The notes under the pieces were generated by a model, which had not been told where the DNA came from, made no database searches, and saw only the letters and a program-made list of their open reading frames with translations. This document shows, piece after piece, positions 1 through 59,275 of a stretch of 59,275 bases of DNA. The first letter of the stretch is position 1. Each line of letters begins with the position of its first letter. The stretch lies in the NCBI GenBank assembly GCA_002495535.1, contig DAFX01000038.1, positions 2,439 through 61,713 of the forward strand, written 5' to 3'. Origin of the DNA: Euryarchaeota archaeon UBA433 (GTDB taxonomy: Archaea > Thermoplasmatota > Poseidoniia > Poseidoniales > Poseidoniaceae). The position numbers and the translations under genes are program-made.

Positions 1-137
1 TTGTAATTGTTGTTGCGGAGGCGCTTGATGTGGGTCTATTGATTGGTAACCACCTTTTTGCTCTGGCTGCATGTTATCACTAGACTTTCAGTCTATACAT
101 TACTTTCGGTTGATCGGCAGGATGGGCGGTCGATGAG

Positions 138-584
138 TCAATGTTCGACGCGGTTGGCGATCTCTATGGCGGCAAGAAGCATCGCGATTGCCTCGCTTCG
201 ACCTTCTTGGCCGGGGAACACCTGTACCTTTGTCTGGCCTTTGACGGTTGGCCCATCGCCTTCGGCAAGTTGAACCACACCATCGATCAAGGCGTTAAAG
301 TCGAGGCGGAAATGAATTGTATTCGCCTCATCAAGTCGCTGTTCGAGTTCTTCAAGAATAGTTTGGAGGTTCGCACCCCCCAGCATTGCAAGTGCCTTAA
401 GGGCGGGTCCTTTGCGGGTGATTTTGGCTTCGATCATGTGAAGTTCGGACCCGTGGTATGAGGTGGTGCGCTCGATTTCGATCGCTTCATCATCGCCGAT
501 TAACCACGCCAAAGCATCTGCGACCACGTTCTCATCAGCAAGACCACTGGCCGTGGCTCGCCATGTGATGTGATGGAGGCTCAT
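138..584 (-). CDS. Predicted RNA-binding protein, DUF54/COG1931-like (putative exosome-associated family)
   Basis: ORF 138..719 trimmed to the internal Met (MSLHHITW...) so it no longer overlaps the HxlR gene. The pattern TASGLADENVVADALAWL...YHGSELHMIEAKITRKG...EELEQRLDEANTIHFRLDFNAL matches my memory of this family. No search was run. Confidence 0.5.
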   Translation of the reverse strand: MSLHHITWRATASGLADENVVADALAWLIGDDEAIEIERTTSYHGSELHMIEAKITRKGPALKALAMLGGANLQTILEELEQRLDEANTIHFRLDFNALIDGVVQLAEGDGPTVKGQTKVQVFPGQEGRSEAIAMLLAAIEIANRVEH

Positions 585-645
585 GGGTAAGGGTCGACTG
601 CATGGTATTTGATGATTGATGATGGTCTGCAGTTGCTTGACATCT

Positions 646-984
646 TCAGAGCAAGGCGACGTTCCGTTCAACCACCCAATCATACATCGATTGAATGCTC
701 GGGGCAAGGTGCTGAGCATCCTCTGTCAGCATGTATTCCACAGTGGTAGGAAAGGTGTCGAGGACAGAGCGAGTCACTAACCCGTTCTCTTCGAGTTCAA
801 CCAGTCGACGCGTGATTGTGGTCGATGAACTGTCGACTCGTCGTTTGATTTCAGAAAATCGCATTGGTCTTTGCTTGGTGTTCAAAAGGTAAAGGATGTG
901 CAACAATTTCGATTTGTTCAACAAAGCGAGGAGTTTGTCCACACGAGCAAAAACTGGGTCGCAATTTGGTTCCAAATGGGTCAC
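646..984 (-). CDS. HxlR-family winged-helix transcriptional regulator
   Basis: 112 aa. LLNKSKLLHILYLLNTKQRPMRFSEIKRRV...ITRRLVELEENGLVTR...VEYMLTE is a typical HxlR/MarR-like wHTH signature. Confidence 0.75.
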   Translation of the reverse strand: MTHLEPNCDPVFARVDKLLALLNKSKLLHILYLLNTKQRPMRFSEIKRRVDSSSTTITRRLVELEENGLVTRSVLDTFPTTVEYMLTEDAQHLAPSIQSMYDWVVERNVALL

Positions 985-1046
985 CTACACATTGTGTTGA
1001 GTGACGTGGTATTTTACATCAGGGGCCCTTTTGCCTCAATGTTCGT

Positions 1047-1064
1047 AGTGATCAATAAATCACT
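1047..1064. promoter_or_regulatory. Perfect inverted repeat AGTGAT-N6-ATCACT in the divergent intergenic region; candidate operator
   Basis: agtgatcaataaatcact read directly from the sequence. It lies between the HxlR regulator start (984) and the FkbM methyltransferase start (1156). Confidence 0.25.
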
Positions 1065-1155
1065 GGTTGATTGACGAAATGGGTGATTCTTTGCTGCTGC
1101 TTAAGCGAATGAATATTGGAAACAACAATAAGAAGAAGTGTGACGGGAAAAGGAT

Positions 1156-1935
1156 ATGGCAGGTCAACGAATGTTGGAAATTTTACGCAAGGGCGCATTA
1201 TTTTCTCGCATCAAAAGCCGCCTTTATTCACTCATAGAAAGAAAACACTCTGCAATGTCAGTCACTCACAAGGAAGCAATGAAATGGTTTGAGCACCGAA
1301 AAGCAGGTTATGAAGAGCTAATCTCGGCAATTCATCCATATGTGAAACAAGATTCAGTCATTTTCGATGTGGGCGCAAACGTTGGTTACTTCTCCTATTT
1401 ACTGGCTGAGAACATCGACTTCGAAGGATCATTATACCTTTTTGAGCCTCTTCCTAACCTTGCCAAACTTTGTGAAGAGACATTTCAAGGCTCCACCTAT
1501 GAGGCCAAAGTGTTCAACTATGGACTCAGTGATGAGGATTCAGAAGTGGACATATTTGTCGCCAGTAACGGTAATCTTGGCTGGAATACAATTGTCCAAT
1601 CTAAGGCTTCAGATGATATGGAAAAGGTCCGGATCAAACTTAAACAATTCGAGAAGTGCGAGTTGGATGCCACACCGACCTTCATTAAAATCGATGTAGA
1701 AGGTGCAGAGTATCTCGTCCTTCGTGGTATGCTTGATTCAATGAGAAAGTGGAACCCCCTCCCGGTGATCCTATGTGAGGTCGGCTGGGGGAAATCTCAC
1801 CCTAAATGGGACGAAGAAATGAAAGTGTTCGACGAGCTCAAAAAAATGGGCTACTCCATATGTGATCTAAACGGTCTAGAAATAGATGAAAAATCCATAA
1901 CGAGCACAACAGATGTGCTCCTGATTCCCAAATAG
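1156..1935 (+). CDS. FkbM-family SAM-dependent methyltransferase
   Basis: FDVGANVGYFS (SAM-binding loop) and FIKIDVEGAEYLVLRG are the FkbM hallmark motifs. The start may be a downstream Met. Confidence 0.8.
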   Translation: MAGQRMLEILRKGALFSRIKSRLYSLIERKHSAMSVTHKEAMKWFEHRKAGYEELISAIHPYVKQDSVIFDVGANVGYFSYLLAENIDFEGSLYLFEPLPNLAKLCEETFQGSTYEAKVFNYGLSDEDSEVDIFVASNGNLGWNTIVQSKASDDMEKVRIKLKQFEKCELDATPTFIKIDVEGAEYLVLRGMLDSMRKWNPLPVILCEVGWGKSHPKWDEEMKVFDELKKMGYSICDLNGLEIDEKSITSTTDVLLIPK

Positions 1936-1942
1936 TCCTCAC

Positions 1943-1949
1943 TTTTTTT
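1943..1949 (+). terminator. Oligo-T tract (T7) 8 nt after the FkbM stop; candidate archaeal intrinsic terminator
   Basis: tagtcctcacTTTTTTTacc. Archaeal RNA polymerase terminates at oligo-T tracts (established knowledge). Confidence 0.35.
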
Positions 1950-2005
1950 ACCAAATTGAACGCTACACGCGTCATCGCGTTCAGTGAACAATCTATGAAT
2001 GAGAT

Positions 2006-2458
2006 TCAGTGGTACATTGTGCCAAGCCATGCACACACGCGTTCAACCAAGTCAATATCTTGTTTTGAAAAAGCACTGAAATCATCTGAGTCCACATCAA
2101 GAACAGCCACAACTTCACCTTTGAAATTCTTGACAGGAACCACGATCTCGCTGTTGGTGGTTGAACTACAGGCAATGTGCTCAGAACGCTCGTGAACGTT
2201 TGGTACGTCCTGTGTCTCACCTGTTCGAGCAGCAGCCCCACAAATACCCTTTTCAAAAGGTATGTACAGGCAACCATGGCCACCTTGGTAGGGACCAATT
2301 TTCAACATTCCTGGCGAAGTCGTCCGATAAAACCCCGTCCAATTGTAGTGGTCAAAGGCATTGTGTAATTCACATGCCACCGTTGCCATTGCAGCGATCC
2401 AATCATCTTCTCCATCAAGAATTGAAGTGATCCTCCCATAGACTTCATCGTGATCCAT
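2006..2458 (-). CDS. msrC: GAF-domain free methionine-(R)-sulfoxide reductase (fRMsr/YebR-like)
   Basis: 150 aa. WTGFYR...GPYQGGHGCLYIPFEKGICGAAARTGETQDVPNVHE...HIACSSTTNSEIVVPV fits the fRMsr GAF family. Confidence 0.7.
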   Translation of the reverse strand: MDHDEVYGRITSILDGEDDWIAAMATVACELHNAFDHYNWTGFYRTTSPGMLKIGPYQGGHGCLYIPFEKGICGAAARTGETQDVPNVHERSEHIACSSTTNSEIVVPVKNFKGEVVAVLDVDSDDFSAFSKQDIDLVERVCAWLGTMYH

Positions 2459-2669
2459 AGTGTTTCGAGCAAATGTCTCTATTCAAATGTTTATTTTGAA
2501 ACACGATACAATACGTTCGATTTTATTCTGGGGGAAAGTAAGCGGAAGAATCCTCACACCTTTCGTTTATGGTTGGCCATTTTCAACGCAACCCCATGAT
2601 CCTACGCCTGTACAGAGTTTGAATGCTATCTCGGGCATGAGTTCACGCCTTTGAAGGCATTTTCAATTC

Positions 2670-3611
2670 TTACGAAGCATCGGTTTTGTTCGCCTGGGAT
2701 TTATTGAAAAGACCAAGGGCGACCATTATGCCTGAAACTACGAGGGAGGCAAGCATCAACTGCCCAATCAGGTCGTAGTCGGCGTCGACAATGCTCCCGT
2801 TCAACAAAACGTAATCGAATGAGAGGATTGCGCCCATCACCATGAGTGGGATGGATCCTTTGTTGGTGAGCGTCAATTGAGACGGAAGCGGTAATTGCCC
2901 GCCCTTGTCCGAAGTCTTGTTCAGTGGGTCGTAGAAATGAGCAAACAAAACGCCCAATCCTGCACCCAACATGTCGCTCACCAAGTCGGAGGCCGTGTTG
3001 ACGTATCCACCTTGGTCAATTGTTTGGAAAAAGGTCTTGCCGAAGAACTCGTACACTTCATACGCCACGCCGATGGCCACGCTAAGGGAAAAAGCGGTGA
3101 ACGCGACCACTCGAGGTGAAAGTTGCCAACCGTTATGCTCTGACATTCTTCTCCAACCGAGCGACCATGCAATAGCAATGGCTGTGCTGTTCATGCTGTG
3201 GACCAACTTGTCCCACCAGGGGTGGACATGGTACATTCCGTTCACGCCGTCTGCGCACAACCATTCACCGGGTTGCATGCCATCAAAGCACATTGGCCCA
3301 GGTCCGCTGTCTGCAGCGCCGAGGGAGCCACCGATGAAATGGAGCATTGTTGCGAAATACCCTATCCACAACGGGAGAGCTGGGATGTGGGCCTTTCCCT
3401 TCCACAGAATCATCAAGGCCAAAAGAGCCATCATAGCCCCTCCAAAATTGTACCCAGCCCAGAGATTCAGCCCACGGCTAAGGTTCCAAACTGTGAGGAT
3501 TACACAGGAGATGAGCCAAGCCATTACGGGTGCTCTTTCGGGAATTTCAGTTTCCCAAATTCGCTTTCCCCCGCTGGCCATAATTTGCCCGTGTGGTGGA
3601 CCTCTTATCAT
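2670..3611 (-). CDS. Multi-pass integral membrane protein, function unknown
   Basis: Several hydrophobic helices (WLISCVILTVW, GGAMMALLALMILW, LPLWIGYFATMLHFIGG, VVAFTAFSLSVAIGVAYEVYEFF, SDMLGAGLGVLFAHF, LMVMGAILSF, LMLASLVVSGIMVALGLF). The start could be Met1, Met11 or Met30. Confidence 0.55.
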   Translation of the reverse strand: MIRGPPHGQIMASGGKRIWETEIPERAPVMAWLISCVILTVWNLSRGLNLWAGYNFGGAMMALLALMILWKGKAHIPALPLWIGYFATMLHFIGGSLGAADSGPGPMCFDGMQPGEWLCADGVNGMYHVHPWWDKLVHSMNSTAIAIAWSLGWRRMSEHNGWQLSPRVVAFTAFSLSVAIGVAYEVYEFFGKTFFQTIDQGGYVNTASDLVSDMLGAGLGVLFAHFYDPLNKTSDKGGQLPLPSQLTLTNKGSIPLMVMGAILSFDYVLLNGSIVDADYDLIGQLMLASLVVSGIMVALGLFNKSQANKTDAS

Positions 3612-3642
3612 AATTCACCCGTCAATTGATTTTCAACAGAGT

Positions 3643-4584
3643 ATGTCCAATGACTCTGCTTTGCATCGAAAAATAAAATGCAAAGAACGGGGTGCCTCCA
3701 ACATGTTCGAGCGATTACAAGTCCAATCTCGCTCACCTTTTGAGATCCATGACATACTAAGGGGCCTCGAAAACGCTCCAGAAACGATGGTTGAGTCAGA
3801 ACTCTATCTGCCAGAAGGCGATGGTCCGTTTGGGTGCGTCATGGCCCTTCATGGGAGCATGGGTTGGGCGCCTCACCATCAAGACCACGTTGAGGCTTGG
3901 CTTGATGCCGGTCTCGCAGTCTGTAAGGTCAATTCTTTCATTTCAAGATCGATTGATTCGACGGTTGATGACCAACTTTCTGTGACCCATGCGATGATGC
4001 TTGTGGACGCTTTCATGACCCGCTCGTTGTTGGAAAACGACCCACGAATCGGAAAGATTGGTATTAGCGGTTGGAGTCTTGGGGGGACGGTGGCGTTGTA
4101 CTCGGCTTGGTCGCCAATAAGCGAAAAATTAGGGGCGCCATTCGATGCGCATCTGCCATTCTATCCAGCAGCCCATCTTCGCCCAGAGGTACAACAGTGG
4201 TCGCACGCCCCTCTCCTTATTCTTCACGGTGATGCTGATGATTGGACGCCCCTGCATTTTGTTGAGGGGATCATGGCCCAACTTCCCAACGCAACGTTGC
4301 ACACCTATGACGGTGCGCATCATTCATTCGATAGCGAGAAGGAATACACTTGGCTTCCAAAGGCCGTTCACTTGAACAAGCGGACGGTTCGAATTGCGAA
4401 GAGCGGGCACATGTCCGGCGAATTATTCCTCGGTATTCGATGGCCGTTGAACACACGTTGGCAACGGCGCTGGGTGATTCGTATCTTGCGAAACAGAGGC
4501 GCTCACGTGAAAGGCATGGAAAGTGCTCGTTTGGATTCACTCGAACGTGCCAAGGCTTTCCTTGTTGATCACCTCAGCGCCTAG
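3643..4584 (+). CDS. Dienelactone hydrolase / alpha-beta hydrolase family protein
   Basis: Only the 3' part of the 537-aa ORF looks coding: GPFGCVMALHGSMGW, nucleophile elbow GISGWSLGG, LLILHGDADDWTP, YDGAHHSFD. The alternative start is ATG 3703 (MFERL). Confidence 0.75.
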   Translation: MSNDSALHRKIKCKERGASNMFERLQVQSRSPFEIHDILRGLENAPETMVESELYLPEGDGPFGCVMALHGSMGWAPHHQDHVEAWLDAGLAVCKVNSFISRSIDSTVDDQLSVTHAMMLVDAFMTRSLLENDPRIGKIGISGWSLGGTVALYSAWSPISEKLGAPFDAHLPFYPAAHLRPEVQQWSHAPLLILHGDADDWTPLHFVEGIMAQLPNATLHTYDGAHHSFDSEKEYTWLPKAVHLNKRTVRIAKSGHMSGELFLGIRWPLNTRWQRRWVIRILRNRGAHVKGMESARLDSLERAKAFLVDHLSA

Positions 4585-4609
4585 AATGGCTGATCTACGC
4601 CGAATGACT

Positions 4610-4849
4610 TCACTCCTGTGTGGTCTTTGGTGATGGAACAACCCGAATTTCTGATTGAGTTTCAAACGATTTAGATTTGTAAAGAATCACTCCGAAGACA
4701 GTGCACACGAGCGGCGCGAAAAGCAAGGGAATGAGGGCTGTGACAAGTTGCGTGACTGCAAAGAGTGAAAGCCCAAGTAAGCCGAACACATACCCGGCAA
4801 TATTTGTGACTGAAAACACTCGCTTAGATTCTGATAGGACTCCGTTCAT
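4610..4849 (-). CDS. Small two-TM membrane protein (hypothetical)
   Basis: Trimmed to Met18 (MNGVLSE...). It has two hydrophobic segments, IAGYVFGLLGLSLFAVTQLV and LIPLLFAPLVCTVFGVILY. Confidence 0.35.
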   Translation of the reverse strand: MNGVLSESKRVFSVTNIAGYVFGLLGLSLFAVTQLVTALIPLLFAPLVCTVFGVILYKSKSFETQSEIRVVPSPKTTQE

Positions 4850-4937
4850 GGTGTGGAAACGGAAAGGGAGGTATATGACGCTGTGTTTTTTGATGAACAA
4901 GAGAACAACTTCTCAGTCGTCCGTTTATTCGTGTTTA

Positions 4938-5384
4938 TCATTCGTCTTTCACGTGGACAAGATCTTGGATACGAAACGCGCCTTCACCTCGTGCCAAAAT
5001 CGCTTTGCTCGCCCCCTCAACAACAAACCAATGAATCGTTTCTTCACTCGGGATGTTCAAGTTTTGGCGAAATTTCAGTTTGTCAAGGTAGAGCGTGATG
5101 GTTCTCGTGCGTGTGATCGGGTCTCTAAATGCAGCGCGCATGATGCCATCCAAACGCATTTGTCTAAACATGGATGAAGTTTTGATCACGGGCAACTCAA
5201 GCACATGGTGCGTTTGGTCGATGCCCGCTGACTGCAACACTTGAATCGACTGATTGACGAGATTTTGGTGCCACTGTTGGAAGGCGACAATGACGACGAG
5301 GTTCTTGTCCGTATAGTCGTCCGGGACTGTGGTCACGGTCTTGTGCAGATTTTTCCCCGTGACGCTTGGAAAGACCTCTGCCAT
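4938..5384 (-). CDS. Hypothetical protein (possible thioredoxin-fold-like, no CxxC)
   Basis: 148-aa ORF with protein-like composition and no recognisable catalytic motif. Confidence 0.4.
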   Translation of the reverse strand: MAEVFPSVTGKNLHKTVTTVPDDYTDKNLVVIVAFQQWHQNLVNQSIQVLQSAGIDQTHHVLELPVIKTSSMFRQMRLDGIMRAAFRDPITRTRTITLYLDKLKFRQNLNIPSEETIHWFVVEGASKAILARGEGAFRIQDLVHVKDE

Positions 5385-5568
5385 GTAGAATGATAGAGTT
5401 CATCCGCACTTAACAACTCGTTCAAAACCAATGCTTTTTTTCGCCCGAGTCCCTCGATTTCATCCGTGTTTTAGCCTCCTGCCTCAGGGGGTTCTTGAAA
5501 TAGGGGAGGTTTGTCGCAGGGTTGCAAGTGGGGTAGCCCCCGCAATACACACACCCAGAGTTGATCCC

Positions 5569-6540
5569 ATGGCAAAGAAAGTAAGTGCAAAGGCACGTGC
5601 AGCAGCACGTAAGCAACGAGACAAGTGGAAGATGAAGCGCTGGTACACGATTCGTGCACCTCGCAATCCGTGGGAATTTAAGAAAATTGGAGAAACTTTG
5701 GGCGAGTCCGATGAGCATATCATGGGCCGTGTGTATGAAATGACGCAGCAAGAATTCAATGGTGACTTCACCAAGATGCACGTGATCCTCAGATTCCGTG
5801 TCACTGAATGTGTTGGCCAAGACGCCTTGACCACATTCATCGGTCACCACCATCAAACTGACCATATCCGCCGACAAATCCGCAGATACCGTGGAAAGGT
5901 CGACGATGTCATCGACGTCGTTTCAACCGACGGATACCTTGTTCGATTGAAGCCACTGATCATCACGCAGAAGCGTGTCCAGACGTCAATCAAGCAAGCC
6001 ATGCGAGCTAAGACACGTGAATTGATCGTCGCTTTTGCATCCAAATCCACCTACGCCAAGATCCAAACTCAAATTTTGGACGGCACCATGGAAGAAGAAA
6101 TCCGCAAGGCTGTTAAGCCAATCTACCCTGTAAAGAGCGTCGCTGTCCGCAAGAGCCAACTCTTGCAAGAAGGTGTCGTCAATGAGAAAGGTAAGACCCT
6201 CGACGAAATCCACGCTGAAGAAGCACGCAGCGATGCTGAACTCAAGGCAAAGAAGGCAGCAGCCCTCGCAGCAGCCATGGAAGATGAGGAAGAAGAAGCA
6301 GACGCTCCTTCAATCCTTGACGCCGCTGAAGCAATGGAACCTGCCTCCGAAAAGGCCGAGGCACCTGCTGAAGAAGCACCTGCCGAAGAAGCCGCTCCTG
6401 AAGAAGCACCTGCCGAAGAAGCAGCAGCCGACGTTGACCACAGCAAGATGACCGTTGCTGAGTTGAAGGAACTGCTCAAGGCCGCTGGCAAGACAGTCTC
6501 TGGAAAGAAGGCTGACTTGATCGCACGCCTCAACGAGTGA
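5569..6540 (+). CDS. rps3ae: 30S ribosomal protein S3Ae (eS1) with acidic linker and C-terminal SAP/HeH-like motif
   Basis: MAKKVSAKARAAARKQRDKWKMKRWYTIRAP...GRVYEMT...FTKMHVILRFRV is a classic S3Ae N-terminus. The C-terminus adds EEEEADAP...(APAEE)n...MTVAELKELLKAAGKTVSGKKADLIARLNE. Confidence 0.9.
   Translation: MAKKVSAKARAAARKQRDKWKMKRWYTIRAPRNPWEFKKIGETLGESDEHIMGRVYEMTQQEFNGDFTKMHVILRFRVTECVGQDALTTFIGHHHQTDHIRRQIRRYRGKVDDVIDVVSTDGYLVRLKPLIITQKRVQTSIKQAMRAKTRELIVAFASKSTYAKIQTQILDGTMEEEIRKAVKPIYPVKSVAVRKSQLLQEGVVNEKGKTLDEIHAEEARSDAELKAKKAAALAAAMEDEEEEADAPSILDAAEAMEPASEKAEAPAEEAPAEEAAPEEAPAEEAAADVDHSKMTVAELKELLKAAGKTVSGKKADLIARLNE
6361..6420 (+). repeat. Four tandem 15-bp units encoding (A-P-A-E-E)-like repeats inside rps3ae
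   Basis: gcacctgctgaagaa / gcacctgccgaagaa / gccgctcctgaagaa / gcacctgccgaagaa, read directly from the sequence. Confidence 0.9.
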
Positions 6541-6639
6541 AGCCCCTATGGCCCGCCTCGTTCAAGTGACCAGCGAAAGCAAGGTCCCGGTGGCTAAAAC
6601 GGCCACAGGGTTGATAGCAACTAAGGCAAGGTGAGGAAC

Positions 6640-7428
6640 ATGGAAAGACTCGGTGTGATTGGAGGTACTGGACTCATTGACATGACGTTGGGTGAAGAAC
6701 TCAAGACCCACGGTCTGGAGTTGGTTCACAAGGATCAAGTGACCGTGGAAACTTCGTATGGTGATGTCCCTCTGACCTGCATGGAACTGACTCATGGAAG
6801 CAAAAAGAAGCAACTGATTTTTCTTCAACGCCATCACAATTCTGGCTCACCGAGTCGTCCACCTCACATGATCGAGCACCGTGCTAACATTCGGGCGTTG
6901 TTTGATGCTGGTTGTGAAGGCGTCATGGCCGTGTGCTCGGTTGGTGCAATCCCTGAGGATTTTCCACCAGGCAAAGTCGCTCTTGCCGACCAATACATCG
7001 ATTTCACCGGTCATCAAAGCACCTTCCATGACGATGCAGCCGTCTTCACGTCGGTGACTGAGCCATTCGATTCGAATCTCAATGCTGCGCTTGAAGCGGT
7101 GCTGCGTTCAAGTCAAAGTTTCGATGCGGACGAACGAATGCATTACACCTATTGGCTTGCACAGGGGCCACATTTTGAAACGAAAGCAGAAATTGACGCC
7201 ATCGACAGGCTTGGCGGTCATATGGTTGGCATGACCATGCCCAGGGAGGCAAAATTGGCAAGAGAATTGAACCTAGCATATGCAGCGGTGTGCATCTCCT
7301 CAAACTGGGCGGCTGGGCGAGAACCTGGCAACGCCAGCCAAGATTTAGATCATCACAGTGTGTCTTCGCAAGCCAACAGAAGGTTAGCACCAGTGTGGGC
7401 GTGTATGCTCGATTTGCTCACATCCTGA
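6640..7428 (+). CDS. mtnP: S-methyl-5'-thioadenosine phosphorylase / PNP-family nucleoside phosphorylase
   Basis: GVIGGTGL..., FLQRHH, PPHMIEHRANIRAL, SVGAI, GPHFETKAEI, GGHMVGMTMPREAKLAREL. GGTGAGG lies upstream of ATG 6640, and GTG 6631 is an alternative start. Confidence 0.8.
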   Translation: MERLGVIGGTGLIDMTLGEELKTHGLELVHKDQVTVETSYGDVPLTCMELTHGSKKKQLIFLQRHHNSGSPSRPPHMIEHRANIRALFDAGCEGVMAVCSVGAIPEDFPPGKVALADQYIDFTGHQSTFHDDAAVFTSVTEPFDSNLNAALEAVLRSSQSFDADERMHYTYWLAQGPHFETKAEIDAIDRLGGHMVGMTMPREAKLARELNLAYAAVCISSNWAAGREPGNASQDLDHHSVSSQANRRLAPVWACMLDLLTS

Positions 7429-7468
7429 ACATCGAAGGCATTAACCTGCTCCGCTTCAACGCAGGGCT

Positions 7469-7840
7469 ATGAAAGGCAAGAATACTGAACAGTGGATGGC
7501 GCACGAGGCCAGCCACGAATGGGACGTTATGATGAAAAAAGTGGCAGCGTTTCATCACAAACATGACTTTGAAGCAAACAACGGTCACGACATGGGGTAT
7601 CGAATCGCTTTGACGGTTGAAGAACTGGGTGAATTTGCAGCAGCTGTCACCAAAGGTAAGCCCCTCGAAGACTGTGCCGAGGAAATGGCTGATGTGTTGT
7701 TGCTGTTGATGGGCCACGCCATCGCAATGGAAGTCGATCTCAAGGACGCTTTTGAGAAAAAGTATGCGAAGATTATGCAACGCCCCTCAAGACAAGGTCG
7801 CTTAGGCCTAAGGGTGACTGAATACACCCCAGATGAGTGA
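7469..7840 (+). CDS. MazG-like nucleotide pyrophosphohydrolase
   Basis: 123 aa. LTVEELGEFAAAV...EEMADVLLLLMGHAI...KYAKIMQR fits the EExxE/D all-alpha NTP-PPase motif. Confidence 0.7.
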   Translation: MKGKNTEQWMAHEASHEWDVMMKKVAAFHHKHDFEANNGHDMGYRIALTVEELGEFAAAVTKGKPLEDCAEEMADVLLLLMGHAIAMEVDLKDAFEKKYAKIMQRPSRQGRLGLRVTEYTPDE

Positions 7841-8308
7841 TCAGCGTATCCAGTGCTGGAACGTCATGTTGTGCTCGTCTCGAGGCCCTGCTTGCACATG
7901 CCGCTCGCCAATCAGGTGAAATCCTTCACCGTCCAGCGATGGGGCGAATGTATCTGCCCCTTCGACTTCAGTGTGGACGATTGTCCGATGAATCTCTTTG
8001 GTGTGTTCCATAAACAGAGCGTAAATTTCCCCTCCTCCGATGATCATGATTTCTTCATCCTCGCCAAGTGCAAGAACAGCATCAAAATCCAAGACCTCAA
8101 TGTCGTCGTGTGAAGACCTCGACATGACGATGTTTCGCCGGCCTGGAAGTGCTTTTGGCAGGCTGTCCCATGTCTTGCGCCCCATGACAATAGTTTTCGA
8201 CATTGTCACTCGCTTGAAATGTTGTAAATCACTCGATTGGCGCCAAGGTAAATCCCCGTCCTTCCCGATGGCACCTTTCGTATCGCAAGCAAAAATCATC
8301 GTGAACAT
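7841..8308 (-). CDS. folA: Dihydrofolate reductase
   Basis: IGKDGDLPWR...DLQHFKRVTMSKTIVMGRKTWDSLP...LPGRRNIVMSR...MIIGGGEIY. Confidence 0.9.
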   Translation of the reverse strand: MFTMIFACDTKGAIGKDGDLPWRQSSDLQHFKRVTMSKTIVMGRKTWDSLPKALPGRRNIVMSRSSHDDIEVLDFDAVLALGEDEEIMIIGGGEIYALFMEHTKEIHRTIVHTEVEGADTFAPSLDGEGFHLIGERHVQAGPRDEHNMTFQHWIR

Positions 8309-8317
8309 GGCGATCCC

Positions 8318-9145
8318 TCAGACTGCAATTGGGGCCGATATGTGCGGGTGATGTTCGTAGCCAAGAACTTGAATGTCATCGAATGTAAATCCGTCAATGC
8401 TGGTGACTTCAGGGTTCAATTGTAAGGTTGGAAGCGCCATTGGTTCCCTGCTCATTTGCAATTTCGCCTGCTCGAGGTGATTGCTGTAGAGGTGAGCATC
8501 GCCCAGCGTGTGGACGAATGCCCCTGCTTTCAAACCGCATACCTGGGCCATCATGTGAGTGAGGAGGGCGTAAGAAGCAATATTGAAGGGCACGCCCAAG
8601 AACACATCAGCGCTTCTCTGGTAGAGTTGGCAATTCAGCTTCCCGTTTGCCACGTGGAATTGGAAAAACGCATGGCAGGGCATCAAAGCCATCTCGTCCA
8701 GTTCACCAACGTTCCATGCAGAGACAATAATTCGCCGGCTGTTTGGATTGTTTTTGATCATGTCAATCGCTTGCTCCACCTGGTCGATGATTCGTCCGTC
8801 CTTTGACTCCCATCGTCGCCACTGCTTGCCATAGACGGGCCCTAGATCTCCGTTTTCATCCGCCCATTCGTTCCAAATTCGAACGCCATTTTCCTGCAAG
8901 TAGGCCACATTTGTGTCGCCTTTCAAAAACCATAACAATTCGTGGACAATCGAGCGCAAGTGAAGTTTCTTGGTGGTCACCATGGGGAAACCCTTCGAGA
9001 GGTCGAACCGCATTTGATGGCCGAACACCGAAAGGGTTCCAGTGCCCGTTCTGTCGCCCTTTGTCTCTCCTTCATCGAGGATTCTTGCCATCAGTTCATG
9101 GTAGACTTGCACGGACTCACCACACCTTCGTTGGAACGGAGGCAC
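8318..9145 (-). CDS. thyA: Thymidylate synthase (ThyA type)
   Basis: [67 protein letters not shown]. The start may be an internal GTG just before VQVYHELM. Confidence 0.95.
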
Positions 9146-9169
9146 TTGAGGGTTCTTGAGGTGCCCGCT

Positions 9170-9856
9170 TCAAAGCGCAATGAACATGACATCTTCTTTG
9201 CACTGTGGTGCTTCGATGTAAGCCTCGACGTGATGACGTTCCAATTGAGAGAAAAAGGATGCAAGGAGGTTCTGAATGTGCTCAATCTCCCACGAGCGAC
9301 ACACGTACCAACGGCGCCCGATCTCGGCGAGAATAGCCACGGCATTTTGATGCTGACCGGCTTGATAGCAATCCATTGCAAACTCGATTTCTTGGTAATC
9401 TTGACCCTTTAACTGGGTGCCGATGGAATCCTCAAAAATTTCAGATTGCTTTAGTGAGTACACCGCTTTATCTGACAGGGTGCTCGGTGTGTGTTTGAGA
9501 GGCCATCCCATGTTGCCTAAGAGCACCAAACTCACCATCGAATCAGTTGAGGGTGTCATCACTTCTGACTTCGATCGCATCACGCATGCCTCTTCTTGTG
9601 CGATCAAGATGTCGAGATGAGGGTCGCCCCCCAAAATTCGTTTTTGCATCGAGGCGAAAATATCCACTTGAATTCCAGGTGCGCCATCGCACGAAACGAG
9701 GTACGGTTTCTTGCCTCTTTGATCAATCATCCAAACGTTTGACTGTTTCACCAATTCAATCAGCAATTCGAGTCCTCGTAATTCTGCGGCAATTTGTTTC
9801 TTACAGGCGCCCTTGATTAATTTGAGGCTGCCGAGCGGAGTCGCTATACGTTTCAC
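9170..9856 (-). CDS. Hypothetical protein
   Basis: 228-aa ORF on the same strand as thyA-folA, 25 nt upstream of thyA. I recognise no family for it. Confidence 0.5.
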   Translation of the reverse strand: MKRIATPLGSLKLIKGACKKQIAAELRGLELLIELVKQSNVWMIDQRGKKPYLVSCDGAPGIQVDIFASMQKRILGGDPHLDILIAQEEACVMRSKSEVMTPSTDSMVSLVLLGNMGWPLKHTPSTLSDKAVYSLKQSEIFEDSIGTQLKGQDYQEIEFAMDCYQAGQHQNAVAILAEIGRRWYVCRSWEIEHIQNLLASFFSQLERHHVEAYIEAPQCKEDVMFIAL

Positions 9857-9892
9857 ACACGTTGAACTTTCAACAATAGATAAACTTTGGAT

Positions 9893-10678
9893 TTATGGTG
9901 CACCCAGTGCGGTCAAAGTCTCCATCAACTGGTCGGTGAATTTTCGATACATAGCGGACAACTTCTGGCGGATTTCATGATCCTCCAAAGCTGCAATTTC
10001 CTCGATGAGGGCAGGCGTCATCGATCCACCGTGTTCATGCCCGAGCCACTCAGCCCACGTGACGCCTTTTCCAGTGTTCATGGTCACTCTTCGCCACGGG
10101 CGAGGCAATTTGTGCCGCTGAGGTTCCATCATGTTTCGAGTGCCAAGCAGGGCAATCGGGACGACGACAGCATGCGGGTATGATGCGGCTAAGCGGGCGA
10201 CACCCGTTTTTCCTGGCAGCAAGAACGGTGCCTCAGTTCGTTTGGAGCGCGTGCCTTCGGGGAAAATCCCCAACGCGGCTCCGGCATCAAGAACGTCTGC
10301 CGCCTTTGCAAGCGCTTCATTCCCCCCTTCAGAACGTTTGGTTTCAATTTGTCCAGTAGCGGACATCAGCGTTCGGACTCCGGCGCTTTTGAAATGGGCA
10401 TCCTTTGCCAAGTACCGAACCGGGCGTCGCGCACTGGCGATGACCATGATGGGGTCGACGTGGGAGAGGTGGTTGGCTGCGAGGATCACCGCACCTTTTC
10501 GGGGAATGTGATGCATTCCGTTGAGTTTGGTGTTGATGATTGGGCGCAGCAACGGCGATACTATCCATCGAATGATGCTGTAATTTGGGGTTGATGGCAA
10601 CGGCACGCCACTGGTTGGAATGCGCCAATGCTCGTCGAGTTTGGACCATGCTGAGAGCAATTCCTCGTCATGTTCCAT
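9893..10678 (-). CDS. plsC: 1-acyl-sn-glycerol-3-phosphate acyltransferase family (PlsC-like)
   Basis: Acyltransferase motif I AANHLSHVDP and motif III FPEGTRS, plus GVARLA. Confidence 0.8.
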   Translation of the reverse strand: MEHDEELLSAWSKLDEHWRIPTSGVPLPSTPNYSIIRWIVSPLLRPIINTKLNGMHHIPRKGAVILAANHLSHVDPIMVIASARRPVRYLAKDAHFKSAGVRTLMSATGQIETKRSEGGNEALAKAADVLDAGAALGIFPEGTRSKRTEAPFLLPGKTGVARLAASYPHAVVVPIALLGTRNMMEPQRHKLPRPWRRVTMNTGKGVTWAEWLGHEHGGSMTPALIEEIAALEDHEIRQKLSAMYRKFTDQLMETLTALGAP

Positions 10679-10806
10679 GAGCCTACGGCAATCTGTTTAG
10701 ATTTATCACTTGCCGAAAAAACACCCTCCACGCGTGGATTCTAGCATGCTTGAACCCGAGCGAATGAAGTGCGAACAATCAAAGCATTCGGCGAAGAGCC
10801 CGCTCC

Positions 10807-12078
10807 ATGAGCGATGGCACCGGGCGCCTCCACCATCGCACACTCACACTGACCGTTCTTGCCTGCCTTTTGAGCGTCGCATGGAGTCCTGCGGCTCTAG
10901 CAGAGTCTGCATGGGAGGAAGACGGATGGTTGACGACCACCCTTGCGCAGGATCGCCTTGATTCAGGTGATGAATTTGGCTGCTATGGCATACCCGGCCT
11001 TTCGTGGCAAAATGATCCCGGTGCGGTGGCTCTTGAATGCCGCAGTTACATCGAAGAGCGCGTTCATGCAAGCAAATGGGGAACAAATCCAATCTCAACT
11101 TACACTCCAAACGGCCTCACTATGGCTCAACACACCACCGTTGCCGGCCAGGGCTTTGTGGTCCATGGCGACAATACGGGTCTGAGCGTTTCCGCTTGGC
11201 ATGACGCCAATGGAACCCCGACTGACAAGTGGGACTGGTACAACCTCGGACGCAGAGGGGGATCACTCGAACAACTGATCGGGTCGGTAGAGGAAGTACA
11301 AGCCGCCGTCGAAGAAGGCGGTTTAGTCAACTTGTATTGGGTCGGGCGTGTCAACGACGCAACCATACGCCATGACCGAGACATCAGCGCCTACCTTGCT
11401 GAGGCGCCTAACGTGTGGTTGACCACTTGGGGGCAGGCTTGGTCCTACTGGACTGTGAACGATTGCTATGAATTTGTGCACACTGTAGAATCCGAGGGCG
11501 ACCAATCTGTGTTGACCTTTGAATCCTTAATCACGCCAGAATGCACCGGTATGAATCCAGAGGCTTGGAATGTCCCTGTGACATGGGTCATCGATCTCAA
11601 GGGTGCTGCCCTCGAAGAGGTCAGTGATTCGAACGGAGCATTGGACAACATTTCTGGAGTGAGGAAAAGTCAGGAAGGTTATGCGTACACTGAGGGCGAA
11701 TACCTTCACCTCTCCGTCCTGAACGGGCACAGCGTGGAAATCACCTTCTCAGGTTCTGGCGATCACGACGTCGTTGGTCGCACAGCGTTCTTCAACAACC
11801 ATTCTGCTGCAGTCACGATTGCTGCGCATGAAACACATGACTTGTTCAAATGGTCAAAGCGTTTTGTTGATGATGAGCACCTCGTGTTTACCTGGTTGGT
11901 TGAACCAAGGGAAGGCCTTGGTGACTCCGGTTGGCTCACCTACGTCGCTGCAGGTGTCGCTATTTCGACCATCATCGGTATGCTCGTGATCCTCAAAAAG
12001 GAAGGTCTAGGCCCACTCGCTCGCCTCCCCTCTCGCCCGTCAACAACGGGTGCGAAAAGCCATGATGAGTCCGAATAA
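10807..12078 (+). CDS. Secreted, C-terminally membrane-anchored protein of unknown function
   Basis: Signal peptide LTLTVLACLLSVAWSPAALAES. C-terminal TM helix WLTYVAAGVAISTIIGMLVIL followed by KKEG... and a 30-aa tail. Confidence 0.6.
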   Translation: MSDGTGRLHHRTLTLTVLACLLSVAWSPAALAESAWEEDGWLTTTLAQDRLDSGDEFGCYGIPGLSWQNDPGAVALECRSYIEERVHASKWGTNPISTYTPNGLTMAQHTTVAGQGFVVHGDNTGLSVSAWHDANGTPTDKWDWYNLGRRGGSLEQLIGSVEEVQAAVEEGGLVNLYWVGRVNDATIRHDRDISAYLAEAPNVWLTTWGQAWSYWTVNDCYEFVHTVESEGDQSVLTFESLITPECTGMNPEAWNVPVTWVIDLKGAALEEVSDSNGALDNISGVRKSQEGYAYTEGEYLHLSVLNGHSVEITFSGSGDHDVVGRTAFFNNHSAAVTIAAHETHDLFKWSKRFVDDEHLVFTWLVEPREGLGDSGWLTYVAAGVAISTIIGMLVILKKEGLGPLARLPSRPSTTGAKSHDESE

Positions 12079-12133
12079 AGGGCGAAGGCTTGATGCAAGG
12101 AAGTGAAGACCGGCCGATAACTGAGGTGAGTCT

Positions 12134-13519
12134 ATGGCCGGTGAAGATGTGGTAATTGACCCGTGGGGCAGCGCACAATCCACGGATTATGATCGCATCA
12201 TTGAACAGTTTGGACTTTCGTCAATGGACAACATCACGATGGACCACCCGTCGCGCCTTCATCGTCGAGGCATCGTTTTCGCCCACCGTGACCTCGATCA
12301 GGTGTTGGATGCCAAGCGCCGCGGCGATCGTTTTGGCGTTCTGACCGGGCTCATGCCAAGCGGCCAGATGCATATGGGCCATTCAATGGTGATCGACCAA
12401 GTCAAATGGTTCCAACAACAAGGTGGCGACGTTACCATTGCAGTTGCGGATTTAGAAAGTCAAGCCACCCGCGGGGTTTCCTTGGCAAAGGGAAGAAAAA
12501 TTGCTCTCGAGGAATACATTGCCAATTATGCAGCATTGGGTTTGGATGTCGAGAAAACCAACGTCTACTTCCAGTCCTCACGACCGATTGTTCAACGCCT
12601 TGGATTCCAGCTTGGAAAGCGAACCAACCTCAATGAATTTGAGGCCATTTACGGATTTGGTGGCGATACCAATTTAGCCCATGTTCAAGCACCGATGGTC
12701 CAAGTAGGCGACATCTTACATCCACAGACCGACGAGTACGGCGGCCTTCGTCCTATCGTCGTCCCGGTCGGTGTCGACCAGGACCCCCACCTGCGGCTCA
12801 CACGAGGTCTTGCATCGAAGACAAACTGGTTCAACGTCAATGACGGTAAGAACGCAGGGGTGACAATCACCCTTTCAGTCCATGATGAAAACGCATCAGT
12901 CTTGGGTCAAATGCCAAACGGGCGAATGGACAAACAAAAGCTCAATGAGATCTTTGCAGGCATCGTGAAGTGCCTCACAGAACTTGGTTACTCGGATCTT
13001 CAGTCCAATCCGAAGCAAGGGACTGTCAATGTCCCAAGCGCAACCAAACGAGACAAAACTATGATTCGCATGAAATTGCTGCACTACGAACGGCAATTAG
13101 GAGGGCTTGGGCTGCTCGCTCCATCTTCCACCTACCACCACTTTGCTGTGGGCATGACTGGCGAAAAAATGAGCAGCAGTAAACCGAAGACGACCCTCTT
13201 CCTCAAGGATGATTTAGCCACCGTGGAAAAGAAGATCAAACGGGCGTTCTCTGGCGGCCAGTCCACAATCGAAGAGCACCGCCGCCTCGGTGGAGATCCG
13301 GACATTGACGTAGCCTACCAGTACATGATGTACTTCTTCGAGGAAGATGACGCCTACCTAGGCGAATTGAACTCGGATTACCGAGCGGGCAAAATCTTAG
13401 CCGGTGAAATGAAGCAACTCTGCATCGACCGTGCCACAGATTGGATGGGTCAAATGCAAGAAATGCGAGACCAAACCGCACACTTGGTTGAAGAGTTCCT
13501 TGCGGAAGACGCCCGCTGA
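12134..13519 (+). CDS. trpS: Tryptophanyl-tRNA synthetase, archaeal/eukaryotic type, with an internal insertion
   Basis: DPWGS N-terminus, HIGH-type PSGQMHMGH, VGVDQDPHLRLTR, KMSSS loop, GGDPDIDVAYQY. An extra segment of about 95 aa precedes the KMSSS loop. Confidence 0.8.
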   Translation: MAGEDVVIDPWGSAQSTDYDRIIEQFGLSSMDNITMDHPSRLHRRGIVFAHRDLDQVLDAKRRGDRFGVLTGLMPSGQMHMGHSMVIDQVKWFQQQGGDVTIAVADLESQATRGVSLAKGRKIALEEYIANYAALGLDVEKTNVYFQSSRPIVQRLGFQLGKRTNLNEFEAIYGFGGDTNLAHVQAPMVQVGDILHPQTDEYGGLRPIVVPVGVDQDPHLRLTRGLASKTNWFNVNDGKNAGVTITLSVHDENASVLGQMPNGRMDKQKLNEIFAGIVKCLTELGYSDLQSNPKQGTVNVPSATKRDKTMIRMKLLHYERQLGGLGLLAPSSTYHHFAVGMTGEKMSSSKPKTTLFLKDDLATVEKKIKRAFSGGQSTIEEHRRLGGDPDIDVAYQYMMYFFEEDDAYLGELNSDYRAGKILAGEMKQLCIDRATDWMGQMQEMRDQTAHLVEEFLAEDAR

Positions 13520-14170
13520 TCAATCTTCATCATCGGAAGAAAATACGGCAGGGTCCGGTCCGACCGGGAGCGCTTTGAGTTCCTCTTCGGTCAATTCTCG
13601 GTGTAATGCTTCATCGTGCAAGATCATCGAATGCCCGTGGGGATCAAGAAGTTCCAATGTAAGGGGGAGTGCCCCGCTGGAGCCAGCGTTGACTATGCTG
13701 TCGATCATTGCCTCCAGTGTGGTCACCGATTCGACCGCTTCAGCCAAAGCTTGTTCATCTCGCTGCGGGGCTTCAGTGAGGCTAAGCATTTCAGAACGAA
13801 TGTCCCTCAGGACCATTTCAACGATTTCTTTGAACCGGTTGAGCACCCCTTCGATGTTGCTGACGTAGCCGGTAGCATTGCTCCCAGGGGCAACCTCCAA
13901 ATCCAATTCATGAATTTTGACGGTGCATGATGAGGACCGAATAACTCGTGCTGAAAGGAGTTCAGAAGAATGAACGACAAGGCTCCAACTTCCGGGTTTC
14001 TTCCCTTCTGCTGGAATAAAATCAGTTTGCCGCCAACCGCATGAATGACACATCACCGTCACTTGGGTGTGCTCACCAAAGTAGGGGATCTCCTCGACGT
14101 GGGCGATCATGAACACCTTGCCAGAAACGCTGCATATCGGGCATGGAATGTCAACCGGCTGTTCTTCCAT
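13520..14170 (-). CDS. ZPR1-type zinc-finger protein
   Basis: CPICS...(x)...CHSCGWR zinc ribbon followed by a ZPR1 beta-rich module (IPYFGEHTQVTVMC..., VIRSSSCTVKIHELDLEVAPG). Confidence 0.8.
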   Translation of the reverse strand: MEEQPVDIPCPICSVSGKVFMIAHVEEIPYFGEHTQVTVMCHSCGWRQTDFIPAEGKKPGSWSLVVHSSELLSARVIRSSSCTVKIHELDLEVAPGSNATGYVSNIEGVLNRFKEIVEMVLRDIRSEMLSLTEAPQRDEQALAEAVESVTTLEAMIDSIVNAGSSGALPLTLELLDPHGHSMILHDEALHRELTEEELKALPVGPDPAVFSSDDED

Positions 14171-14820
14171 CAGGACCCACCCTCTGTGAAATCACCAGCC
14201 TCGACCGCAAAGGCCTCCATTTCTGTACCGTTGACGCCACGGCAACCGGCTGGGAGCAACATCAAGCGAGTGGAGGTCATTTGGAGGATTTCGCCACCGA
14301 GATCTTCGACAATGAAGGCGTTTAACTGATCTAAAGCAGCGGTGAACTCCACTGAACGCTTCATCAAACGCTTCATTTCGACGATGACTGCATGGCCATC
14401 GGCCACCCAGTCGAGCAAGGTTCCACATCCTGTCAGGTCGTCCAACACCGCACGATGCAGCACCAAACCACCTTCAGCATTCGCAATCGGCGGATGAGGG
14501 TATTTTTTGCCCAAGTCGGTGTACATTGGCTTGGTCGAAGCGGGTTGAACATTCGTTCTTGGCTTCAGGCTCGGCATTTCGAACGATCGAAGGGGTTGAG
14601 CTTCAGGTGCTGTAGGTGTGGAATTTGCTTCATCGGCTTGACGGAGCAGTTCATCGGCTTGGGCCAGGACATCCAAATCTGGCATCGATGGTACCACCGG
14701 CTCAGTTTTGGCTTTTTTTGGCGCCACCGGGGCTGGGGCGGGTGGGCTTTGACCCGAGGTGAATGCGTCGAGTGAGGATTGAGCCTCATCTCGCACTTTC
14801 CCCTTTTTCCGTCGGCGCAT
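14170..14820 (-). CDS. sepF: Cell-division protein SepF homologue (DUF552 core) with long Pro/Ala-rich N-terminal region
   Basis: The C-terminal LVLHRAVLDDLTGCGTLLDWVADGHAVIVEMKRL...FIVEDLGGEILQMTSTRLMLLPAG aligns by eye with bacterial SepF (VVLVEP...AVVVNL...GGDIQRI...FLCTP). Its stop overlaps the ZPR1 start by 1 nt. Confidence 0.7.
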   Translation of the reverse strand: MRRRKKGKVRDEAQSSLDAFTSGQSPPAPAPVAPKKAKTEPVVPSMPDLDVLAQADELLRQADEANSTPTAPEAQPLRSFEMPSLKPRTNVQPASTKPMYTDLGKKYPHPPIANAEGGLVLHRAVLDDLTGCGTLLDWVADGHAVIVEMKRLMKRSVEFTAALDQLNAFIVEDLGGEILQMTSTRLMLLPAGCRGVNGTEMEAFAVEAGDFTEGGS

Positions 14821-14992
14821 GATTCGGGGTCAAGACGGCCACCTCAAGAACACTCCCATGCTTTCTCTCCCCGAAAGGGCTTTTGGAAACAAAAAAGTGC
14901 CATCGGAATGCTTCGGCGGGTTGATAAGGGCCCGCAATTAACACAAGTCTGCGCCTCAACCTTCAAGAGGTGTCGGCGTGGAGAAGGGATTG

Positions 14993-15619
14993 ATGATGAT
15001 GGAGAACCAACCGACCGTAATGAAAACTGGAACCAGCACAATCGGCATCACCTTCAACGGTGGAGTTGTCGTTGGAGCAGACCACCGAGCCACAATGGGC
15101 CATTTCATCGCCAATAAAAGCGTGCAAAAGCTGTTCAAGATTGGTGACAACCTCGCTTTGACCACCGCCGGTCTCGTCGGTCACGCACAATCGCTTTCAC
15201 GCACCCTTGCAGCAGAAGTAGCTCTGTTCCAACTCCGCCGTCAACAACCAATGACCGTGAAAGGAGCAGCCACCCTCACCGCAAACATCCTGTCGGGACG
15301 CCCTCACTGGGTCCAACTCCTTATCGTCGGTGTCGACGATGAAGGCGGCCACGTCTACTCGATTGATTCCGCTGGCGGTTCGATCCCAGATTCGTACTGC
15401 GCCACAGGTTCAGGCTCTCCGTACATGTATGGTGTGCTTGAAGATGGCTTCAGCGAAGGCATGTCCCGAACCGATGCATTGAAACTCGCCGCCCGCGCCC
15501 TTCACGCATCGGGGCAGCGTGATGCAGCCTCCGGCAACGGCATGGATTTGGCTGTCATCACGGCCAAAGACGGCTATGTTGCCATCGAACAAAGCGAGAT
15601 TGACAAACTTCTCGCTTGA
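14993..15619 (+). CDS. psmB: Proteasome subunit beta
   Basis: A propeptide is followed by TGTSTIGITFNGGVVVGADHRATMG. GTG 14978 and ATG 14993/14996/14999 are all possible starts. Confidence 0.9.
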   Translation: MMMENQPTVMKTGTSTIGITFNGGVVVGADHRATMGHFIANKSVQKLFKIGDNLALTTAGLVGHAQSLSRTLAAEVALFQLRRQQPMTVKGAATLTANILSGRPHWVQLLIVGVDDEGGHVYSIDSAGGSIPDSYCATGSGSPYMYGVLEDGFSEGMSRTDALKLAARALHASGQRDAASGNGMDLAVITAKDGYVAIEQSEIDKLLA

Positions 15620-15713
15620 AGTTCAAATCATCTTCCTGCAGCTCAACGCTGCATTCCTCTCAGGAGGTTGAGTGCACATTATTTTGTGCGAGCGCGGGAA
15701 GCCGGTGAACCAT

Positions 15714-17618
15714 ATGCGCCTGACATTTAAAGAACTGAAAGACCAAATTGCCAAAGTTGTACCAAAGGATATCCCTTACACGGTTGAACTCGAAGCAGGA
15801 AACATTGCAATTGTGACCCCAGTGCCAGCCAAGTTTGGCGGCGGCGAGGGTCTGATTGGTAAAATCGCCAAGCGCGTGAAGCGGAAGATTGTCCTTCGAC
15901 CCGATGAATCAATTATGAAGAGCGAAGAAGAAGCAAAAAAGTTGATTCACGAAATTGTCCCCGAGGAGGCAGAAATCTCCAACCTTTACTTTGATTCCTG
16001 CTACCGAGAAATCATCATCCAATGCATGAACCCTGGTGAAGCAGTCGGGCGACGTGGTGCAAATTTGAATGCGATCCGTGACCAAACTGGATGGCTTGTC
16101 AAGGTTGAGCGCACTTCTCCCATCATCTCCAAAACAGTTCATGATATCAGGGGCTACAGGCAAGTGAACGCCAAAGAACGCCGAAAGTTGCTCAAGGATT
16201 TCGGACTGAATATTCACCGCCCACAACGACCAGGTTCTGCTTGGGCTCGTGTGACCGCGCTTGGGTCTTACCGAGAAGTTGGCCGTGCTTGTCATTTTGT
16301 TACCACCAATGAATCTCGTGTCATGATTGATGTTGGTGTGAACATCGCATCCGACACCGATCCAATGCCTTACTTCACCGCACCAGAAGCTCTTCCACTC
16401 GAGAAGTTGGATGCAGTCGTTTTGACTCACTCCCACTTGGACCACGCCGGTATGTTGCCGGTTCTGTTCAAGTATGGATACCGAGGGCCCGTGTACTGCA
16501 CCCCTCCAACCCGTGACTTGATGCTGCTTCTGCAAACTGACTACCTCAAAGTTGGCGGTTCTGAAGGCAAGCGAGCGCCCTACGATATGGAAGACATTCG
16601 CACCTGCATGAAGCACGTTGTTGATGTGGACTGGGGCGAAACCACTGACATTGCCCCCGACATCAAGTTGACCTTCTCGAATGCAGGTCACATCCTTGGT
16701 TCCTCAGCGGTCCACCTTCACATTGGCGAAGGAAAGCACAACATCGTCTTCAGTGGCGACCAAAAATACGAGAAGTCGTGGCTGTTTGATGCCGCTAACA
16801 CCCGCTTCCCTCGCGTCGAGACCTTGGTCATCGAATCGACCTATGGCGCATCTGGTGACTACCAACCTTCTCGCCAAGAGGCAAATCAAGAATTGCAGGA
16901 CATCGTTTCGAGAACCATCTCCCGTGGTGGAAAGTTGATCTGTCCAGTGTTTGCCGTTGGTCGAAGTCAAGAAGTGATGATTGCGATCGACGAATTGTTC
17001 CGATCTGGTCAAGTCAAACCGGTTCCGGTGTGGCTGGATGGAATGATCCAAGAGGCGACAGCAATACACGCCTCACACCCAGACTACCTCACCAGCAGTT
17101 TGCGTAAATCCCTGCTCAAGGACGATGGCGAAAACCCATTCACCAGTGAATGGTTCAGGCCTGTGAAGGGTCGAGAACTCCGTGAAAGCATCATTATGGA
17201 CAACTCACCATGCATCGTTTTGGCCACATCTGGTATGCTCAACGGTGGCCCAGTCATGGAATACTTTAGACACTGGGCGCATGAAGACCGCAACTCGCTC
17301 TGCTTCGTCGGCTACCAAGCAGAAGGAACACTCGGCCGCCGCCTTCAGAAAGGATTTGGAGAAGTACCAATGGTCATCGATGGTAAAACTGAGATTGTCA
17401 AGATTGGTTGTGAAATGGTCACCATCGATGGTTTCTCTGGCCACTCAGACCGACGCCAACTGTTGGATTTCGTCGATCAGTTGTCACCCAAACCAAAGAA
17501 CATTATTTGCCATCACGGCGATTACCACAAGTGCAACGAATTGGGTCACACCCTTCGAGAACGTTACAAGTGCAGAACTTATGCACCAAAGAACCTCGAA
17601 ACTGTACGCCTTCTTTGA
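15714..17618 (+). CDS. KH-domain beta-CASP ribonuclease aCPSF1 (transcription termination factor FttA family)
   Basis: N-terminal KH region (GRRGANLNAIRDQTGW), metallo-beta-lactamase motif HSHLDHAG, beta-CASP region and a C-terminal GHSD. The alternative start is GTG 15672, just after AGGAGG. Confidence 0.9.
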   Translation: MRLTFKELKDQIAKVVPKDIPYTVELEAGNIAIVTPVPAKFGGGEGLIGKIAKRVKRKIVLRPDESIMKSEEEAKKLIHEIVPEEAEISNLYFDSCYREIIIQCMNPGEAVGRRGANLNAIRDQTGWLVKVERTSPIISKTVHDIRGYRQVNAKERRKLLKDFGLNIHRPQRPGSAWARVTALGSYREVGRACHFVTTNESRVMIDVGVNIASDTDPMPYFTAPEALPLEKLDAVVLTHSHLDHAGMLPVLFKYGYRGPVYCTPPTRDLMLLLQTDYLKVGGSEGKRAPYDMEDIRTCMKHVVDVDWGETTDIAPDIKLTFSNAGHILGSSAVHLHIGEGKHNIVFSGDQKYEKSWLFDAANTRFPRVETLVIESTYGASGDYQPSRQEANQELQDIVSRTISRGGKLICPVFAVGRSQEVMIAIDELFRSGQVKPVPVWLDGMIQEATAIHASHPDYLTSSLRKSLLKDDGENPFTSEWFRPVKGRELRESIIMDNSPCIVLATSGMLNGGPVMEYFRHWAHEDRNSLCFVGYQAEGTLGRRLQKGFGEVPMVIDGKTEIVKIGCEMVTIDGFSGHSDRRQLLDFVDQLSPKPKNIICHHGDYHKCNELGHTLRERYKCRTYAPKNLETVRLL

Positions 17619-17927
17619 TCAGAAAAGTGGAACGTCAATCCCCGCCTCAAGCGGATCAGGAAGATGCTGTTGTGCTTCGGGTTCACTCTGTTCCATCGAC
17701 TTAGCACTTCGTCCTATAGAATGTTCAGCGCGGATGACAGTCGCACCTTTTTCTGGTGAAGCCTGGGTGCTGTTGAACAGGAACCAGATGAACGAGCCCA
17801 GAATAAGCGAGATTGCGAGGACCATGAACACGATGGTCGATCCGCCGCGCAGCACATTAAGCACAACAGCAGCGCATACGGCCCCAAGTGCGGTGGTCGC
17901 CAACAGCGTCCTCGAATTCACCACCAT
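17619..17927 (-). CDS. Small membrane protein (hypothetical)
   Basis: Trimmed to Met19. Two hydrophobic helices, LLATTALGAVCAAVVLNVL and IVFMVLAISLILGSFIWFLF. Confidence 0.4.
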   Translation of the reverse strand: MVVNSRTLLATTALGAVCAAVVLNVLRGGSTIVFMVLAISLILGSFIWFLFNSTQASPEKGATVIRAEHSIGRSAKSMEQSEPEAQQHLPDPLEAGIDVPLF

Positions 17928-17979
17928 GCCTAGGCTAGGACCAAGGTGTTCATGAACCCGTTGCGTCTGTCTTAGCACC

Positions 17980-18639
17980 ATGTACTCAAATGACGCCGCC
18001 CGCTCCAGTTCCGCTGCTTGCCCCGGATGGTTGATGACTGCGGTTGCGCCATGGGGCGAAAATGCAGAAGATGCTTACGACCAAGGCCTGGTTGAACTCG
18101 GTCTTGGCGACGCCCGCCTCATTGAAATGAAGGGCGCCATGTTACCTCTTGGTTTTGGAGCAACAGCCCCCCAACCCCTCCCAATGGGGTCGCTGGTTGA
18201 ATGCCACCTCGCAACCGCCTATGCGTGGAATGGGTCGACCGCTTGTGCCGGCGTTGCATGGGCTTCATGCACGACACCCGAAGGGGATGAATGTGCGATT
18301 GTGGCAACCATTTCGACGACTAAGGATTACGAAGAAACATCGTTGCTGCTTCGTAGAAACTTACAGCGGCGTTTGGCCAGTAGAGATTTAGAAGTCAAAT
18401 CCTTTGATGTTGCTGTGGATGAAGTCACAGCCGCAAACGATCATCATGGCGTAGCAATGGCCGCTCTTATTCTTCCGAATTCTTTGTCACTTGGTGCGAG
18501 AACTGGAACTGGAAAGGTGAGGGGTGGATTGACCAGAAAGGCTGCAGAAACGCCACAAAAGCGAGTGGACGTCAAAGCACCAGCAGCACCAGCGCTTCGC
18601 CCAGGTTCCAAGAAGCAGAACACGGACTTTTCACTTTGA
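17980..18639 (+). CDS. Pyruvoyl-dependent arginine decarboxylase (PdaD)-like protein lacking the Ser-Ser self-processing site
   Basis: AVAPWGENAEDAYDQGLVELGLGDARLIEMKGAMLP...PLPMGSLVE parallels M. jannaschii PdaD ([37 protein letters not shown]...LPMGALVP, recalled from memory). The cleavage SS is replaced by KG, and a basic C-terminal tail of about 50 aa is added. Confidence 0.6.
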   Translation: MYSNDAARSSSAACPGWLMTAVAPWGENAEDAYDQGLVELGLGDARLIEMKGAMLPLGFGATAPQPLPMGSLVECHLATAYAWNGSTACAGVAWASCTTPEGDECAIVATISTTKDYEETSLLLRRNLQRRLASRDLEVKSFDVAVDEVTAANDHHGVAMAALILPNSLSLGARTGTGKVRGGLTRKAAETPQKRVDVKAPAAPALRPGSKKQNTDFSL

Positions 18640-18676
18640 AAGAAGTCTTGAAAGACCCTAGACCCTAACACGGTGT

Positions 18677-19117
18677 ATGGGCAATGGAAGTTTCAACGTC
18701 ATCCGATGCCCTGCTTGCTCCACCTGTCACGGGCGCAAAGGCGCTCCTGGTTCGTGCCCACATTGCGGGCAACATTTGGGTGAGCACGGCGAGGTTCTGA
18801 AGACCGTCCATTCCGCTGAAGCCTTGCGAATTGAAGTGTCCTTAGCTAACACGCCTGCCGAACTCCGGGATGCATTGCGGCAACGAATCAAAGGCAACCA
18901 ACCCCTCTCTCAACTGAATGAAGAAACCCCTTCGAGAATCATGGGGAAATGGGTGGTTGACTCGAAAAATGCAGAGGGTGTGCTCACGGTCCAGTCCGTT
19001 CAGCGAACTCTTGATCAAAACCACTCAAATTTGGATGCGGTTGAGGTTATTGAACAAGCTGAGGTGCAAGGAATGCTCGTACGAGTTGACGAGGTCCGGT
19101 GGATGCTCCTTGAGTGA
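18677..19117 (+). CDS. Zinc-ribbon protein (CPAC...CPHC), DUF5817-like
   Basis: The N-terminus VIRCPACSTCHGRKGAPGSCPHCGQ forms a four-Cys ribbon. The rest is an uncharacterised alpha/beta region. Confidence 0.55.
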   Translation: MGNGSFNVIRCPACSTCHGRKGAPGSCPHCGQHLGEHGEVLKTVHSAEALRIEVSLANTPAELRDALRQRIKGNQPLSQLNEETPSRIMGKWVVDSKNAEGVLTVQSVQRTLDQNHSNLDAVEVIEQAEVQGMLVRVDEVRWMLLE

Positions 19118-19152
19118 ACTTCATAGGTAGGACCTCGTGGGACGGAATGCAA

Positions 19153-19230
19153 GGGCGATTGGGTTAGCTTGGCCTATACTCGGGCGTTTGGGACGCTTGG
19201 ACCCAGGTTCAAATCCTGGATCGCCCACCA
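19153..19230 (+). tRNA. tRNA-Pro (anticodon UGG), CCA encoded
   Basis: Folded by hand: acceptor GGGCGAT/ATCGCCC, anticodon stem GGGCG/CGCTT with loop TTTGGGA (G37), T-arm CCAGG-TTCAAAT-CCTGG, discriminator A, then CCA. Confidence 0.9.
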
Positions 19231-19244
19231 GCATTCATGTGAAT

Positions 19245-19574
19245 TCATTCTGGAAGAATGATTTCATGGACCCACAAAATGTGGTATCCAAATTGAGTTT
19301 TTATGAACCCTTGCGGGATCGTTTCGGGCTCCATTGCCCATACAGCGTCTTCGAAATCTTGTACCATTTGTCCTTCAACAAATTCGCCCAAATCACCTTT
19401 TTTGCTCGCACTCGAACAGTTGGAATATTTTTTGGCGAGTTTTTTGAACACCTTGAGCGGTCGCTTTGCCGTCTGGATTTGCTCTAAGATGCTACGCGCA
19501 TCAGGCTTAGCTGCAACGAGAATGTGCCGTACGTGGGCCTTTCTCGGCTTACGTCGCTTGTCGTGCCTTCGCAT
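19245..19574 (-). CDS. Parvulin-type peptidyl-prolyl cis-trans isomerase
   Basis: VRHILV..., GDLGEFVEGQMVQDFEDAVW, TQFGYHILWV, with a basic N-terminal extension. Confidence 0.85.
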   Translation of the reverse strand: MRRHDKRRKPRKAHVRHILVAAKPDARSILEQIQTAKRPLKVFKKLAKKYSNCSSASKKGDLGEFVEGQMVQDFEDAVWAMEPETIPQGFIKTQFGYHILWVHEIILPE

Positions 19575-20502
19575 TCAACCTCAACTCCTGTACCGTTCGT
19601 GTTGCTGACCTGTCAAAAAAGTGTGCCACGCCCCAAGCCACCAGCGTCAATACAAACGGGGGGCATCCTCGCAGTACCAATTCACGTTCGATGTCGGTGC
19701 TGTAGCCCGGAATTAGGGCGATCCAACCTATGGCGTAGGCGATGAATGCGAACAACGTATGGGGCGTCACGTTTCGATTGAAGAGCCAAGCAAAATTCCG
19801 ACGGTGGTGCTCAAGTCCCATCATCACGCTGACCGAGGTAAAGAAACTCAACGGGCGAATCCCCGATTTTTCCTCTCCATACACCGAACGAACCGGAACC
19901 TCACGGATTCGCCAGCCGCCTCGGGCGAGGTTGATCAACCAGAAGTTGGGGTAGCCGTACCCTTTCCACGACCGGTTCCAAGGCCATGCCTCAAGCACTT
20001 CCGAGGCGGTTGCCGTGTAACCACATTGAGGGTCGTGTATTTTTTGTCCGGCGGCCAGAGTTGTTGCAAATGAAAGCACTTTGCTTGCCCAACGGCGTTG
20101 AGATGGCATTCCTTTTGCACCATCTAAATGGTCGAAACGGTTGCCTTTGGAGTGGTCGCACATTCCTGCGAGCACTGGAGCAATCACTTCGGCGAGGTCT
20201 CTAGGGTCCATCTGACCGTCACCCGCCATCACAGCGCTGACAAATGGTTGATCGAAATGGCTGAGGAGCGTTTGATGGCCGACATCGATGGCTGCGCCGA
20301 CACCAAGGCCAGCGAGCATCACTTCGAGCACTTCGCAAGGTGGTTTAGCAGCTTTGATCTCCGATGTTGTTGAATCGGTCGAACCGTCATTGACCACAAC
20401 GATGCAGTCGACAAATGATGGCATGGTCTCAATGACTTTGCGAATAAATGGGGCTTCATTGCGCGCCGGGACGACAACACCAATCATTCGCCCTCCCTCC
20501 AT
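19549..20502 (-). CDS. Family 2 glycosyltransferase (dolichyl-phosphate sugar synthase-like) with C-terminal TM helices
   Basis: VVVPARNEAPFI...IVVVNDGSTDST...GDGQMDP, plus C-terminal hydrophobic helices. Confidence 0.85.
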   Translation of the reverse strand: MEGGRMIGVVVPARNEAPFIRKVIETMPSFVDCIVVVNDGSTDSTTSEIKAAKPPCEVLEVMLAGLGVGAAIDVGHQTLLSHFDQPFVSAVMAGDGQMDPRDLAEVIAPVLAGMCDHSKGNRFDHLDGAKGMPSQRRWASKVLSFATTLAAGQKIHDPQCGYTATASEVLEAWPWNRSWKGYGYPNFWLINLARGGWRIREVPVRSVYGEEKSGIRPLSFFTSVSVMMGLEHHRRNFAWLFNRNVTPHTLFAFIAYAIGWIALIPGYSTDIERELVLRGCPPFVLTLVAWGVAHFFDRSATRTVQELRLNAKARQAT

Positions 20503-20649
20503 GATTCACCGTGCGCTAAGGGCCTCAAGAACCTGCCCAATAGCAACTGGCTCGCTGACGAGTTCTGCATAAAGGGCGGTTGCAAGCGTTGTTGTTTGAG
20601 AGGTTTGATAGGTGGAAGGCATAGCATACGAGCCGTGGCAGGCATCTCT

Positions 20650-21468
20650 ATGCGCATCGTCCTCATTGGGAGGGACATCGAATTACGAGTTGTCTCGCTC
20701 ATTGTACGTGCTAGAGAAGTTTCAGATGAAGTGGTGTTTGTCGATCTTGGTTCGAACGACGCCACTGTGGAGCTGGCCCAAGAAGTTGGTTGTCAGTCCT
20801 TGCATTTTACAGAACAGCTGAACGCCGTTGAACTCGCCAAGTTTCTCATTACGAGCCCTCTCGAACCAGCAAAGACCACGCTTGCAATCCAAGTGACTGA
20901 TGCCTGGAAACTGCAAGACATCTCCCTTTCCATCAACCGAGCTAGGGAACTTTGGGATCTCCATCTTTCATACGAAGCACAGCCTGATGAAGAGCCTCAG
21001 GTCGAAGACCCAATTTTGGCAGATTTGACCCTACGCCACATCGTCATGACCCAATCAGGCATGAAGGCCATTGCTGCAGTTGGGAACGAAGACACGCAGG
21101 AGTCCCTGGATGAAACCTTACGTGTCCGTATCGTTCGTGCTGCGAACAATGTCAAGATCACTCAACGTGAATCCCTGGCAACAGCATCTAAATTTGCCCA
21201 ATTGTTCTATTGGATGCTGGAGACAAAACACCCATTGTTGTTGTTTGGAATACCAGGTATTGTGTTGTTTATCCTCGGTTATCGCCTTTCTGGAAACATT
21301 GTTGGAGCCCTGGAAGAAATTAACTCAACATCAATCGGAGTCACATTGGCAACGATTGCGATGACCTTGATTGGTTTGTTCAGCATCATGGTCGCCCTCA
21401 TCCTCTACATCATGGGCAAGCAAGTGGAGCAAATACAATCGCAGTACGATTGGCCATCACGCAACTGA
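20650..21468 (+). CDS. GT2-like membrane protein with degenerate catalytic motifs
   Basis: VVFVDLGSNDATVELAQEVG resembles the GT2 VVDDGStDgT motif but has DL in place of DD and lacks the N-terminal NE. The C-terminal helices LLLFGIPGIVLFILGY and TLATIAMTLIGLFSIMVALILYIMG resemble GtrB/DPM-synthase tails. Confidence 0.5.
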   Translation: MRIVLIGRDIELRVVSLIVRAREVSDEVVFVDLGSNDATVELAQEVGCQSLHFTEQLNAVELAKFLITSPLEPAKTTLAIQVTDAWKLQDISLSINRARELWDLHLSYEAQPDEEPQVEDPILADLTLRHIVMTQSGMKAIAAVGNEDTQESLDETLRVRIVRAANNVKITQRESLATASKFAQLFYWMLETKHPLLLFGIPGIVLFILGYRLSGNIVGALEEINSTSIGVTLATIAMTLIGLFSIMVALILYIMGKQVEQIQSQYDWPSRN

Positions 21469-22283
21469 TGACAGAGAGTTTGATAGCGGAGCGGAATCAA
21501 TTGTCGTCAATGCAGCCCAATCGACTCGTATGTTTGGACATGGACCGTGTTCTTGTCGATCACCTCTCTACGTGGCAATTTGTCTATGATCGCCTTGGCA
21601 TCTCCAACGATGAATCCTTTGAACTGTACAACCAAGGGCTTCTCGATGAATGGGATTGGATCAAACTTGACATTGCACTCATCAAAGAGAGTCGAAAGGA
21701 CGGTCCGATGGTCACCGACGCTGAACTTCGCGGCCTCATGGAAGGCATGCCGATGATGAAGTACTGGAAAGAATTGATCAGGGATCTACTCGACAATAAT
21801 TTCCTTGTCGCCATCGTGAGCGGTGGCTTGCAACAAACTGCACGAGATATCGCAGCTCAATTTCCCTCGGATGAGCCATGGAAGCGACGCTGGGGCGGCA
21901 TTGACCGGTTCACATCACAACGGTTCGGTGACGGGAATGACACCAAACTTCACGTCTTTACCAACGGTTGGTTGCAGGGGGCTTCAACGGCTGATGGCGA
22001 CCACCAGATTGCTGATTTCGGTCGTTATCAAGTGCAAATGGATGGCAAGGGTTCGGTTGTCAAAATGCTTCAAAGAAGGCTCGATGTCACAAAGGAAAAC
22101 ACAGCCTCAGTCGGAGATTCTGCAGGCGACATCAGCATGTTTCAACAGTCCGGATTACCCATTTGTTTCAATCCCTGGGACGACCGCCCTAAGGCTCACG
22201 CGACCCACATCGTTGAAGAGAAAGATCTTGAAATTGTCAAGAATCTTATCTTCGAGCATTTCCAAATCGGTCCAACATCTTGA
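21468..22283 (+). CDS. HAD-superfamily hydrolase (phosphoserine phosphatase-like)
   Basis: Motif I LDMDRVLV, motif IVSGG, motif IV GDSAGDISM. ATG 21468 overlaps the upstream stop (TGATG). Confidence 0.75.
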   Translation: MTESLIAERNQLSSMQPNRLVCLDMDRVLVDHLSTWQFVYDRLGISNDESFELYNQGLLDEWDWIKLDIALIKESRKDGPMVTDAELRGLMEGMPMMKYWKELIRDLLDNNFLVAIVSGGLQQTARDIAAQFPSDEPWKRRWGGIDRFTSQRFGDGNDTKLHVFTNGWLQGASTADGDHQIADFGRYQVQMDGKGSVVKMLQRRLDVTKENTASVGDSAGDISMFQQSGLPICFNPWDDRPKAHATHIVEEKDLEIVKNLIFEHFQIGPTS

Positions 22284-22308
22284 TGAACCACGCTGGCAAA
22301 GTCACTTC

Positions 22309-22416
22309 ATGCTCGGAGATGACTTGCTGACCTCAATTTGCCCTCATTGTGGATTTTTGCTTGGTGCCTTTATTCCTGGGATGCCATGCCCAGAATGTGG
22401 TGAACCGCTGCTTTAG
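22309..22416 (+). CDS. Possible 35-aa zinc-ribbon peptide
   Basis: MLGDDLLTSICPHCGFLLGAFIPGMPCPECGEPLL has CPHC...CPEC. It is short and overlaps the convergent gene's stop, so the call is weak. Confidence 0.25.
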   Translation: MLGDDLLTSICPHCGFLLGAFIPGMPCPECGEPLL

Positions 22417-23456
22417 TCCGAAATGAACTGAACGCCTCTGTCCTTCATGTAGGACATGATGTGTTCCATGGCGTTTGCTGAAAGCCCTTCTGGCGGGTGA
22501 ATGCCGGGTTCAAGCCCGCATCCATCAAGAGGCCCATGTTCCAAAAAAAGAAGAGCGCAAGCCGCAGTGACCAATCCGGTTGTTCTTGCCATCGAACCAT
22601 CCCCGTCCATGCCAGAGTCCTGAACGATGGTTTTTTGCCGTGTAGTTTTGTTTGAGGCCACGACTTCCAGCCAGGTGAATTCCTCCCGCTGTGCGTCGAA
22701 CTTCCACGCATTGAGAAGATCTTCTTCTTCCATCGTTTGGCCCTCATTAAGCCAGCGATCAATGTGGCCCGGCCACCGAACGGTGTATTCTTTCATGGTC
22801 GAGCAGGGGATCGTGTCGAGCACGCTTCGCAAACCATCGGTGAGAAAAGCCTCCATGGTCCCAAAACCGTCCACTTCGATTGAGTGGCGTTCGCTCAGAG
22901 CAGGAACCTCCAGAGTGCGACCGTCAACTCGAATTCGAGCCGGCCGGGTGTATTCCTCAATGACATCAGAGGGTGAAAAAGGCGCCATGTAGGACCACTC
23001 GTCGTCCATATTGGTCGGGTTACCACCTACTTTGATGGCGACATTCTCCAACGGACCTAGCGCATTGAAGGCCTGTTTGACCAGCATGTTCGAAATGCCG
23101 GGGGCAATGCCCACATCCCAGAGAAGGACCGCATTGTTTGCAACAGCCAACGCTTGGTGTTCGTGAGGATCTTCCGCCGTGAAGGCCAAATCGATCACGT
23201 TGTGACCAGATGCAAGCAAATGTGGTCGGACCGCATCTCCAATTCGCCCGGGCAACATGTTGACGACAGTTTGCTTCGGTCCTAACTTCGCAATTTCGAC
23301 CATTGCATCGCCCTGACGAGCCTCAACGTTTGGATGGTCATGCAATGAGGCGGGGACTTCGAGGTCGATGGCGATCACGTCATGACCAGCTTCGAGCAGT
23401 CGTTCAATCACAAAACGGCCGACCAGGCCGCTCCCTAGAGCCACCACTTTTGCCAT
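22413..23456 (-). CDS. Saccharopine dehydrogenase-family NAD(P)-binding oxidoreductase
   Basis: The N-terminus KVVALGSGLVGRFVIERLLEAGHDVIAIDL is a Rossmann fold. The length and C-terminal domain fit the saccharopine/lysine dehydrogenase family. Confidence 0.75.
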   Translation of the reverse strand: MAKVVALGSGLVGRFVIERLLEAGHDVIAIDLEVPASLHDHPNVEARQGDAMVEIAKLGPKQTVVNMLPGRIGDAVRPHLLASGHNVIDLAFTAEDPHEHQALAVANNAVLLWDVGIAPGISNMLVKQAFNALGPLENVAIKVGGNPTNMDDEWSYMAPFSPSDVIEEYTRPARIRVDGRTLEVPALSERHSIEVDGFGTMEAFLTDGLRSVLDTIPCSTMKEYTVRWPGHIDRWLNEGQTMEEEDLLNAWKFDAQREEFTWLEVVASNKTTRQKTIVQDSGMDGDGSMARTTGLVTAACALLFLEHGPLDGCGLEPGIHPPEGLSANAMEHIMSYMKDRGVQFISD

Positions 23457-23465
23457 CGGTTCACC

Positions 23466-24824
23466 TCAGGGTGTCACGCGTCGCGAATCACGGGGGAACG
23501 GGATGACTTCTCGAATGTGGTCGGCACCGGTCAGCCAAGAGCACACACGGTCGACGCCTAATCCGAAGCCACCGTGAGGTACGCCACCATAAGATCGGGT
23601 GTCAATGTAGAATTGGTAAGCCTCGTGGGGGGTTCCTTCCTCATCAAGACGCTTGAGTATCTCCTCTTCGGACCACGTACGCTCTCCTCCACCAATGATT
23701 TCACCATAGCCTTCAGGGGCCAACAAATCATGGCATAGGACGTACTTCTCATCCTCTGGATCGACTCGATGATAGAATGGCTTGGCAATTTTCGGGTAGT
23801 GCGTGAGGAAATGTGGGACATCGAAATCTTGAGTGAGTACTTTTTCTTTGGAATAGTCCAAATCTTGTCCCCATTCCACATCGACTCCCATGCCTTGTAG
23901 GGTTTCAATTGCCTCATCATAGCGCATTCTGGGGTAGGGGCTGTCAGCATAGCGTGCGACGAGGTCGAGGTCTCTACCGAGGGATTCCAGTTCTGTGCTT
24001 TGCTCTTCGATCAGGGTCGAAGCGATGCTTCGAACAACACCTTCTCCATGGCTCATGATCTCTTCGTTGCTTGCCCAAGCCACTTCCATTTCAGCGTGCC
24101 AAAACTCAGTCAAATGTCGACGTGTTCTGGATTTTTCAGCCCTAAATGATGGGGCGATGGTGTAGAGGCGTTCAAGCGCTGGCATGGCTGCTTCAGCATA
24201 GAGCTGCCACGATTGAGTCAAGTAGGCAGTGCGGCCAAAGTAGGGCACTTCAAACAGGGTCGATCCACCTTCAACGGCACCGGCCACAAAGTTCGGGGCT
24301 TGGTATTCGACAAAATCCAAATCGCGGAAGTAACCATGGATTGCACCAAACACGCTGCTGCGCAATTGCAACATCGTGGTCATGCGAGACGTTCGGAGGT
24401 AAAGATGGCGGTTGTCAAGCAAGAATTCAGTTTCACCGCCATCGGCGGCAGCCATGGCTGATTCGGTGATCGGGAAAGGTCGCTCAGGGTTGACTTGCCC
24501 GACGATTTCCACGGATGAAACTACGAGTTCATGCCCACCTTCAGAACGTTCGTCGACATTGACGGTTCCAGTGATGATGATGCTCGATTCAATGAGGGCA
24601 CCCTTCACTTGGTCAAAGGCCTCATCGCCCAATGCATCGCGCTTTGCGACGCATTGAATCGTTCCAGTTGAATCACGCAGAACGATAAAGCGAATTTTGT
24701 TCGAGCCTCGGGTTCTTTTGACCCAACCCTTGAGTTCGACCACTTGGTTGTCATACATTCCAGATTGCACATCTCCAATCCAAATCGTCTTCACCATCTT
24801 CGCACCTGTTGTCGGGTAGGCCAT
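23466..24824 (-). CDS. asnS: Asparaginyl-tRNA synthetase (class IIb)
   Basis: OB-fold N-terminus (GWVKRTRGSNKIRFIVLRDSTG), motif 2 FRAEKSRTRRHLTEFWHAEMEVAW (AsnRS-like rather than archaeal AspRS-like), and C-terminal GGFGLGVDRV...IPFPR...P. Confidence 0.8.
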   Translation of the reverse strand: MAYPTTGAKMVKTIWIGDVQSGMYDNQVVELKGWVKRTRGSNKIRFIVLRDSTGTIQCVAKRDALGDEAFDQVKGALIESSIIITGTVNVDERSEGGHELVVSSVEIVGQVNPERPFPITESAMAAADGGETEFLLDNRHLYLRTSRMTTMLQLRSSVFGAIHGYFRDLDFVEYQAPNFVAGAVEGGSTLFEVPYFGRTAYLTQSWQLYAEAAMPALERLYTIAPSFRAEKSRTRRHLTEFWHAEMEVAWASNEEIMSHGEGVVRSIASTLIEEQSTELESLGRDLDLVARYADSPYPRMRYDEAIETLQGMGVDVEWGQDLDYSKEKVLTQDFDVPHFLTHYPKIAKPFYHRVDPEDEKYVLCHDLLAPEGYGEIIGGGERTWSEEEILKRLDEEGTPHEAYQFYIDTRSYGGVPHGGFGLGVDRVCSWLTGADHIREVIPFPRDSRRVTP

Positions 24825-24937
24825 TGTCTAATTCAATGTCACCCATCCCTCGCAAAGAAAGCAAGATGCGAAAACCATGCCTGTGGACGGGGCATAACGG
24901 CACAAGCCTCAAACCATCTGCGAAGTGATGTGGTGCC

Positions 24938-25846
24938 GTGGCACGGGTTGCAGTGTATGCAATAGGCGGGAATGCGTTGGCATCGCCATCGGGAGATTCA
25001 GACGGTTCGAGCGAACGAGTTCTGGCCCACGTGATGTCTGATGTCGTAGATTTATTGGAGGCTGGTTGGGGTGTTGTACTCACTCATGGCAACGGTCCAC
25101 AAGTGGGGCATCTGATGGCGCTCGACACTGATCTGACTCAGCCAATGGACGCATGGGTGGCTGCAACCCAAGGGATGATTGGCCATGGGCTCGCTCTCAA
25201 TCTTGATTCAATTCTCTCCAAACGGCAACGCCCCGAGCGCACGGTGAACGTAATCACCCGTGTGCTTGTGGACGGGAACGATCCTGGATTCGCCAAGCCG
25301 ACCAAGCCAGTCGGTCCTGTCCTTTCATCGCAAATGGTCATGCAGGCAGATTGGGACATAGCTGAAACTAAAATTGGTCCTCGTAGGGTTGTAGCAAGCC
25401 CCTTGCCTATGGAAATTATTGATCTGCCAGTGATTCAGAAACTTGTGGATTTGCACGCTGTGGTCATTTGTGGAGGTGGAGGTGGCATACCGGTTGCACG
25501 CAAAGATCAACATTTCATCGGGGTGCCCGCAGTGATCGACAAGGACAGAGTTTCGTCTTTGCTAGCGATAAAACTCGAGGCAGAGGCGCTGATTATATCC
25601 ACGGCCATCGATGCGGTGCGAACAGGATTTGGCACCGAGGATGAAGTGGTTCACCAAACCCTCACGCTCGATGAATGCGAGGCACACATGCAAGCTGGTG
25701 AATTCCCAGCAGGTTCTATGGGTCCAAAAATTGGCAGTTTGATGGAAGCTGCTCTCCATCGTCCCGGGTTGCAAGCCATCTTATGCCAACCTGGAGATGC
25801 GCTCGAAGCCTTGCGTGGAACTGCTGGAACAACAATTGTGGTGTGA
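24938..25846 (+). CDS. arcC: Carbamate kinase
   Basis: VAVYAIGGNAL, THGNGPQVG, GGGGIPV, VIDKD. It appears to use a GTG start. Confidence 0.9.
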   Translation: MARVAVYAIGGNALASPSGDSDGSSERVLAHVMSDVVDLLEAGWGVVLTHGNGPQVGHLMALDTDLTQPMDAWVAATQGMIGHGLALNLDSILSKRQRPERTVNVITRVLVDGNDPGFAKPTKPVGPVLSSQMVMQADWDIAETKIGPRRVVASPLPMEIIDLPVIQKLVDLHAVVICGGGGGIPVARKDQHFIGVPAVIDKDRVSSLLAIKLEAEALIISTAIDAVRTGFGTEDEVVHQTLTLDECEAHMQAGEFPAGSMGPKIGSLMEAALHRPGLQAILCQPGDALEALRGTAGTTIVV

Positions 25847-25894
25847 TGTGCGGCTGAGCGCATGTTCATGTACTAGTTCAGACTCCAACAAACC

Positions 25895-26350
25895 ATGACC
25901 AACGACAACATCCTACCCGAAATTGAAGCCTCTGCCCACTGTGACGGACCATGCGGCGTCTACGACCCTGCTAGCGCTCGAATTGCTGGAGAAGCAGTTC
26001 AATCGATGACCAAGAAAATGCTTGCACTCGAATACCCAAAGGTGTTCAGTTCCGAATCCATGGCGTCCTACCTCAACACCATGAGCCGCTACGCAGCCAT
26101 CAAGGACGAGGAAGCACAGAAGTGCAAGCATGAATTGCTTGTTTTGTGGACTGATTTCTTCAAGCCACAGCACTTGGATGCCCACCCAGAACTTCACACC
26201 ACCTTCTGGCAAGCAGCAAAACTTTGCAGCGCATGCAAGGTTGAAGTTTCAGCAGTGCACGCTCAAGAGCTCATGGACGCTATCGAAGCAATTCATCACA
26301 TGTTCTGGGAGATCAAGGGCCGAGAAGTCCCTTGGATCCGTGCAAGTTGA
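25895..26350 (+). CDS. sodN: Nickel superoxide dismutase precursor
   Basis: A 14-aa propeptide (MTNDNILPEIEASA) is followed by the Ni-hook HCDGPCGVYDP. Confidence 0.9.
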   Translation: MTNDNILPEIEASAHCDGPCGVYDPASARIAGEAVQSMTKKMLALEYPKVFSSESMASYLNTMSRYAAIKDEEAQKCKHELLVLWTDFFKPQHLDAHPELHTTFWQAAKLCSACKVEVSAVHAQELMDAIEAIHHMFWEIKGREVPWIRAS

Positions 26351-26359
26351 GGACCGGAT

Positions 26360-26653
26360 ATGGAGCGATTCATCGCTGTTGTTTCAGGCGACAGCATGTG
26401 GCCAACTTACAACGAAGGGCAACGTCTCGTCTGTGAATCCTCGAATGAGTTGCTTGTTGTCGGTGCTGTGATCGTGTTCCAACACCCGCTTCATTCTGCT
26501 GTCAAAGCCATCAAGAGGGTCGTCTCAATCGAACAGGATTTGATCTTTGTTGAGGGCGACCATCCAGATCCAACCTCATCGGATGATTCCCATAATTTTG
26601 GGAAAATACCCCGCTCAAGCGTGCTTGGTGTGGTTGTGGACGATGCACCTTGA
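26360..26653 (+). CDS. sodX: S26-family signal-peptidase-like NiSOD maturation protease (SodX-like)
   Basis: VSGDSMWPTY (catalytic Ser motif), IKRVV (Lys motif), GDHPDPTSSDDSHNFG. It lies 10 nt downstream of sodN. Confidence 0.75.
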   Translation: MERFIAVVSGDSMWPTYNEGQRLVCESSNELLVVGAVIVFQHPLHSAVKAIKRVVSIEQDLIFVEGDHPDPTSSDDSHNFGKIPRSSVLGVVVDDAP

Positions 26654-26664
26654 TGGGTTCGTTT

Positions 26665-26741
26665 TGGCGGGCCTGACGGGGTTCGAACCCGCGACCGATG
26701 GATTAAGAGTCCATCGCTCTACCTGACTAAGCTACAGGCCC
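26665..26741 (-). tRNA. tRNA-Lys (anticodon CUU), CCA encoded
   Basis: The reverse complement folds by hand: acceptor GGGCCTG/CAGGCCC, D-stem GCTT/GAGC, anticodon stem ATGGA/TCCAT with loop CTCTTAA, T-loop TTCGAAC, discriminator G, then CCA. Confidence 0.9.
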
Positions 26742-26762
26742 ACCCCGCCGTCCTTCCGGTCG

Positions 26763-26770
26763 TATTTAAT
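26763..26770 (-). promoter_or_regulatory. TATA-like box (ATTAAATA) about 22-29 nt upstream of the tRNA-Lys 5' end
   Basis: The plus strand tatttaat reads ATTAAATA on the tRNA strand. The spacing fits an archaeal TATA box. Confidence 0.3.
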
Positions 26771-26797
26771 GATTGACGGACAACAACTCAAGCCAAC

Positions 26798-27502
26798 TTA
26801 GTTCAGTCGTCCATTGGGGTTGATGATGGTCTCTACACCATTTGCTCCAGCAAGGACCACTGCGTCGCACATGCCATTGAACAATCCGACTTGAACCACG
26901 CCTGCAACGTGCAGAATGGCTGCCTCAAGACCTACTGGGTCAGTGATGTTGGGTCCCATGTGAGCATCAGCGATCATGTTTCCATTATCGGTGACAACAG
27001 GATTGTCTCCCGCCATGCGGCAATTGACTCGGCAATCAAGCAGTCGCCCGAGTGCACGAATCGTCGCTTGGTGTTCAAACGGCGTGACCTCGATTGGCAG
27101 GGGGAAGGCTCCAAGGGCCAAGACTCGCTTTCTGTCATCAGCCACGACGACCATCGCTGCAGACTCTTGGGCGACAACCTTTTCGCGAAGCAATGCGGCA
27201 CCACCGCCTTTGATGAGTTGAAAATCGGGGTCGTATTCATCCGCACCATCGATGACGATGTCCAAGCCATCGATCGACGAAAGTTCGACAAGTGGAATGC
27301 CCACCTGAGTAGCAAGTTGTTCGGTCGCAAGAGAAGTGGGTACGCCGACGATTTCCAGTCCCTCTTCTGCCATGCGGCGGCCAAGTTCCACGACCGTGTG
27401 CTTGACGGTAGATCCGGTGCCAAGCCCGACCTTCATACCGGTTTTGACAAAGCTGCAAGCCGCAATCCCAGCCTCTTTTTTCAGGGCTTCAACATCGGTC
27501 AT
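26798..27502 (-). CDS. rpiA: Ribose-5-phosphate isomerase A
   Basis: GLGTGSTV, GVPTS, IDGADE, KGGGAALLREK. Confidence 0.9.
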   Translation of the reverse strand: MTDVEALKKEAGIAACSFVKTGMKVGLGTGSTVKHTVVELGRRMAEEGLEIVGVPTSLATEQLATQVGIPLVELSSIDGLDIVIDGADEYDPDFQLIKGGGAALLREKVVAQESAAMVVVADDRKRVLALGAFPLPIEVTPFEHQATIRALGRLLDCRVNCRMAGDNPVVTDNGNMIADAHMGPNITDPVGLEAAILHVAGVVQVGLFNGMCDAVVLAGANGVETIINPNGRLN

Positions 27503-27635
27503 GGCATCGTTTCAATGAGGGGAGTCCTTGAGGCTTTGCGCCAACTTAGCTTCAAAATTATCGAGCATCCCGTAGGGATGGTTCCATGTTTGCTGGCCGA
27601 AGTCTTTTCACCTGCCGAGGTTCGTCATCACCTTC

Positions 27636-30600
27636 ATGGGGTCGGCTGGGAGCGTGCGTTTTCATGCGGTCGCGATGGTGACCTTGTTTGTTCTCTCTAC
27701 TCTTTTGCTCGGCTACACCCCATCCGATGCCTCGAGTTTAGGGGCCCAACAAAATGCTCACGAAGCGGTGACATTGGGCCAAGCAGAATCCATTACGATC
27801 GGTTCCTTTCCCGATGGGGCAAGCACCAAGGTCGAACTGGAGATCCCAGATGGTGAAGCGATTCAAGGCATAGATATCGATGTTGAACACGCCCGTCTAC
27901 AATCGTCTATGGCCGCTTCGTGGACCGAATCAAACGACTTCTCAAACGGGGCAGTGTATGACGGCATGGACGTCAATGGTTCTTCTCTAAGCATTCTCCC
28001 TCAGGGTTGGGAGTGGGATTTCGAAAACGCCAATCACGGCTGGACCCTTGGTTCCCCTGCATGGCTTTGGGGCTTTGACACCAGTCTTGGCCAAGCAACT
28101 AGCGTGAGCAGCGGAACAAAGGCCATTTACACCTACAACGGAAATTATCCAAACAATATGGGTTCAACGATTTGGGCCACATCCCCTGTGATGGATTGTT
28201 CTTCGTGCTCAGGGTCATGGGACTTGGATTTCATGAAGCGCCTCGGCGTTGAAAGTTCCTCCTGGGACCATGCTTATGTTTCCGTAAAGAGCACCAATGG
28301 CAACTGGGTCAATGTCTATTCAAATTCGGGTTCTGTCAACGACGGTTCCATGACTTCACAAACTATTTCGATCACCAATTATGTTGCCGGCAACGCAAAT
28401 TTCCAAGTTCGTTTCGGGATTGGAACCACGGACAGTTCGGTGACCTACACCGGTTGGAACGTGGACGATGTATCGGTCTTGCCGACCGCAAGCGGTGTCT
28501 CCTCAGGTGAGGGCAACTGGACTTCAGCGGCGTTCGGACCCAGCCAATTTGGTCAAGGCGAAAACAAGGCCTACGGTTACCTTCACATCGATGCGGTCAT
28601 ACCAGCTAACTCTGTGTTCGAATGGCGCCTTCTCGATGCCGTGACGCTTCAACCCGTAGCTGGCTTTGAACACATGACTGGGGTCAGTGTAGATCTCGGT
28701 GTGGTCGATTGGACCATGCATCCGTTGGTTCGCTTGGACCTCCACATGCAAAGCGGTTCGATGGGCATTCCAACGGTTCATGGCTTCCATTTTAACGGGA
28801 TCTTGTTCGAAGACTTTGATCAAGATCCAACGAATCAAGGGTGGCAATTGCAGAGCCAAACTTGGTCTCCAGGCCAACTCAGCGGCAGTGGCAGCGCCGT
28901 CTCTCCAATTTACAATGTGCGGAGTGGTTTTGGCGGCATCCTTTCCAACAGCGTCCTAAGTGGCTCCGCAGTGCTTGAGGCAACGGTCGATGGCGGCTTA
29001 ACATGGGACACGATCACGCCCGGGGTCCGTCACCTGTTCGATGGACCAGAGTTCTCCGCACAACTCCGTTTGACCTCCTCCGGTGGCTCGTGGACCCTCG
29101 ACACGTTAGACATTGAATTAATTCGCACGAGTGTGGTTGATGATCTGCGTTTCGATGTTGCCCTCGATGGCGTTGCAGACTGGTCGATGGCCCTGCCAGA
29201 AGTAGGACGGTTAGGGATCCAAGATGGGTTCCTTGACGGTTCGCTATGGCAGAGTCGTGCTTCATCGCCAAGCGCACCAGCACTGTATGATTTGGCGTTG
29301 CCTCTTGATGGTGTGAATGCCTTTGAATTTGCAGTTGCATCACCCGCAGCCCCCTCGGTCAACCCGACGGTAAAACTCTCCGTCGACGGTCAAGAAGTCG
29401 TGAGCAAGAGCGTACCAACGATTCAAGATTTGACCTTTGTTCGTTTGACTTCATCAGAACTTGCAAACCTCAACAGTGCACTGTCTCAGGCCGTTGCAAC
29501 TCACGGCCCGAAAGGGTTGCCCTTGGCTTCAGTTGGTATTTCTATAGGTTCCTCCTCTTCGATGAACTCCTTTGTGGCAGGCGGAATTTTCGCTCCCTAT
29601 GACGGTGCGCTGAGCATGGCCTTCACGGCAAGCGACCCGTTGGTGGTCGCCTTGAACAATGAATTGACATCGCAAACTGCGATTGGTGGGGTTAAGACGA
29701 TCAGCATGCCAATTCGAATGGGCGCAACGGGTGCGATCTCCATAACCGTCGATCAAATCAACACTCAAAGTTCAGTGGACCCAGTCTCCATTCAGGTGAG
29801 CAATGTAAGCGATACTTTCGTTGCTTCAACCGAATGGATTGAAGTGAGCAGCACCTTTGATTTCGCTCCTCTTGGAGTGACTGATGCTGCTTCATACGTC
29901 AAAACTAACGGTTGGTCCGTGGTTCTACAACTCCAAGGCTTGGTTCGAAGTTCTCACATTACCTGTCCATTTGTCTCACTTCCAGCTGAGGGCAACCTTG
30001 GTTGTTCAACCCAAGGCGCTCCAATGGTCTGGTCGGATAATGGAGCCCTCGGCTCCAAGCAAATCACTGGAAGTGGTTCCTTCCTTCAAATCGACCACAG
30101 GTTCAAATTCACGGAACAATGGGATGACGAAGATTCATTGACGCTTTCAGTGAACCTCATATCGCCTTCCGGGCCAATGATTCCGGTGAGTATGAACTAC
30201 GGCCTTGGCGATGCACAAGGCGTGGAGAACGATGTCCAACTCACATCGTGGCGTTCGGTCAATCAAGTTGGAGTTGGGACCGAACTTGCCCACCCATACC
30301 TCCACCCCGGTGAAGTGGTCACCATCGAGGCTGATTTGGACTTTGAAGGGCTCGCAAATTCTCCTTCGCCTCGCTCGGGAAGCGTCGATGTCTGTTTCTA
30401 TGTAGATGACGTTCAGAATCAATGCACAAGCGTGTACAATCGTGGTGTTGCATCCTTCCCGTGGAACGTTCCTTCCGGCAAACAGAGCGTGGACCTTCGA
30501 ATCGAACTGGTCCCACTGCAAGGGCAAAGCGTCAGTTACGCTGTTTCAAACACTGCAACGTTCAACTTCGATGTGATTGCACCAGAATTGCTGGGTATGA

Positions 30601-32687
30601 ACGTGGCAACTTTTGATCATATGGATGCGGGTCCAAACACCGCCCTTGAATTCCGCATTGCGGACCGTCCAGTCCTACCATCTCATGCCTATGTTCACAT
30701 GTGGCGCTCATGGTTGGACGACGCCAACATGGATGGAATCATGGACGCTGAGGAAGTGTCTATTCTGGAATTGCAAGTACCTGAAAACAGAAGTCAAGTT
30801 CAGGCAGATTACCTTTACAGTTTTGATTCTTCTTCCTACCAATCCGGCGCTATGATGCGAGGTTGGCTTGACGTAGCTGACTCAGCGGGCAACCCTATGC
30901 TTGCTTCTGGCACAATAGAATCGCCTTTGTTTAACCTCCAAATCAACAATGACGGCGCCCCTCAACTCGGTTCCACACCCGCAACTTGGAACACCGATGG
31001 TGAGGCCTGGTTGCACCCGGGTGAACACAACTTGCTTAGCGTCCCTGTCTGGGATATGAATGGAATTTCCGACCTGGCGACAATCGAAATCGACCTCGCA
31101 AGCAACCGCAACACGCCGGTTTTCGTTTCCTGGAACGCTACAACCAACCTGTGTGAAAGCAACAATATCTTTGTTGAAATTGAATCTTGCTTGCTGGAAG
31201 CTGTGAGCAGCGAGGATGTGTTTTCTACCGAGGGTATGTTTCACGTGAATTTCTCCCTTGAATGGGGCTTTGATCCCGATGTGAGTTTGAAACGAACGCC
31301 GTCGGTTCTCGTTCACGATCGTTCTGGGCAATCCAACGTCGCCAGCCTACCATTACTTGATTGGCGGTTCTCAGGCGAATTTGAAATCCCTCAAACAAGC
31401 ATGTCCTTTGATGTTGAGGGCACACCCATGGACGCCTTGGGCACATGGATTCAGCCTCGCTCAGAAATAGGCGTGAGCGGAGATTTAGTTTGGTACCGTT
31501 CTCAACATCCAGTTGTTCAATCCGTTGATCTGCAGGTCGATATCGGCGGTACAGAGTCTGTCATGGAATCAATAAATGGTTCGTTTTCCGACACCATCAC
31601 AGCCCCGCTCTCACCTGGCACCTACGGGCTCACAACCTCACTCTCAGATCCTCCGAACGGTGCCATTGACCGAACAGAACCCGCTCCATTTGCATATTTC
31701 ATCGTCGACCCTCAGGCCCCAAGTGTTGTAGGGGTTGCCTCACCACCTGTCAGTGGTGTCATCGAAGAATCCTCGTGGGCTGATTTGAAGTTCGAGATCA
31801 TGATCGATGAGGAAGACCGATTGAATGAAGAAAGCCTCACGCTGAACTGGGCTGTCCATGAAGAGGGTCTTGGTTTGTCAAGTCCGATCATCGTCAACGG
31901 CTCAGTCATGCTCGAGGTGGTTGGCGGCAGGGCTTACGGTTCGATGATCCCTACAGAGGCTCAGTTGAACCTCGATGAGCAGTTGACCACCACAATGCGC
32001 TCAAAAGCCCTCGAATTAAGAATTTACGTCACGGGTTCAGATGTTGCAGGTTACCCAATGGTGCCGATTTTCAACGATCTCGATGCGCCCTTATCCGTTT
32101 GGGCTCTCGAGCAACGGGTTGCAGAATACACCTTCCTTGATCCTGGCATGAAGCCGTCAAAAGATCTGGCCGAAGGCGATGTTGTCACCTTGGCTGTGAC
32201 CATTGAAAACAACGGCAGGGCTGATGGTTTGGCTCAAATGTTTGTGGAACGCGTTGAAAGCAACGGGGCAAGAACTCGAATTGACGCTCGGGAAATCCAA
32301 ATTCCAGCTGGCGGGCAATTGGAATACAGCAAGGATTGGATGCCGGATCGCTCTGGCACAATGTGGATTGAATACCACATTATCAGTGGGCCTTCGGCTC
32401 AAACAAACACGGTGTTTGTTGATGAGCCAAGAACTGAAGGGGTTCTTGGAAGTGTGGCTGCCGTCAACCCGGTTCTTTTAATCATCATCTTTTTGCTGAG
32501 CGTATCCCTCGTAGCGGTCTTGTTGTTTGGCCTCCAATCCCCTCAACCGAAGAATTGGAACGTCGAGCAGAGCAAGGCCGTTGACAAGGCACTGCCGACA
32601 TTATCCAAACCAGTGGATGCCCCAGAATCAGGCCCCTACGGCGCTGAACAAGCGAGTTCTTCCCCTGGCGAAAACCCGTACCAGTGA
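27636..32687 (+). CDS. Giant (1683 aa) secreted surface protein: MAM/choice-of-anchor-J-like N-terminal module, long beta-rich body, CARDB-like domain, TM anchor, cytoplasmic tail
   Basis: Signal peptide MVTLFVLSTLLLGYTPSDA, WEWDFENANHGW...GWNVDDVSVLP, CARDB-like DLAEGDVVTLAVTIENNGRADG...IQIPAGGQLEYS, and TM helix VNPVLLIIIFLLSVSLVAVLLFGL. Confidence 0.8.
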   Translation: MGSAGSVRFHAVAMVTLFVLSTLLLGYTPSDASSLGAQQNAHEAVTLGQAESITIGSFPDGASTKVELEIPDGEAIQGIDIDVEHARLQSSMAASWTESNDFSNGAVYDGMDVNGSSLSILPQGWEWDFENANHGWTLGSPAWLWGFDTSLGQATSVSSGTKAIYTYNGNYPNNMGSTIWATSPVMDCSSCSGSWDLDFMKRLGVESSSWDHAYVSVKSTNGNWVNVYSNSGSVNDGSMTSQTISITNYVAGNANFQVRFGIGTTDSSVTYTGWNVDDVSVLPTASGVSSGEGNWTSAAFGPSQFGQGENKAYGYLHIDAVIPANSVFEWRLLDAVTLQPVAGFEHMTGVSVDLGVVDWTMHPLVRLDLHMQSGSMGIPTVHGFHFNGILFEDFDQDPTNQGWQLQSQTWSPGQLSGSGSAVSPIYNVRSGFGGILSNSVLSGSAVLEATVDGGLTWDTITPGVRHLFDGPEFSAQLRLTSSGGSWTLDTLDIELIRTSVVDDLRFDVALDGVADWSMALPEVGRLGIQDGFLDGSLWQSRASSPSAPALYDLALPLDGVNAFEFAVASPAAPSVNPTVKLSVDGQEVVSKSVPTIQDLTFVRLTSSELANLNSALSQAVATHGPKGLPLASVGISIGSSSSMNSFVAGGIFAPYDGALSMAFTASDPLVVALNNELTSQTAIGGVKTISMPIRMGATGAISITVDQINTQSSVDPVSIQVSNVSDTFVASTEWIEVSSTFDFAPLGVTDAASYVKTNGWSVVLQLQGLVRSSHITCPFVSLPAEGNLGCSTQGAPMVWSDNGALGSKQITGSGSFLQIDHRFKFTEQWDDEDSLTLSVNLISPSGPMIPVSMNYGLGDAQGVENDVQLTSWRSVNQVGVGTELAHPYLHPGEVVTIEADLDFEGLANSPSPRSGSVDVCFYVDDVQNQCTSVYNRGVASFPWNVPSGKQSVDLRIELVPLQGQSVSYAVSNTATFNFDVIAPELLGMNVATFDHMDAGPNTALEFRIADRPVLPSHAYVHMWRSWLDDANMDGIMDAEEVSILELQVPENRSQVQADYLYSFDSSSYQSGAMMRGWLDVADSAGNPMLASGTIESPLFNLQINNDGAPQLGSTPATWNTDGEAWLHPGEHNLLSVPVWDMNGISDLATIEIDLASNRNTPVFVSWNATTNLCESNNIFVEIESCLLEAVSSEDVFSTEGMFHVNFSLEWGFDPDVSLKRTPSVLVHDRSGQSNVASLPLLDWRFSGEFEIPQTSMSFDVEGTPMDALGTWIQPRSEIGVSGDLVWYRSQHPVVQSVDLQVDIGGTESVMESINGSFSDTITAPLSPGTYGLTTSLSDPPNGAIDRTEPAPFAYFIVDPQAPSVVGVASPPVSGVIEESSWADLKFEIMIDEEDRLNEESLTLNWAVHEEGLGLSSPIIVNGSVMLEVVGGRAYGSMIPTEAQLNLDEQLTTTMRSKALELRIYVTGSDVAGYPMVPIFNDLDAPLSVWALEQRVAEYTFLDPGMKPSKDLAEGDVVTLAVTIENNGRADGLAQMFVERVESNGARTRIDAREIQIPAGGQLEYSKDWMPDRSGTMWIEYHIISGPSAQTNTVFVDEPRTEGVLGSVAAVNPVLLIIIFLLSVSLVAVLLFGLQSPQPKNWNVEQSKAVDKALPTLSKPVDAPESGPYGAEQASSSPGENPYQ

Positions 32688-32737
32688 ATTGGATCTGCTA
32701 GCGAAGGGTTTGAATCCTCGACGGTGAAGGCCTTCTT

Positions 32738-33040
32738 GGAGGGAGTAGGAGGATCGCTGACAGAGTTCGACTCTGAGGAAAGTCCCCTCTCCACAGTGCA
32801 GACGGCTTACACAAGTAAGAGAACAGAAATGGTCAGGTCAATGCAGCAGAAACGAACGATGCAAGGTGTGTACAATGACGTTGAAAGACAGAGATTGCCT
32901 TGTGGTCGATGAGACGAGCAACCCCGTCGGAGCAAGTCCAAACAGTCCCGTCGAAGCGGCACGCCGAGGGACAGGTAGGATGCTAAGTTGAATGCGGTCA
33001 CCGAGAGGTAACAGAAAGGGGCTTACTCCCTACTCCCTCC
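32738..33040 (+). ncRNA. rnpB: RNase P RNA (archaeal type-A-like)
   Basis: A 12-bp terminal helix pairs GGAGGGAGTAGG (32738-32749) with CCTACTCCCTCC (33029-33040). The universal CR-I GAGGAAAGTCCCC, GGAGCAAGTCCAAACAG (CR-IV-like) and ACAGAAAGGGGCTTAC (CR-V, P4 3' strand) are all present in the correct order. Confidence 0.85.
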
Positions 33041-33054
33041 ACTCTCGTTGCGCT

Positions 33055-35925
33055 TCAATGTTCAAGCACTGCGTCCAGCGGTTTCATCGAGATTGGCGAT
33101 GCTAAAGCAATGCCGTCCCCGTAGTCTCGCCAATCTTCTTCTCCGAGCAATTTGCTGCGAGCAGTGTGCTCGAGCGTGATCACTGCAGGGAGCAAGAACG
33201 CACTTGTGACGAAAGCAAAGAAAATCAGCAAACACATGATCATGAAGAAATTCTCGAGGCCGGGGAACGCAGCAAGGAACCCAGCAGCAATTCCAGAAAT
33301 CGTCGTAATTGTCGTTTCAAAAATGGTCTGACCAGTTTCTTCGATGGCGTTCGCTATGCCCGTCGGTGTTTCGCCTTCTTCCTGAATGCGATGCATCACG
33401 TGAATTGAATCATCCACCCCGATACCGAACACAATCGTTCCAATCATGGCGGTAAAGATGTTCACGTTGACATCGCCACTCTGCATGAGCAGAGGTTGCC
33501 AAAGAATGACAACAGCAACCGGGATCATCGTGTAAATACCAAGCCGTGGCGAACGGAAGACAATGGCCAACACGACGGTCAACAACAACAAGGTCACGAT
33601 GGTGGTCAAACTTTGTGTGTCGTGAATACCATCATTGATGTCAAGCGAAACAGGTAGCCCGCCTGTAAGTAAAGAAGTACTTGTTTTTGCCACTTCGGGC
33701 TCTTCGGAGAGCAATCCATCAATTTCATCTCGAAGCTCCCCTGCTACATTGAGGTTCATATACGGCTGAGTGACGTAGACGATGGCTTTTGTTCCCGCTT
33801 CGTTCAACAGCATCGAGCGAACTTCTTCGGTCAAGGTGTCAAACACGGCGTTGACCATGTCCTTTCTAAGCCCCTTACGACCTTCAGGTCCGGTCAATTC
33901 CAGACCGAGCCAAACGTTGCATTGGATTGGATCATTGCTTTCCCAGCACGGATCGTGAAGCAGATCCCAAAGACTGCCTTCGTAGAGCGTCACACCATCG
34001 GTTAAGGTGATGGTTGCTGGAATGGTTCTCAGGAAGGTGATGATGCTGGTGGTGTTGGTTTCATCGACCTGGTCGATTTGGTTTTCGAGTGCATCGATGG
34101 CGTCCAACACGGGCAGGTCTCTGATGTTCTCGGTGTTGTTCGCTTGCGCTTCTGCAGTGCGTTCCTCGGCATTAAAGATGAACAATGAAGTCTGACCGCC
34201 GCTGAATTCTCGTGAATACTTAGCAAGTGAGTCCAGCGATGCAATGCCATCAGGCGCTTCTGAAGATCCGGTGATGGGTTCGTCCATTTTGTCCAGATTC
34301 GCAACGCCATAGGCAGTCACACTGCCTGAAACCAGCAGGATGACTAAGAACCACTTGACTGGCCAAGTGCCGATGTTTTTCCACATTGAGGGGTTGGTTC
34401 TTTTGCTGAATTTGAGCAACCAAGCAAGCGTCGGGACCAAAATGATGCTGAAGATGAGTGTCGATGTGATGCCGATCACCAGGGTGATACCCACTGAACG
34501 GATTGGGGAAATGGGGACGATCGTCGGGGCGATGAGCACAGAGAAACCAATCACAGTCGTCATGGCGGACAAGAACACCGCCACGCCCGTTGAACGGGTC
34601 ATTTCGAGCACACAGTCTCGATAGAAATTGATGTCCCATAAGTCGGGAACCGGTTGCAAAGCCTCGCCTGAACGTCGCCGTCGAGCATTTTCATCGTTGG
34701 CTTTGTCGATTTCTTTACGCCGTACCTCTTCGATGCGATTGACCATATGCAAGGCATAATCGACGCCTAAACCAATTAAAATTGGGAATGTTGCAACAAT
34801 CATCGGGGTGAGGGTGATGTCAAGGATCACCGAACTTCCAAAAGTGACTGCAAGCGCCATCACAATGGGGGTCCCCGTAATCACGACCACCTTTGCCGAT
34901 CGATGCAGTGCGGTGATGACCAACACTGTGAATAAAATCGACCATGGCAAAATCATCAAGAGGTCTTCGTAGATTGCGTCGGATATGTCTTCGAGAACCT
35001 TAGTCAGTCCTGTCACCGTCATCTCCGTTTCCTGATATTCAGTTGGCCGATCATCGATGACGGCTTGGAAATGGGCTAGAAGTTCTGAAAAGTCTTCGAA
35101 ATCCTTCGTCTCAGAGAGGTCGCTTTTCATGCCAACCAAAATGGCCGCTGTGTCCCAAATACCATCCCCGTCCATGTCGTTGGTGGTGTTACCATCCCCA
35201 TCGCTATCGTAGAAGGGGTCCATATCGTTGGTGTCTTTGAACAAGGCATCGAAACCACCGTCGGATTCCTCGATGATTTGGTCGATTCGCTGCTGGTCTG
35301 GGATTGCATAGCGTCCACCGCCCGGTAGGTCACAATCGACATCGACTGGGATTCGAGTGTTGATGCCGTGGACGCACAGTGAATTGTTGAATCGTCCGTC
35401 TGCTGAGTTCACTTCCTTGATGACCTGTGCTGGTGAAATAATCCAGAGCACACCATCATTTCGCCCATGGTCTTCCTTATCGTAATCAATTCCACGTTGG
35501 GTTGAAGCACCATTTGCATTGTCATCATCGCCCTCAACCCAACTTATTTCTTTGAGGAATTGCTCATTCGTGATGTTTGTTGTAAACGATGGGTTGTCGG
35601 CGTTAGGCGTCTGTATATAGATTACAGCAATGTCCGTTGACCATTCTTCTCGCACTTCGAGAAGCAATTCCGTTGAAGGGGCGCCATCTGGCAAAAAGAT
35701 CTCGACGTCGTCGTCAATCTGTTCTTGAAAATCCAAACCTTGGCTGCCAAAAATACCAGCCACAATCATGAGCAAAACGACGACCATAATTGGGGAAGCG
35801 AGGATGTTTCCGTACATCGAGTCGACTCGACGCATCGATTCATTTTTGAAACGCTTTTGGAACTCCGAAAGAGGTTCTAGGAAACCGGTGAGGAGTTTTC
35901 CTCCATCGCCAGATTCACTTGCCAT
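33055..35925 (-). CDS. RND-superfamily exporter, COG1033/MMPL-like (12 TM, two large extracytoplasmic domains)
   Basis: The motif GLGVDYALHMVNRIEE is duplicated as GIGVDDSIHVMHRIQEE in two TM bundles, with large hydrophilic loops after TM1 and TM7. Confidence 0.8.
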   Translation of the reverse strand: MASESGDGGKLLTGFLEPLSEFQKRFKNESMRRVDSMYGNILASPIMVVVLLMIVAGIFGSQGLDFQEQIDDDVEIFLPDGAPSTELLLEVREEWSTDIAVIYIQTPNADNPSFTTNITNEQFLKEISWVEGDDDNANGASTQRGIDYDKEDHGRNDGVLWIISPAQVIKEVNSADGRFNNSLCVHGINTRIPVDVDCDLPGGGRYAIPDQQRIDQIIEESDGGFDALFKDTNDMDPFYDSDGDGNTTNDMDGDGIWDTAAILVGMKSDLSETKDFEDFSELLAHFQAVIDDRPTEYQETEMTVTGLTKVLEDISDAIYEDLLMILPWSILFTVLVITALHRSAKVVVITGTPIVMALAVTFGSSVILDITLTPMIVATFPILIGLGVDYALHMVNRIEEVRRKEIDKANDENARRRRSGEALQPVPDLWDINFYRDCVLEMTRSTGVAVFLSAMTTVIGFSVLIAPTIVPISPIRSVGITLVIGITSTLIFSIILVPTLAWLLKFSKRTNPSMWKNIGTWPVKWFLVILLVSGSVTAYGVANLDKMDEPITGSSEAPDGIASLDSLAKYSREFSGGQTSLFIFNAEERTAEAQANNTENIRDLPVLDAIDALENQIDQVDETNTTSIITFLRTIPATITLTDGVTLYEGSLWDLLHDPCWESNDPIQCNVWLGLELTGPEGRKGLRKDMVNAVFDTLTEEVRSMLLNEAGTKAIVYVTQPYMNLNVAGELRDEIDGLLSEEPEVAKTSTSLLTGGLPVSLDINDGIHDTQSLTTIVTLLLLTVVLAIVFRSPRLGIYTMIPVAVVILWQPLLMQSGDVNVNIFTAMIGTIVFGIGVDDSIHVMHRIQEEGETPTGIANAIEETGQTIFETTITTISGIAAGFLAAFPGLENFFMIMCLLIFFAFVTSAFLLPAVITLEHTARSKLLGEEDWRDYGDGIALASPISMKPLDAVLEH

Positions 35926-35998
35926 GGATGTGGCATGATGAGCAGGGTCTTGAATGATGCTCTGTCAAACGCTGCGATTGCGCTGCTCTCAAACCACA

Positions 35999-36943
35999 TC
36001 AGTCGAGTCCGAATTCACGAACAAGCAGATGGCGGAGGAAGCCTCGAGCGCTCTGAAGCACCAAGCCGGTTGCCATGAGCGACAGGCCAAGCACACCAAT
36101 CCACACTGCGGAAAGACCCGGGCCAACGATGCTGTCAATTTGGGTGGTGACGCCTTGTGCGACGTTCAGACCCATTGCAGCCCCTGTTGCCAACAGGCCA
36201 ATGCCGGGCAGTCCAAGGACCAGAAGTGGTTTCTTTTGAGAAAGAGAAAGCATGGCCCAGGTCAACACGGTGAAACCATGAGATACCGCGGTAAAGTTTG
36301 AGCCCTTGGGGACATCATATCGGATCACGGTTGGTATTTCGAGAATTTTCAATTGCTTTTCTCGAGCATCTTCAAGCATTTCTAGGGACAATTCCATGCC
36401 CTCTGAATCGAACCGCAGGCGTTCTAAAGCAGTGCTAGAGAACGCTCTGAACCCTGATTGTGTGTCTTTGATGCCCAGGTCGCTTGAGAGGTTGCTTGCT
36501 GCTGTGATGACCTTGATACCAAGGCGGCGGTAGGCTGGCATGTCTGTTCCGCCACCACCGTTGATGAAGCGAGAACCAATGGCGAAATCGGCCTCTCCAG
36601 AGAAAATAGGTTGGAGGAGTTTGGGAATGTCCCCAGCTTCGTGTTGTCCATCGCTGTCAAGCACTACAAGTGCAGTTGCGTTCATTTCTCTTGCTTGGAT
36701 GAACAGCGTCTTGAGTGCAGCGCCGTACCCTCGATTTGAACGATGGCGGTAGACGATTGCCCCACATGCTTCTGCGATTCGAGCGCTTGAATCAGAAGAC
36801 CCGTCGTCGATACAGATCACCGCGTCAACATGGCGCAGTGCGGTGGTTACAACGGTCCCAATGGTTTCTTCTTCGTTGTACATGGGCATACCAGCAACAA
36901 CGAAAGAGGGAGGCGTTTGCTCCTGTTTCACCATGGTTTTCAC
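35999..36943 (-). CDS. Family 2 glycosyltransferase with C-terminal TM helices
   Basis: VVAGMPMYNEEETIG, ICIDDGSSDSS, VVLDSDGQH, DTQSGFRAF, plus two C-terminal helices. Confidence 0.85.
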   Translation of the reverse strand: MKTMVKQEQTPPSFVVAGMPMYNEEETIGTVVTTALRHVDAVICIDDGSSDSSARIAEACGAIVYRHRSNRGYGAALKTLFIQAREMNATALVVLDSDGQHEAGDIPKLLQPIFSGEADFAIGSRFINGGGGTDMPAYRRLGIKVITAASNLSSDLGIKDTQSGFRAFSSTALERLRFDSEGMELSLEMLEDAREKQLKILEIPTVIRYDVPKGSNFTAVSHGFTVLTWAMLSLSQKKPLLVLGLPGIGLLATGAAMGLNVAQGVTTQIDSIVGPGLSAVWIGVLGLSLMATGLVLQSARGFLRHLLVREFGLD

Positions 36944-37117
36944 CGTTTAGGGGCTAATGTAGACCTATTTAGTCGTATAGACAATATTGTTGTATTGATT
37001 CACTTTTGCGATTAAGGGGTTAGGTCCTTCAACCCGCCGAAGCGGTGTGAGGACGGCTTCTGCGCAGAGCAGGTGCTCATCATAGATGAGATGTACCTCA
37101 GATCAAGGCGGTTTGCC

Positions 37118-37372
37118 TCAGTCTTGAAGTTGGCTCAAGGTGGTCACAGCTCGCTCACCGTTGAGGACCTTTGTCAAGGCATTCAGCGAGATCACGAGGG
37201 GCACGTAGGCCTGACCATCGCTTGTCACATAGGTTGAACAATCACCAAAGGCGCTTGTGTTGATCGACACCTTGAGGGCACCACCAGCGTTGCTTCTTCG
37301 GACGTAACCGACCAGAAGGTTGTTGTTCATATCTTGGGCTTCATTTGTTTGTTGTTGGTTTTTTTTGCTCAT
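37118..37372 (-). CDS. Small hypothetical protein (84 aa) with a Q/N-rich N-terminus
   Basis: Trimmed to Met16 (MSKKNQQQTNEAQDMNNN...). The beta-rich core GYVRRSNAGGALKVSINTSAF...YVPLVISLNAL belongs to no family I can assign. Confidence 0.45.
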   Translation of the reverse strand: MSKKNQQQTNEAQDMNNNLLVGYVRRSNAGGALKVSINTSAFGDCSTYVTSDGQAYVPLVISLNALTKVLNGERAVTTLSQLQD

Positions 37373-37494
37373 GTTTTCACATCCGTACACCGCTTGGCGA
37401 TGCACAAATTGAACCATTTCCGTCTTCGGTCATAAGACCCATGGTATCGTCGTGTGGAGCAAAGCCTCATACGCAGGCCACCATTGTTCAAGCC

Positions 37495-38457
37495 ATGCGA
37501 GCGTTGGTAACAGGCGGTGCAGGATTCATCGGCTCCCATTTGATTGACCGTTTGATTGGGCGTGGTGACGAGGTGGTTGTCATCGATAACCTCTCCTCGG
37601 GGAATTTGGAATTCATTCAGGCCCACCTCGACAGTGGGAAGGCTACTTTAATCCAGGCTGACATCACCAATTTCGATGACGTAGAGGCTGCCATGAAAGG
37701 GATTGATTGCGTGTTTCACCTTGCAGCCAACCCGGATATTCGTCTTGGAACCCAAATCACCGATACCGATCTCAAGCAAGGTACCCTCGCGACCTACAAC
37801 ATCGTAGAGGCCATGCGGTTGAACGACGTGCCAACCATCGCCTTTGCTTCCTCATCAGTGGTTTATGGTGAAGATGCACCCATGCCAACACCTGAAAACC
37901 ACGGCCCGTGCCTGCCAATTTCACTCTACGGTGCCAGTAAGCAAGCTGGTGAGGGACTGATCAGCAGTTGGGTTGGTACCTTCGGACTTCAGGCCTACAT
38001 CTTCCGCTTTGCCAACATTATCGGAACCCGAGGTACACACGGAGTCATCTTCGATTTCATTCACAAGTTGAAGAAAGATCCATCTCGTCTCGAGGTGCTC
38101 GGCAACGGCTTGCAAGAAAAATCATACATGGAAGTGGGCGATTGCGCCGATGCCATCCTTCACGTCATGTCCTGCAAGGACGAACCTTTGAACCTCTACA
38201 ATCTTGGCAGCCATGATACCGCCTCTGTCCGCCGCATCGCCGAGATTGTTGTGGACACAACTGGATGCCATGATGCGAGCATAGAGTACACCGGTGGCGA
38301 CCGAGGTTGGGCGGGGGATATCCCTCGAGCCATGCTTGGTATAGAGAAGATGCTTTCAACAGGATTTGATGTGCGTTACAACAGCGAAGAAGCCATCAGG
38401 CACACCGCACTCGCACTGATTGAAGAAATTGGTCTAGATAAGGAGATGAACTCATGA
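37495..38457 (+). CDS. NAD-dependent epimerase/dehydratase (UDP-sugar 4-epimerase/decarboxylase family)
   Basis: MRALVTGGAGFIGSHL, SSSVVYG, YGASK (YxxxK). Confidence 0.85.
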   Translation: MRALVTGGAGFIGSHLIDRLIGRGDEVVVIDNLSSGNLEFIQAHLDSGKATLIQADITNFDDVEAAMKGIDCVFHLAANPDIRLGTQITDTDLKQGTLATYNIVEAMRLNDVPTIAFASSSVVYGEDAPMPTPENHGPCLPISLYGASKQAGEGLISSWVGTFGLQAYIFRFANIIGTRGTHGVIFDFIHKLKKDPSRLEVLGNGLQEKSYMEVGDCADAILHVMSCKDEPLNLYNLGSHDTASVRRIAEIVVDTTGCHDASIEYTGGDRGWAGDIPRAMLGIEKMLSTGFDVRYNSEEAIRHTALALIEEIGLDKEMNS

Positions 38458-39167
38458 AGCAAACCTATGACGATGAAGCAAGCACCCTCAGCGATGCAGC
38501 CTTGAAAATTTCAACCCTGTTTTTTATTGGTATTCTCATCATCGCTTTCACCACAGACGGCATTGCAACTGGAACCGAAGAAGGTGAACGAGCACCGCTT
38601 TTGGACGGGTATGCCTATTCAGGCAACGGCTGGTCATCGTTTGATTTTAGCCAAGAGTTTGATACCACATGGGATGGCAATGTGACCAGCGACTGGGTTA
38701 TGATCGAATTTATGGATACCGACTGCCCATACTGTGTTCGCTCTGCTGAATTGTTTGGTGAAGCATCGACCGCTTTCCACGGTACAAACCCTGAATGGAC
38801 GGGCGCACAAGTAAATTTCTTTGCCAGCGCCACGCAATTGGACATCCAAGGCCATGATTCATCCCGTGCTGAAATCGAAGCTTTCAGGGATAAATCAACC
38901 GGACAGGAGTGTGCTGGTCAGGATTGCGCAAATCGAGACGGTTCAGCGCACACCCTCATCACCTACATCGATGATCTTGACCAAGAAAACATGGACGAAT
39001 GGGGCATTAAAGGAACTCCGACGTACTTCTTAATTCAACCAGACGGCATCATTGCTTGGGTTTCCAACGGTGGGACCAATGTTGGCGACTATGATGGGGA
39101 CGGGGAACAAAACACCTACATCGATGCTATTTTGACACACGTTACACGAGACCAGGATGGTGCTTGA
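38454..39167 (+). CDS. Membrane-anchored thioredoxin-fold thiol:disulfide oxidoreductase (TlpA/ResA-like), CPYC active site
   Basis: N-terminal TM helix ISTLFFIGILIIAF, MIEFMDTDCPYCV, and cis-Pro region GTPTYFLIQPDG. Its start overlaps the epimerase stop (ATGA). Confidence 0.7.
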   Translation: MKQTYDDEASTLSDAALKISTLFFIGILIIAFTTDGIATGTEEGERAPLLDGYAYSGNGWSSFDFSQEFDTTWDGNVTSDWVMIEFMDTDCPYCVRSAELFGEASTAFHGTNPEWTGAQVNFFASATQLDIQGHDSSRAEIEAFRDKSTGQECAGQDCANRDGSAHTLITYIDDLDQENMDEWGIKGTPTYFLIQPDGIIAWVSNGGTNVGDYDGDGEQNTYIDAILTHVTRDQDGA

Positions 39168-39759
39168 AGTGGAGACAACGACCCTTCTTTTGGCCGGCTA
39201 TGGACTGCCAGTGTTGATTGGTTTGCTTTTGATTCTCCCTGGCTCAGAATCGATATTCCTCGGTCTGAGTGATCGCTTTCCTTCACTCAAAAGCCGCAGG
39301 GGCCGAATCCTTTCGGGGCTGAACCTCACGCTTCTTGGTGGCCTTGCAGTTTCTGTTCAAACGCAGTGGATCCACGCCAAGGTCAGTGAAGGGGCTAATT
39401 TTTGCGCCTCAAATACGATCTTTTCGTGCGATGATGTGATTGGCAACGCCAACTACAACACCATGCCAGTCCTCGATGTACCGTGGGGCATGGTTGGCCT
39501 GTGCACGTTTTCTTTGCTCTTGTTCTTCTCCTACGCCTCCTCAAAAGAGCCAACTGCAAGTTGGGTCAAGAATTTCATCGACCTCGGCACATTCATGACG
39601 TTTATCGGTCTTGGTGTCATTGGCTTGCTCGTTTCCTACGAAGTTGAAATGGGCAAGATTTGCCAGTTCTGTACAATGGCTCACATCGCCAATATTGTTG
39701 CCCTTGCTGGATTCGTGCAGTTGCGCATGATGCATGGTGAGAAGGAATGGAACAGCTGA
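39157..39759 (+). CDS. Vitamin K epoxide reductase (VKOR) family protein
   Basis: Loop cysteine pair CASNTIFSC, then GMVG..., and the TM4 redox motif CQFC. It overlaps the upstream gene by 11 nt. Confidence 0.8.
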   Translation: MVLEVETTTLLLAGYGLPVLIGLLLILPGSESIFLGLSDRFPSLKSRRGRILSGLNLTLLGGLAVSVQTQWIHAKVSEGANFCASNTIFSCDDVIGNANYNTMPVLDVPWGMVGLCTFSLLLFFSYASSKEPTASWVKNFIDLGTFMTFIGLGVIGLLVSYEVEMGKICQFCTMAHIANIVALAGFVQLRMMHGEKEWNS

Positions 39760-39775
39760 GGACGGGTGTGATTTT

Positions 39776-40321
39776 ATGGCGAATGAACGAGCCTTTTGGG
39801 GCACCGTTGCCTTAGGTGGAATCATCGCTCTCTTGGTGTTGCTCGGTCAACAGGAAAGCGTGGAAGAGGCAAGCGGACTCTGGTCGACTGCTGATGAACC
39901 AGACCCATTGGCCTTCGTTTGCCTTGATCACGACGGACTTGCTCGCCACGACCATGTCACGCTCAAGATTTTCATTGACGATGAGCAGCAGGTCATCCCA
40001 GGAAGCATCGGCATCAACTCAGGTGTCTGCAATCAAAACGGGGGCAACATGCATGCGGTTCACACGCACAACGATGGCGGCCTTCTTCACATTGAACTCA
40101 ACGATGCGGGTGATGTTCCATTGGGGGTATTTTTTGATATCTGGGGCGTTCATTTTGACGAAACAGGTGTGTTTGATCATCGTGCTAATGAAACGCATGA
40201 GATGTCGATGTATGTGTTCAATTCTGACGAACAAGCATCCGAGGAAAACCGTGTTAATTCGTTCGATGATTACCTCTTATTGAACGGTGAGACCATCGAA
40301 GTCCACTACAAAGCACGCTGA
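39776..40321 (+). CDS. Membrane-anchored extracytoplasmic protein with His-rich motif (conserved hypothetical often seen beside DsbA/VKOR genes)
   Basis: N-terminal anchor FWGTVALGGIIALLVLL, then HDHVTLKIFIDDEQQVIPGSIGI...MHAVHTHNDGGLLHIE...LGVFFDIWG. Confidence 0.55.
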   Translation: MANERAFWGTVALGGIIALLVLLGQQESVEEASGLWSTADEPDPLAFVCLDHDGLARHDHVTLKIFIDDEQQVIPGSIGINSGVCNQNGGNMHAVHTHNDGGLLHIELNDAGDVPLGVFFDIWGVHFDETGVFDHRANETHEMSMYVFNSDEQASEENRVNSFDDYLLLNGETIEVHYKAR

Positions 40322-40621
40322 TTAAGGCGTAAAGCAACCCTCGAACAGAAGCGCATCAACCTCTGTTTCGACCAGTTCCATTCTGAGCACCGTCACATCG
40401 ATTCGCTCTTCACCACTGTATGTTCGCTTCAACTCCGCGAGTAAATGCTGCTGAACACCCGTGTGATCTTCGCCCCAAAGCATGCTCAGGTGATGGTGGT
40501 CAACCCCCTGAATGGTCACTCGATATTCAACAACCCACTCCTTGAGCGGTTCATTGTCTTCCCATGTCACATCTTCCCATGTTTTTGCCATGGTATTATT
40601 TTGTTCTTCGAGGGTTATCAA
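40322..40621 (-). CDS. Hypothetical protein
   Basis: 99-aa ORF with plausible composition and no recognised motif. The start may be Met11. Confidence 0.4.
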   Translation of the reverse strand: MITLEEQNNTMAKTWEDVTWEDNEPLKEWVVEYRVTIQGVDHHHLSMLWGEDHTGVQQHLLAELKRTYSGEERIDVTVLRMELVETEVDALLFEGCFTP

Positions 40622-40691
40622 TGCATCGGGTCAATGCGTCGGTTATTTTCCATTTTATGGCATCAAAAGGTAACAATCAGGAGGTAAATTC

Positions 40692-41651
40692 CTATTTGTC
40701 GTCTTTTGTTTCCCTTTTTTGGAAAATGAGGAGCCCTGTTGCTACTGCTGTGGCCAAGACGATCCATACTGGGTTCCACGCATCGTCCACGCTTCGTCCA
40801 CGGTAGGCGAATTCCAACGCTCCAAAACTTCCGAGATCTTCCCGTTGCTCAAGCGAACTGAATGCTTGTTCATGAATCAGCACCACACTGAACGAATCTA
40901 GGGCTTCGAATTGAATCGAAAAATCGCTCGTGCATCCGGTTGAGGCAGTCGCTTCAACCAGGCCCAATGTTGTCGTAACTGAATTGTTTGCAATCAAACA
41001 TTCAGACGTCCCAATGACGACACGATCCCTTGTGGCCTCGCCAGGGTTGATGGTGTCCTTCGGTACCTCCTTGCCGTGTTCTAAAAGCAAGAACGTGAGT
41101 TGAGAGCCATTGCTTGCATGCCCTTCGAACCCTGAAATAGAGGCGGTGATCATTGTTCCCTGTTGCTGGATTGTGAATTTTAATTTGGTGTAAGTTTGTC
41201 GGGTCACTTCCTCATCGAGGATGTCCCGCTGAACATCAACCCAAGCGTCAGTCCCCGTGCGATAGAAGCCGCCTTCAACCATGAAGGTGGGCGTTCCGGG
41301 GAGGTCAGCATTGATTGCGCGCAATCGTTCGATCCGATGTTGTGCGGCCTCTGGAGCAAAGGCGTCTTGTCCATCGTTTGGGTGGTAGGCCATCAGTGCG
41401 ATTCGAGAACCATGTGAATCTGCGACACCGACCAAGTATGGGTCGATTTCAGCACAGGACACGCACCACGTGGTGGTCAATTCTTCGACGAGCAGACTGC
41501 GCCCACCAAAATTCGTTTCGATGCCCTCTTCCAGAGGAGTTCCGACATCGACAACCATCGCCTGAGCTAAAATGGGTGCTTGAAGCAGGCCAACGGCGAG
41601 GAGCAGAACAAACCAGCTTTTACGCTGGGCCCTCCTTGGTTGACCTGCCAT
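40692..41651 (-). CDS. Secreted thioredoxin-fold protein (WCVSC) with C-terminal TM anchor and short basic tail
   Basis: Trimmed to Met45 (MAGQPRRAQRKSWFVLLLAVGLLQAPILAQA, a signal peptide). Also VEELTTTWCVSCAEIDP, GTPTFMVEG, and the C-terminus WIVLATAVATGLLIFQKRETKDDK. Confidence 0.6.
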   Translation of the reverse strand: MAGQPRRAQRKSWFVLLLAVGLLQAPILAQAMVVDVGTPLEEGIETNFGGRSLLVEELTTTWCVSCAEIDPYLVGVADSHGSRIALMAYHPNDGQDAFAPEAAQHRIERLRAINADLPGTPTFMVEGGFYRTGTDAWVDVQRDILDEEVTRQTYTKLKFTIQQQGTMITASISGFEGHASNGSQLTFLLLEHGKEVPKDTINPGEATRDRVVIGTSECLIANNSVTTTLGLVEATASTGCTSDFSIQFEALDSFSVVLIHEQAFSSLEQREDLGSFGALEFAYRGRSVDDAWNPVWIVLATAVATGLLIFQKRETKDDK

Positions 41652-41756
41652 GCTCCGGGGAAGAGGGCGACCTCCTTCATCCCTTTGTTCAAGATGGATT
41701 TGAGGCGAGGTTTCTTCAACAGGTCGAATTCCAGTGGGGTTTGCGGAGGGAGTCAA

Positions 41757-42494
41757 GTGGCCGACCATTGGATTGAAAATCACAAGCGAGATTCATGGCG
41801 TCGGCAAGCAAAGGCAAGTGGCTACAGGGCCCGTTCTGCGTTCAAACTCAAGCAAATCCAAGAACGTTTCAATCTGATTCGTGAAGGCGATGTGCTCCTC
41901 GATGTCGGGTGTCATCCCGGTGGATGGGCCCAAGTTGGTATGGAATTGGTTGGCGAGAGCGGATTCGTTCTCGGTATCGACCTTGAACCGTGTCAGCCGG
42001 TTGAGGGCGCATTGCTCCTCACCGGTGACATCACAGATCCACACGCCCAAGAGCGTATGCTTGCTGAATTGAAGGGTAGGCCGCTGAATGCGGTTATTTC
42101 CGACATCTCCCCCAACATCACTGGGAAGTGGGATATGGATCAAGCCGTGGCTATGACCTTGGTCGCCCAAGTGTTCGACTTTTCTTTACCCCTTTTATGC
42201 AAAGGTGGTTCTTTCACAACCAAACTTTTCCAGGGCGTTGGCGTAGAAGAACTGATTGTTGCGGTCAAACCTTACTTTTCCGATGTACGCCGCTTCGCAC
42301 CACACGCTTCGAGAAACTCTTCATCTGAAGTGTATTTAGTGTGCAGAAATTTCATGCCTTGGAAAGCAAAGAATCTCTCGATTCTTGAAACTTATGAGGC
42401 TGCTTTGAACATCAAACTCGGTGGCGATGACATTGAAGAAAGCCCCGACATCATCAAATCGTCCTTTTCTGTTCGAAAAAAGAAAGCTGAATAG
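41757..42494 (+). CDS. rlmE: 23S rRNA 2'-O-ribose methyltransferase RlmE/FtsJ family
   Basis: GYRARSAFKLKQIQERF, DVGCHPGGWAQV, VISDISPNITG, KLFQG, ASRNSSSEVYLVC. GTG 41757 follows GGAGGGAG, and ATG 41694 is an alternative start. Confidence 0.8.
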   Translation: MADHWIENHKRDSWRRQAKASGYRARSAFKLKQIQERFNLIREGDVLLDVGCHPGGWAQVGMELVGESGFVLGIDLEPCQPVEGALLLTGDITDPHAQERMLAELKGRPLNAVISDISPNITGKWDMDQAVAMTLVAQVFDFSLPLLCKGGSFTTKLFQGVGVEELIVAVKPYFSDVRRFAPHASRNSSSEVYLVCRNFMPWKAKNLSILETYEAALNIKLGGDDIEESPDIIKSSFSVRKKKAE

Positions 42495-42511
42495 ATTGAA
42501 GCCCCTTAAGG

Positions 42512-42871
42512 TTGAACGGACAGGTCATGGACCGTTTACCATCGACACACCAGAAGCAAGAACACCCACGACCGGCGCGCCAATTGTGCAATGATTTGCG
42601 CCACAATGCGCCCGTACATCGAGTTGAGCTGGTTGTTCTTCGGGTCTATCCGGTCCGTCAGATTGCTTCCGAACGGTACACAGGGCCCGTTGCTGCTGCT
42701 TGTGGGAGGGATGAATCTGGGATCATTGGGCTCGTTCTATGGGGTGAACAAACACAGCGCATCCGAGTCGGAGACATCATCCGCCTGACTCATGGCTGGT
42801 GCCGTCGCAGAAACGGTGAACTGGTCATCAGCACGGGCATGGATGGTACATTGACTGTCCTCGATCGTTAA
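42512..42871 (+). CDS. Single OB-fold nucleic-acid-binding protein (short RPA/SSB-like)
   Basis: VELVVLRVYPVRQI...VAAACGRDESGIIGLVLWGEQ...IRVGDIIRLTHGW...NGELVISTGMDGTL is the typical archaeal mini-OB pattern. Confidence 0.6.
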   Translation: MNGQVMDRLPSTHQKQEHPRPARQLCNDLRHNAPVHRVELVVLRVYPVRQIASERYTGPVAAACGRDESGIIGLVLWGEQTQRIRVGDIIRLTHGWCRRRNGELVISTGMDGTLTVLDR

Positions 42872-42995
42872 ATCGCATTCAGTGGTGCGAAAACACCCAG
42901 TGCAGTTTGCTGGTTGGCAAGCGCTGTTGGAGGTGATGGAGCACGCAACCATAAAGAAGGGGAGGGCGTGGGCGAAATGTTCCTGAGGGTCCATT

Positions 42996-43163
42996 ATGAG
43001 TGAGAGAGCAACGAACTGTACATCATCCGGCGTTCCTTTGGAAGAAACCGGTTCCACCACATTCCCATGCCCAGGGTGCGGTGCACCCATTGGTCGCAGC
43101 CCTCGCTGCCGAAATCAAGGCGTGACCTACGTCTGTCCATCTTGTGGATACCAGGGGCCCTGA
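42996..43163 (+). CDS. 55-aa Zn-ribbon protein (COG2888-like, typically upstream of aEF-1beta); absent from the ORF track
   Basis: Translated by hand as MSERATNCTSSGVPLEETGSTTFPCPGCGAPIGRSPRCRNQGVTYVCPSCGYQGP*. It has CPGC...CPSC, and its stop lies inside the GAGGTGAT Shine-Dalgarno of the next gene. Confidence 0.65.
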   Translation: MSERATNCTSSGVPLEETGSTTFPCPGCGAPIGRSPRCRNQGVTYVCPSCGYQGP

Positions 43164-43172
43164 GGTGATTGT

Positions 43173-43445
43173 ATGGGTATGGTAGTCATGACATACAAAA
43201 TCAATCCAGACTCTGATGTCGAGGATGTCGATGCAGACGCAATCGCAACAACCATCACCGCAATGGGCGATGATGTGTACAACATTCAATCCGTGGAAGT
43301 CAAGCCTCTTGCGTTTGGCCTCAAGTTTGTTCAAGTCCACGTGGTCATGAACGACGGCGAAGGTCTGGCTGATGCCTTGGAAGGACGCATGTCCGAAATC
43401 CACGGTGTTGGAGAGATCGAAGTTCTTTCGATGGGCCTCATTTGA
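43173..43445 (+). CDS. ef1b: Translation elongation factor aEF-1 beta
   Basis: 90 aa. KINPDSDVEDVD...VKPLAFGLKFVQVHVVMNDGEG...GVGEIEVLSMGLI. GAGGTGAT lies 6 nt upstream. Confidence 0.85.
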   Translation: MGMVVMTYKINPDSDVEDVDADAIATTITAMGDDVYNIQSVEVKPLAFGLKFVQVHVVMNDGEGLADALEGRMSEIHGVGEIEVLSMGLI

Positions 43446-43551
43446 GCCACTCTAGAGGCACGAAGCATCGTTTTGACGCCTTTGCAGTGTTGAAAACGAC
43501 CAGCATAACATACTGACTCATGGAGGGTTTGGTATAGGACAATCGCACACC

Positions 43552-44118
43552 TTGCTCGCCAAAGTTGTCCACTGGGCTTTTGTGATCCTCTATGCCTATG
43601 GTATCTTCAAGCAACTCGACGATCTCGATCAGCTTCACGACCAAAAATTGCTCGTGTTTGAAGTGGCTTTTGCGAGTGCTTTTCTCATCATTGTCCTCGT
43701 TCGATATTTCTACATGAGTCGCTTTGAGACATTTCTTGGTGCACGTGAACCCGTACCTAGAGCACACAAGTACCTCGCAAAAACTGTGCACCTCTCGATG
43801 TATGCTTGTTTGGCTTTGCTTCCCCTGACTGGATTGGCGATTGCAGGCTTGTTCACACGAGGTGTGGAAGATGGCTTTCTGATGGAAATGGCCCTTGGCC
43901 TGCATGGCTTTGCGGCCGACCTAAGTTACGCTCTCATTGCCATTCATATCGCAGCAGCCATTTACTCTCGCCTGAAGGGTGAAGGCGTTTGGACCTCTAT
44001 GGTACCCTTGTGGAAAGAAAGGGGCACTGAGCAAAACGCTTTGGCAACGACCCTCACTTCGCTTGAAAATAAAGCGGTTCAAATGGTCAAAGATTTGATC
44101 CCAACAAAGAAGGATTGA
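43552..44118 (+). CDS. Cytochrome b561 / CybB-like di-haem membrane protein
   Basis: Four TM helices with conserved His residues (VVHWAFVILYAYG, VHLSMYACLALLPLTG, LHGFAADLSYALIAIHIAAAIYSRL). It appears to use a TTG start. Confidence 0.6.
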   Translation: MLAKVVHWAFVILYAYGIFKQLDDLDQLHDQKLLVFEVAFASAFLIIVLVRYFYMSRFETFLGAREPVPRAHKYLAKTVHLSMYACLALLPLTGLAIAGLFTRGVEDGFLMEMALGLHGFAADLSYALIAIHIAAAIYSRLKGEGVWTSMVPLWKERGTEQNALATTLTSLENKAVQMVKDLIPTKKD

Positions 44119-44143
44119 CGCCAGCCGAGGTTGGTGCAATTAC

Positions 44144-45565
44144 CTAAAGTTGGCTCAGTGGTCCTTGCATGAATTCACGAAGCAAGGTCGTTGCGTAACT
44201 TCCGCTCGAAAGAATGAATCTGAATCGAATGCATGCGCCTTCGGGGTGCCAGCGGTTGTCCTCACCAGGGCCAGACTTCCACCGCTCGCCCATCGATTCA
44301 TCATTAGCGATGGGCACCGTGTCGATGGCGAGTTCATTGAATTCAGTCACGAGGGCTCGCCGGGTTCCTCTGGTCGACAGTCGAGGAATTGCCTTGACGT
44401 TCCAATCGACATCGTGGAGCTTCATTCCTTCGATGATAGCTGCTTCTATTTCGCCGGACTTTCCTTCACAGGTGTTGATTTCACTTCCAGGGAGTGGACC
44501 TGTTGTGACGAGCCGGCCCATCTCACAGTTTCGTGAAATTCTTGGTAGTGTCCGCTCTTCAACATTGACGCAACTGGATGCCTGCAACTGGCCTTTTTCA
44601 TCAATACGTCCGACCAAATCCCCTGCAACTGGGCGGCTGATCGGCATCCCTGCTTGAATACGGGCGTGGAGGGATTTGTTGAACACAACCGACTGCAAAG
44701 CGTGGACCGTCATCAGTTGAAGATTACCAGGGAGCTTTTTGAAAGCACCAACAAAGTCGTCTGGTCGAGCAAGCAAATGCTCAACCATCCTTCGTTCAAA
44801 CCCAAGCCACTGAGGTGCGAGTTCCAACCCTTCTTCGGTTGGGCCATGCTTGCGCACATGGGCTCTGAAAGCATGTACATCGGCGTTCTCAGACATGCCT
44901 TCCATGGCGATGTAAGTCATAACGGCCTTTTCCCAGTCCTCGGCGATAACGTGCTTTCCAACTTCTGCCGTCACCGGGCGACCAGAGCCAAAACGCTGTG
45001 GGCCAATCCAATTTGGGAAGGTGTTATCGCCAAGTTTTGCAGCCATTTCAGCTTGGATGCGTTCGACCTCAGCCATGGCGTCTTCTGTGCTCATTGGCGT
45101 ACCGTCATCATGGGCACAACCTCGAACAACGATGGTGAAGCGATTGCCACGGTGGTTGCCAAAGCCAATTTTCTGATGGGTGCGTCCAAGAACTTCTATT
45201 TCCACATCGGGCATTTCGACCTCTGCGACCTTTTTTTGTGGCGCATCGATGACGAACAATTGCTGTGTCACCGCACGTTTATCCTTGGTTCCTGCAAAGA
45301 AGATACGATTTCTTGGGATCTTGAGTGCCTTGGCAAAGTTGTTGCAAAAGCGATTTGTTTCCCAATTGGTAAGGGTGATTTTCGCGACCGTGAACCTTCC
45401 CTTGTTGTCCATGTGAATTGGTGTGGAGATTTCCTCGACACGGAAGTCGGTGACTCGGGCTTTGAGAACGCCACCAACTCCGTCGGTGTTGGTTGCGTAG
45501 CCGTCCAAGCCTATGGCTTCTGCAAGTGCATCAGTCCAGGCGGTCAAGAAGGCACCCCCGTTCAC
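44144..45565 (-). CDS. truD: tRNA pseudouridine synthase TruD/Pus7 family
   Basis: FRVEE near the N-terminus, the catalytic motif FAGTKDKRAVTQQ, and PNWIGPQRFG. Confidence 0.85.
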   Translation of the reverse strand: MNGGAFLTAWTDALAEAIGLDGYATNTDGVGGVLKARVTDFRVEEISTPIHMDNKGRFTVAKITLTNWETNRFCNNFAKALKIPRNRIFFAGTKDKRAVTQQLFVIDAPQKKVAEVEMPDVEIEVLGRTHQKIGFGNHRGNRFTIVVRGCAHDDGTPMSTEDAMAEVERIQAEMAAKLGDNTFPNWIGPQRFGSGRPVTAEVGKHVIAEDWEKAVMTYIAMEGMSENADVHAFRAHVRKHGPTEEGLELAPQWLGFERRMVEHLLARPDDFVGAFKKLPGNLQLMTVHALQSVVFNKSLHARIQAGMPISRPVAGDLVGRIDEKGQLQASSCVNVEERTLPRISRNCEMGRLVTTGPLPGSEINTCEGKSGEIEAAIIEGMKLHDVDWNVKAIPRLSTRGTRRALVTEFNELAIDTVPIANDESMGERWKSGPGEDNRWHPEGACIRFRFILSSGSYATTLLREFMQGPLSQL

Positions 45566-45819
45566 AGGGAAGTGCTTGCAAATTCGCCAGCAAGATCGGA
45601 AACGAGGTCACGCAGGACCTTGTCGGATGCGCTCTTGCCTTTGGTTCGAATGTAAAATTCAGGATCGTCCAGTTCAGGATGGCCTGGGAAGTAGTTTGCG
45701 TACTCGACGTTTTTGTGGTTGTTGAGTCGCTCACGGAGCATCTGGAGAGCCGTGTGGCTTTCGCCGATAATGCGGAGGCGCAGTTCGTTCTTTTCTCGAA
45801 GGAGCAGTTTCACAGGCAT
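45562..45819 (-). CDS. rpoL: DNA-directed RNA polymerase subunit L (Rpo11)
   Basis: Trimmed to Met79 of the 163-aa ORF. LRLRIIGESHTALQMLRERL...VEYANYFPGHPELDDPEFYIRTKG. Its stop overlaps the truD start (ATGA). Confidence 0.8.
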   Translation of the reverse strand: MPVKLLLREKNELRLRIIGESHTALQMLRERLNNHKNVEYANYFPGHPELDDPEFYIRTKGKSASDKVLRDLVSDLAGEFASTSL

Positions 45820-45987
45820 GATGACCAGTTCGCCCACTGGCCTACTTGTTTTGAACCTTCTCCCACAGTTCGCCCAACAATTGTGACGTGGATGTTGCTG
45901 TATGACGGCACTGATAAGCGTTTTTTGGAGCATGAAAGGAGGTCGTGCTGATGCTGAGCAACCCCCTTCCTTTTGTAGTGCTTTGAG

Positions 45988-48591
45988 TTGGAGAACAGCA
46001 TGGATACTTCCGCACTCGAGGCTAAGATGGCCCAGAGTGCAGGTTTGTTCCAACGTTCAGCCATCGCCATCTTGGTTGTGGTCGGTATCATTACCGTTGG
46101 ACTGATGGCTCACCTTGCCGTATCGCCTCCAAATTTCAACACCGATCTGGCCGATTTCGCTCCGGACTCTGAAGCCAACGATGCACATGAACGAATTCAC
46201 CAATACTTCCCGAACGAAACTCGTCCTTTATTCATCGAAGTAGCTGCTGACGACGGCTCAAACATTCTTTCTATTGAAAATCTTCAAACGATGGATCAAC
46301 ACCTTAGCGTGATCAAAAACGCTTCTGAATCTCGAGGAGGGATGATCAAAGTCTGGACCACAGCACCGGGCATTGTTCAATTGAGTTTGGATGAAGAAGG
46401 GGACGGTACCCTGCTGGCCGACGTCACCTCTTGGGAACACATGCTGGACTTGATTTTTGAAGACAACACAACCTGCACCATGACAAGTGATGATCAGTTG
46501 CTTTCAGCCGCCACTTATGCTTCTTCAGCATTGTTGAACAAGGATTTGAGCATTGATTCCACCTGTGCTTATCTTGAAACTGGCAACGGCAGTGCGGCCC
46601 CATTCGCATCGACAACGCTTTGGGTCCTCGAAGTCGACCCGGACCTGGACGAGAAAAACAGAAAAATTCTCCAAGACCAACTGCGAGATGAATTCCAAAT
46701 CCTTTCGACCGACTCATCCCTCGATTACGGTGTCGTCTCACTTGATCTCATCTCATACGACATCGATGAAGGTACATTCGAAAACTTGGCTCTCCTTGTC
46801 GTGCTGGCTTTGGTGGTGGTTGTGGTCTTGCTTGCGCTTGCCTTCCGCTCCATACCAGACGTGTTGTTCCCGCTCGTAGGTTTGTCCTCGGCGCTGATTT
46901 GGACTTACGGGGTCATGAACTTGCTTGGAGCAAAATTCACCGCACTGGAAGTAGCTGTCGCTCCGCTCGTGCTCGGGCTAGGGATCGATTACGCTATCCA
47001 CCTTCAGCGAGCCTATGCAGCAATTCGTAAAGAGCATGAGAACCAAGCAGAAGCCTGGTTGCGTTCTTGCGCTCGCCTCTCAGTCCCTCTTCTGCTCGCA
47101 GTTGTGACCACCGTTGCAGCCTTCTTAGCCAACATTATTTCCCCTCTTCCTCCACTTGCAACGTTCGGTTATGCGCTGGCGTTTGGCGTCGTTTGTGCTT
47201 TTGTTTCAGCGACGGTTGTGGTCGGTTCACTCCATGTCGTGTTCCGTTCAGCTGCAGTCAAGAAGGAAGCAAAGCCGATCACCATGCCAAAACTTGTCGA
47301 TCGAATCGTTGCCCTCCAACAAAAGCAGCAAGTAGCCGTTATTCTCGTCACGATTTTGATTTCAGGTGCATCGGTGTTCGGCGCGGCATCGTTGGAGACG
47401 GATTTCGATTTGGGTGACTTTGTGGATCCAGAAATGGAAATTATGGACGTCAGGAACGATCTTGACAAAAACTACGACAGTGCTGGATGGAAATTACTCT
47501 ACATTCTGTTTGAACCAGTGGAAGGCGAATCCAATATTCCGGGGGATTCGCTCCTCTTGGAACAAATACAGGGGCTTCATGCCGATTTAACTTCGAATCA
47601 CGATGTGGTTGGGACCGATGAACGCATTCCCTCGCCAGCCTATGAAGGACCCTATGTTGTTCTTCGTGATGCCATCTTGCGAAACGAATCCTTCGGTGAG
47701 GCCCACAACCTCGAAGTGTTCGACGGTGATGTTTACGTCAGCGAATCAGATCTTGGATGCAACCTCGCTGAAGTGTTCTTGCAACTTTCAACAAATCAAA
47801 CTGTAGCCGATGCCATAAGCGGCGAAACATGGGCGGAACGAGTAGCTCAGAGCGTGGCAATGGATTCGAATGGCATCACCTTTTTGCGCAATGAAGTTCG
47901 TGTCGAAGCCTCCACTTCGACCCAAGCTGAGCGGGTCATTGCCCAGGTCGAGCAGGAACTTGGCTCTGAAGAAGAACGGGGTACACTCCGTGATAACCTC
48001 GTCGACCATGCTGAACTTCACGTCACTGGTGATTTGGTGGTCTTGCAAACTGTGCTCGATGGTCTCAGCGTGTCTCAAATCAAAACTACGCTGATCTCTT
48101 TGGTCGTGTCCAGTGTTGTGCTGTTGTTGTTGACTCGCCGAGTTCTCCCTGCAGTCGTCGTTTTGTTCCCTGTTGCTTTGGCTTCATTGTGGGTTGCAGG
48201 TTCAATGGTCGCTCTTGGTCTGAAATGGAACGTATTGACGGTCATGGTCACCGCCCTGACTTTGGGCATAGGCATCGATTATTCGATTCACATGTGGCGA
48301 CGCTTCGAAGTGGAACTCGAACGACGAGACACGCATTGGGAGGCTCTTCGAGCAGCCCTTTCTACAACTGGGGTTGCGTTGATTATGAGTGCCTTGACCA
48401 CAGGATTCGGTTTCATGGTTCTTCTGTTCTCACCAATGCCAGTGATTCAGGATTTCGGCCTTATCACGGCGGTTACAGTGTTCTTTTCGCTGCTGCTTTC
48501 CCTGATTTTATTGCCGGTGCTTGTGGAATTGTCTGCACGTAACAAGGAACAGGTCGTCGAAGTGAGCGACGGCACCATCATCGAAGGATGA
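45988..48591 (+). CDS. RND-superfamily exporter, COG1033/MMPL-like (second copy)
   Basis: The motif GLGIDYAIHLQRAY is duplicated as GIGIDYSIHMWRRFE, with 12 predicted TM helices and two large loops. The start is TTG 45988 or ATG 46000. Confidence 0.8.
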   Translation: MENSMDTSALEAKMAQSAGLFQRSAIAILVVVGIITVGLMAHLAVSPPNFNTDLADFAPDSEANDAHERIHQYFPNETRPLFIEVAADDGSNILSIENLQTMDQHLSVIKNASESRGGMIKVWTTAPGIVQLSLDEEGDGTLLADVTSWEHMLDLIFEDNTTCTMTSDDQLLSAATYASSALLNKDLSIDSTCAYLETGNGSAAPFASTTLWVLEVDPDLDEKNRKILQDQLRDEFQILSTDSSLDYGVVSLDLISYDIDEGTFENLALLVVLALVVVVVLLALAFRSIPDVLFPLVGLSSALIWTYGVMNLLGAKFTALEVAVAPLVLGLGIDYAIHLQRAYAAIRKEHENQAEAWLRSCARLSVPLLLAVVTTVAAFLANIISPLPPLATFGYALAFGVVCAFVSATVVVGSLHVVFRSAAVKKEAKPITMPKLVDRIVALQQKQQVAVILVTILISGASVFGAASLETDFDLGDFVDPEMEIMDVRNDLDKNYDSAGWKLLYILFEPVEGESNIPGDSLLLEQIQGLHADLTSNHDVVGTDERIPSPAYEGPYVVLRDAILRNESFGEAHNLEVFDGDVYVSESDLGCNLAEVFLQLSTNQTVADAISGETWAERVAQSVAMDSNGITFLRNEVRVEASTSTQAERVIAQVEQELGSEEERGTLRDNLVDHAELHVTGDLVVLQTVLDGLSVSQIKTTLISLVVSSVVLLLLTRRVLPAVVVLFPVALASLWVAGSMVALGLKWNVLTVMVTALTLGIGIDYSIHMWRRFEVELERRDTHWEALRAALSTTGVALIMSALTTGFGFMVLLFSPMPVIQDFGLITAVTVFFSLLLSLILLPVLVELSARNKEQVVEVSDGTIIEG

Positions 48592-49182
48592 TCAATACAC
48601 TGAAAGCGCAGCGGTAATGTCTTCCATCGCTAGGCCTTGCTCTCGGGCTACCAACGCTAGGCATACCCAGTGGCTGGCATAGGTGAGCGCCTTTGCTTTC
48701 CGTTCTGCTCTTCGCTCGACCTCTTCGACTGCAAGTTGAGATTGTCGAGCGATAAATTTAGTCAATCTTGGCGTCAACTTCGAGCGTGGGTCGTCGTTCA
48801 CCTGGGCTGGTTTGGCCTTTGCATTTGCCTCACCTGTTGGAGCGTTTGGGAGCGGTGTTGAGCGCGATTCTTTGTCGCGTTTTGGCTCCTCACTCGTGAT
48901 GGGGTTTGACGGCTGAAGCAAGCGTGATGGGCGTGGGAACCAACCGAGTGGTGAAGTGATGCCCTGAAGGGACACTGTTGGGGTGAGGGCCTCTTGCGAA
49001 CCCGACAACCATCCTGCTTTGATCAGGGCTTGAACGGATGCCTCGGCTTCTTCTGGTGAGAGCCATTCCATGTCGAAGGACATGACTCGTTCCAAATCGA
49101 GGGCATCGAGGCTCGCTCCTTCTCGGAAACATATGGCCAGCACACGCAAGACATCTTGGGTGTCTTCCTGGCTCATGCTCAT
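48592..49182 (-). CDS. Conserved archaeal protein, DUF2240-like
   Basis: LDLERVMSFDMEWLSPEEAEASVQALIKAGWL, a low-complexity linker, and C-terminal ...HWVCLALVAREQGLAMEDI resemble haloarchaeal DUF2240 proteins as I remember them. Confidence 0.5.
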   Translation of the reverse strand: MSMSQEDTQDVLRVLAICFREGASLDALDLERVMSFDMEWLSPEEAEASVQALIKAGWLSGSQEALTPTVSLQGITSPLGWFPRPSRLLQPSNPITSEEPKRDKESRSTPLPNAPTGEANAKAKPAQVNDDPRSKLTPRLTKFIARQSQLAVEEVERRAERKAKALTYASHWVCLALVAREQGLAMEDITAALSVY

Positions 49183-49223
49183 GCACAGAAGCCTCCTGTT
49201 GAAGAAGGTAAGCCCAACATTTT

Positions 49224-52200
49224 CTATTCGATTCGAGTGAATGTCTTGTCTTCATTCATCCGCCATATTCCGCAGGCTTCACCCTTGTAGACAGTCTGAT
49301 CCATGGCGTAATCATATTCCCCACCCGGTGGTAATTGCGACCACTCTTCAACGCTGCTTCCAACGCTCAATTCGACCGAATCAGGTTGAACTTGAATCAA
49401 TGAATCAAGCGCCTTTGCCCCGTCAACTGGCTCTGCTGCTGGTTCTGAGGCTTGACGAGGTGGTGGCCCTTTGAGACCCGAAGGCTTGGGTTTTGGGGTT
49501 GCCGACCTTTGAGGTGGACCAGAGAGTGGCTTTGCAACAGTTTTGCTCGGAGCATCCGCTGTAGGGAACTGCGTGATTTCCAAAGGTTTCTTTCGGCGAA
49601 GAAGAAGAACAATTCCAGCAAGGAGCGCTACCGAGATGCCTCCACCTGCAACAAGTGTAGCGGATCCAAACCCACTTTGAGGTGCGGTGTAACTCTTGTT
49701 CCAAGCGTTATTCGTTTCGTCCACTTCCCACATCGTTTGCTCCGCATCGGCTTCAATGACAAGCGTCCATGCCCCTTCCGGAACGGTCAGCGTGCTTCGC
49801 AAGGTCATTGCCGTGTTGGTACCAATCTTTGGGACCAATTCCCGACCAACGAGGGTTTTCTCACCGTCGACAAGCGTGTATATCGAGACATTGAATGGCG
49901 TGTCAATGGCTTCACCAAGGCTCACAAGTTGAATGCCAAGTCTCATGGTTGCGCCGGGTTCCCCTCCATCCGTCACGTCCACTTTTGAAATCGCAACATC
50001 CGGTCCAATGCTGCTCAGGGGGAGCACCAACCAGGGGTCCAATTCAGAGTTCCCAGTGCTTGCCTGTAAGGCCCACCCTGCATCGTCTTGTCCACTGGCC
50101 CAGCAAGCAATGTTGGCTTGAGTTGAGAGGCTTGATGGATCGCCCAGTTCGCTAAAGTCAAACATGAAAGCGAACATAGTTTTGCCATCATACACCGTTG
50201 ATGAGGCTCGAGAGAGACTGCTCACTGGCCACGATTCATCCAGGGAACGAACCTGACAGGTTAGCGTGAGATTTGACGACCAGAGGTTTGCTTCCTCAAT
50301 GTTGGCACCAATTTCAATCCCACTAAGGTGGAAGCGAGAATAGCCACTGCTCAACGTCGAATCTAGCAACATCGGTGCATCGCCATCGATGCGCAGGGTT
50401 GGCAAATCAATGCTAAGTAATTCGCGTGTTGCATAGGGGTCCCAGACACTCAACTTTGTTTCAAACAAGAGGCCAGAACCCAAAGGCGCATCGAATTCAA
50501 TCGACATCATACCGTCGACTGCTTCCCCTGAAGTGCCTCCAGTCCAGCGGTCACTCTGTAATTTACCGTTCCAGTACACCGAAACTGGACCTGAGTAGCT
50601 GGTGTCACTCAATTCGTGGTGGATGGAGGCGTTGAGGCGAATAGTTTCGCCAGATTGGATGCTCCAACCATCGGTCAAATCGCCTTGCACCTCACCCTCG
50701 ATGTCCATGAGTGATTCCAAAACTACGTTCATGTCCGCCTCATAGGTCCATTGCTGCTCAAACACGATCGAATTGGAACCGTCATAATCTTCGATGAGAA
50801 TTTCGATGCGACCGTCGTTGGTCGCCGGTGTGACAAAGGTCCAATCGGCAACAGCATGGAACTCAATGGTGAGCGTCTCACCAACTGCAGCGGTGCAGCC
50901 ATTGGTGACTTGCAACCTAGCATCAAGGGCTTCACAGGTGTTGAGGTTGGCGTTGTACCTGAATCCAAGGGTAGGGTCGCCGCCCAACAAGAGGCTCACT
51001 CTTGTGATGTCGCTGATTCTGTTGGTATCGCCAACTTCGACCTTCCAACCGAGTTCTTTGGTAGGTTCAATCCTCATCATGCCTGATTGTTCATCGCCAC
51101 CGATCATTTGGAAGTCGAGAAGTTCTCCTTTCTCGGGGGTTCTGCTTTCCCAATGGAGGGTTCCAATCGCGGGGTCAACTTCACCGATGTTGTAGCCGGC
51201 AAAATCAGTCCCAACCAACAACACTCGTACTTTTTGGTGGTCTTCATTGGCCGTATCGTTGACGTGAAGGGTGATCGTCCAATCGTCCTCGACGTTGGAA
51301 AAAGTGAGGGGGTGTTGCTGGTATTCGCTTTGTTCTGCAATGTTATTGCCTGATGCGTCATGAAGGGCCTCAATCCAAAGGAATCCGGTGAGCGTTTGGT
51401 TTGAGAAACCACCGACATCATGGTAGTTCAGTTCCACAATGCGTTCGCTCTGTTCGTTGGTATAGGCTCCAATCAGCGGGGTTGTACTTGTCATCACTGG
51501 CGCTTCGATGTTGATGTGGATGGTTCGGTTCAAGGGCATCGTTTGCAGGTCCAAATCTTCTGATGTCCGAGCTTCAAGCCAAATTCTTGCCTGGCCGGAA
51601 GTTCCGTTGGGGACCGAGAATTCAACCTGAGTCGTTGCGCCTACATTGAGGGATGTCCATGTTCCAGGGTTGGTGTAACTGGCGCCACCCAAGGCATCGG
51701 TCGCTTCGACATCGACGTTCATTCTTGCTTCAATGAATCCATTCAATAACCGTGCACCAGAATTTGTGAAGGTCTGATCGACGGTGGCAACCATCAAAGC
51801 ATCACCCGGATAAATTTCATTTTCATCAACAGAAGCATCGCCTTGGCTGCTCGATGTCGAGGTTAAATCGATCACCTCAATCGTCATTTGGTTGTCGATC
51901 GATGTGATGGTTGAGGTGGTGTAGACGGTTGTGGCCATGCCGGTGGTCGATACGCTCATCTTCAGGTAGGGTGTACTGAGCCCGTCGTTTACAGCAAACG
52001 ACCAGTCCACGGTGTCAACACCATTCGATGACGTGTGGGTTGCCGAGACATCGCTTGATCTCAAGAGTCCGTCTGGGTCGTCCACTTGCAGTGTGAATGT
52101 GGAGGGCGTGTAGGTCAAAACAGCAGCATCTAATCCGATGATGCTGAACCCGTCGTAGGTCGTTGGCAACACGCTCAGTGAATAGGTCGATTGAGCACCA

Positions 52201-53822
52201 TAAGAGGAATGTGATGTTTTCATCACCGAGACTTCTGCGTTTGGGTTGAGGACTGAAGGTGGCGATGTGACAAAACCAGCCTCCTCGAATCCGACGCTTA
52301 TGTGCTCGAGGTGAGGGGTTGTCCAGTCCTCAAACTGGTTGGTCTCAAACGCCAATTGGTACTGAACCATAGAGTCACCTGGATTGGCATCTGTGAGGGT
52401 GTGGTTGCCAATTGAAAGCGATTCAGAACTTTGGTTCGCCCCAAGCGGTCGCCAAACTCCTGAACTGATGTCTGACAAATCAGCTCCAGTCTTGTATTGC
52501 ATCGTCAGGGCTGTTCCATACGGTGTGTCGCCACCGAAATCCATCCACAACGGTGTTGCACTGGCTTCGATGCTGCTGCGCAAATCGAACACATCGGAAA
52601 GTAAACTTCCAGTTTGGCTGGCAGGATTATCATAGGTTGCCGAAACGTCTGAGTACATCACACTCCATGTGCTAAATCGCCAATTGGCACTGTCGCCACC
52701 AGCATAGACAAGGGTGCCGTCTACATTGAGCAAATCAAAGTCGTACAGTTGGCTGTGCAGGGCTCCATGAGCGTGTATGTCGCCGGTCCGAGGGTCGTAG
52801 CCTCTCACCAAGTCATAGCGTACAGTAGAACTCATACCTCCTGCAATGACAATCTCATCGTTGTGAACAACAGCAGAGTGAGCTGCAATCTTGAACGGCA
52901 AATCGGTTCCATTCGTCCATGTATTTGTTGCAGGATCGTAAATCTCTGTGTGGTTGGCCGGCAGGGTCGTTGTTTGATTGAGTGCAGCATCAAAGAGTCT
53001 GACATAGCCTCCAAGAGCGTACAGTTTTCCATGGAACGCCACCAGTTCGAATGAGTGTCGAGGAGCGCTCATGTTTGCCATGTAATCCCACACATCGGTT
53101 GCAGGGTTGTATCGCATAGTTCGGTTGGTTAAATCAGAACGATCTTTCATCCCGACACCTCCTGCGACGTAGATGAACCCATCAAGGGCGTCCATACCAG
53201 CAAGCCCGACTCCAGTGGTGGAAGGCATCGATGTGCCAGTGCTCCAATTGTTGGTGCTTGGATCGAAAATGTGGACCAAACCGTCACCACGAACAGCTGG
53301 TGTTGCGAACGGATGGTAGTCCCCAATCGAGTAAATCTTGCCCTGGACATTGACGCACTCGTGGTAGGCCTGGGCCTGTGGAAGGGTGTCGGGGTTTGGC
53401 GACCAAGTCTGGTTCACTATGTCGAATGTTTCAATGAAATTAGTTGCTGCTTCATCGCCAGTTTGACTCGGGTTCGGGTCGTATCGTCCACCGATCAACC
53501 AAGCTTCTTCGGTGAGTTCGTTAAGCGCCAAACAGCCTGCGGTCCTCGCAAACATCATCCCAGGTGCAGCGACCGTCTGCATCGAGATGACGGGACGGTT
53601 CAGCATCGGCGTTCCGTTTGAGGGGTTCACGGTGATGTTGGAAGGGGTGAACCCGTCGCTTGCATTGAAACCACTCGAGGTGGAAACTGAAGAAAGGACG
53701 ACGACTTCATCGGCTAAATTCACTTCTGAACCCGGGTCGATTACACCGCTGTACGGCATTAGCAACATCGCCAAAACCGCCCAACAAACGAAGATGAAAT
53801 GCCTTGGCGAGTGGGTGGCCAT
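49224..53822 (-). CDS. Giant (1532 aa) secreted surface protein: Kelch-repeat beta-propeller, long beta-rich body, CARDB-like domain, TM anchor, 120-aa cytoplasmic tail
   Basis: Signal/anchor FIFVCWAVLAMLLMPYSG, Kelch-like repeats (GGRYD..., GKIYSIGDY, GFIYVAGG, GKLYALGGY, DEIVIAGG, TLVYAGGD), CARDB-like DVAISKVDVTDGGEPG...VDETNNAW, and TM helix GGGISVALLAGIVLLL followed by RRKK. Confidence 0.8.
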   Translation of the reverse strand: MATHSPRHFIFVCWAVLAMLLMPYSGVIDPGSEVNLADEVVVLSSVSTSSGFNASDGFTPSNITVNPSNGTPMLNRPVISMQTVAAPGMMFARTAGCLALNELTEEAWLIGGRYDPNPSQTGDEAATNFIETFDIVNQTWSPNPDTLPQAQAYHECVNVQGKIYSIGDYHPFATPAVRGDGLVHIFDPSTNNWSTGTSMPSTTGVGLAGMDALDGFIYVAGGVGMKDRSDLTNRTMRYNPATDVWDYMANMSAPRHSFELVAFHGKLYALGGYVRLFDAALNQTTTLPANHTEIYDPATNTWTNGTDLPFKIAAHSAVVHNDEIVIAGGMSSTVRYDLVRGYDPRTGDIHAHGALHSQLYDFDLLNVDGTLVYAGGDSANWRFSTWSVMYSDVSATYDNPASQTGSLLSDVFDLRSSIEASATPLWMDFGGDTPYGTALTMQYKTGADLSDISSGVWRPLGANQSSESLSIGNHTLTDANPGDSMVQYQLAFETNQFEDWTTPHLEHISVGFEEAGFVTSPPSVLNPNAEVSVMKTSHSSYGAQSTYSLSVLPTTYDGFSIIGLDAAVLTYTPSTFTLQVDDPDGLLRSSDVSATHTSSNGVDTVDWSFAVNDGLSTPYLKMSVSTTGMATTVYTTSTITSIDNQMTIEVIDLTSTSSSQGDASVDENEIYPGDALMVATVDQTFTNSGARLLNGFIEARMNVDVEATDALGGASYTNPGTWTSLNVGATTQVEFSVPNGTSGQARIWLEARTSEDLDLQTMPLNRTIHINIEAPVMTSTTPLIGAYTNEQSERIVELNYHDVGGFSNQTLTGFLWIEALHDASGNNIAEQSEYQQHPLTFSNVEDDWTITLHVNDTANEDHQKVRVLLVGTDFAGYNIGEVDPAIGTLHWESRTPEKGELLDFQMIGGDEQSGMMRIEPTKELGWKVEVGDTNRISDITRVSLLLGGDPTLGFRYNANLNTCEALDARLQVTNGCTAAVGETLTIEFHAVADWTFVTPATNDGRIEILIEDYDGSNSIVFEQQWTYEADMNVVLESLMDIEGEVQGDLTDGWSIQSGETIRLNASIHHELSDTSYSGPVSVYWNGKLQSDRWTGGTSGEAVDGMMSIEFDAPLGSGLLFETKLSVWDPYATRELLSIDLPTLRIDGDAPMLLDSTLSSGYSRFHLSGIEIGANIEEANLWSSNLTLTCQVRSLDESWPVSSLSRASSTVYDGKTMFAFMFDFSELGDPSSLSTQANIACWASGQDDAGWALQASTGNSELDPWLVLPLSSIGPDVAISKVDVTDGGEPGATMRLGIQLVSLGEAIDTPFNVSIYTLVDGEKTLVGRELVPKIGTNTAMTLRSTLTVPEGAWTLVIEADAEQTMWEVDETNNAWNKSYTAPQSGFGSATLVAGGGISVALLAGIVLLLRRKKPLEITQFPTADAPSKTVAKPLSGPPQRSATPKPKPSGLKGPPPRQASEPAAEPVDGAKALDSLIQVQPDSVELSVGSSVEEWSQLPPGGEYDYAMDQTVYKGEACGIWRMNEDKTFTRIE

Positions 53823-53890
53823 GGCCTAGGACTTTGACGGCGCTTCAAGAGTGTTGCGTGCCCTTGTCAGGGGATGAAACACAGTGAACC

Positions 53891-55300
53891 TTGATAGAGG
53901 CTCGAATTCGAAGCACTTCCGCAGGCCATAGGTTCATTGGTTACGACCTCTTGCGCCGCACTGGAGGACTCAGTTTGGTACGTGAATATATTGCCCGAGA
54001 CCCTCGAACCGGCCTCCCGCTTAACGTTGCTCGAAGCAAGAAGGTCGACAAGAAGATTGTCAGCCAGACAGGTCCGTGGGTGAGCATCTCTGATGTCGAT
54101 GTCCTTCCACTGGCGCGTGGAGAGATTGACCAGGTCCAAACTCGTTACATGGACAGAACTCACACTCATGATCGCTCGGCAGGTGTTCGAGCTCTTGGTC
54201 GCTTCAGCGGTGCTTCTATTCATGACGCCCACAGTGCGCTCATGGTAGCGTTTGAACAAGACGAAGCCGAAATTCGGGTCGCAGCACTCGATGTGCTTCC
54301 TGAAGTCGCTGTTCGTAAATCAAACGAATTGTTTGACTGGTTGTCGGTTCTTTTGGACGACGAAGACGCCCAAGTTCGAATGGCAGCGAGCCGTTGCTTG
54401 ACCCTGACAGCGCCGGTGTTCCCCTCTGCGGTTGAAACAATACTGGGCAATGAATTACGCTCTTCACAAAAATCACGAATGGACGCTGCTTGGGCGGGAC
54501 TCAAAGCACTGTGCGACACGTGGCCTGAAGTTGTTGTTCACCACATCGACACCCTCTTGCTCGAAGACGAGGCCGTGTTAAGACGCAAAGCAGCGGGACT
54601 TCTCAAGCGGGTTGTCGCTCGAGGGGGCCCTTCTGTTTGGGATCTGATCTCTTGGTCACTTAACGACATAGATGTTGAAGTTCGCAGGATTTCTGCCCGC
54701 ACACTTCCAAGCCTTGCCAAGCGCGAGTCGAGGATTGCTACCTCCTTTGCCGAGCGAGCAATGTTGGATTCAGATTCCAAGGTTCGATTGAGCGGTATAA
54801 AAGCCCTGCAGACTATGGACACTGACCACGGTCGGGCCCGTGAATTGGTGGTGAAAGGCACGGCATCAAGCGATGTTCAGGTTCGTCGAGCTTGCGTCGA
54901 TTTGCTGCCTCGTCTCTTCGGTGAGGATGTCCTTCGAACAATGGCTAGCGATCTGCTCAAGACTGAAACGGACCCGCAGATTGCGGCATCCCTCAAAGAA
55001 ATGACGTTCGATGTATCAATCGACGGTACTGAAGACCAAAAGAACGCACAGCTGGCACCCGCACCCGCAGTCCCCGCCATCGATCGAGAGGTGGCTGAAT
55101 CACAAGGCAAGCAGATTGGATTGGAGCCGAACCGCCCAGTTCTCACCGATGCCGCACCGGAAAAAAGCGCAGAAAAAACGCCGACTCCGCCTGCCTCAGA
55201 CCCGGTTGGTGCCTATCGAGCGGTTTCTCAGGATGAGATGATGGGTTACGATGACGAATTCGAGGATGAAGAGCCCGAAACAGACGACGAATACTTCTGA
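53891..55300 (+). CDS. HEAT/PBS-lyase-repeat protein with acidic C-terminal tail
   Basis: Repeated D..A.VR.AA...L units (EIRVAALDVL, DAQVRMAASRCL, VLRRKAAGLL, VEVRRISARTL, SKVRLSGIKAL, VQVRRACVDLL). The tail is DDEFEDEEPETDDEYF. The start is uncertain (TTG 53891). Confidence 0.6.
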   Translation: MIEARIRSTSAGHRFIGYDLLRRTGGLSLVREYIARDPRTGLPLNVARSKKVDKKIVSQTGPWVSISDVDVLPLARGEIDQVQTRYMDRTHTHDRSAGVRALGRFSGASIHDAHSALMVAFEQDEAEIRVAALDVLPEVAVRKSNELFDWLSVLLDDEDAQVRMAASRCLTLTAPVFPSAVETILGNELRSSQKSRMDAAWAGLKALCDTWPEVVVHHIDTLLLEDEAVLRRKAAGLLKRVVARGGPSVWDLISWSLNDIDVEVRRISARTLPSLAKRESRIATSFAERAMLDSDSKVRLSGIKALQTMDTDHGRARELVVKGTASSDVQVRRACVDLLPRLFGEDVLRTMASDLLKTETDPQIAASLKEMTFDVSIDGTEDQKNAQLAPAPAVPAIDREVAESQGKQIGLEPNRPVLTDAAPEKSAEKTPTPPASDPVGAYRAVSQDEMMGYDDEFEDEEPETDDEYF

Positions 55301-55384
55301 AATGAGCGTCTAGGGTGTTGCTTTTCCACCGAACTCATGTCGGCATTGTTAAGAAGGGAGCATTAGTGGCCGGATTGCTTAGAG

Positions 55385-55609
55385 GTGTTTATGATGAGTT
55401 CAGGCGCATTTAATGACAAGGAAGAACAATTCGACCGCTTGTGGGACGGCATTACCCCCAAAGGGATCAACCGCAACAAGTCACTGAAATTTCGCCAATA
55501 CATTCTCGAACACGTTCGCCAAACCAAGCGACCTATGAACCGTGAAAACGCTCGTAAGTACTGGATGGGCATCCTCCAAAAGGAAATCGCAGAACGCGAC
55601 GACTACTGA
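55385..55609 (+). CDS. Small hypothetical protein (about 72 aa) upstream of the DEAD-box helicase
   Basis: Basic helical composition. The start is GTG 55385 or ATG 55391. No family recognised. Confidence 0.4.
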   Translation: MFMMSSGAFNDKEEQFDRLWDGITPKGINRNKSLKFRQYILEHVRQTKRPMNRENARKYWMGILQKEIAERDDY

Positions 55610-55674
55610 TTCTATTCGATTGGGTTGCCACCGTCTCGGCGACCCACTCACCAACCCGAGACGGAGATGATACC

Positions 55675-57096
55675 ATGTTCACAAAAACCCGCTTCGATTC
55701 ATGGGACCTGCCCACCGCACTTCTGGATGGTCTCGCTGCACTCGAATGGACCCACGCTACACAAGTCCAGAAAGACACGATTCCATTGGCCCGCCGCGGC
55801 CTTGACGTGATTGGACAAGCGCGCACAGGCTCTGGAAAAACCGCAGCGTTTGGTCTACCGATTTTGGAGCGCTGTGAAGCCACCGGCGCCCTTCAAGCGC
55901 TTATTTTGACACCGACGCGTGAACTTGCAAACCAAGTCGCACAGGAACTTATCGAACTTCAAGGCAAAACCGGCCTTTCGATTCAAACTGTCTATGGTGG
56001 CACAGATCTCGAAAAGCAAGCCAGGTCCCTTGGCGATGGTGTTGACATCATTGTTGGAACTCCGGGACGAGTCATGGACATGAGCGAACGTGGCCATATT
56101 GACTTGGCAGCCCCCTCACTCTTTTGCCTTGATGAAGCAGACCGTATGCTCGACATGGGGTTCTTCCCAGATATCATGTGGGTGATGGAACGCATGACTG
56201 GTCGAGCACAAACGCTTCTTTTCTCTGCGACCTTCCCACAAGAAATCATTGACACTGCAAATGAATTCATGAACGAGCCAGAATTTGTGCTCACCAACAC
56301 CGAAGAATTGGATATCCCTCCTATTGACATGTACAGCGTTCGCATTGGCCGAGCGAACAAATTGTGGGTGCTTGGGCGACTTCTTTCTGGCATGAGCGAT
56401 GAAGATCAAACCATCATTTTCTGCAACACCAAACGCATGGTTGATTTGGCAGTTCAACGTTTGACCAAACACGGGTTTTCTGTCGAGGGGCTCCACGGCG
56501 ACTTAAGCCAAAACCAGCGTGAGAAAATCTTGAAGCGCTACAAGGCTGAAGAAATCAAAACTATTGTAGCAACAGATGTCGCAGCGCGTGGCATTGACGT
56601 TGACGGAATCACTTTGGTTGTGAATTACGACTTGCCTGTTGACCTTGATTCATTTGTTCACCGCGTCGGTCGAACCGGCCGAATTGGGCGAAAGGGAGAG
56701 GCATGGAGTTTAGTTTCTCGAGACGATGCACCTCAACTTTCCAAAATTATGGCCACCTACGGCTTGGACATTATTGAATCAGAAGTCCCTGAACTTCCAG
56801 AAGGTGTCGACCGAGATCCAGTCAAGCGACAGGATGACTTCGGTGAGACTGCTGACGTGTTCGGGTTTGTGACACTGGAGTTGAACATTAATCCAGATGC
56901 AGCAGGCTCGTCTAGAAAGGTGTCTCAGTGGTTTACCGATGCGCTCAAGTGCAATGAAATGGCAATCGGCGATGTTCACTTTGACAACAATTCAACCTTC
57001 ATCAGCATTCACACCAGCAAAGTTGGTTTGGCTATGAAGGCCTTGCAAAAGAAGGAAATGGCCGGTCAAATGGTCGTTGGAACCATCGTAGAGTGA
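55675..57096 (+). CDS. DEAD-box ATP-dependent RNA helicase with DbpA/DeaD-type C-terminal RNA-binding domain
   Basis: Q motif, GQARTGSGKTAAF, PTRELA, DEAD, SAT, ATDVAARGID, HRVGRTGR. The C-terminal FVTLELNI...IGDVHFDNNSTFISIH resembles the DbpA RBD. Confidence 0.9.
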   Translation: MFTKTRFDSWDLPTALLDGLAALEWTHATQVQKDTIPLARRGLDVIGQARTGSGKTAAFGLPILERCEATGALQALILTPTRELANQVAQELIELQGKTGLSIQTVYGGTDLEKQARSLGDGVDIIVGTPGRVMDMSERGHIDLAAPSLFCLDEADRMLDMGFFPDIMWVMERMTGRAQTLLFSATFPQEIIDTANEFMNEPEFVLTNTEELDIPPIDMYSVRIGRANKLWVLGRLLSGMSDEDQTIIFCNTKRMVDLAVQRLTKHGFSVEGLHGDLSQNQREKILKRYKAEEIKTIVATDVAARGIDVDGITLVVNYDLPVDLDSFVHRVGRTGRIGRKGEAWSLVSRDDAPQLSKIMATYGLDIIESEVPELPEGVDRDPVKRQDDFGETADVFGFVTLELNINPDAAGSSRKVSQWFTDALKCNEMAIGDVHFDNNSTFISIHTSKVGLAMKALQKKEMAGQMVVGTIVE

Positions 57097-57097
57097 A

Positions 57098-58156
57098 TCA
57101 CTCTTCTTCTGTTCGATTCTTCCATGAGCCCTTTTTCGAAGATGCATGGCGTGATGTTGGAACTTTAACTTCAACCGTGATTGGTTCTGATTCTTTGGTG
57201 TTGGATGGCCAGCGTCCGTCCTCATCGGGTCGCTGAACCTGCACAGAACCGATGGATCCAGCAACGAGGCCGAGGGCAGTAAGGGACCAAGCATACCCAA
57301 TGGCATCGTCCCAGCGGTTTTGGGCTTGGCCACATTCAGAAGTGATCAGGTTGTACTGGTTGCATATGTCAAGGGTCCCCTTTGCATCCATCGCCTCTTC
57401 ATTGCTTGTGATGTTGAAGGCAGCTGCTGCCACCAACACGACTGCAAACGCCAAGATTGCAAAGTGGAGTGGCTTCCATTCCTTTCGGAACGCAAGACGC
57501 CATTCATCAGGCTCTCCATACGCTGCGTCAAGGGTTCGTGCTGGGCCACCAACTCGCCAAAACCATACCAACCACATGGTGATGAGGACGATCATAAAGC
57601 CCCACTTATAGACGAAAGTGTGCCAATTCCACATCCCTGTCAAGCATGCCGCATTGTTTGGATCAGCCAGGCAGTCTTCCATAGCAATGGGGTAAAACAT
57701 GACCAGACGGAAAAGGTTGAGGATGTAGATAATCACGCACATGACCACAATCGAGCGGATTTTCAATTTTTGAGGTACGCCTTCGGTCATGGCCACGAGC
57801 GTCGAGAGGAAGATCATCTCGTGAACCCCCGCGCACTCATCCGAAACGTAGAGGGCAATATGGTCGAAGGTGCCAGGAAAGGCCACGTGGTTGAGTTCAA
57901 TCCTCGTCATCCAACCGTTATGTGTTCCAAGTGTTGAGGCTCCTTCTCCGTACAAGAAGTTGGTCAACTCGTTCCAGAGCCAAGCTTCCGAAACCTGAAT
58001 CGGTGCAAGAGTGTCCGACGGCATGGTCAAAAACCAATAAAACGCCTCTACGCAGATCAAAGCAAGAGGGATTCGAGCATAGCGCAAGCCAAGTTGAGCA
58101 ACCTCAGACCAATCCAAATCGTCGGGGTTTTGCGACGAAGTGGCGGTGGACACCAT
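57098..58156 (-). CDS. Exosortase/archaeosortase-family (EpsH-like) membrane protein, divergent
   Basis: Trimmed to Met33. The Cys motif VSDECAGVHEM is followed about 40 aa later by YILNLFRLV (N..R), then about 29 aa later by WNWHTFVYKWG (His). All lie in hydrophobic helices, matching the sortase-like Cys/Arg/His spacing as I remember it. Confidence 0.55.
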   Translation of the reverse strand: MVSTATSSQNPDDLDWSEVAQLGLRYARIPLALICVEAFYWFLTMPSDTLAPIQVSEAWLWNELTNFLYGEGASTLGTHNGWMTRIELNHVAFPGTFDHIALYVSDECAGVHEMIFLSTLVAMTEGVPQKLKIRSIVVMCVIIYILNLFRLVMFYPIAMEDCLADPNNAACLTGMWNWHTFVYKWGFMIVLITMWLVWFWRVGGPARTLDAAYGEPDEWRLAFRKEWKPLHFAILAFAVVLVAAAAFNITSNEEAMDAKGTLDICNQYNLITSECGQAQNRWDDAIGYAWSLTALGLVAGSIGSVQVQRPDEDGRWPSNTKESEPITVEVKVPTSRHASSKKGSWKNRTEEE

Positions 58157-58236
58157 GTGATTGGGTAGATGGCCTACCACATCAACTTGCGGGAGAAACA
58201 AGACAAACACGCAGTTGTCTGAAGGCGATTGTGTAG

Positions 58237-58548
58237 ATGTCGGATGGAGCATTTCATACCGATGAACGGACAGGCGTGGGTGTGGTGGAAGTGATGCATT
58301 TGGGCGACGCTAACCCCGTCCAGCCAACACACAGGCTCAATGTGATTGGCTTTTTTTGCCCCATACCAGTTTCTGAAGCAAAGAAAGCACTGGCTACAAT
58401 GGACCAAGGTGAAGTGTTGGAATTGTGGGCCGATGATCCAGAAACACTGCACGATTTGCCAATGCTTCTCCAGCGCTCCTCCCACAAATTACTTTCTATA
58501 GAAGAAAATGCTGGTGAGTATAGGTTCCTCATGGAGGTGGCTCAATGA
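58237..58548 (+). CDS. tusA: TusA/SirA-family sulfur-carrier protein
   Basis: [42 protein letters not shown] carries the CPxP motif. The start is uncertain, and Met20 at 58294 is possible. Confidence 0.7.
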
Positions 58549-59189
58549 CGCCCCCCGTTGTCGAACGCAACGCTATTCCAAGCGAAGCAAAACTCCCAAC
58601 AATACGCGGGGAATTCAACATACGAATTTTCCATGAAGCCGAAACTGGCCATGATCATGTCGCATTGACTCTAGGAGACATGTCGGGCCCTGACCCCGTC
58701 CTCGTTCGATTGCATTCTGAGTGTTTGACCGGCGATGCGTTTGGGAGCACACGCTGCGACTGTGGGCCACAATTGCAAGCTGCAATGGATGCAGTTGTCG
58801 AGCGTGGCTATGGTTGCATCCTCTACCTTCGACAGGAAGGAAGAGGCATCGGCCTTCACGCAAAGATACAGGCCTACCATCTCCAAGATCAAGGTGCAGA
58901 TACCTTGGATGCAAACCTCATGCTCGGATTGCCAGGCGACGGGAGGGATTACAAAATCGCAGCTTCTATGCTCGAAGCATTGGGTATTCCAAGCATCGAA
59001 TTGCTTTCTAACAACCCCGATAAAGCCGAACAACTGATCGAATACGGCATCGAGGTCGCATCACGAACTCAACTCGTGGTCGGTGTCGGGCGGCAAAACC
59101 GCTTCTACCTTGAAACGAAGGTGGACCGTATGGGCCACACCATCGATGCAAACGACCTTTCCGAGGACAGGCTTGACCCAGAGGAATGA
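58545..59189 (+). CDS. ribA: GTP cyclohydrolase II
   Basis: [44 protein letters not shown] lies upstream, and the ATGA overlaps the tusA stop. Confidence 0.9.
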
Positions 59190-59193
59190 AGAG

Positions 59194-59266
59194 GGCCGTG
59201 ACCGAGAATCGAACTCGGGCTGGCAGAACCACAATCTGCCGTGCTAACCCCTACACCATCACAGCC
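59194..59266 (-). tRNA. tRNA-His (anticodon GUG) with genome-encoded G-1, no encoded CCA
   Basis: The reverse complement folds by hand: G(-1)+GCTGTGA/TCACGGC+C73, D-stem GTGT/GCAC, anticodon stem GCAGA/TCTGC with loop TTGTGGT, T-arm CCGAG-TTCGATT-CTCGG. The 3' flank reads CTC. Confidence 0.9.
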
Positions 59267-59275
59267 ATGAGAGGT

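Follow-up and report, generated by a model that had tools for sequence, protein, structure and literature searches.

Two genes for giant surface proteins, each one gene away from a gene for an RND-superfamily exporter, are found in a window of 59,275 nt from Euryarchaeota archaeon UBA433, a marine Group II archaeon (all positions are those of this whole stretch). These giants and exporters may be an outsized version of an archaeal system that is still uncharacterised, an HAE3 exporter plus a CARDB-anchored partner, analogous to the MmpS-MmpL pairs of mycobacteria, in which a lipid or amphiphile would be moved rather than the giant. This is the best explanation of the locus, held at somewhat under an even chance. 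The original prediction, that giant and exporter form a functional unit, gained from the conservation of the neighbourhoods and from comparable pairs in haloarchaea, and lost from the genes that intervene within each pair, the equally syntenic housekeeping flanks, and a lineage that has no giants. Within the Poseidoniaceae, the link between giant and exporter is purely one of gene position.

Giant 1 is an ORF of 1683 aa on the plus strand (27636-32687). It faces exporter 1, an ORF of 956 aa on the minus strand (33055-35925) encoding an RND-superfamily protein of MMPL/HAE3 type, which is followed outward by a glycosyltransferase, GT2, probably of the polyprenyl-phosphate sugar synthase type (35999-36943, minus strand, 314 aa). 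About 10 kb away, exporter 2, an RND transporter of MMPL/HAE3 type (45988-48591, plus strand, 867 aa), faces giant 2, a surface protein of 1532 aa (49224-53822, minus strand). These coordinates and lengths agreed with those given earlier when they were re-computed. The convergent geometry that had been described for both pairs is present, but direct adjacency is not. The 367-bp spacer between giant 1 and exporter 1 is occupied by the archaeal RNase P RNA gene (32741-33037, plus strand; RF00373, 230.5 bits, E = 1.2e-67, model positions 1-288 of 288), and a DUF2240 gene (48592-49182, minus strand; PF09999 at 4e-11) lies between exporter 2 and giant 2. Because the genes of each pair are convergent and have an unrelated gene between them, giant and exporter are not co-transcribed here. 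Beyond the GT2 gene are three envelope-related neighbours, all on the plus strand and all syntenic across the Poseidoniaceae loci compared: an NAD-dependent sugar epimerase (37345-38457; Pfam), and a membrane-anchored thioredoxin-like CxxC protein (38454-39167) and a VKOR (39157-39759), both recognised from Pfam and from the positions of their cysteines and TM helices.

Giant 1 is found in Poseidoniaceae alone, where its orthologues keep to a length of 1600-1720 aa. The hydropathy profile has the signal peptide, single C-terminal TM helix and tail that had been predicted: a signal-like helix at aa 7-25, a TM helix at aa 1613-1631 and a tail of 52 aa. An AF2 fragment of the protein has a helix at fragment residues 753-773. 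The ectodomain consists of jelly-roll/MAM-like head domains and then a beta-sandwich stalk, with three conserved Cys pairs. A Pfam scan of giant 1 gave no match. The AF2 models had pLDDT values of 80.1 (aa 31-880) and 84.8 (aa 860-1683), and Foldseek searches with them returned Ig/MG-domain arrays of a generic kind and jelly rolls like those of MAM or reelin, and nothing else.

Two domains of giant 1 had been named from the sequence, and both assignments are weak. The first is a weak MAM/choice-of-anchor-J-like segment at aa 127-281 (28014-28478, plus strand; NF038128, AF2/Foldseek). The fold likeness stands, with Foldseek matches of the aa 31-880 model to MAM-containing ectodomains and reelin jelly rolls, at low TM-scores; the profile scores fall below their cutoffs, NF038128 (choice-of-anchor J) giving E = 0.0054 and 16.9 bits against a cutoff of 30, and InhA-like MAM giving a weak match in 3 of 26 orthologues (best E = 2e-4). 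The head resembles choice-of-anchor J or MAM in its modelled fold, and its scores do not establish membership. The second is the membrane-proximal CARDB-like beta-sandwich (aa ~1497-1572), which together with the TM helix spans 32124-32528 on the plus strand (hhalign, AF2). Here hhalign places aa 1497-1572 in register on giant 2's CARDB region, but a CARDB match itself is weak and seen in only 3 of the 26 orthologues. This domain and helix are a candidate exporter-docking module.

Giant 2 belongs to an orthologue family of 1476-1596 aa and has, by hydropathy, a signal-like helix, a TM helix at aa 1390-1408 and a tail of 124 aa. It has a Kelch beta-propeller at aa ~100-350 (Pfam and PDB Kelch matches), a stalk in common with giant 1 at aa 664-1326, and a weak CARDB domain at aa 1274-1374 (PF07705, 19.5 bits against a gathering cutoff of 22.7); a precomputed PF07705 match is carried by many of the orthologues. 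The corresponding stalk module of giant 1 is at aa 882-1550 (30279-32285, plus strand). The two stalks align over 612 columns (hhalign probability 99.6%, E = 1.2e-24), and the invariant Cys pair C1173/C1185 of giant 1 aligns with C963/C976 of giant 2. By this profile alignment, the giants are paralogues over a stalk of ~650 aa made of beta-sandwich domains, and the two pairs cannot be counted as independent copies on the giant side, as had been proposed.

The exporters have a different history. Both passed the PF03176 gathering score of 20.5, exporter 1 at 1.6e-25 (90.2 bits) and exporter 2 at 1.8e-34 (119.6 bits), and their assignment by profile to the RND superfamily and MMPL (TC 2.A.6.7) is firm. 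HAE3 is a best NCBIfam match only, with TIGR00921 scores below the curated cutoff of 351.9 in exporter 1 (1.8e-49, 168.5 bits) and exporter 2 (1.6e-74, 251.3 bits). The hydropathy profile of exporter 1 gives TM1, a loop of ~255 aa, TM2-6, TM7, a loop of ~230 aa and TM8-12; that of exporter 2 is similar. Each half of each protein has one copy of a GxGxDxxxH motif (GLGVDYALH and GIGVDDSIH in exporter 1, GLGIDYAIH and GIGIDYSIH in exporter 2). With ~12 TM helices by hydropathy, the MMPL threshold passed and the motif duplicated, the earlier description of exporter 1 was borne out. The two exporters are 25-28% identical, in the TM bundles only. In a neighbour-joining tree, exporter 1 forms its own deep clade and exporter 2 groups with the exporter of an unrelated metagenomic locus, L180. 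The question of recent paralogy or distinct clades is answered by this tree in favour of two deeply separated HAE3 clades; the exporters are not close paralogues. One duplication of a whole pair cannot account for paralogous giants next to such exporters.

From the family and from the nearest solved relative of exporter 1, HpnN (5khn, E = 2e-6), we infer proton-driven export of lipids or amphiphiles as the probable activity of both exporters. The substrates of characterised HAE-type RND pumps are lipids or amphiphiles (PMC6463170). Because of this, and because both giants have Sec-type signal peptides, direct export of the giant by the pump, which had been offered as one possibility, is unlikely.

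A role in secretion of a different kind can be imagined. SecDF is a member of the RND superfamily that aids the passage of proteins through SecYEG, and HAE3-type exporters might likewise, driven by protons, help to pull very long proteins through the channel during secretion. The substrates would be giant Sec-dependent proteins, and there are weak SecD/SecF matches within the TM region in exporter 2, in the exporter-1 orthologue of the lineage without giants (P0361), and in some relatives. The matches are well short of the cutoffs and reflect the common RND TM fold, with exporter 2 scoring 39.7 bits against 148.6 for TIGR00916 and 17-21 bits against the SecDF equivalogs (cutoffs 500-1037); exporter 1 had no match to SecD/SecF models. 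The best matches are to HAE3, HpnN and MMPL lipid transporters, and the exporters persist where there are no giants. A SecDF-like function is highly improbable.

The arrangement of the first pair is strongly conserved. In 59/59 Poseidoniaceae species loci with enough flank, giant 1 and exporter 1 converge, which bears out the expected conservation in related genomes. The neighbourhoods of both pairs persist down to 29-33% identity between giants (29% for the second pair). The housekeeping genes at the flanks (RpiA, tRNA-Lys, AspRS, FtsJ, TruD) keep their places no less well than giant 1 and exporter 1 do. This equal conservation, with the convergent orientation and the unrelated genes between, is what would be seen if there were synteny with no function behind it: the exporters would be old housekeeping lipid/amphiphile exporters, and the giants independent adhesins or envelope (S-layer-like) proteins that occupy two permissive intergenic sites. 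We consider this, the main rival explanation, a real possibility, short of probable.

The distribution of the exporters is in keeping with such independence. A diverse sister lineage has the same backbone and both exporters, but no giant lies within 10 kb of them in any of its 83 loci (80/80 metagenomic loci and L096-98). In giant-less loci (L096, L139 and L172), the RNase P RNA gene is in the same place beside exporter 1, and in this lineage the DUF2240 gene still adjoins exporter 2; the thioredoxin-like and VKOR genes are missing from part of it. Since the sister lineage keeps both exporters without giants, the exporters are not dependent on them. Rearrangement at the locus is also tolerated, both at a breakpoint beside GT2 and by inversion: in L006 and L007 the block from exporter 1 through GT2, epimerase and thioredoxin-like protein to VKOR is flipped, placing exporter 1 ~5 kb from giant 1, and in L006 the RNase P RNA gene remains with the 3' end of giant 1. 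Further afield, distant relatives of exporter 1 are surrounded by riboflavin, ABCE1 and other unrelated genes, and no CARDB-type partner was seen at the loci of exporter-1-clade relatives in L012, L093 and L094/95. Against mere synteny, paralogous giants each lie within one gene of an anciently diverged HAE3 exporter, an arrangement improbable at random in a genome of ~2 Mb.

The GT2 is another possible partner for exporter 1. It passes PF00535 (3e-23, 83 bits against 23.3), has two C-terminal hydrophobic helices by hydropathy, and sits 73 bp upstream of exporter 1 in the same direction, all in agreement with its earlier description as a membrane GT2. It scored 2e-34 against AglJ (119 bits, equivalog cutoff 325) and 3e-34 against PpgS (118 bits, equivalog cutoff 370), and is likely to be in the class of polyprenyl-phosphate sugar synthases (AglJ, PpgS, Dol-P-hexose synthase, GtrB-like). 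GT2 and exporter 1 could on their own form a unit for glycosylation or glycolipid supply. In this unit the GT2 would make a polyprenyl-phosphate sugar or glycolipid at the cytoplasmic face, the epimerase would supply the nucleotide sugar, and the RND pump would move the product outward; the giants would merely benefit, among other surface glycoproteins. GT2 and exporter 1 are together in 37/73 Poseidoniaceae loci and stay together through the L006 inversion that separates giant 1 from them, and the lineage without giants has no GT2 at the locus. Giant 2 is enriched in N-glycosylation sequons (20-34 observed, ~8-20 in shuffles), with 12 conserved positions. Giant 1 is not (8 observed, 14 expected), however, and in the genus Poseidonia a Zn-ribbon protein replaces GT2 beside exporter 1 (36/73 loci) while giant 1 and exporter 1 are kept. 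No glycosyltransferase is found next to exporter 2 within the window, and to our knowledge none of the archaeal lipid-linked sugar flippase candidates is an RND protein. A supply line of this kind is unlikely to account for the locus.

Independent evidence for an exporter with a CARDB-anchored partner is from other archaea. Among 13 haloarchaeal plasmid loci with HAE3 exporters, 6 have a gene for a CARDB/NEW3 beta-sandwich partner immediately before the exporter gene and in the same orientation, with gaps of 0-27 bp (n=6), and 7 have no partner. The six partners are COG1361/NEW3/CARDB single-pass proteins of 526-1385 aa, with a beta-sandwich array, a C-terminal TM helix and a tail, and with an N-terminal signal-like helix detected in five; their exporters form one clade. 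A literature search found no paper describing this pairing. TetR-type or HTH regulators often adjoin these loci, as they do those of efflux pumps, which along with partners of only ~530 aa is a further point against a SecDF-like helper. At the L180 locus, chosen blind to its gene context, a transporter of the exporter-2 clade is followed after 115 bp by a co-directional gene for a 1669-aa NPCBM_assoc/CARDB protein. Both the haloarchaeal operons, with proteins of the same architecture, and the L180 neighbour tell against synteny without function, although the L180 protein has no C-terminal TM helix. One haloarchaeal exporter relative (H22) is located in an isoprenoid cluster.

The giants have the architecture of these partners, with a signal peptide, a beta-sandwich array, a last CARDB-like domain and a TM helix, and have longer tails (52 and 124 aa); they do not have the haloarchaeal gene arrangement, in which the partner gene immediately precedes that of the exporter, 0-27 bp away and in the same orientation. 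The C-terminal profile of the haloarchaeal partners aligns with both giants in register, including the TM helix, at a probability of 57-60% and E ~1e-4 (for giant 1 against the CARDB/NEW3 and TM end, 60% and E = 9e-5). This likeness is weak and could be that of any beta-sandwich followed by a TM helix. Exporter 2 is in the clade of the L180 exporter, one member of which has a CARDB giant, and exporter 1 is in a different major clade; the trees are neighbour-joining trees, and the gene contexts sampled are very few.

Giant 1 is an all-beta surface protein, secreted through Sec and anchored in the membrane by its C-terminal end. Under the favoured explanation, both giants would be greatly enlarged representatives of a group of CARDB/NEW3 beta-sandwich proteins with one membrane span, whose genes in other archaea are co-transcribed with those of HAE3 exporters. 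The giants themselves would not be translocated by the exporters. The exporter would extract a lipid or amphiphile from the membrane, and given the neighbouring GT2, a polyprenyl-linked sugar or a glycolipid is one possible substrate. On the partner's side, the contact with the exporter would be made by the TM helix and the CARDB-like domain next to the membrane, in the manner of MmpS with MmpL or of periplasmic adaptors with RND pumps, and the remainder of the giant would extend outward from the cell surface. The gene content, the paralogy and architecture of the giants, the pattern of conservation and the operonic pairing in haloarchaea are shown by the analysis; physical interaction, substrate and any coupling at all in Poseidoniaceae are what we infer. 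More broadly, it is conceivable, though we would not call it probable, that a subset of archaeal HAE3 exporters are two-component envelope machines with a dedicated C-terminally anchored CARDB/NEW3 partner, which in Poseidoniaceae has grown into surface giants of 1500-1700 aa with lectin-like (MAM/jelly-roll) or Kelch heads. Archaea would then have their own equivalent of MmpS-MmpL, or of RND pumps and their periplasmic adaptors, and in a family that is among the most abundant planktonic archaea of the ocean, a binding structure on the cell surface would be physically linked to the export of lipids or amphiphiles.

Several known systems share parts of this design. The giants match no solved S-layer protein in sequence or in any specific fold (sequence and Foldseek comparison), and have no PGF-CTERM or other sorting signal. 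Like archaeal S-layer glycoproteins and giant adhesins, they have a signal peptide, long Ig-like arrays, a C-terminal TM anchor, an acidic composition, lengths conserved across each family and, in giant 2, conserved N-glycosylation sequons. The HpnN hopanoid transporter (5khn/6wu0), whose substrate is a lipid, has the same RND fold as the exporters, with 12 TM helices and two extracytoplasmic loops. The similarity of exporter 1 to it is confined to one TM bundle; no hopanoid or isoprenoid genes adjoin exporter 1 or exporter 2, and the archaeon has no outer membrane as a delivery target.

In the MmpS-MmpL systems of mycobacteria (HAE2/HAE3), an MMPL-type RND exporter is likewise encoded with a single-pass membrane protein. 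The genes of the accessory MmpS proteins accompany those of MmpL; MmpS4/5 interact with the matching MmpL4/5, which cannot release their substrate without them, and MmpL substrates are lipids or amphiphiles, not proteins (PMC6463170). The archaeal partners, of 526-1700 aa, have a C-terminal TM anchor where MmpS has an N-terminal one, and are made of DUF11/NEW3/CARDB domains; the giants, the haloarchaeal partners and the L180 partner gave no match to the MmpS family in Pfam scans. In Poseidoniaceae, moreover, the genes are convergent and non-adjacent, and the pairing is known from gene position. The resemblance to MmpS lies solely in how the pair would work. A further comparison is with the haloarchaeal operons of a 'COG1361 S-layer family / NEW3 / CARDB protein' and an MMPL protein, annotated by PGAP on plasmids of Halobacterium, Haloarcula, Natronorubrum and Salinibaculum, which have the same partner architecture and an exporter of the HAE3 family. 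The UBA433 partners differ from these in size (1532-1683 aa, compared with 526-1385 aa), in having MAM-like or Kelch heads, and in being convergent with the exporter and one gene apart from it, where the haloarchaeal partner is upstream on the same strand at 0-27 bp.

All five ORFs of the original prediction are present: giant 1 (27636–32687, +; 1683 aa), exporter 1 (33055–35925, −; 956 aa) and the GT2 glycosyltransferase gene upstream of it (35999–36943, −) in module 1, and exporter 2 (45988–48591, +; 867 aa) and giant 2 (49224–53822, −; 1532 aa) in module 2. Both exporters passed the Pfam MMPL threshold, carry the duplicated GxGxDxxxH motif, and have about 12 TM helices and two large outside loops by hydropathy. 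TIGR00921 (HAE3) was the best model for both, with scores under its curated cutoff, and among solved structures the hopanoid transporter HpnN is the closest to exporter 1. An exhaustive search of 1.8 billion cluster representatives returned only 98 homologues of exporter 1 at E ≤ 1e-30. The host is identified as a member of the Poseidoniaceae (Marine Group II a) by the named sources of homologues nearly identical to the exporters and giants, and by 80 species-level loci in reference genomes. The GT2 is similar to polyprenyl-phosphate sugar synthases (AglJ, PpgS), but no further than the family level; phmmer annotation placed a second GT2 paralogue about 15 kb upstream (19549–20502, −).

The two giants have almost no similarity to each other in BLASTP. 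The profiles of their orthologue families align over 612 columns (probability 99.6%, E = 1e-24), matching aa 882–1550 of giant 1 with aa 664–1326 of giant 2, and because of this alignment the giants are, judged by sequence, paralogues with a common long stalk and different heads. AlphaFold models of giant 1, built with family alignments, are confident and contain jelly-roll/MAM/CBM-like and beta-sandwich domains in the N-terminal 850 aa (pLDDT 80.1) and approximately seven beta-sandwich domains followed by a TM helix in the C-terminal 820 aa (pLDDT 84.8). Foldseek matched both models to generic Ig/MG arrays and jelly rolls only – complement, alpha-2-macroglobulin, reelin repeats and MAM ectodomains – at TM-scores of at most 0.22 over the whole query, with no S-layer match and nothing diagnostic, and giant 1 had no match to PDB sequences at E ≤ 1. 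The MAM/choice-of-anchor-J and CARDB domains originally assigned to giant 1 scored below threshold. Giant 2 has a clear Kelch propeller (Pfam and PDB matches) and a near-threshold CARDB domain.

Lengths are strikingly constant in both giant families, and both have conserved Cys pairs; N-glycosylation sequons are conserved and enriched in giant 2, with no such enrichment in giant 1. Both giants begin with a Sec-type signal helix by hydropathy, and we read them as envelope or binding proteins that are anchored in the membrane and exported by Sec. A SecDF-like role of the exporters is very improbable. A possible extracytoplasmic disulfide-bond module lies at 38454–41783, a side observation that can be set alongside the conserved Cys pairs. 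Its candidate genes encode a membrane-anchored thioredoxin-like protein (CxxC at aa 91–94), a VKOR, a small secreted acidic ORF (39734–40321) and a 363-aa protein (40692–41783, −) that carries a CxxC motif and has hydrophobic helices at both termini.

The convergent orientation of giant and exporter is seen in both modules, and therefore rules out their co-transcription. The predicted adjacency fared less well. An archaeal RNase P RNA gene of full length (32741–33037, +; RF00373, 230 bits) fills the 367-bp spacer of module 1, and exporter 2 and giant 2 of module 2 are separated by a DUF2240 gene. The window flanks are housekeeping genes, and the conserved flank beside giant 1 also encodes a nickel superoxide dismutase, SodN (25895–26350, +), which in Poseidonia loci (L001, 19140–19901) is followed by its S26-type maturation peptidase. 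A scan for Sigma-70 promoters and terminators, a model inapplicable to archaeal promoters, gave shuffle-level counts.

Within the Poseidoniaceae the arrangement is stable. Giant 1 is convergent with exporter 1 in all 59 species loci whose flank extends for 1.5 kb or more, the spacer having a median length of 357 bp, and the order of module 2 (giant 2-DUF2240-exporter 2-RpoL-TruD) is kept down to 29% giant identity. A genome scan with the narrow exporter alignment A6 found Poseidoniaceae and nothing else, all at 69% identity or above. The housekeeping genes of the neighbourhood are equally syntenic: RpiA, tRNA-Lys, SodN, an amino-acid kinase and AspRS, beyond giant 1, are as well conserved as the giant/exporter pair. 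Plain synteny, in which giants and exporters are merely fixed neighbours in a stable backbone, is the main rival explanation, somewhat less likely than the reading favored below. One complete Poseidoniaceae GT2-exporter 1-giant 1-RpiA-AspRS block (L090, CAXQWT010000118.1) is filed under a 'Salipiger bermudensis' MAG, where the contig is probably a binning contaminant.

The genes upstream of exporter 1 are more variable. GT2, epimerase, Trx and VKOR genes are found there in 37 of the 73 loci, as in the window, and in the other 36, from the genus Poseidonia, a gene for a soluble Zn-ribbon protein replaces the GT2 block. Where the giants are 33% identical, the gene order in L008 is that of the window, and in L006 and L007 there is a clean inversion of the exporter 1-GT2-epimerase-Trx-VKOR block, which leaves the exporter 5 kb from the giant and keeps GT2 and exporter 1 together. 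In L006 the RNase P RNA gene accompanies the 3' end of giant 1; in giant-less relatives it is syntenic with exporter 1. A supply line in which GT2 and exporter 1 would serve surface glycoproteins in general fits the inversions better than the Poseidonia loci, and is unlikely.

Both exporters were also found in genomes with no giant beside them. P0361, an exporter 1 orthologue of 1120 aa and 40–47% identity, lies in the same backbone as in the window (AspRS-tRNA-RpiA-RNase P RNA-exporter 1-epimerase-FtsJ-...-TruD-RpoL-exporter 2-DUF2240-HEAT), from which giant 1, giant 2 and GT2 are all absent. TruD is 48% identical to that of the window in this backbone, versus 67–69% in giant-bearing loci, and exporter 2 is 41% identical, versus 57–61%. 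A scan seeded with P0361 returned 80 further metagenomic loci (53–100% identical to P0361), none with either giant within 10 kb. More distant members of the exporter 1 clade are found beside ABCE1 and riboflavin genes (L094/95) or beside a second HAE3 gene (L012), and others, on short contigs, have no giant. The exporters can therefore exist without a neighbouring giant, and both belong to an older backbone. This is in part what the original prediction named as evidence against a functional unit.

Two substitutes for the giants were considered and rejected. The extra 160 or so aa of the giant-less exporter 1 are scattered short insertions and an 82-aa hydrophobic insert between the two halves, not a built-in beta-sandwich replacing the partner. 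The Zn-ribbon (DZR) proteins of Poseidonia and of L012 are soluble, without a TM helix, and have only the zinc ribbon in common; in L012 (6809–11163) such a gene is divergent from two tandem same-strand HAE3 genes, the first of the exporter 1 clade and the second exporter-2-like. The giant-less loci differ in other genes as well. The subgroup closest to P0361 (about 70–100% identity) lacks Trx and VKOR, which many of the more divergent loci (53–60% identity) have. L096 encodes a subtilase (Peptidase_S8 + PPC; 17844–23363) 1.5–3 kb beyond AspRS, of at least about 1970 aa as its C-terminus lies beyond the flank examined, and about 25 other giant-less loci have unlabelled ORFs of 951–1988 aa in its place (e.g. 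L142, 12604–18503). Neither the subtilase nor these counterparts matched the giant-family profiles.

By BLAST scores and in two neighbour-joining trees, exporters 1 and 2 belong to HAE3 clades that are deeply separated, and each exporter has many closer relatives elsewhere. A single duplication of a giant + exporter unit is therefore ruled out, the giants being paralogues and the exporters not close paralogues, and the presence of both exporters in the giant-less backbone also counters it. Nor are the modules independent copies on the giant side, as first proposed, since their giants are paralogous. Even so, two paralogous giants beside two unrelated HAE3 exporters seem hard to ascribe to chance placement in a genome of about 2 Mb.

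Similar pairings were found in other archaea. In L180, whose exporter was selected solely for full-length similarity, a 1669-aa protein of NPCBM_assoc/CARDB repeats is encoded 115 bp after an exporter-2-clade transporter on the same strand. This partner (3036–8045; GC 44%) matches NCBIfam 'choice-of-anchor T' in nine stretches (206 bits, cutoff 70). N-x-S/T sequons are very dense in it, and it lacks a C-terminal TM helix. Among 13 haloarchaeal contexts from a tblastn search of plasmid records, six (Salinibaculum, three Haloarcula, Natronorubrum and Halobacterium) have an upstream same-strand partner 0–27 bp from the MMPL gene, often with a TetR or HTH regulator close by. These partners, of 526–1385 aa, are annotated as "COG1361 S-layer family", "NEW3 domain", "CARDB domain" or hypothetical. 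All six consist of DUF11/NEW3 beta-sandwiches, the last a CARDB/NEW3 domain, then a C-terminal TM helix and a short basic tail, and five have an N-terminal signal-like helix – the layout of the Poseidoniaceae giants. A profile of their C-terminal 260 aa aligns weakly with both giants, in register and across the TM helix (probability 57–60%, E about 1e-4). The other seven contexts have no partner, and their exporters form a sister clade.

Further envelope-protein genes neighbour the haloarchaeal exporters. In L187 (Natronorubrum bangense plasmid, 4544–15716) the CARDB-partner and MMPL pair is convergent with a gene for a right-handed beta-helix protein of >3500 aa, and in Salinibaculum (L181, 1–12218) a PGF-CTERM surface glycoprotein gene comes after the pair, with an STT3 (oligosaccharyltransferase) gene nearby. 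One partnerless context lies in an isoprenoid cluster. In L191 (Halorussus caseinilyticus plasmid, 2008–9176) the HAE3/MMPL gene is flanked by genes whose products are a squalene-cyclase-like prenyltransferase repeat protein, a polyprenyl synthetase and a UbiA prenyltransferase, an archaeal setting for lipid export of the HpnN type.

COG1033/HAE3 exporters do occur together with membrane-anchored proteins that end in a CARDB domain, beyond the window and beyond its order, and to this extent the proposed functional unit gains support. The two adjacencies first offered are weaker evidence for it than they seemed: the genes are not adjacent, the giants are not independent, housekeeping genes are equally syntenic, and the exporters of a sister lineage do without the giants. 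Within the window, it is neighbourhood and architecture that suggest the link.

Archaeal HAE3 exporters are widespread, and no defined substrate or partner was found for any. If the CARDB-anchored proteins are true partners, they would be a new class of accessory subunit for the RND pumps of organisms that lack an outer membrane, and would account for a large group of genes whose only annotation is "COG1361 S-layer family protein". Marine Group II archaea are uncultured, and such a partnership would offer a first way into the function of two surface proteins that are among their largest and best conserved. The idea can be tested directly in haloarchaea that are amenable to genetics, e.g. with the Halobacterium salinarum or Haloarcula plasmid pairs. 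If the association is synteny only, the loci document family-specific insertion or loss of two paralogous giants in a stable backbone.

We tentatively favor, at somewhat short of an even chance, the reading that the window encodes an uncharacterised archaeal system of exporter and partner, in a variant whose partners are giants. The exporter would move a lipid or amphiphile, possibly a polyprenyl-linked sugar or glycolipid made by GT2; the CARDB-TM end of the giant would dock on the exporter, and the giant itself would leave the cell through Sec. Literature on HAE3/COG1033/MMPL in archaea, COG1361, CARDB/RND and the Poseidoniales S-layer yielded no description of such a pairing, and the general pairing of HAE3 exporter and CARDB partner appears undescribed. 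RND exporters that work with an accessory membrane protein are already known as a general kind, and MmpS-MmpL (PMC6463170) is the analogue for how the archaeal exporter and partner may work.

Follow-up and report, generated by a model that had tools for sequence, protein, structure and literature searches.

Giant 2, a 1532 aa protein encoded on the minus strand (49224-53822) of the window (the whole 59,275 nt stretch of Poseidoniaceae (Marine Group II) archaeal DNA that was analyzed), is probably a membrane-anchored cell-surface glycoprotein that acts as an adhesin or receptor and lies among conserved, functionally separate neighbors. The adjacent genes for an RND transporter (RND2), a DUF2240 protein and a HEAT-repeat protein were separable from giant 2, and the functions given for these neighbors are putative. 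A sequence-only reading had called these four ORFs; all were confirmed and their domain calls held. Marine Group II comprises uncultured archaea that abound in surface waters of the ocean, where they are the most abundant planktonic archaea, and we know of no description of their cell envelope. Giant 2 and its paralog giant 1 are two order-wide, predicted membrane-anchored giant glycoproteins and concrete candidates for the surface architecture of this group. Giant 1 is universal while giant 2, with its Kelch head, is optional. The block next to both of them is conserved and contains genes for glycosylation, disulfide formation and RND transporters.

Giant 2 was predicted to be a type-I membrane-anchored surface protein. 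The order proposed for it, namely a signal peptide, a Kelch propeller of about six blades, a beta-rich body, a CARDB-like domain, a transmembrane (TM) helix and a tail, was borne out with a tail of 123 aa. In a hydropathy profile the hydrophobic segment near the N-terminus covered aa 8-29, and the signal peptide, judged from its sequence, is of the Sec type. The six-bladed Kelch beta-propeller head spans aa 95-385 (52668-53540, minus strand). Pfam Kelch families matched aa ~100-340 with E values of 1e-17 to 1e-22, and the scores for Kelch_1 (78 bits, cutoff 20.1) and Kelch_6 (69.6 bits, cutoff 25.3) place the head among Kelch proteins. Kelch propellers in the PDB gave matches up to E 2.8e-43. 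Six GG-type blade motifs were found between aa 108 and 377. Giant 2 contained 20 N-glycosylation sequons, half of them (10/20) within aa 53-304. The head is followed by a beta-rich region specific to giant 2 (aa 386-604; 52011-52667, minus strand) for which no family match was found, and then by a stalk common to giant 1, a string of beta-sandwich domains (aa 605-1270; 50013-52010, minus strand). In the ortholog alignment the stalk Cys pairs 963/976 and 1189/1240 were conserved and the cysteines were invariant. An AlphaFold2 model of aa 600-1400 was all-beta with a mean pLDDT of 85.8. Foldseek searches with the stalk returned nothing beyond generic multi-Ig/MG/FN3 chains (TM ≤ 0.2).

A CARDB-like membrane-proximal foot follows at aa 1271-1385 (49668-50012, minus strand). 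PF07705 (CARDB) matched aa 1274-1374 with an E value of 1.2e-3 and 19.5 bits, under the 22.7-bit gathering score, and a precomputed PF07705 match is carried by many giant 2 orthologs. The TM helix (aa 1386-1409; 49596-49667, minus strand) has RRKK after it and leads into the predicted cytoplasmic tail (aa 1410-1532; 49227-49595, minus strand). The tail is comprised of a variable Pro-rich linker and a 38 aa C-terminal motif (aa 1495-1532; nt 49227-49340). This end-motif is the best-conserved part of giant 2 (57% mean pairwise identity, with invariant residues), had no Pfam match and was confined to giant 2 orthologs. Giant 2 was also considered as an archaeosortase substrate. Such proteins terminate in a tripartite signal (short motif, TM helix, basic cluster) at the extreme C-terminus with no sequence beyond it. 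No PGF-CTERM-type signal was found in giant 2 and this identity was rejected, as there is no PGF motif and the TM helix is not terminal.

According to the favored model, giant 2 would reach the cell surface through Sec as an N-glycosylated type-I membrane protein with disulfide bonds. The Kelch propeller would be held off the membrane by about ten beta-sandwich domains in the stalk, a length taken from the domain count only, together with the CARDB-like foot. The propeller would most likely be a ligand- or glycan-binding head, the single TM helix would anchor the protein and the 38-residue cytoplasmic end-motif may contact an intracellular partner. In this role giant 2 would be an adhesin or receptor.

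Giant 1 (27636-32687, plus strand, 1683 aa) has the same stalk and foot. Comparison of the family alignments of the two giants with hhalign gave 694 colinear columns (99.7% probability, E 1.6e-25) in which giant 2 aa 605-1329 was paired with giant 1 aa 819-1554. An HMM of the giant 1 body matched giant 2 orthologs (E 1e-18 to 1e-21) and none of the other Ig-rich proteins in the loci. The CARDB-like foot claimed to be common to the two proteins was upheld, with the stalk and foot homologous over ~700 residues by hhalign. The tail had been counted as part of the shared foot; the foot region aligned and the tails did not. The heads likewise gave no profile-profile alignment, and the N-terminal regions are unrelated, as had been proposed. 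The label "MAM-like" for the giant 1 head did not stand. The only match was a sub-threshold one to choice-of-anchor-J (NF038128, aa 127-281, 16.9 bits, cutoff 30, E 0.005), with no Pfam MAM match at E ≤ 0.1 and no PDB sequence match. Giant 1 scored 13.4 bits against CARDB PF07705. By the sequences of stalk and foot, giants 1 and 2 are judged to be true but ancient paralogs. Orthologs of each giant align over its full length throughout Poseidoniales (29-77% identity, 97-100% coverage), and giant 2 has about 97 full-length ortholog clusters. Mean pairwise identity was 48% for the Kelch head, 53% for the giant 1 head and about 40% for the stalk. Since orthologs are full-length order-wide and no other extracellular region is as well conserved as the heads, each head is fixed, in contrast to the swappable heads suggested by the sequence-only reading.

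Of 77 informative species-level loci, 63 had giant 2 immediately upstream of DUF2240, as did all seven (7/7) giant-anchored look-ups, and in this set giant 2 never occurred without the DUF2240-RND2 pair beside it. RND2 adjoined DUF2240 in every locus whose contig runs past DUF2240. Giant 2 was missing, at this locus, from 14 of the 77. In each of these 14 HEAT adjoined DUF2240 with the RND2 gene after it. RND2 was full-length in 12 of the 14 and was cut by the contig end in the remaining two (L045 and L066). The giant-less loci fell at no fewer than five places in the RND2 tree, with six changes by Fitch parsimony. On the sequence evidence giant 2 was lost independently at least five times. 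One clade (L023, L029, L075) had a clean deletion that left intact what lies upstream of the giant 2 start as well as the element beyond its stop. Giant 2 is, as read from these loci, vertically inherited at one fixed site, dispensable and repeatedly lost.

It is rather unlikely that giant 2 serves as a structural element of an S-layer-like envelope lattice and not as an adhesin or receptor. Many archaeal S-layer glycoproteins are large, acidic, glycosylated, C-terminally anchored and Ig-like, and giant 2 is itself large, acidic and glycosylated with a C-terminal membrane anchor and an Ig-like stalk. The AglJ-like, VKOR/thioredoxin-like and archaeosortase-like genes in the block and the presence of the paralog giant 1 in every informative locus would also suit a lattice. 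The Haloferax volcanii S-layer glycoprotein is a C-terminally membrane-anchored surface glycoprotein of Ig-like domains. Giant 2 similarly has a signal peptide, an acidic glycosylated all-beta ectodomain of tandem beta-sandwiches and a single C-terminal TM anchor, and is located among N-glycosylation genes. Unlike the Haloferax volcanii protein it has a Kelch head and a 123 aa tail with an end-motif, lacks a PGF-CTERM-type sorting signal and can be dispensed with in 18% of species. Neither a sequence match nor a specific fold match was obtained for giant 2. Its repeated clean loss in those 18% of species argues against an essential lattice role, and a propeller on a long stalk with a cytoplasmic motif better suits a receptor or adhesin. 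Of the two giants, the stronger candidate for an S-layer protein is giant 1.

Giants 1 and 2 bracket the conserved block, which is ~27 kb in size. Its envelope-biogenesis genes are an AglJ-like GT2 with RND1, a sugar epimerase, a thioredoxin-like gene with VKOR, and RND2, and housekeeping genes are mixed in. RND2 (45988-48591, plus strand, 867 aa) is an MMPL/HAE3-type RND protein with 12 TM segments and two large external loops in its hydropathy profile. It matched Pfam MMPL with an E value of 1.8e-34 (119.6 bits, cutoff 20.5) and also had Patched and sterol-sensing matches. The best NCBIfam match of RND2 was the HAE3 family TIGR00921 (E 1.6e-74), for which RND2 scored 251 bits and RND1 168 bits, both under the 351.9-bit trusted cutoff. 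These scores assign RND2 to the RND superfamily and do not certify the HAE3 subfamily. RND2 probably starts at ATG 46000; the COG1033/MMPL-like RND protein first described is real, and its annotated length is 863 aa in place of 867 aa. RND1 (33055-35925, minus strand) forms a pair (33055-36943) with its neighbor on the same strand, an AglJ/PpgS-like polyprenyl-phosphate glycosyltransferase (GT2; 35999-36943). The GT2 was upstream of RND1 on the same strand in 65/65 loci. Giant 1 can stand on the opposite side of the block and the GT2-RND1 pair is universal.

MMPL/HpnN-type RND transporters are known as exporters of lipids and not of proteins, and the substrate of RND2 is, by analogy, presumably a lipid or glycolipid. 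RND1 and RND2 share with the MmpL/HpnN/HAE3 lipid transporters the same 12-TM, two-loop layout and matches to the MMPL, sterol-sensing and HAE3 models. The pairing of RND1 with a polyprenyl-phosphate glycosyltransferase resembles lipid/glycolipid export loci. The two proteins differ from these transporters in scoring under the HAE3, HpnN and MmpL equivalog cutoffs. No characterized archaeal RND member of the MmpL/HpnN/HAE3 group was found in the literature searched.

Both giants are tail-to-tail with paralogous RND genes, in agreement with the exporter partner said to be common to them. Chance is unlikely to have placed a paralogous RND gene against each of two paralogous giants, and the pairing could reflect a functional link that survives the loss of one giant. 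It is doubtful that the pairs arose by inverted duplication of an ancestral giant and HAE3 cassette, with the RNDs servicing the giants or the envelope. Under such a duplication the AglJ-like enzyme might make a polyprenyl-linked sugar or glycolipid for the RNDs to deliver; alternatively, the RNDs might help position very large type-I anchored glycoproteins. If true, this would be a previously undescribed archaeal envelope-assembly pathway, in which giant 1 would be the core envelope protein and giant 2 an optional receptor, Kelch-headed and linked to the cytoplasm by the conserved motif of its tail.

A dedicated display module, in which the RND, DUF2240 and HEAT proteins would export, dock or regulate the giant and heads would be exchangeable on a common foot, is very improbable and is largely refuted for DUF2240 and HEAT. 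The tail-to-tail RND genes, the constant DUF2240-RND2 adjacency in the 63 species-level loci and seven look-ups, the homologous foot and stalk and a short giant-DUF2240 gap containing AGGAGG are all consistent with it. The co-variation of the DUF2240-like and HEAT genes with the giant that was expected of a module did not appear. All 14 giant-less species-level loci, in at least five lineages, keep both genes and RND2, and the module idea fails because the neighbors stay where giant 2 is gone. HEAT was also not upstream of giant 2 in the L002, L003, L076-L078 lineage, the heads are fixed order-wide and giant 2 has its own Sec-type signal peptide. The flanking genes are syntenic in relatives, as anticipated, and RpoL, TruD, EF-1beta and FtsJ in the region are as syntenic as the rest. 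Synteny alone cannot discriminate the module model because the whole region is equally syntenic, and in genomes this syntenic a functional module cannot be read from conserved adjacency.

The DUF2240 protein (48592-49182, minus strand, 196 aa) is a standalone protein matching PF09999 with an E value of 4.3e-11 (43.1 bits, gathering score 22.3), and its character also argues against a module. Its predicted layout starts with an acidic, AROD-like helical domain at the N-terminus, continues with a linker that is disordered (aa ~90-130) and ends in a basic C-terminal domain of four helices, and the AlphaFold2 model had a mean pLDDT of 87.5. AROD is the archaeal Rpa1 domain, Pfam DUF2240, and standalone AROD proteins have been reported in Thermoplasmata (Madru et al. 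2023, PMC10122647). Foldseek matched the model to the Pyrococcus abyssi Rpa1 AROD (8aa9, 8aaj, 8c5z) with probability 0.95-0.99, and the superposition had an rmsd of 1.1-1.4 Å over 46-51 residues. A DUF2240 profile search against PDB chains gave no sequence-level match. The modeled fold points to an AROD-like protein that stands alone and is related to replication protein A. It shares with Rpa1 AROD the Pfam match above the gathering score and the predicted N-terminal helical fold, and differs from Rpa1 in having no OB fold and in its extra basic C-terminal domain and disordered linker. The 41 nt gap from the giant stop to the DUF2240 start contains the conserved element GCTTACCTTCTT (49202-49213, minus strand) followed by AGGAGG at 49192-49197. 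The element, GCTTA(A/C)CTTCTT, was kept ahead of DUF2240 in Poseidoniaceae whether or not the locus had giant 2, which also counts against a module. Together with AGGAGG it is possibly DUF2240's own promoter or ribosome-binding region.

A catalytic Kelch head of the NanM mutarotase or galactose-oxidase type, making giant 2 a surface-tethered enzyme on algal glycans, is most doubtful: the strong conservation of the head, weak NCBIfam matches to NanM (E 2.7e-9) and YjhT (E 6.6e-7) and the JGI name "N-acetylneuraminic acid mutarotase" for some orthologs favor it, but scores were far under the family cutoffs (36 vs 416 bits) and the best matches were generic Kelch propellers, e.g., KLHL and Keap1. 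The weak NanM/YjhT similarity in sequence neither supports nor excludes an enzyme.

LapA/RTX adhesins use a dedicated exporter, type I secretion. Giant 2 resembles them in its very large repetitive beta-sandwich stalk, predicted distal binding domain and adjoining transporter. It differs in its Sec signal and TM anchor and in an RND/MMPL neighbor that persists without the giant. No RTX repeats or secretion signal and no ABC, MFP or OMP genes were found in giant 2 or its neighbors, and a type I secretion adhesin identity was set aside as these domains are missing.

The HEAT-repeat protein (53975-55300, plus strand) matched HEAT_2 PF13646 (32.7 bits, cutoff 27.7) and HEAT (28.7 bits, cutoff 23.5) and has an acidic C-terminus. 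The ortholog alignment placed its start at TTG 53975, giving 441 aa with the conserved N-terminus xREYIARDPRTGLP, while the longest ORF runs from 53891. The HEAT repeats, acidic tail and divergence from the giant were as first described; the length is 441 aa and not 469 aa and, with this start, the divergent gap is 152 nt and not 68 nt. HEAT opens a conserved gene cluster that also includes a 71 aa ORF and a DEAD-box helicase; an archaeosortase-like gene is encoded on the other strand. From its sequence context the HEAT protein is taken to belong with this helicase and archaeosortase-like cluster. An archaeosortase-like gene lies 3.3 kb from giant 2.

The sequence-only reading had placed four genes between 45988 and 55300 of the window and all four open reading frames (ORFs) are real at those coordinates. 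The exporter gene, RND2 (45988-48591, plus strand), encodes 867 aa and matched Pfam MMPL (E = 1.8e-34) and Patched/sterol-sensing models. Its top NCBIfam model was TIGR00921 (HAE3 family), where its score of 251 bits fell short of the trusted cutoff. Approximately 12 hydrophobic segments and two large loops were visible in the hydropathy profile, and the product is classed as an RND-superfamily transporter. The RND2 stop codon abuts that of the DUF2240 gene (48592-49182, minus strand, 196 aa), the product of which matched PF09999 at 43 bits. The 1,532-aa surface protein, giant 2 (49224-53822, minus strand), ends 41 nt upstream of the DUF2240 gene. It has an N-terminal hydrophobic, signal-like segment (aa 8-29), a head with Kelch matches spanning aa ~100-340 and six blade motifs, and approximately 900 residues without a family match. 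A sub-threshold CARDB match at aa 1274-1374 precedes a transmembrane (TM) helix at aa 1386-1409, with RRKK and a tail of 123 aa after it. The gene divergent from giant 2 encodes a HEAT-repeat protein that finishes in an acidic tail. The gap between these two genes had been put at 68 nt. Ortholog alignment moved the HEAT start to TTG 53975, giving a protein of 441 aa (53975-55300, plus strand) and a divergent gap of 152 nt. A protein identical to giant 2 is encoded on GCA_045568395.1, and the labels carried by relatives of giant 2 are Candidatus Poseidoniaceae, Poseidoniales or 'Euryarchaeota archaeon', which assigns the window to a Marine Group II (MGII) archaeon. Nothing on these proteins came up in the literature searched, which covered surface proteins of Poseidoniales, CARDB with MGII, HAE3/COG1033 in archaea, and MMPL with S-layers.

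Giant 2 was compared to its 1,683-aa paralog giant 1 (27636-32687, plus strand). The relationship was barely detectable by pairwise BLASTP (E = 0.024). Both have full-length ortholog families found order-wide, with approximately 97 clusters for giant 2 (29-71% identity, 1,476-1,596 aa) and more than 100 for giant 1 (down to 33% identity). Aligned profile to profile, the two families gave a single colinear match of 694 columns (probability 99.7%, E = 1.6e-25), aligning giant 2 aa 605-1329 to giant 1 aa 819-1554. Landmarks common to both giants include an NG(I/L)SD motif, a Cys pair, and a D(D/V)AG(W/Y) motif. An HMM of the giant 1 body matched giant 2 orthologs (E 1e-18 to 1e-21) and none of the other ORFs in the loci that contain Ig, PKD, or CARDB domains. 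The similarity of stalk and foot is specific homology and not generic Ig-likeness. In the AlphaFold2 model, giant 2 aa 600-1400 forms a chain of beta-sandwich domains predicted with confidence (mean pLDDT 85.8). All Foldseek matches to the giant 2 stalk were multi-Ig, macroglobulin, and FN3 chains of a generic kind (TM ≤ 0.2), and we therefore name no specific structural relative. The N-terminal ~600 residues of giant 2 and ~820 of giant 1 did not align between the giants, nor did the tails. Together with the colinear match this identifies the giants as ancient paralogs that share stalk and foot but differ in their heads. The proposal of a homologous foot beneath differing heads was thereby borne out, and extends to the stalk. 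The 'MAM-like' label given to the head of giant 1 had a sub-threshold choice-of-anchor-J match as its sole basis. The tail regions of the giants had no Pfam match even at E ≤ 10. When the shared-stalk profile was searched against a 5.8-billion-protein database for paralogs with other heads, just one giant 2 ortholog fragment was returned. A search of PDB sequences with the giant 1 profile was uninformative.

The heads had been described as swappable and this did not hold. Mean pairwise identity was 48% for the Kelch head and 53% for the giant 1 head compared to about 40% for the stalk, making the heads the best-conserved extracellular regions of both giants. Each head is fixed within its own family throughout the order. 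The highest conservation in giant 2 was found in the last 38 cytoplasmic residues (57% mean pairwise identity). This C-terminal motif had no Pfam match and was confined to giant 2 orthologs.

The neighborhood of giant 2 was surveyed in a DUF2240-anchored set of 80 loci, with one genome per species and neighbors typed by BLASTP. Seventy-seven loci were informative. The gene order was an archaeosortase-like gene, a DEAD helicase, a 71-aa ORF, and HEAT, followed by giant 2, DUF2240, and RND2, and then RpoL and TruD. Giant 2 was directly upstream of DUF2240 in 63 of the 77 loci. It was absent in 14, where HEAT lies 40-170 nt from DUF2240. All 14 giant-less loci kept the RND2 gene. It is full-length in the 12 loci with a contig spanning it, and truncated where the contig stops in L045 and L066. 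Three species-level loci (L076-L078) have giant 2 but with the HEAT cluster elsewhere, as do two giant-anchored metagenome loci of the same clade (L002, L003). On a neighbor-joining RND2 tree the giant-less loci fell at five or more separate ingroup positions and in the outgroup, and Fitch parsimony for giant 2 presence gave six changes. The intergenic DNA of one giant-less clade (L023/L029/L075) retains the segment upstream of the giant start, as in close relatives, and also the element just after the giant stop, as left by a clean deletion of the giant 2 ORF. Look-ups anchored on giant 2 orthologs of 29-100% identity found DUF2240 and RND2 downstream in 7/7, so giant 2 was never seen at another site. 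The relation is one-sided, with giant 2 at one inherited site and neighbors that do not need it. A dedicated module, in which the neighbors would co-vary with giant 2, is contradicted by the retention of HEAT, DUF2240, and the RND2 gene in the 14 loci. The flanking genes are syntenic in relatives as had been anticipated, but the housekeeping genes RpoL, TruD, EF-1beta, and FtsJ are equally syntenic. The most distant lineage (L085, L086) lacks giant 2 and has a DUF2240 of 36% identity. An RND1-like gene is located ~6 kb beyond RND2 in these loci (18.9-20.6 kb), so the RND paralogs are neighbors even there. The 71-aa ORF (55394-55609, plus strand) has no family match and is always between HEAT and the DEAD-box helicase. 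Its identity is 70-97% across Poseidoniales in most loci and 43% in the outgroup L085/L086.

The AROD domain, the acidic N-terminal domain of archaeal Rpa1, has been identified as Pfam DUF2240, and standalone AROD/DUF2240 copies have been noted in Thermoplasmata (Madru et al., 2023; PMC10122647). AlphaFold2 modeled the DUF2240 protein (mean pLDDT 87.5) with a helical domain at the N-terminus and a basic domain of four helices at the C-terminus, joined by a disordered linker. Foldseek placed 46-51 residues of the model on P. abyssi AROD structures (probability 0.95-0.99, rmsd 1.1-1.4 Å), and we take the matching part to be the acidic N-terminal helical domain. The element GCTTA(A/C)CTTCTT was conserved 20-25 nt upstream of the DUF2240 start with or without giant 2, which suggests that DUF2240 has its own expression signals. 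The protein is thus most likely a nucleic-acid or RPA-related factor and not a part of surface display. PDB sequence searches with the DUF2240 protein and with the DUF2240 profile were uninformative. A 1,677-aa DUF2240 match (P0329) was rejected as a giant-DUF2240 fusion, being an unrelated FN3-repeat protein.

Giant 1 was followed in an RND1-anchored set of 80 loci in metagenome contigs. It was never missing. In 50-51 of 53 loci it was convergent with RND1 (33055-35925, minus strand). L158, L159, and L006 have the VKOR-to-RND1 segment inverted, and there giant 1 abuts VKOR instead. The polyprenyl-phosphate glycosyltransferase-like gene GT2 (35999-36943, minus strand) had AglJ and the polyprenyl-phospho-GalNAc synthase PpgS as top matches, and in 65/65 loci it immediately precedes RND1, both genes being on the same strand. 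The pairing is a hint that the cargo of RND1 may be a polyprenyl-linked sugar or glycolipid. The MmpL/HpnN family points to lipid or glycolipid transport. From this and the RND1-GT2 pairing, the RND genes most likely encode lipid or glycolipid transporters.

The two giants bracket a conserved block of ~27 kb. The order on the giant 1 side is RpiA, giant 1, RND1, GT2, a sugar epimerase, a thioredoxin-like gene, and VKOR. On the giant 2 side it is FtsJ, EF-1beta, TruD, RpoL, RND2, DUF2240, giant 2, HEAT, DEAD helicase, and the archaeosortase-like gene. Both giants have conserved Cys pairs. Giant 2 has 20 sequons against 13 expected and giant 1 has 8 against 14 expected. The envelope flavor of the block fits the Cys pairs and the sequon-rich giant 2. 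With the homologous foot and stalk and the different heads retained, and the dedicated module with swappable heads set aside, the evidence best supports giant 2 as an accessory surface adhesin or receptor anchored in the membrane, and giant 1 as the core envelope paralog. Both giants abut paralogous RND genes. That a giant-RND cassette with some functional link was long ago duplicated in inverted orientation is considered improbable. The giants are a new, so far uncharacterised family of an already known kind of protein, and their interest comes mainly from the host organism.

A thioredoxin/AhpC-like gene and a VKOR homolog are adjacent (38454-39759, plus strand) and kept between the giants in all loci. 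Their products may work together in forming disulfides outside the cytoplasm, which would bear on the conserved Cys pairs of the giants. Two ORFs of 363 aa (40692-41783, minus strand) and 195 aa (39734-40321, plus strand) had no Pfam/NCBIfam match and keep their place between VKOR and FtsJ in almost every locus. The archaeosortase-like gene (57098-58156, minus strand) encodes a 352-aa membrane protein that carries TIGR04178, the exosortase/archaeosortase signature (33.9 bits, cutoff 23). In most loci it is conserved beside the cluster of DEAD helicase, 71-aa ORF, and HEAT. Neither giant has a matching sorting signal at its extreme C-terminus, and giant 2 was ruled out as an archaeosortase substrate because of the long tail beyond its TM helix.

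The remainder of the window is housekeeping, including tRNA synthetases, a proteasome subunit, FttA, thymidylate synthase, and ribosomal protein S3Ae. Three tRNA genes are tRNA-Pro-TGG (19153-19230), tRNA-Lys-CTT (26665-26741), which adjoins RpiA just upstream of giant 1, and tRNA-His-GTG (59193-59265). After tRNA-His, ~120 nt past the right end of the window, the source contig encodes a 798-aa CARDB-domain protein (L001 2032-4428), which was unmatched by the giant stalk HMMs. The S3Ae protein (5431-6540, plus strand) carries a C-terminal SAP domain (PF02037, E = 1.3e-10), an unusual fusion.
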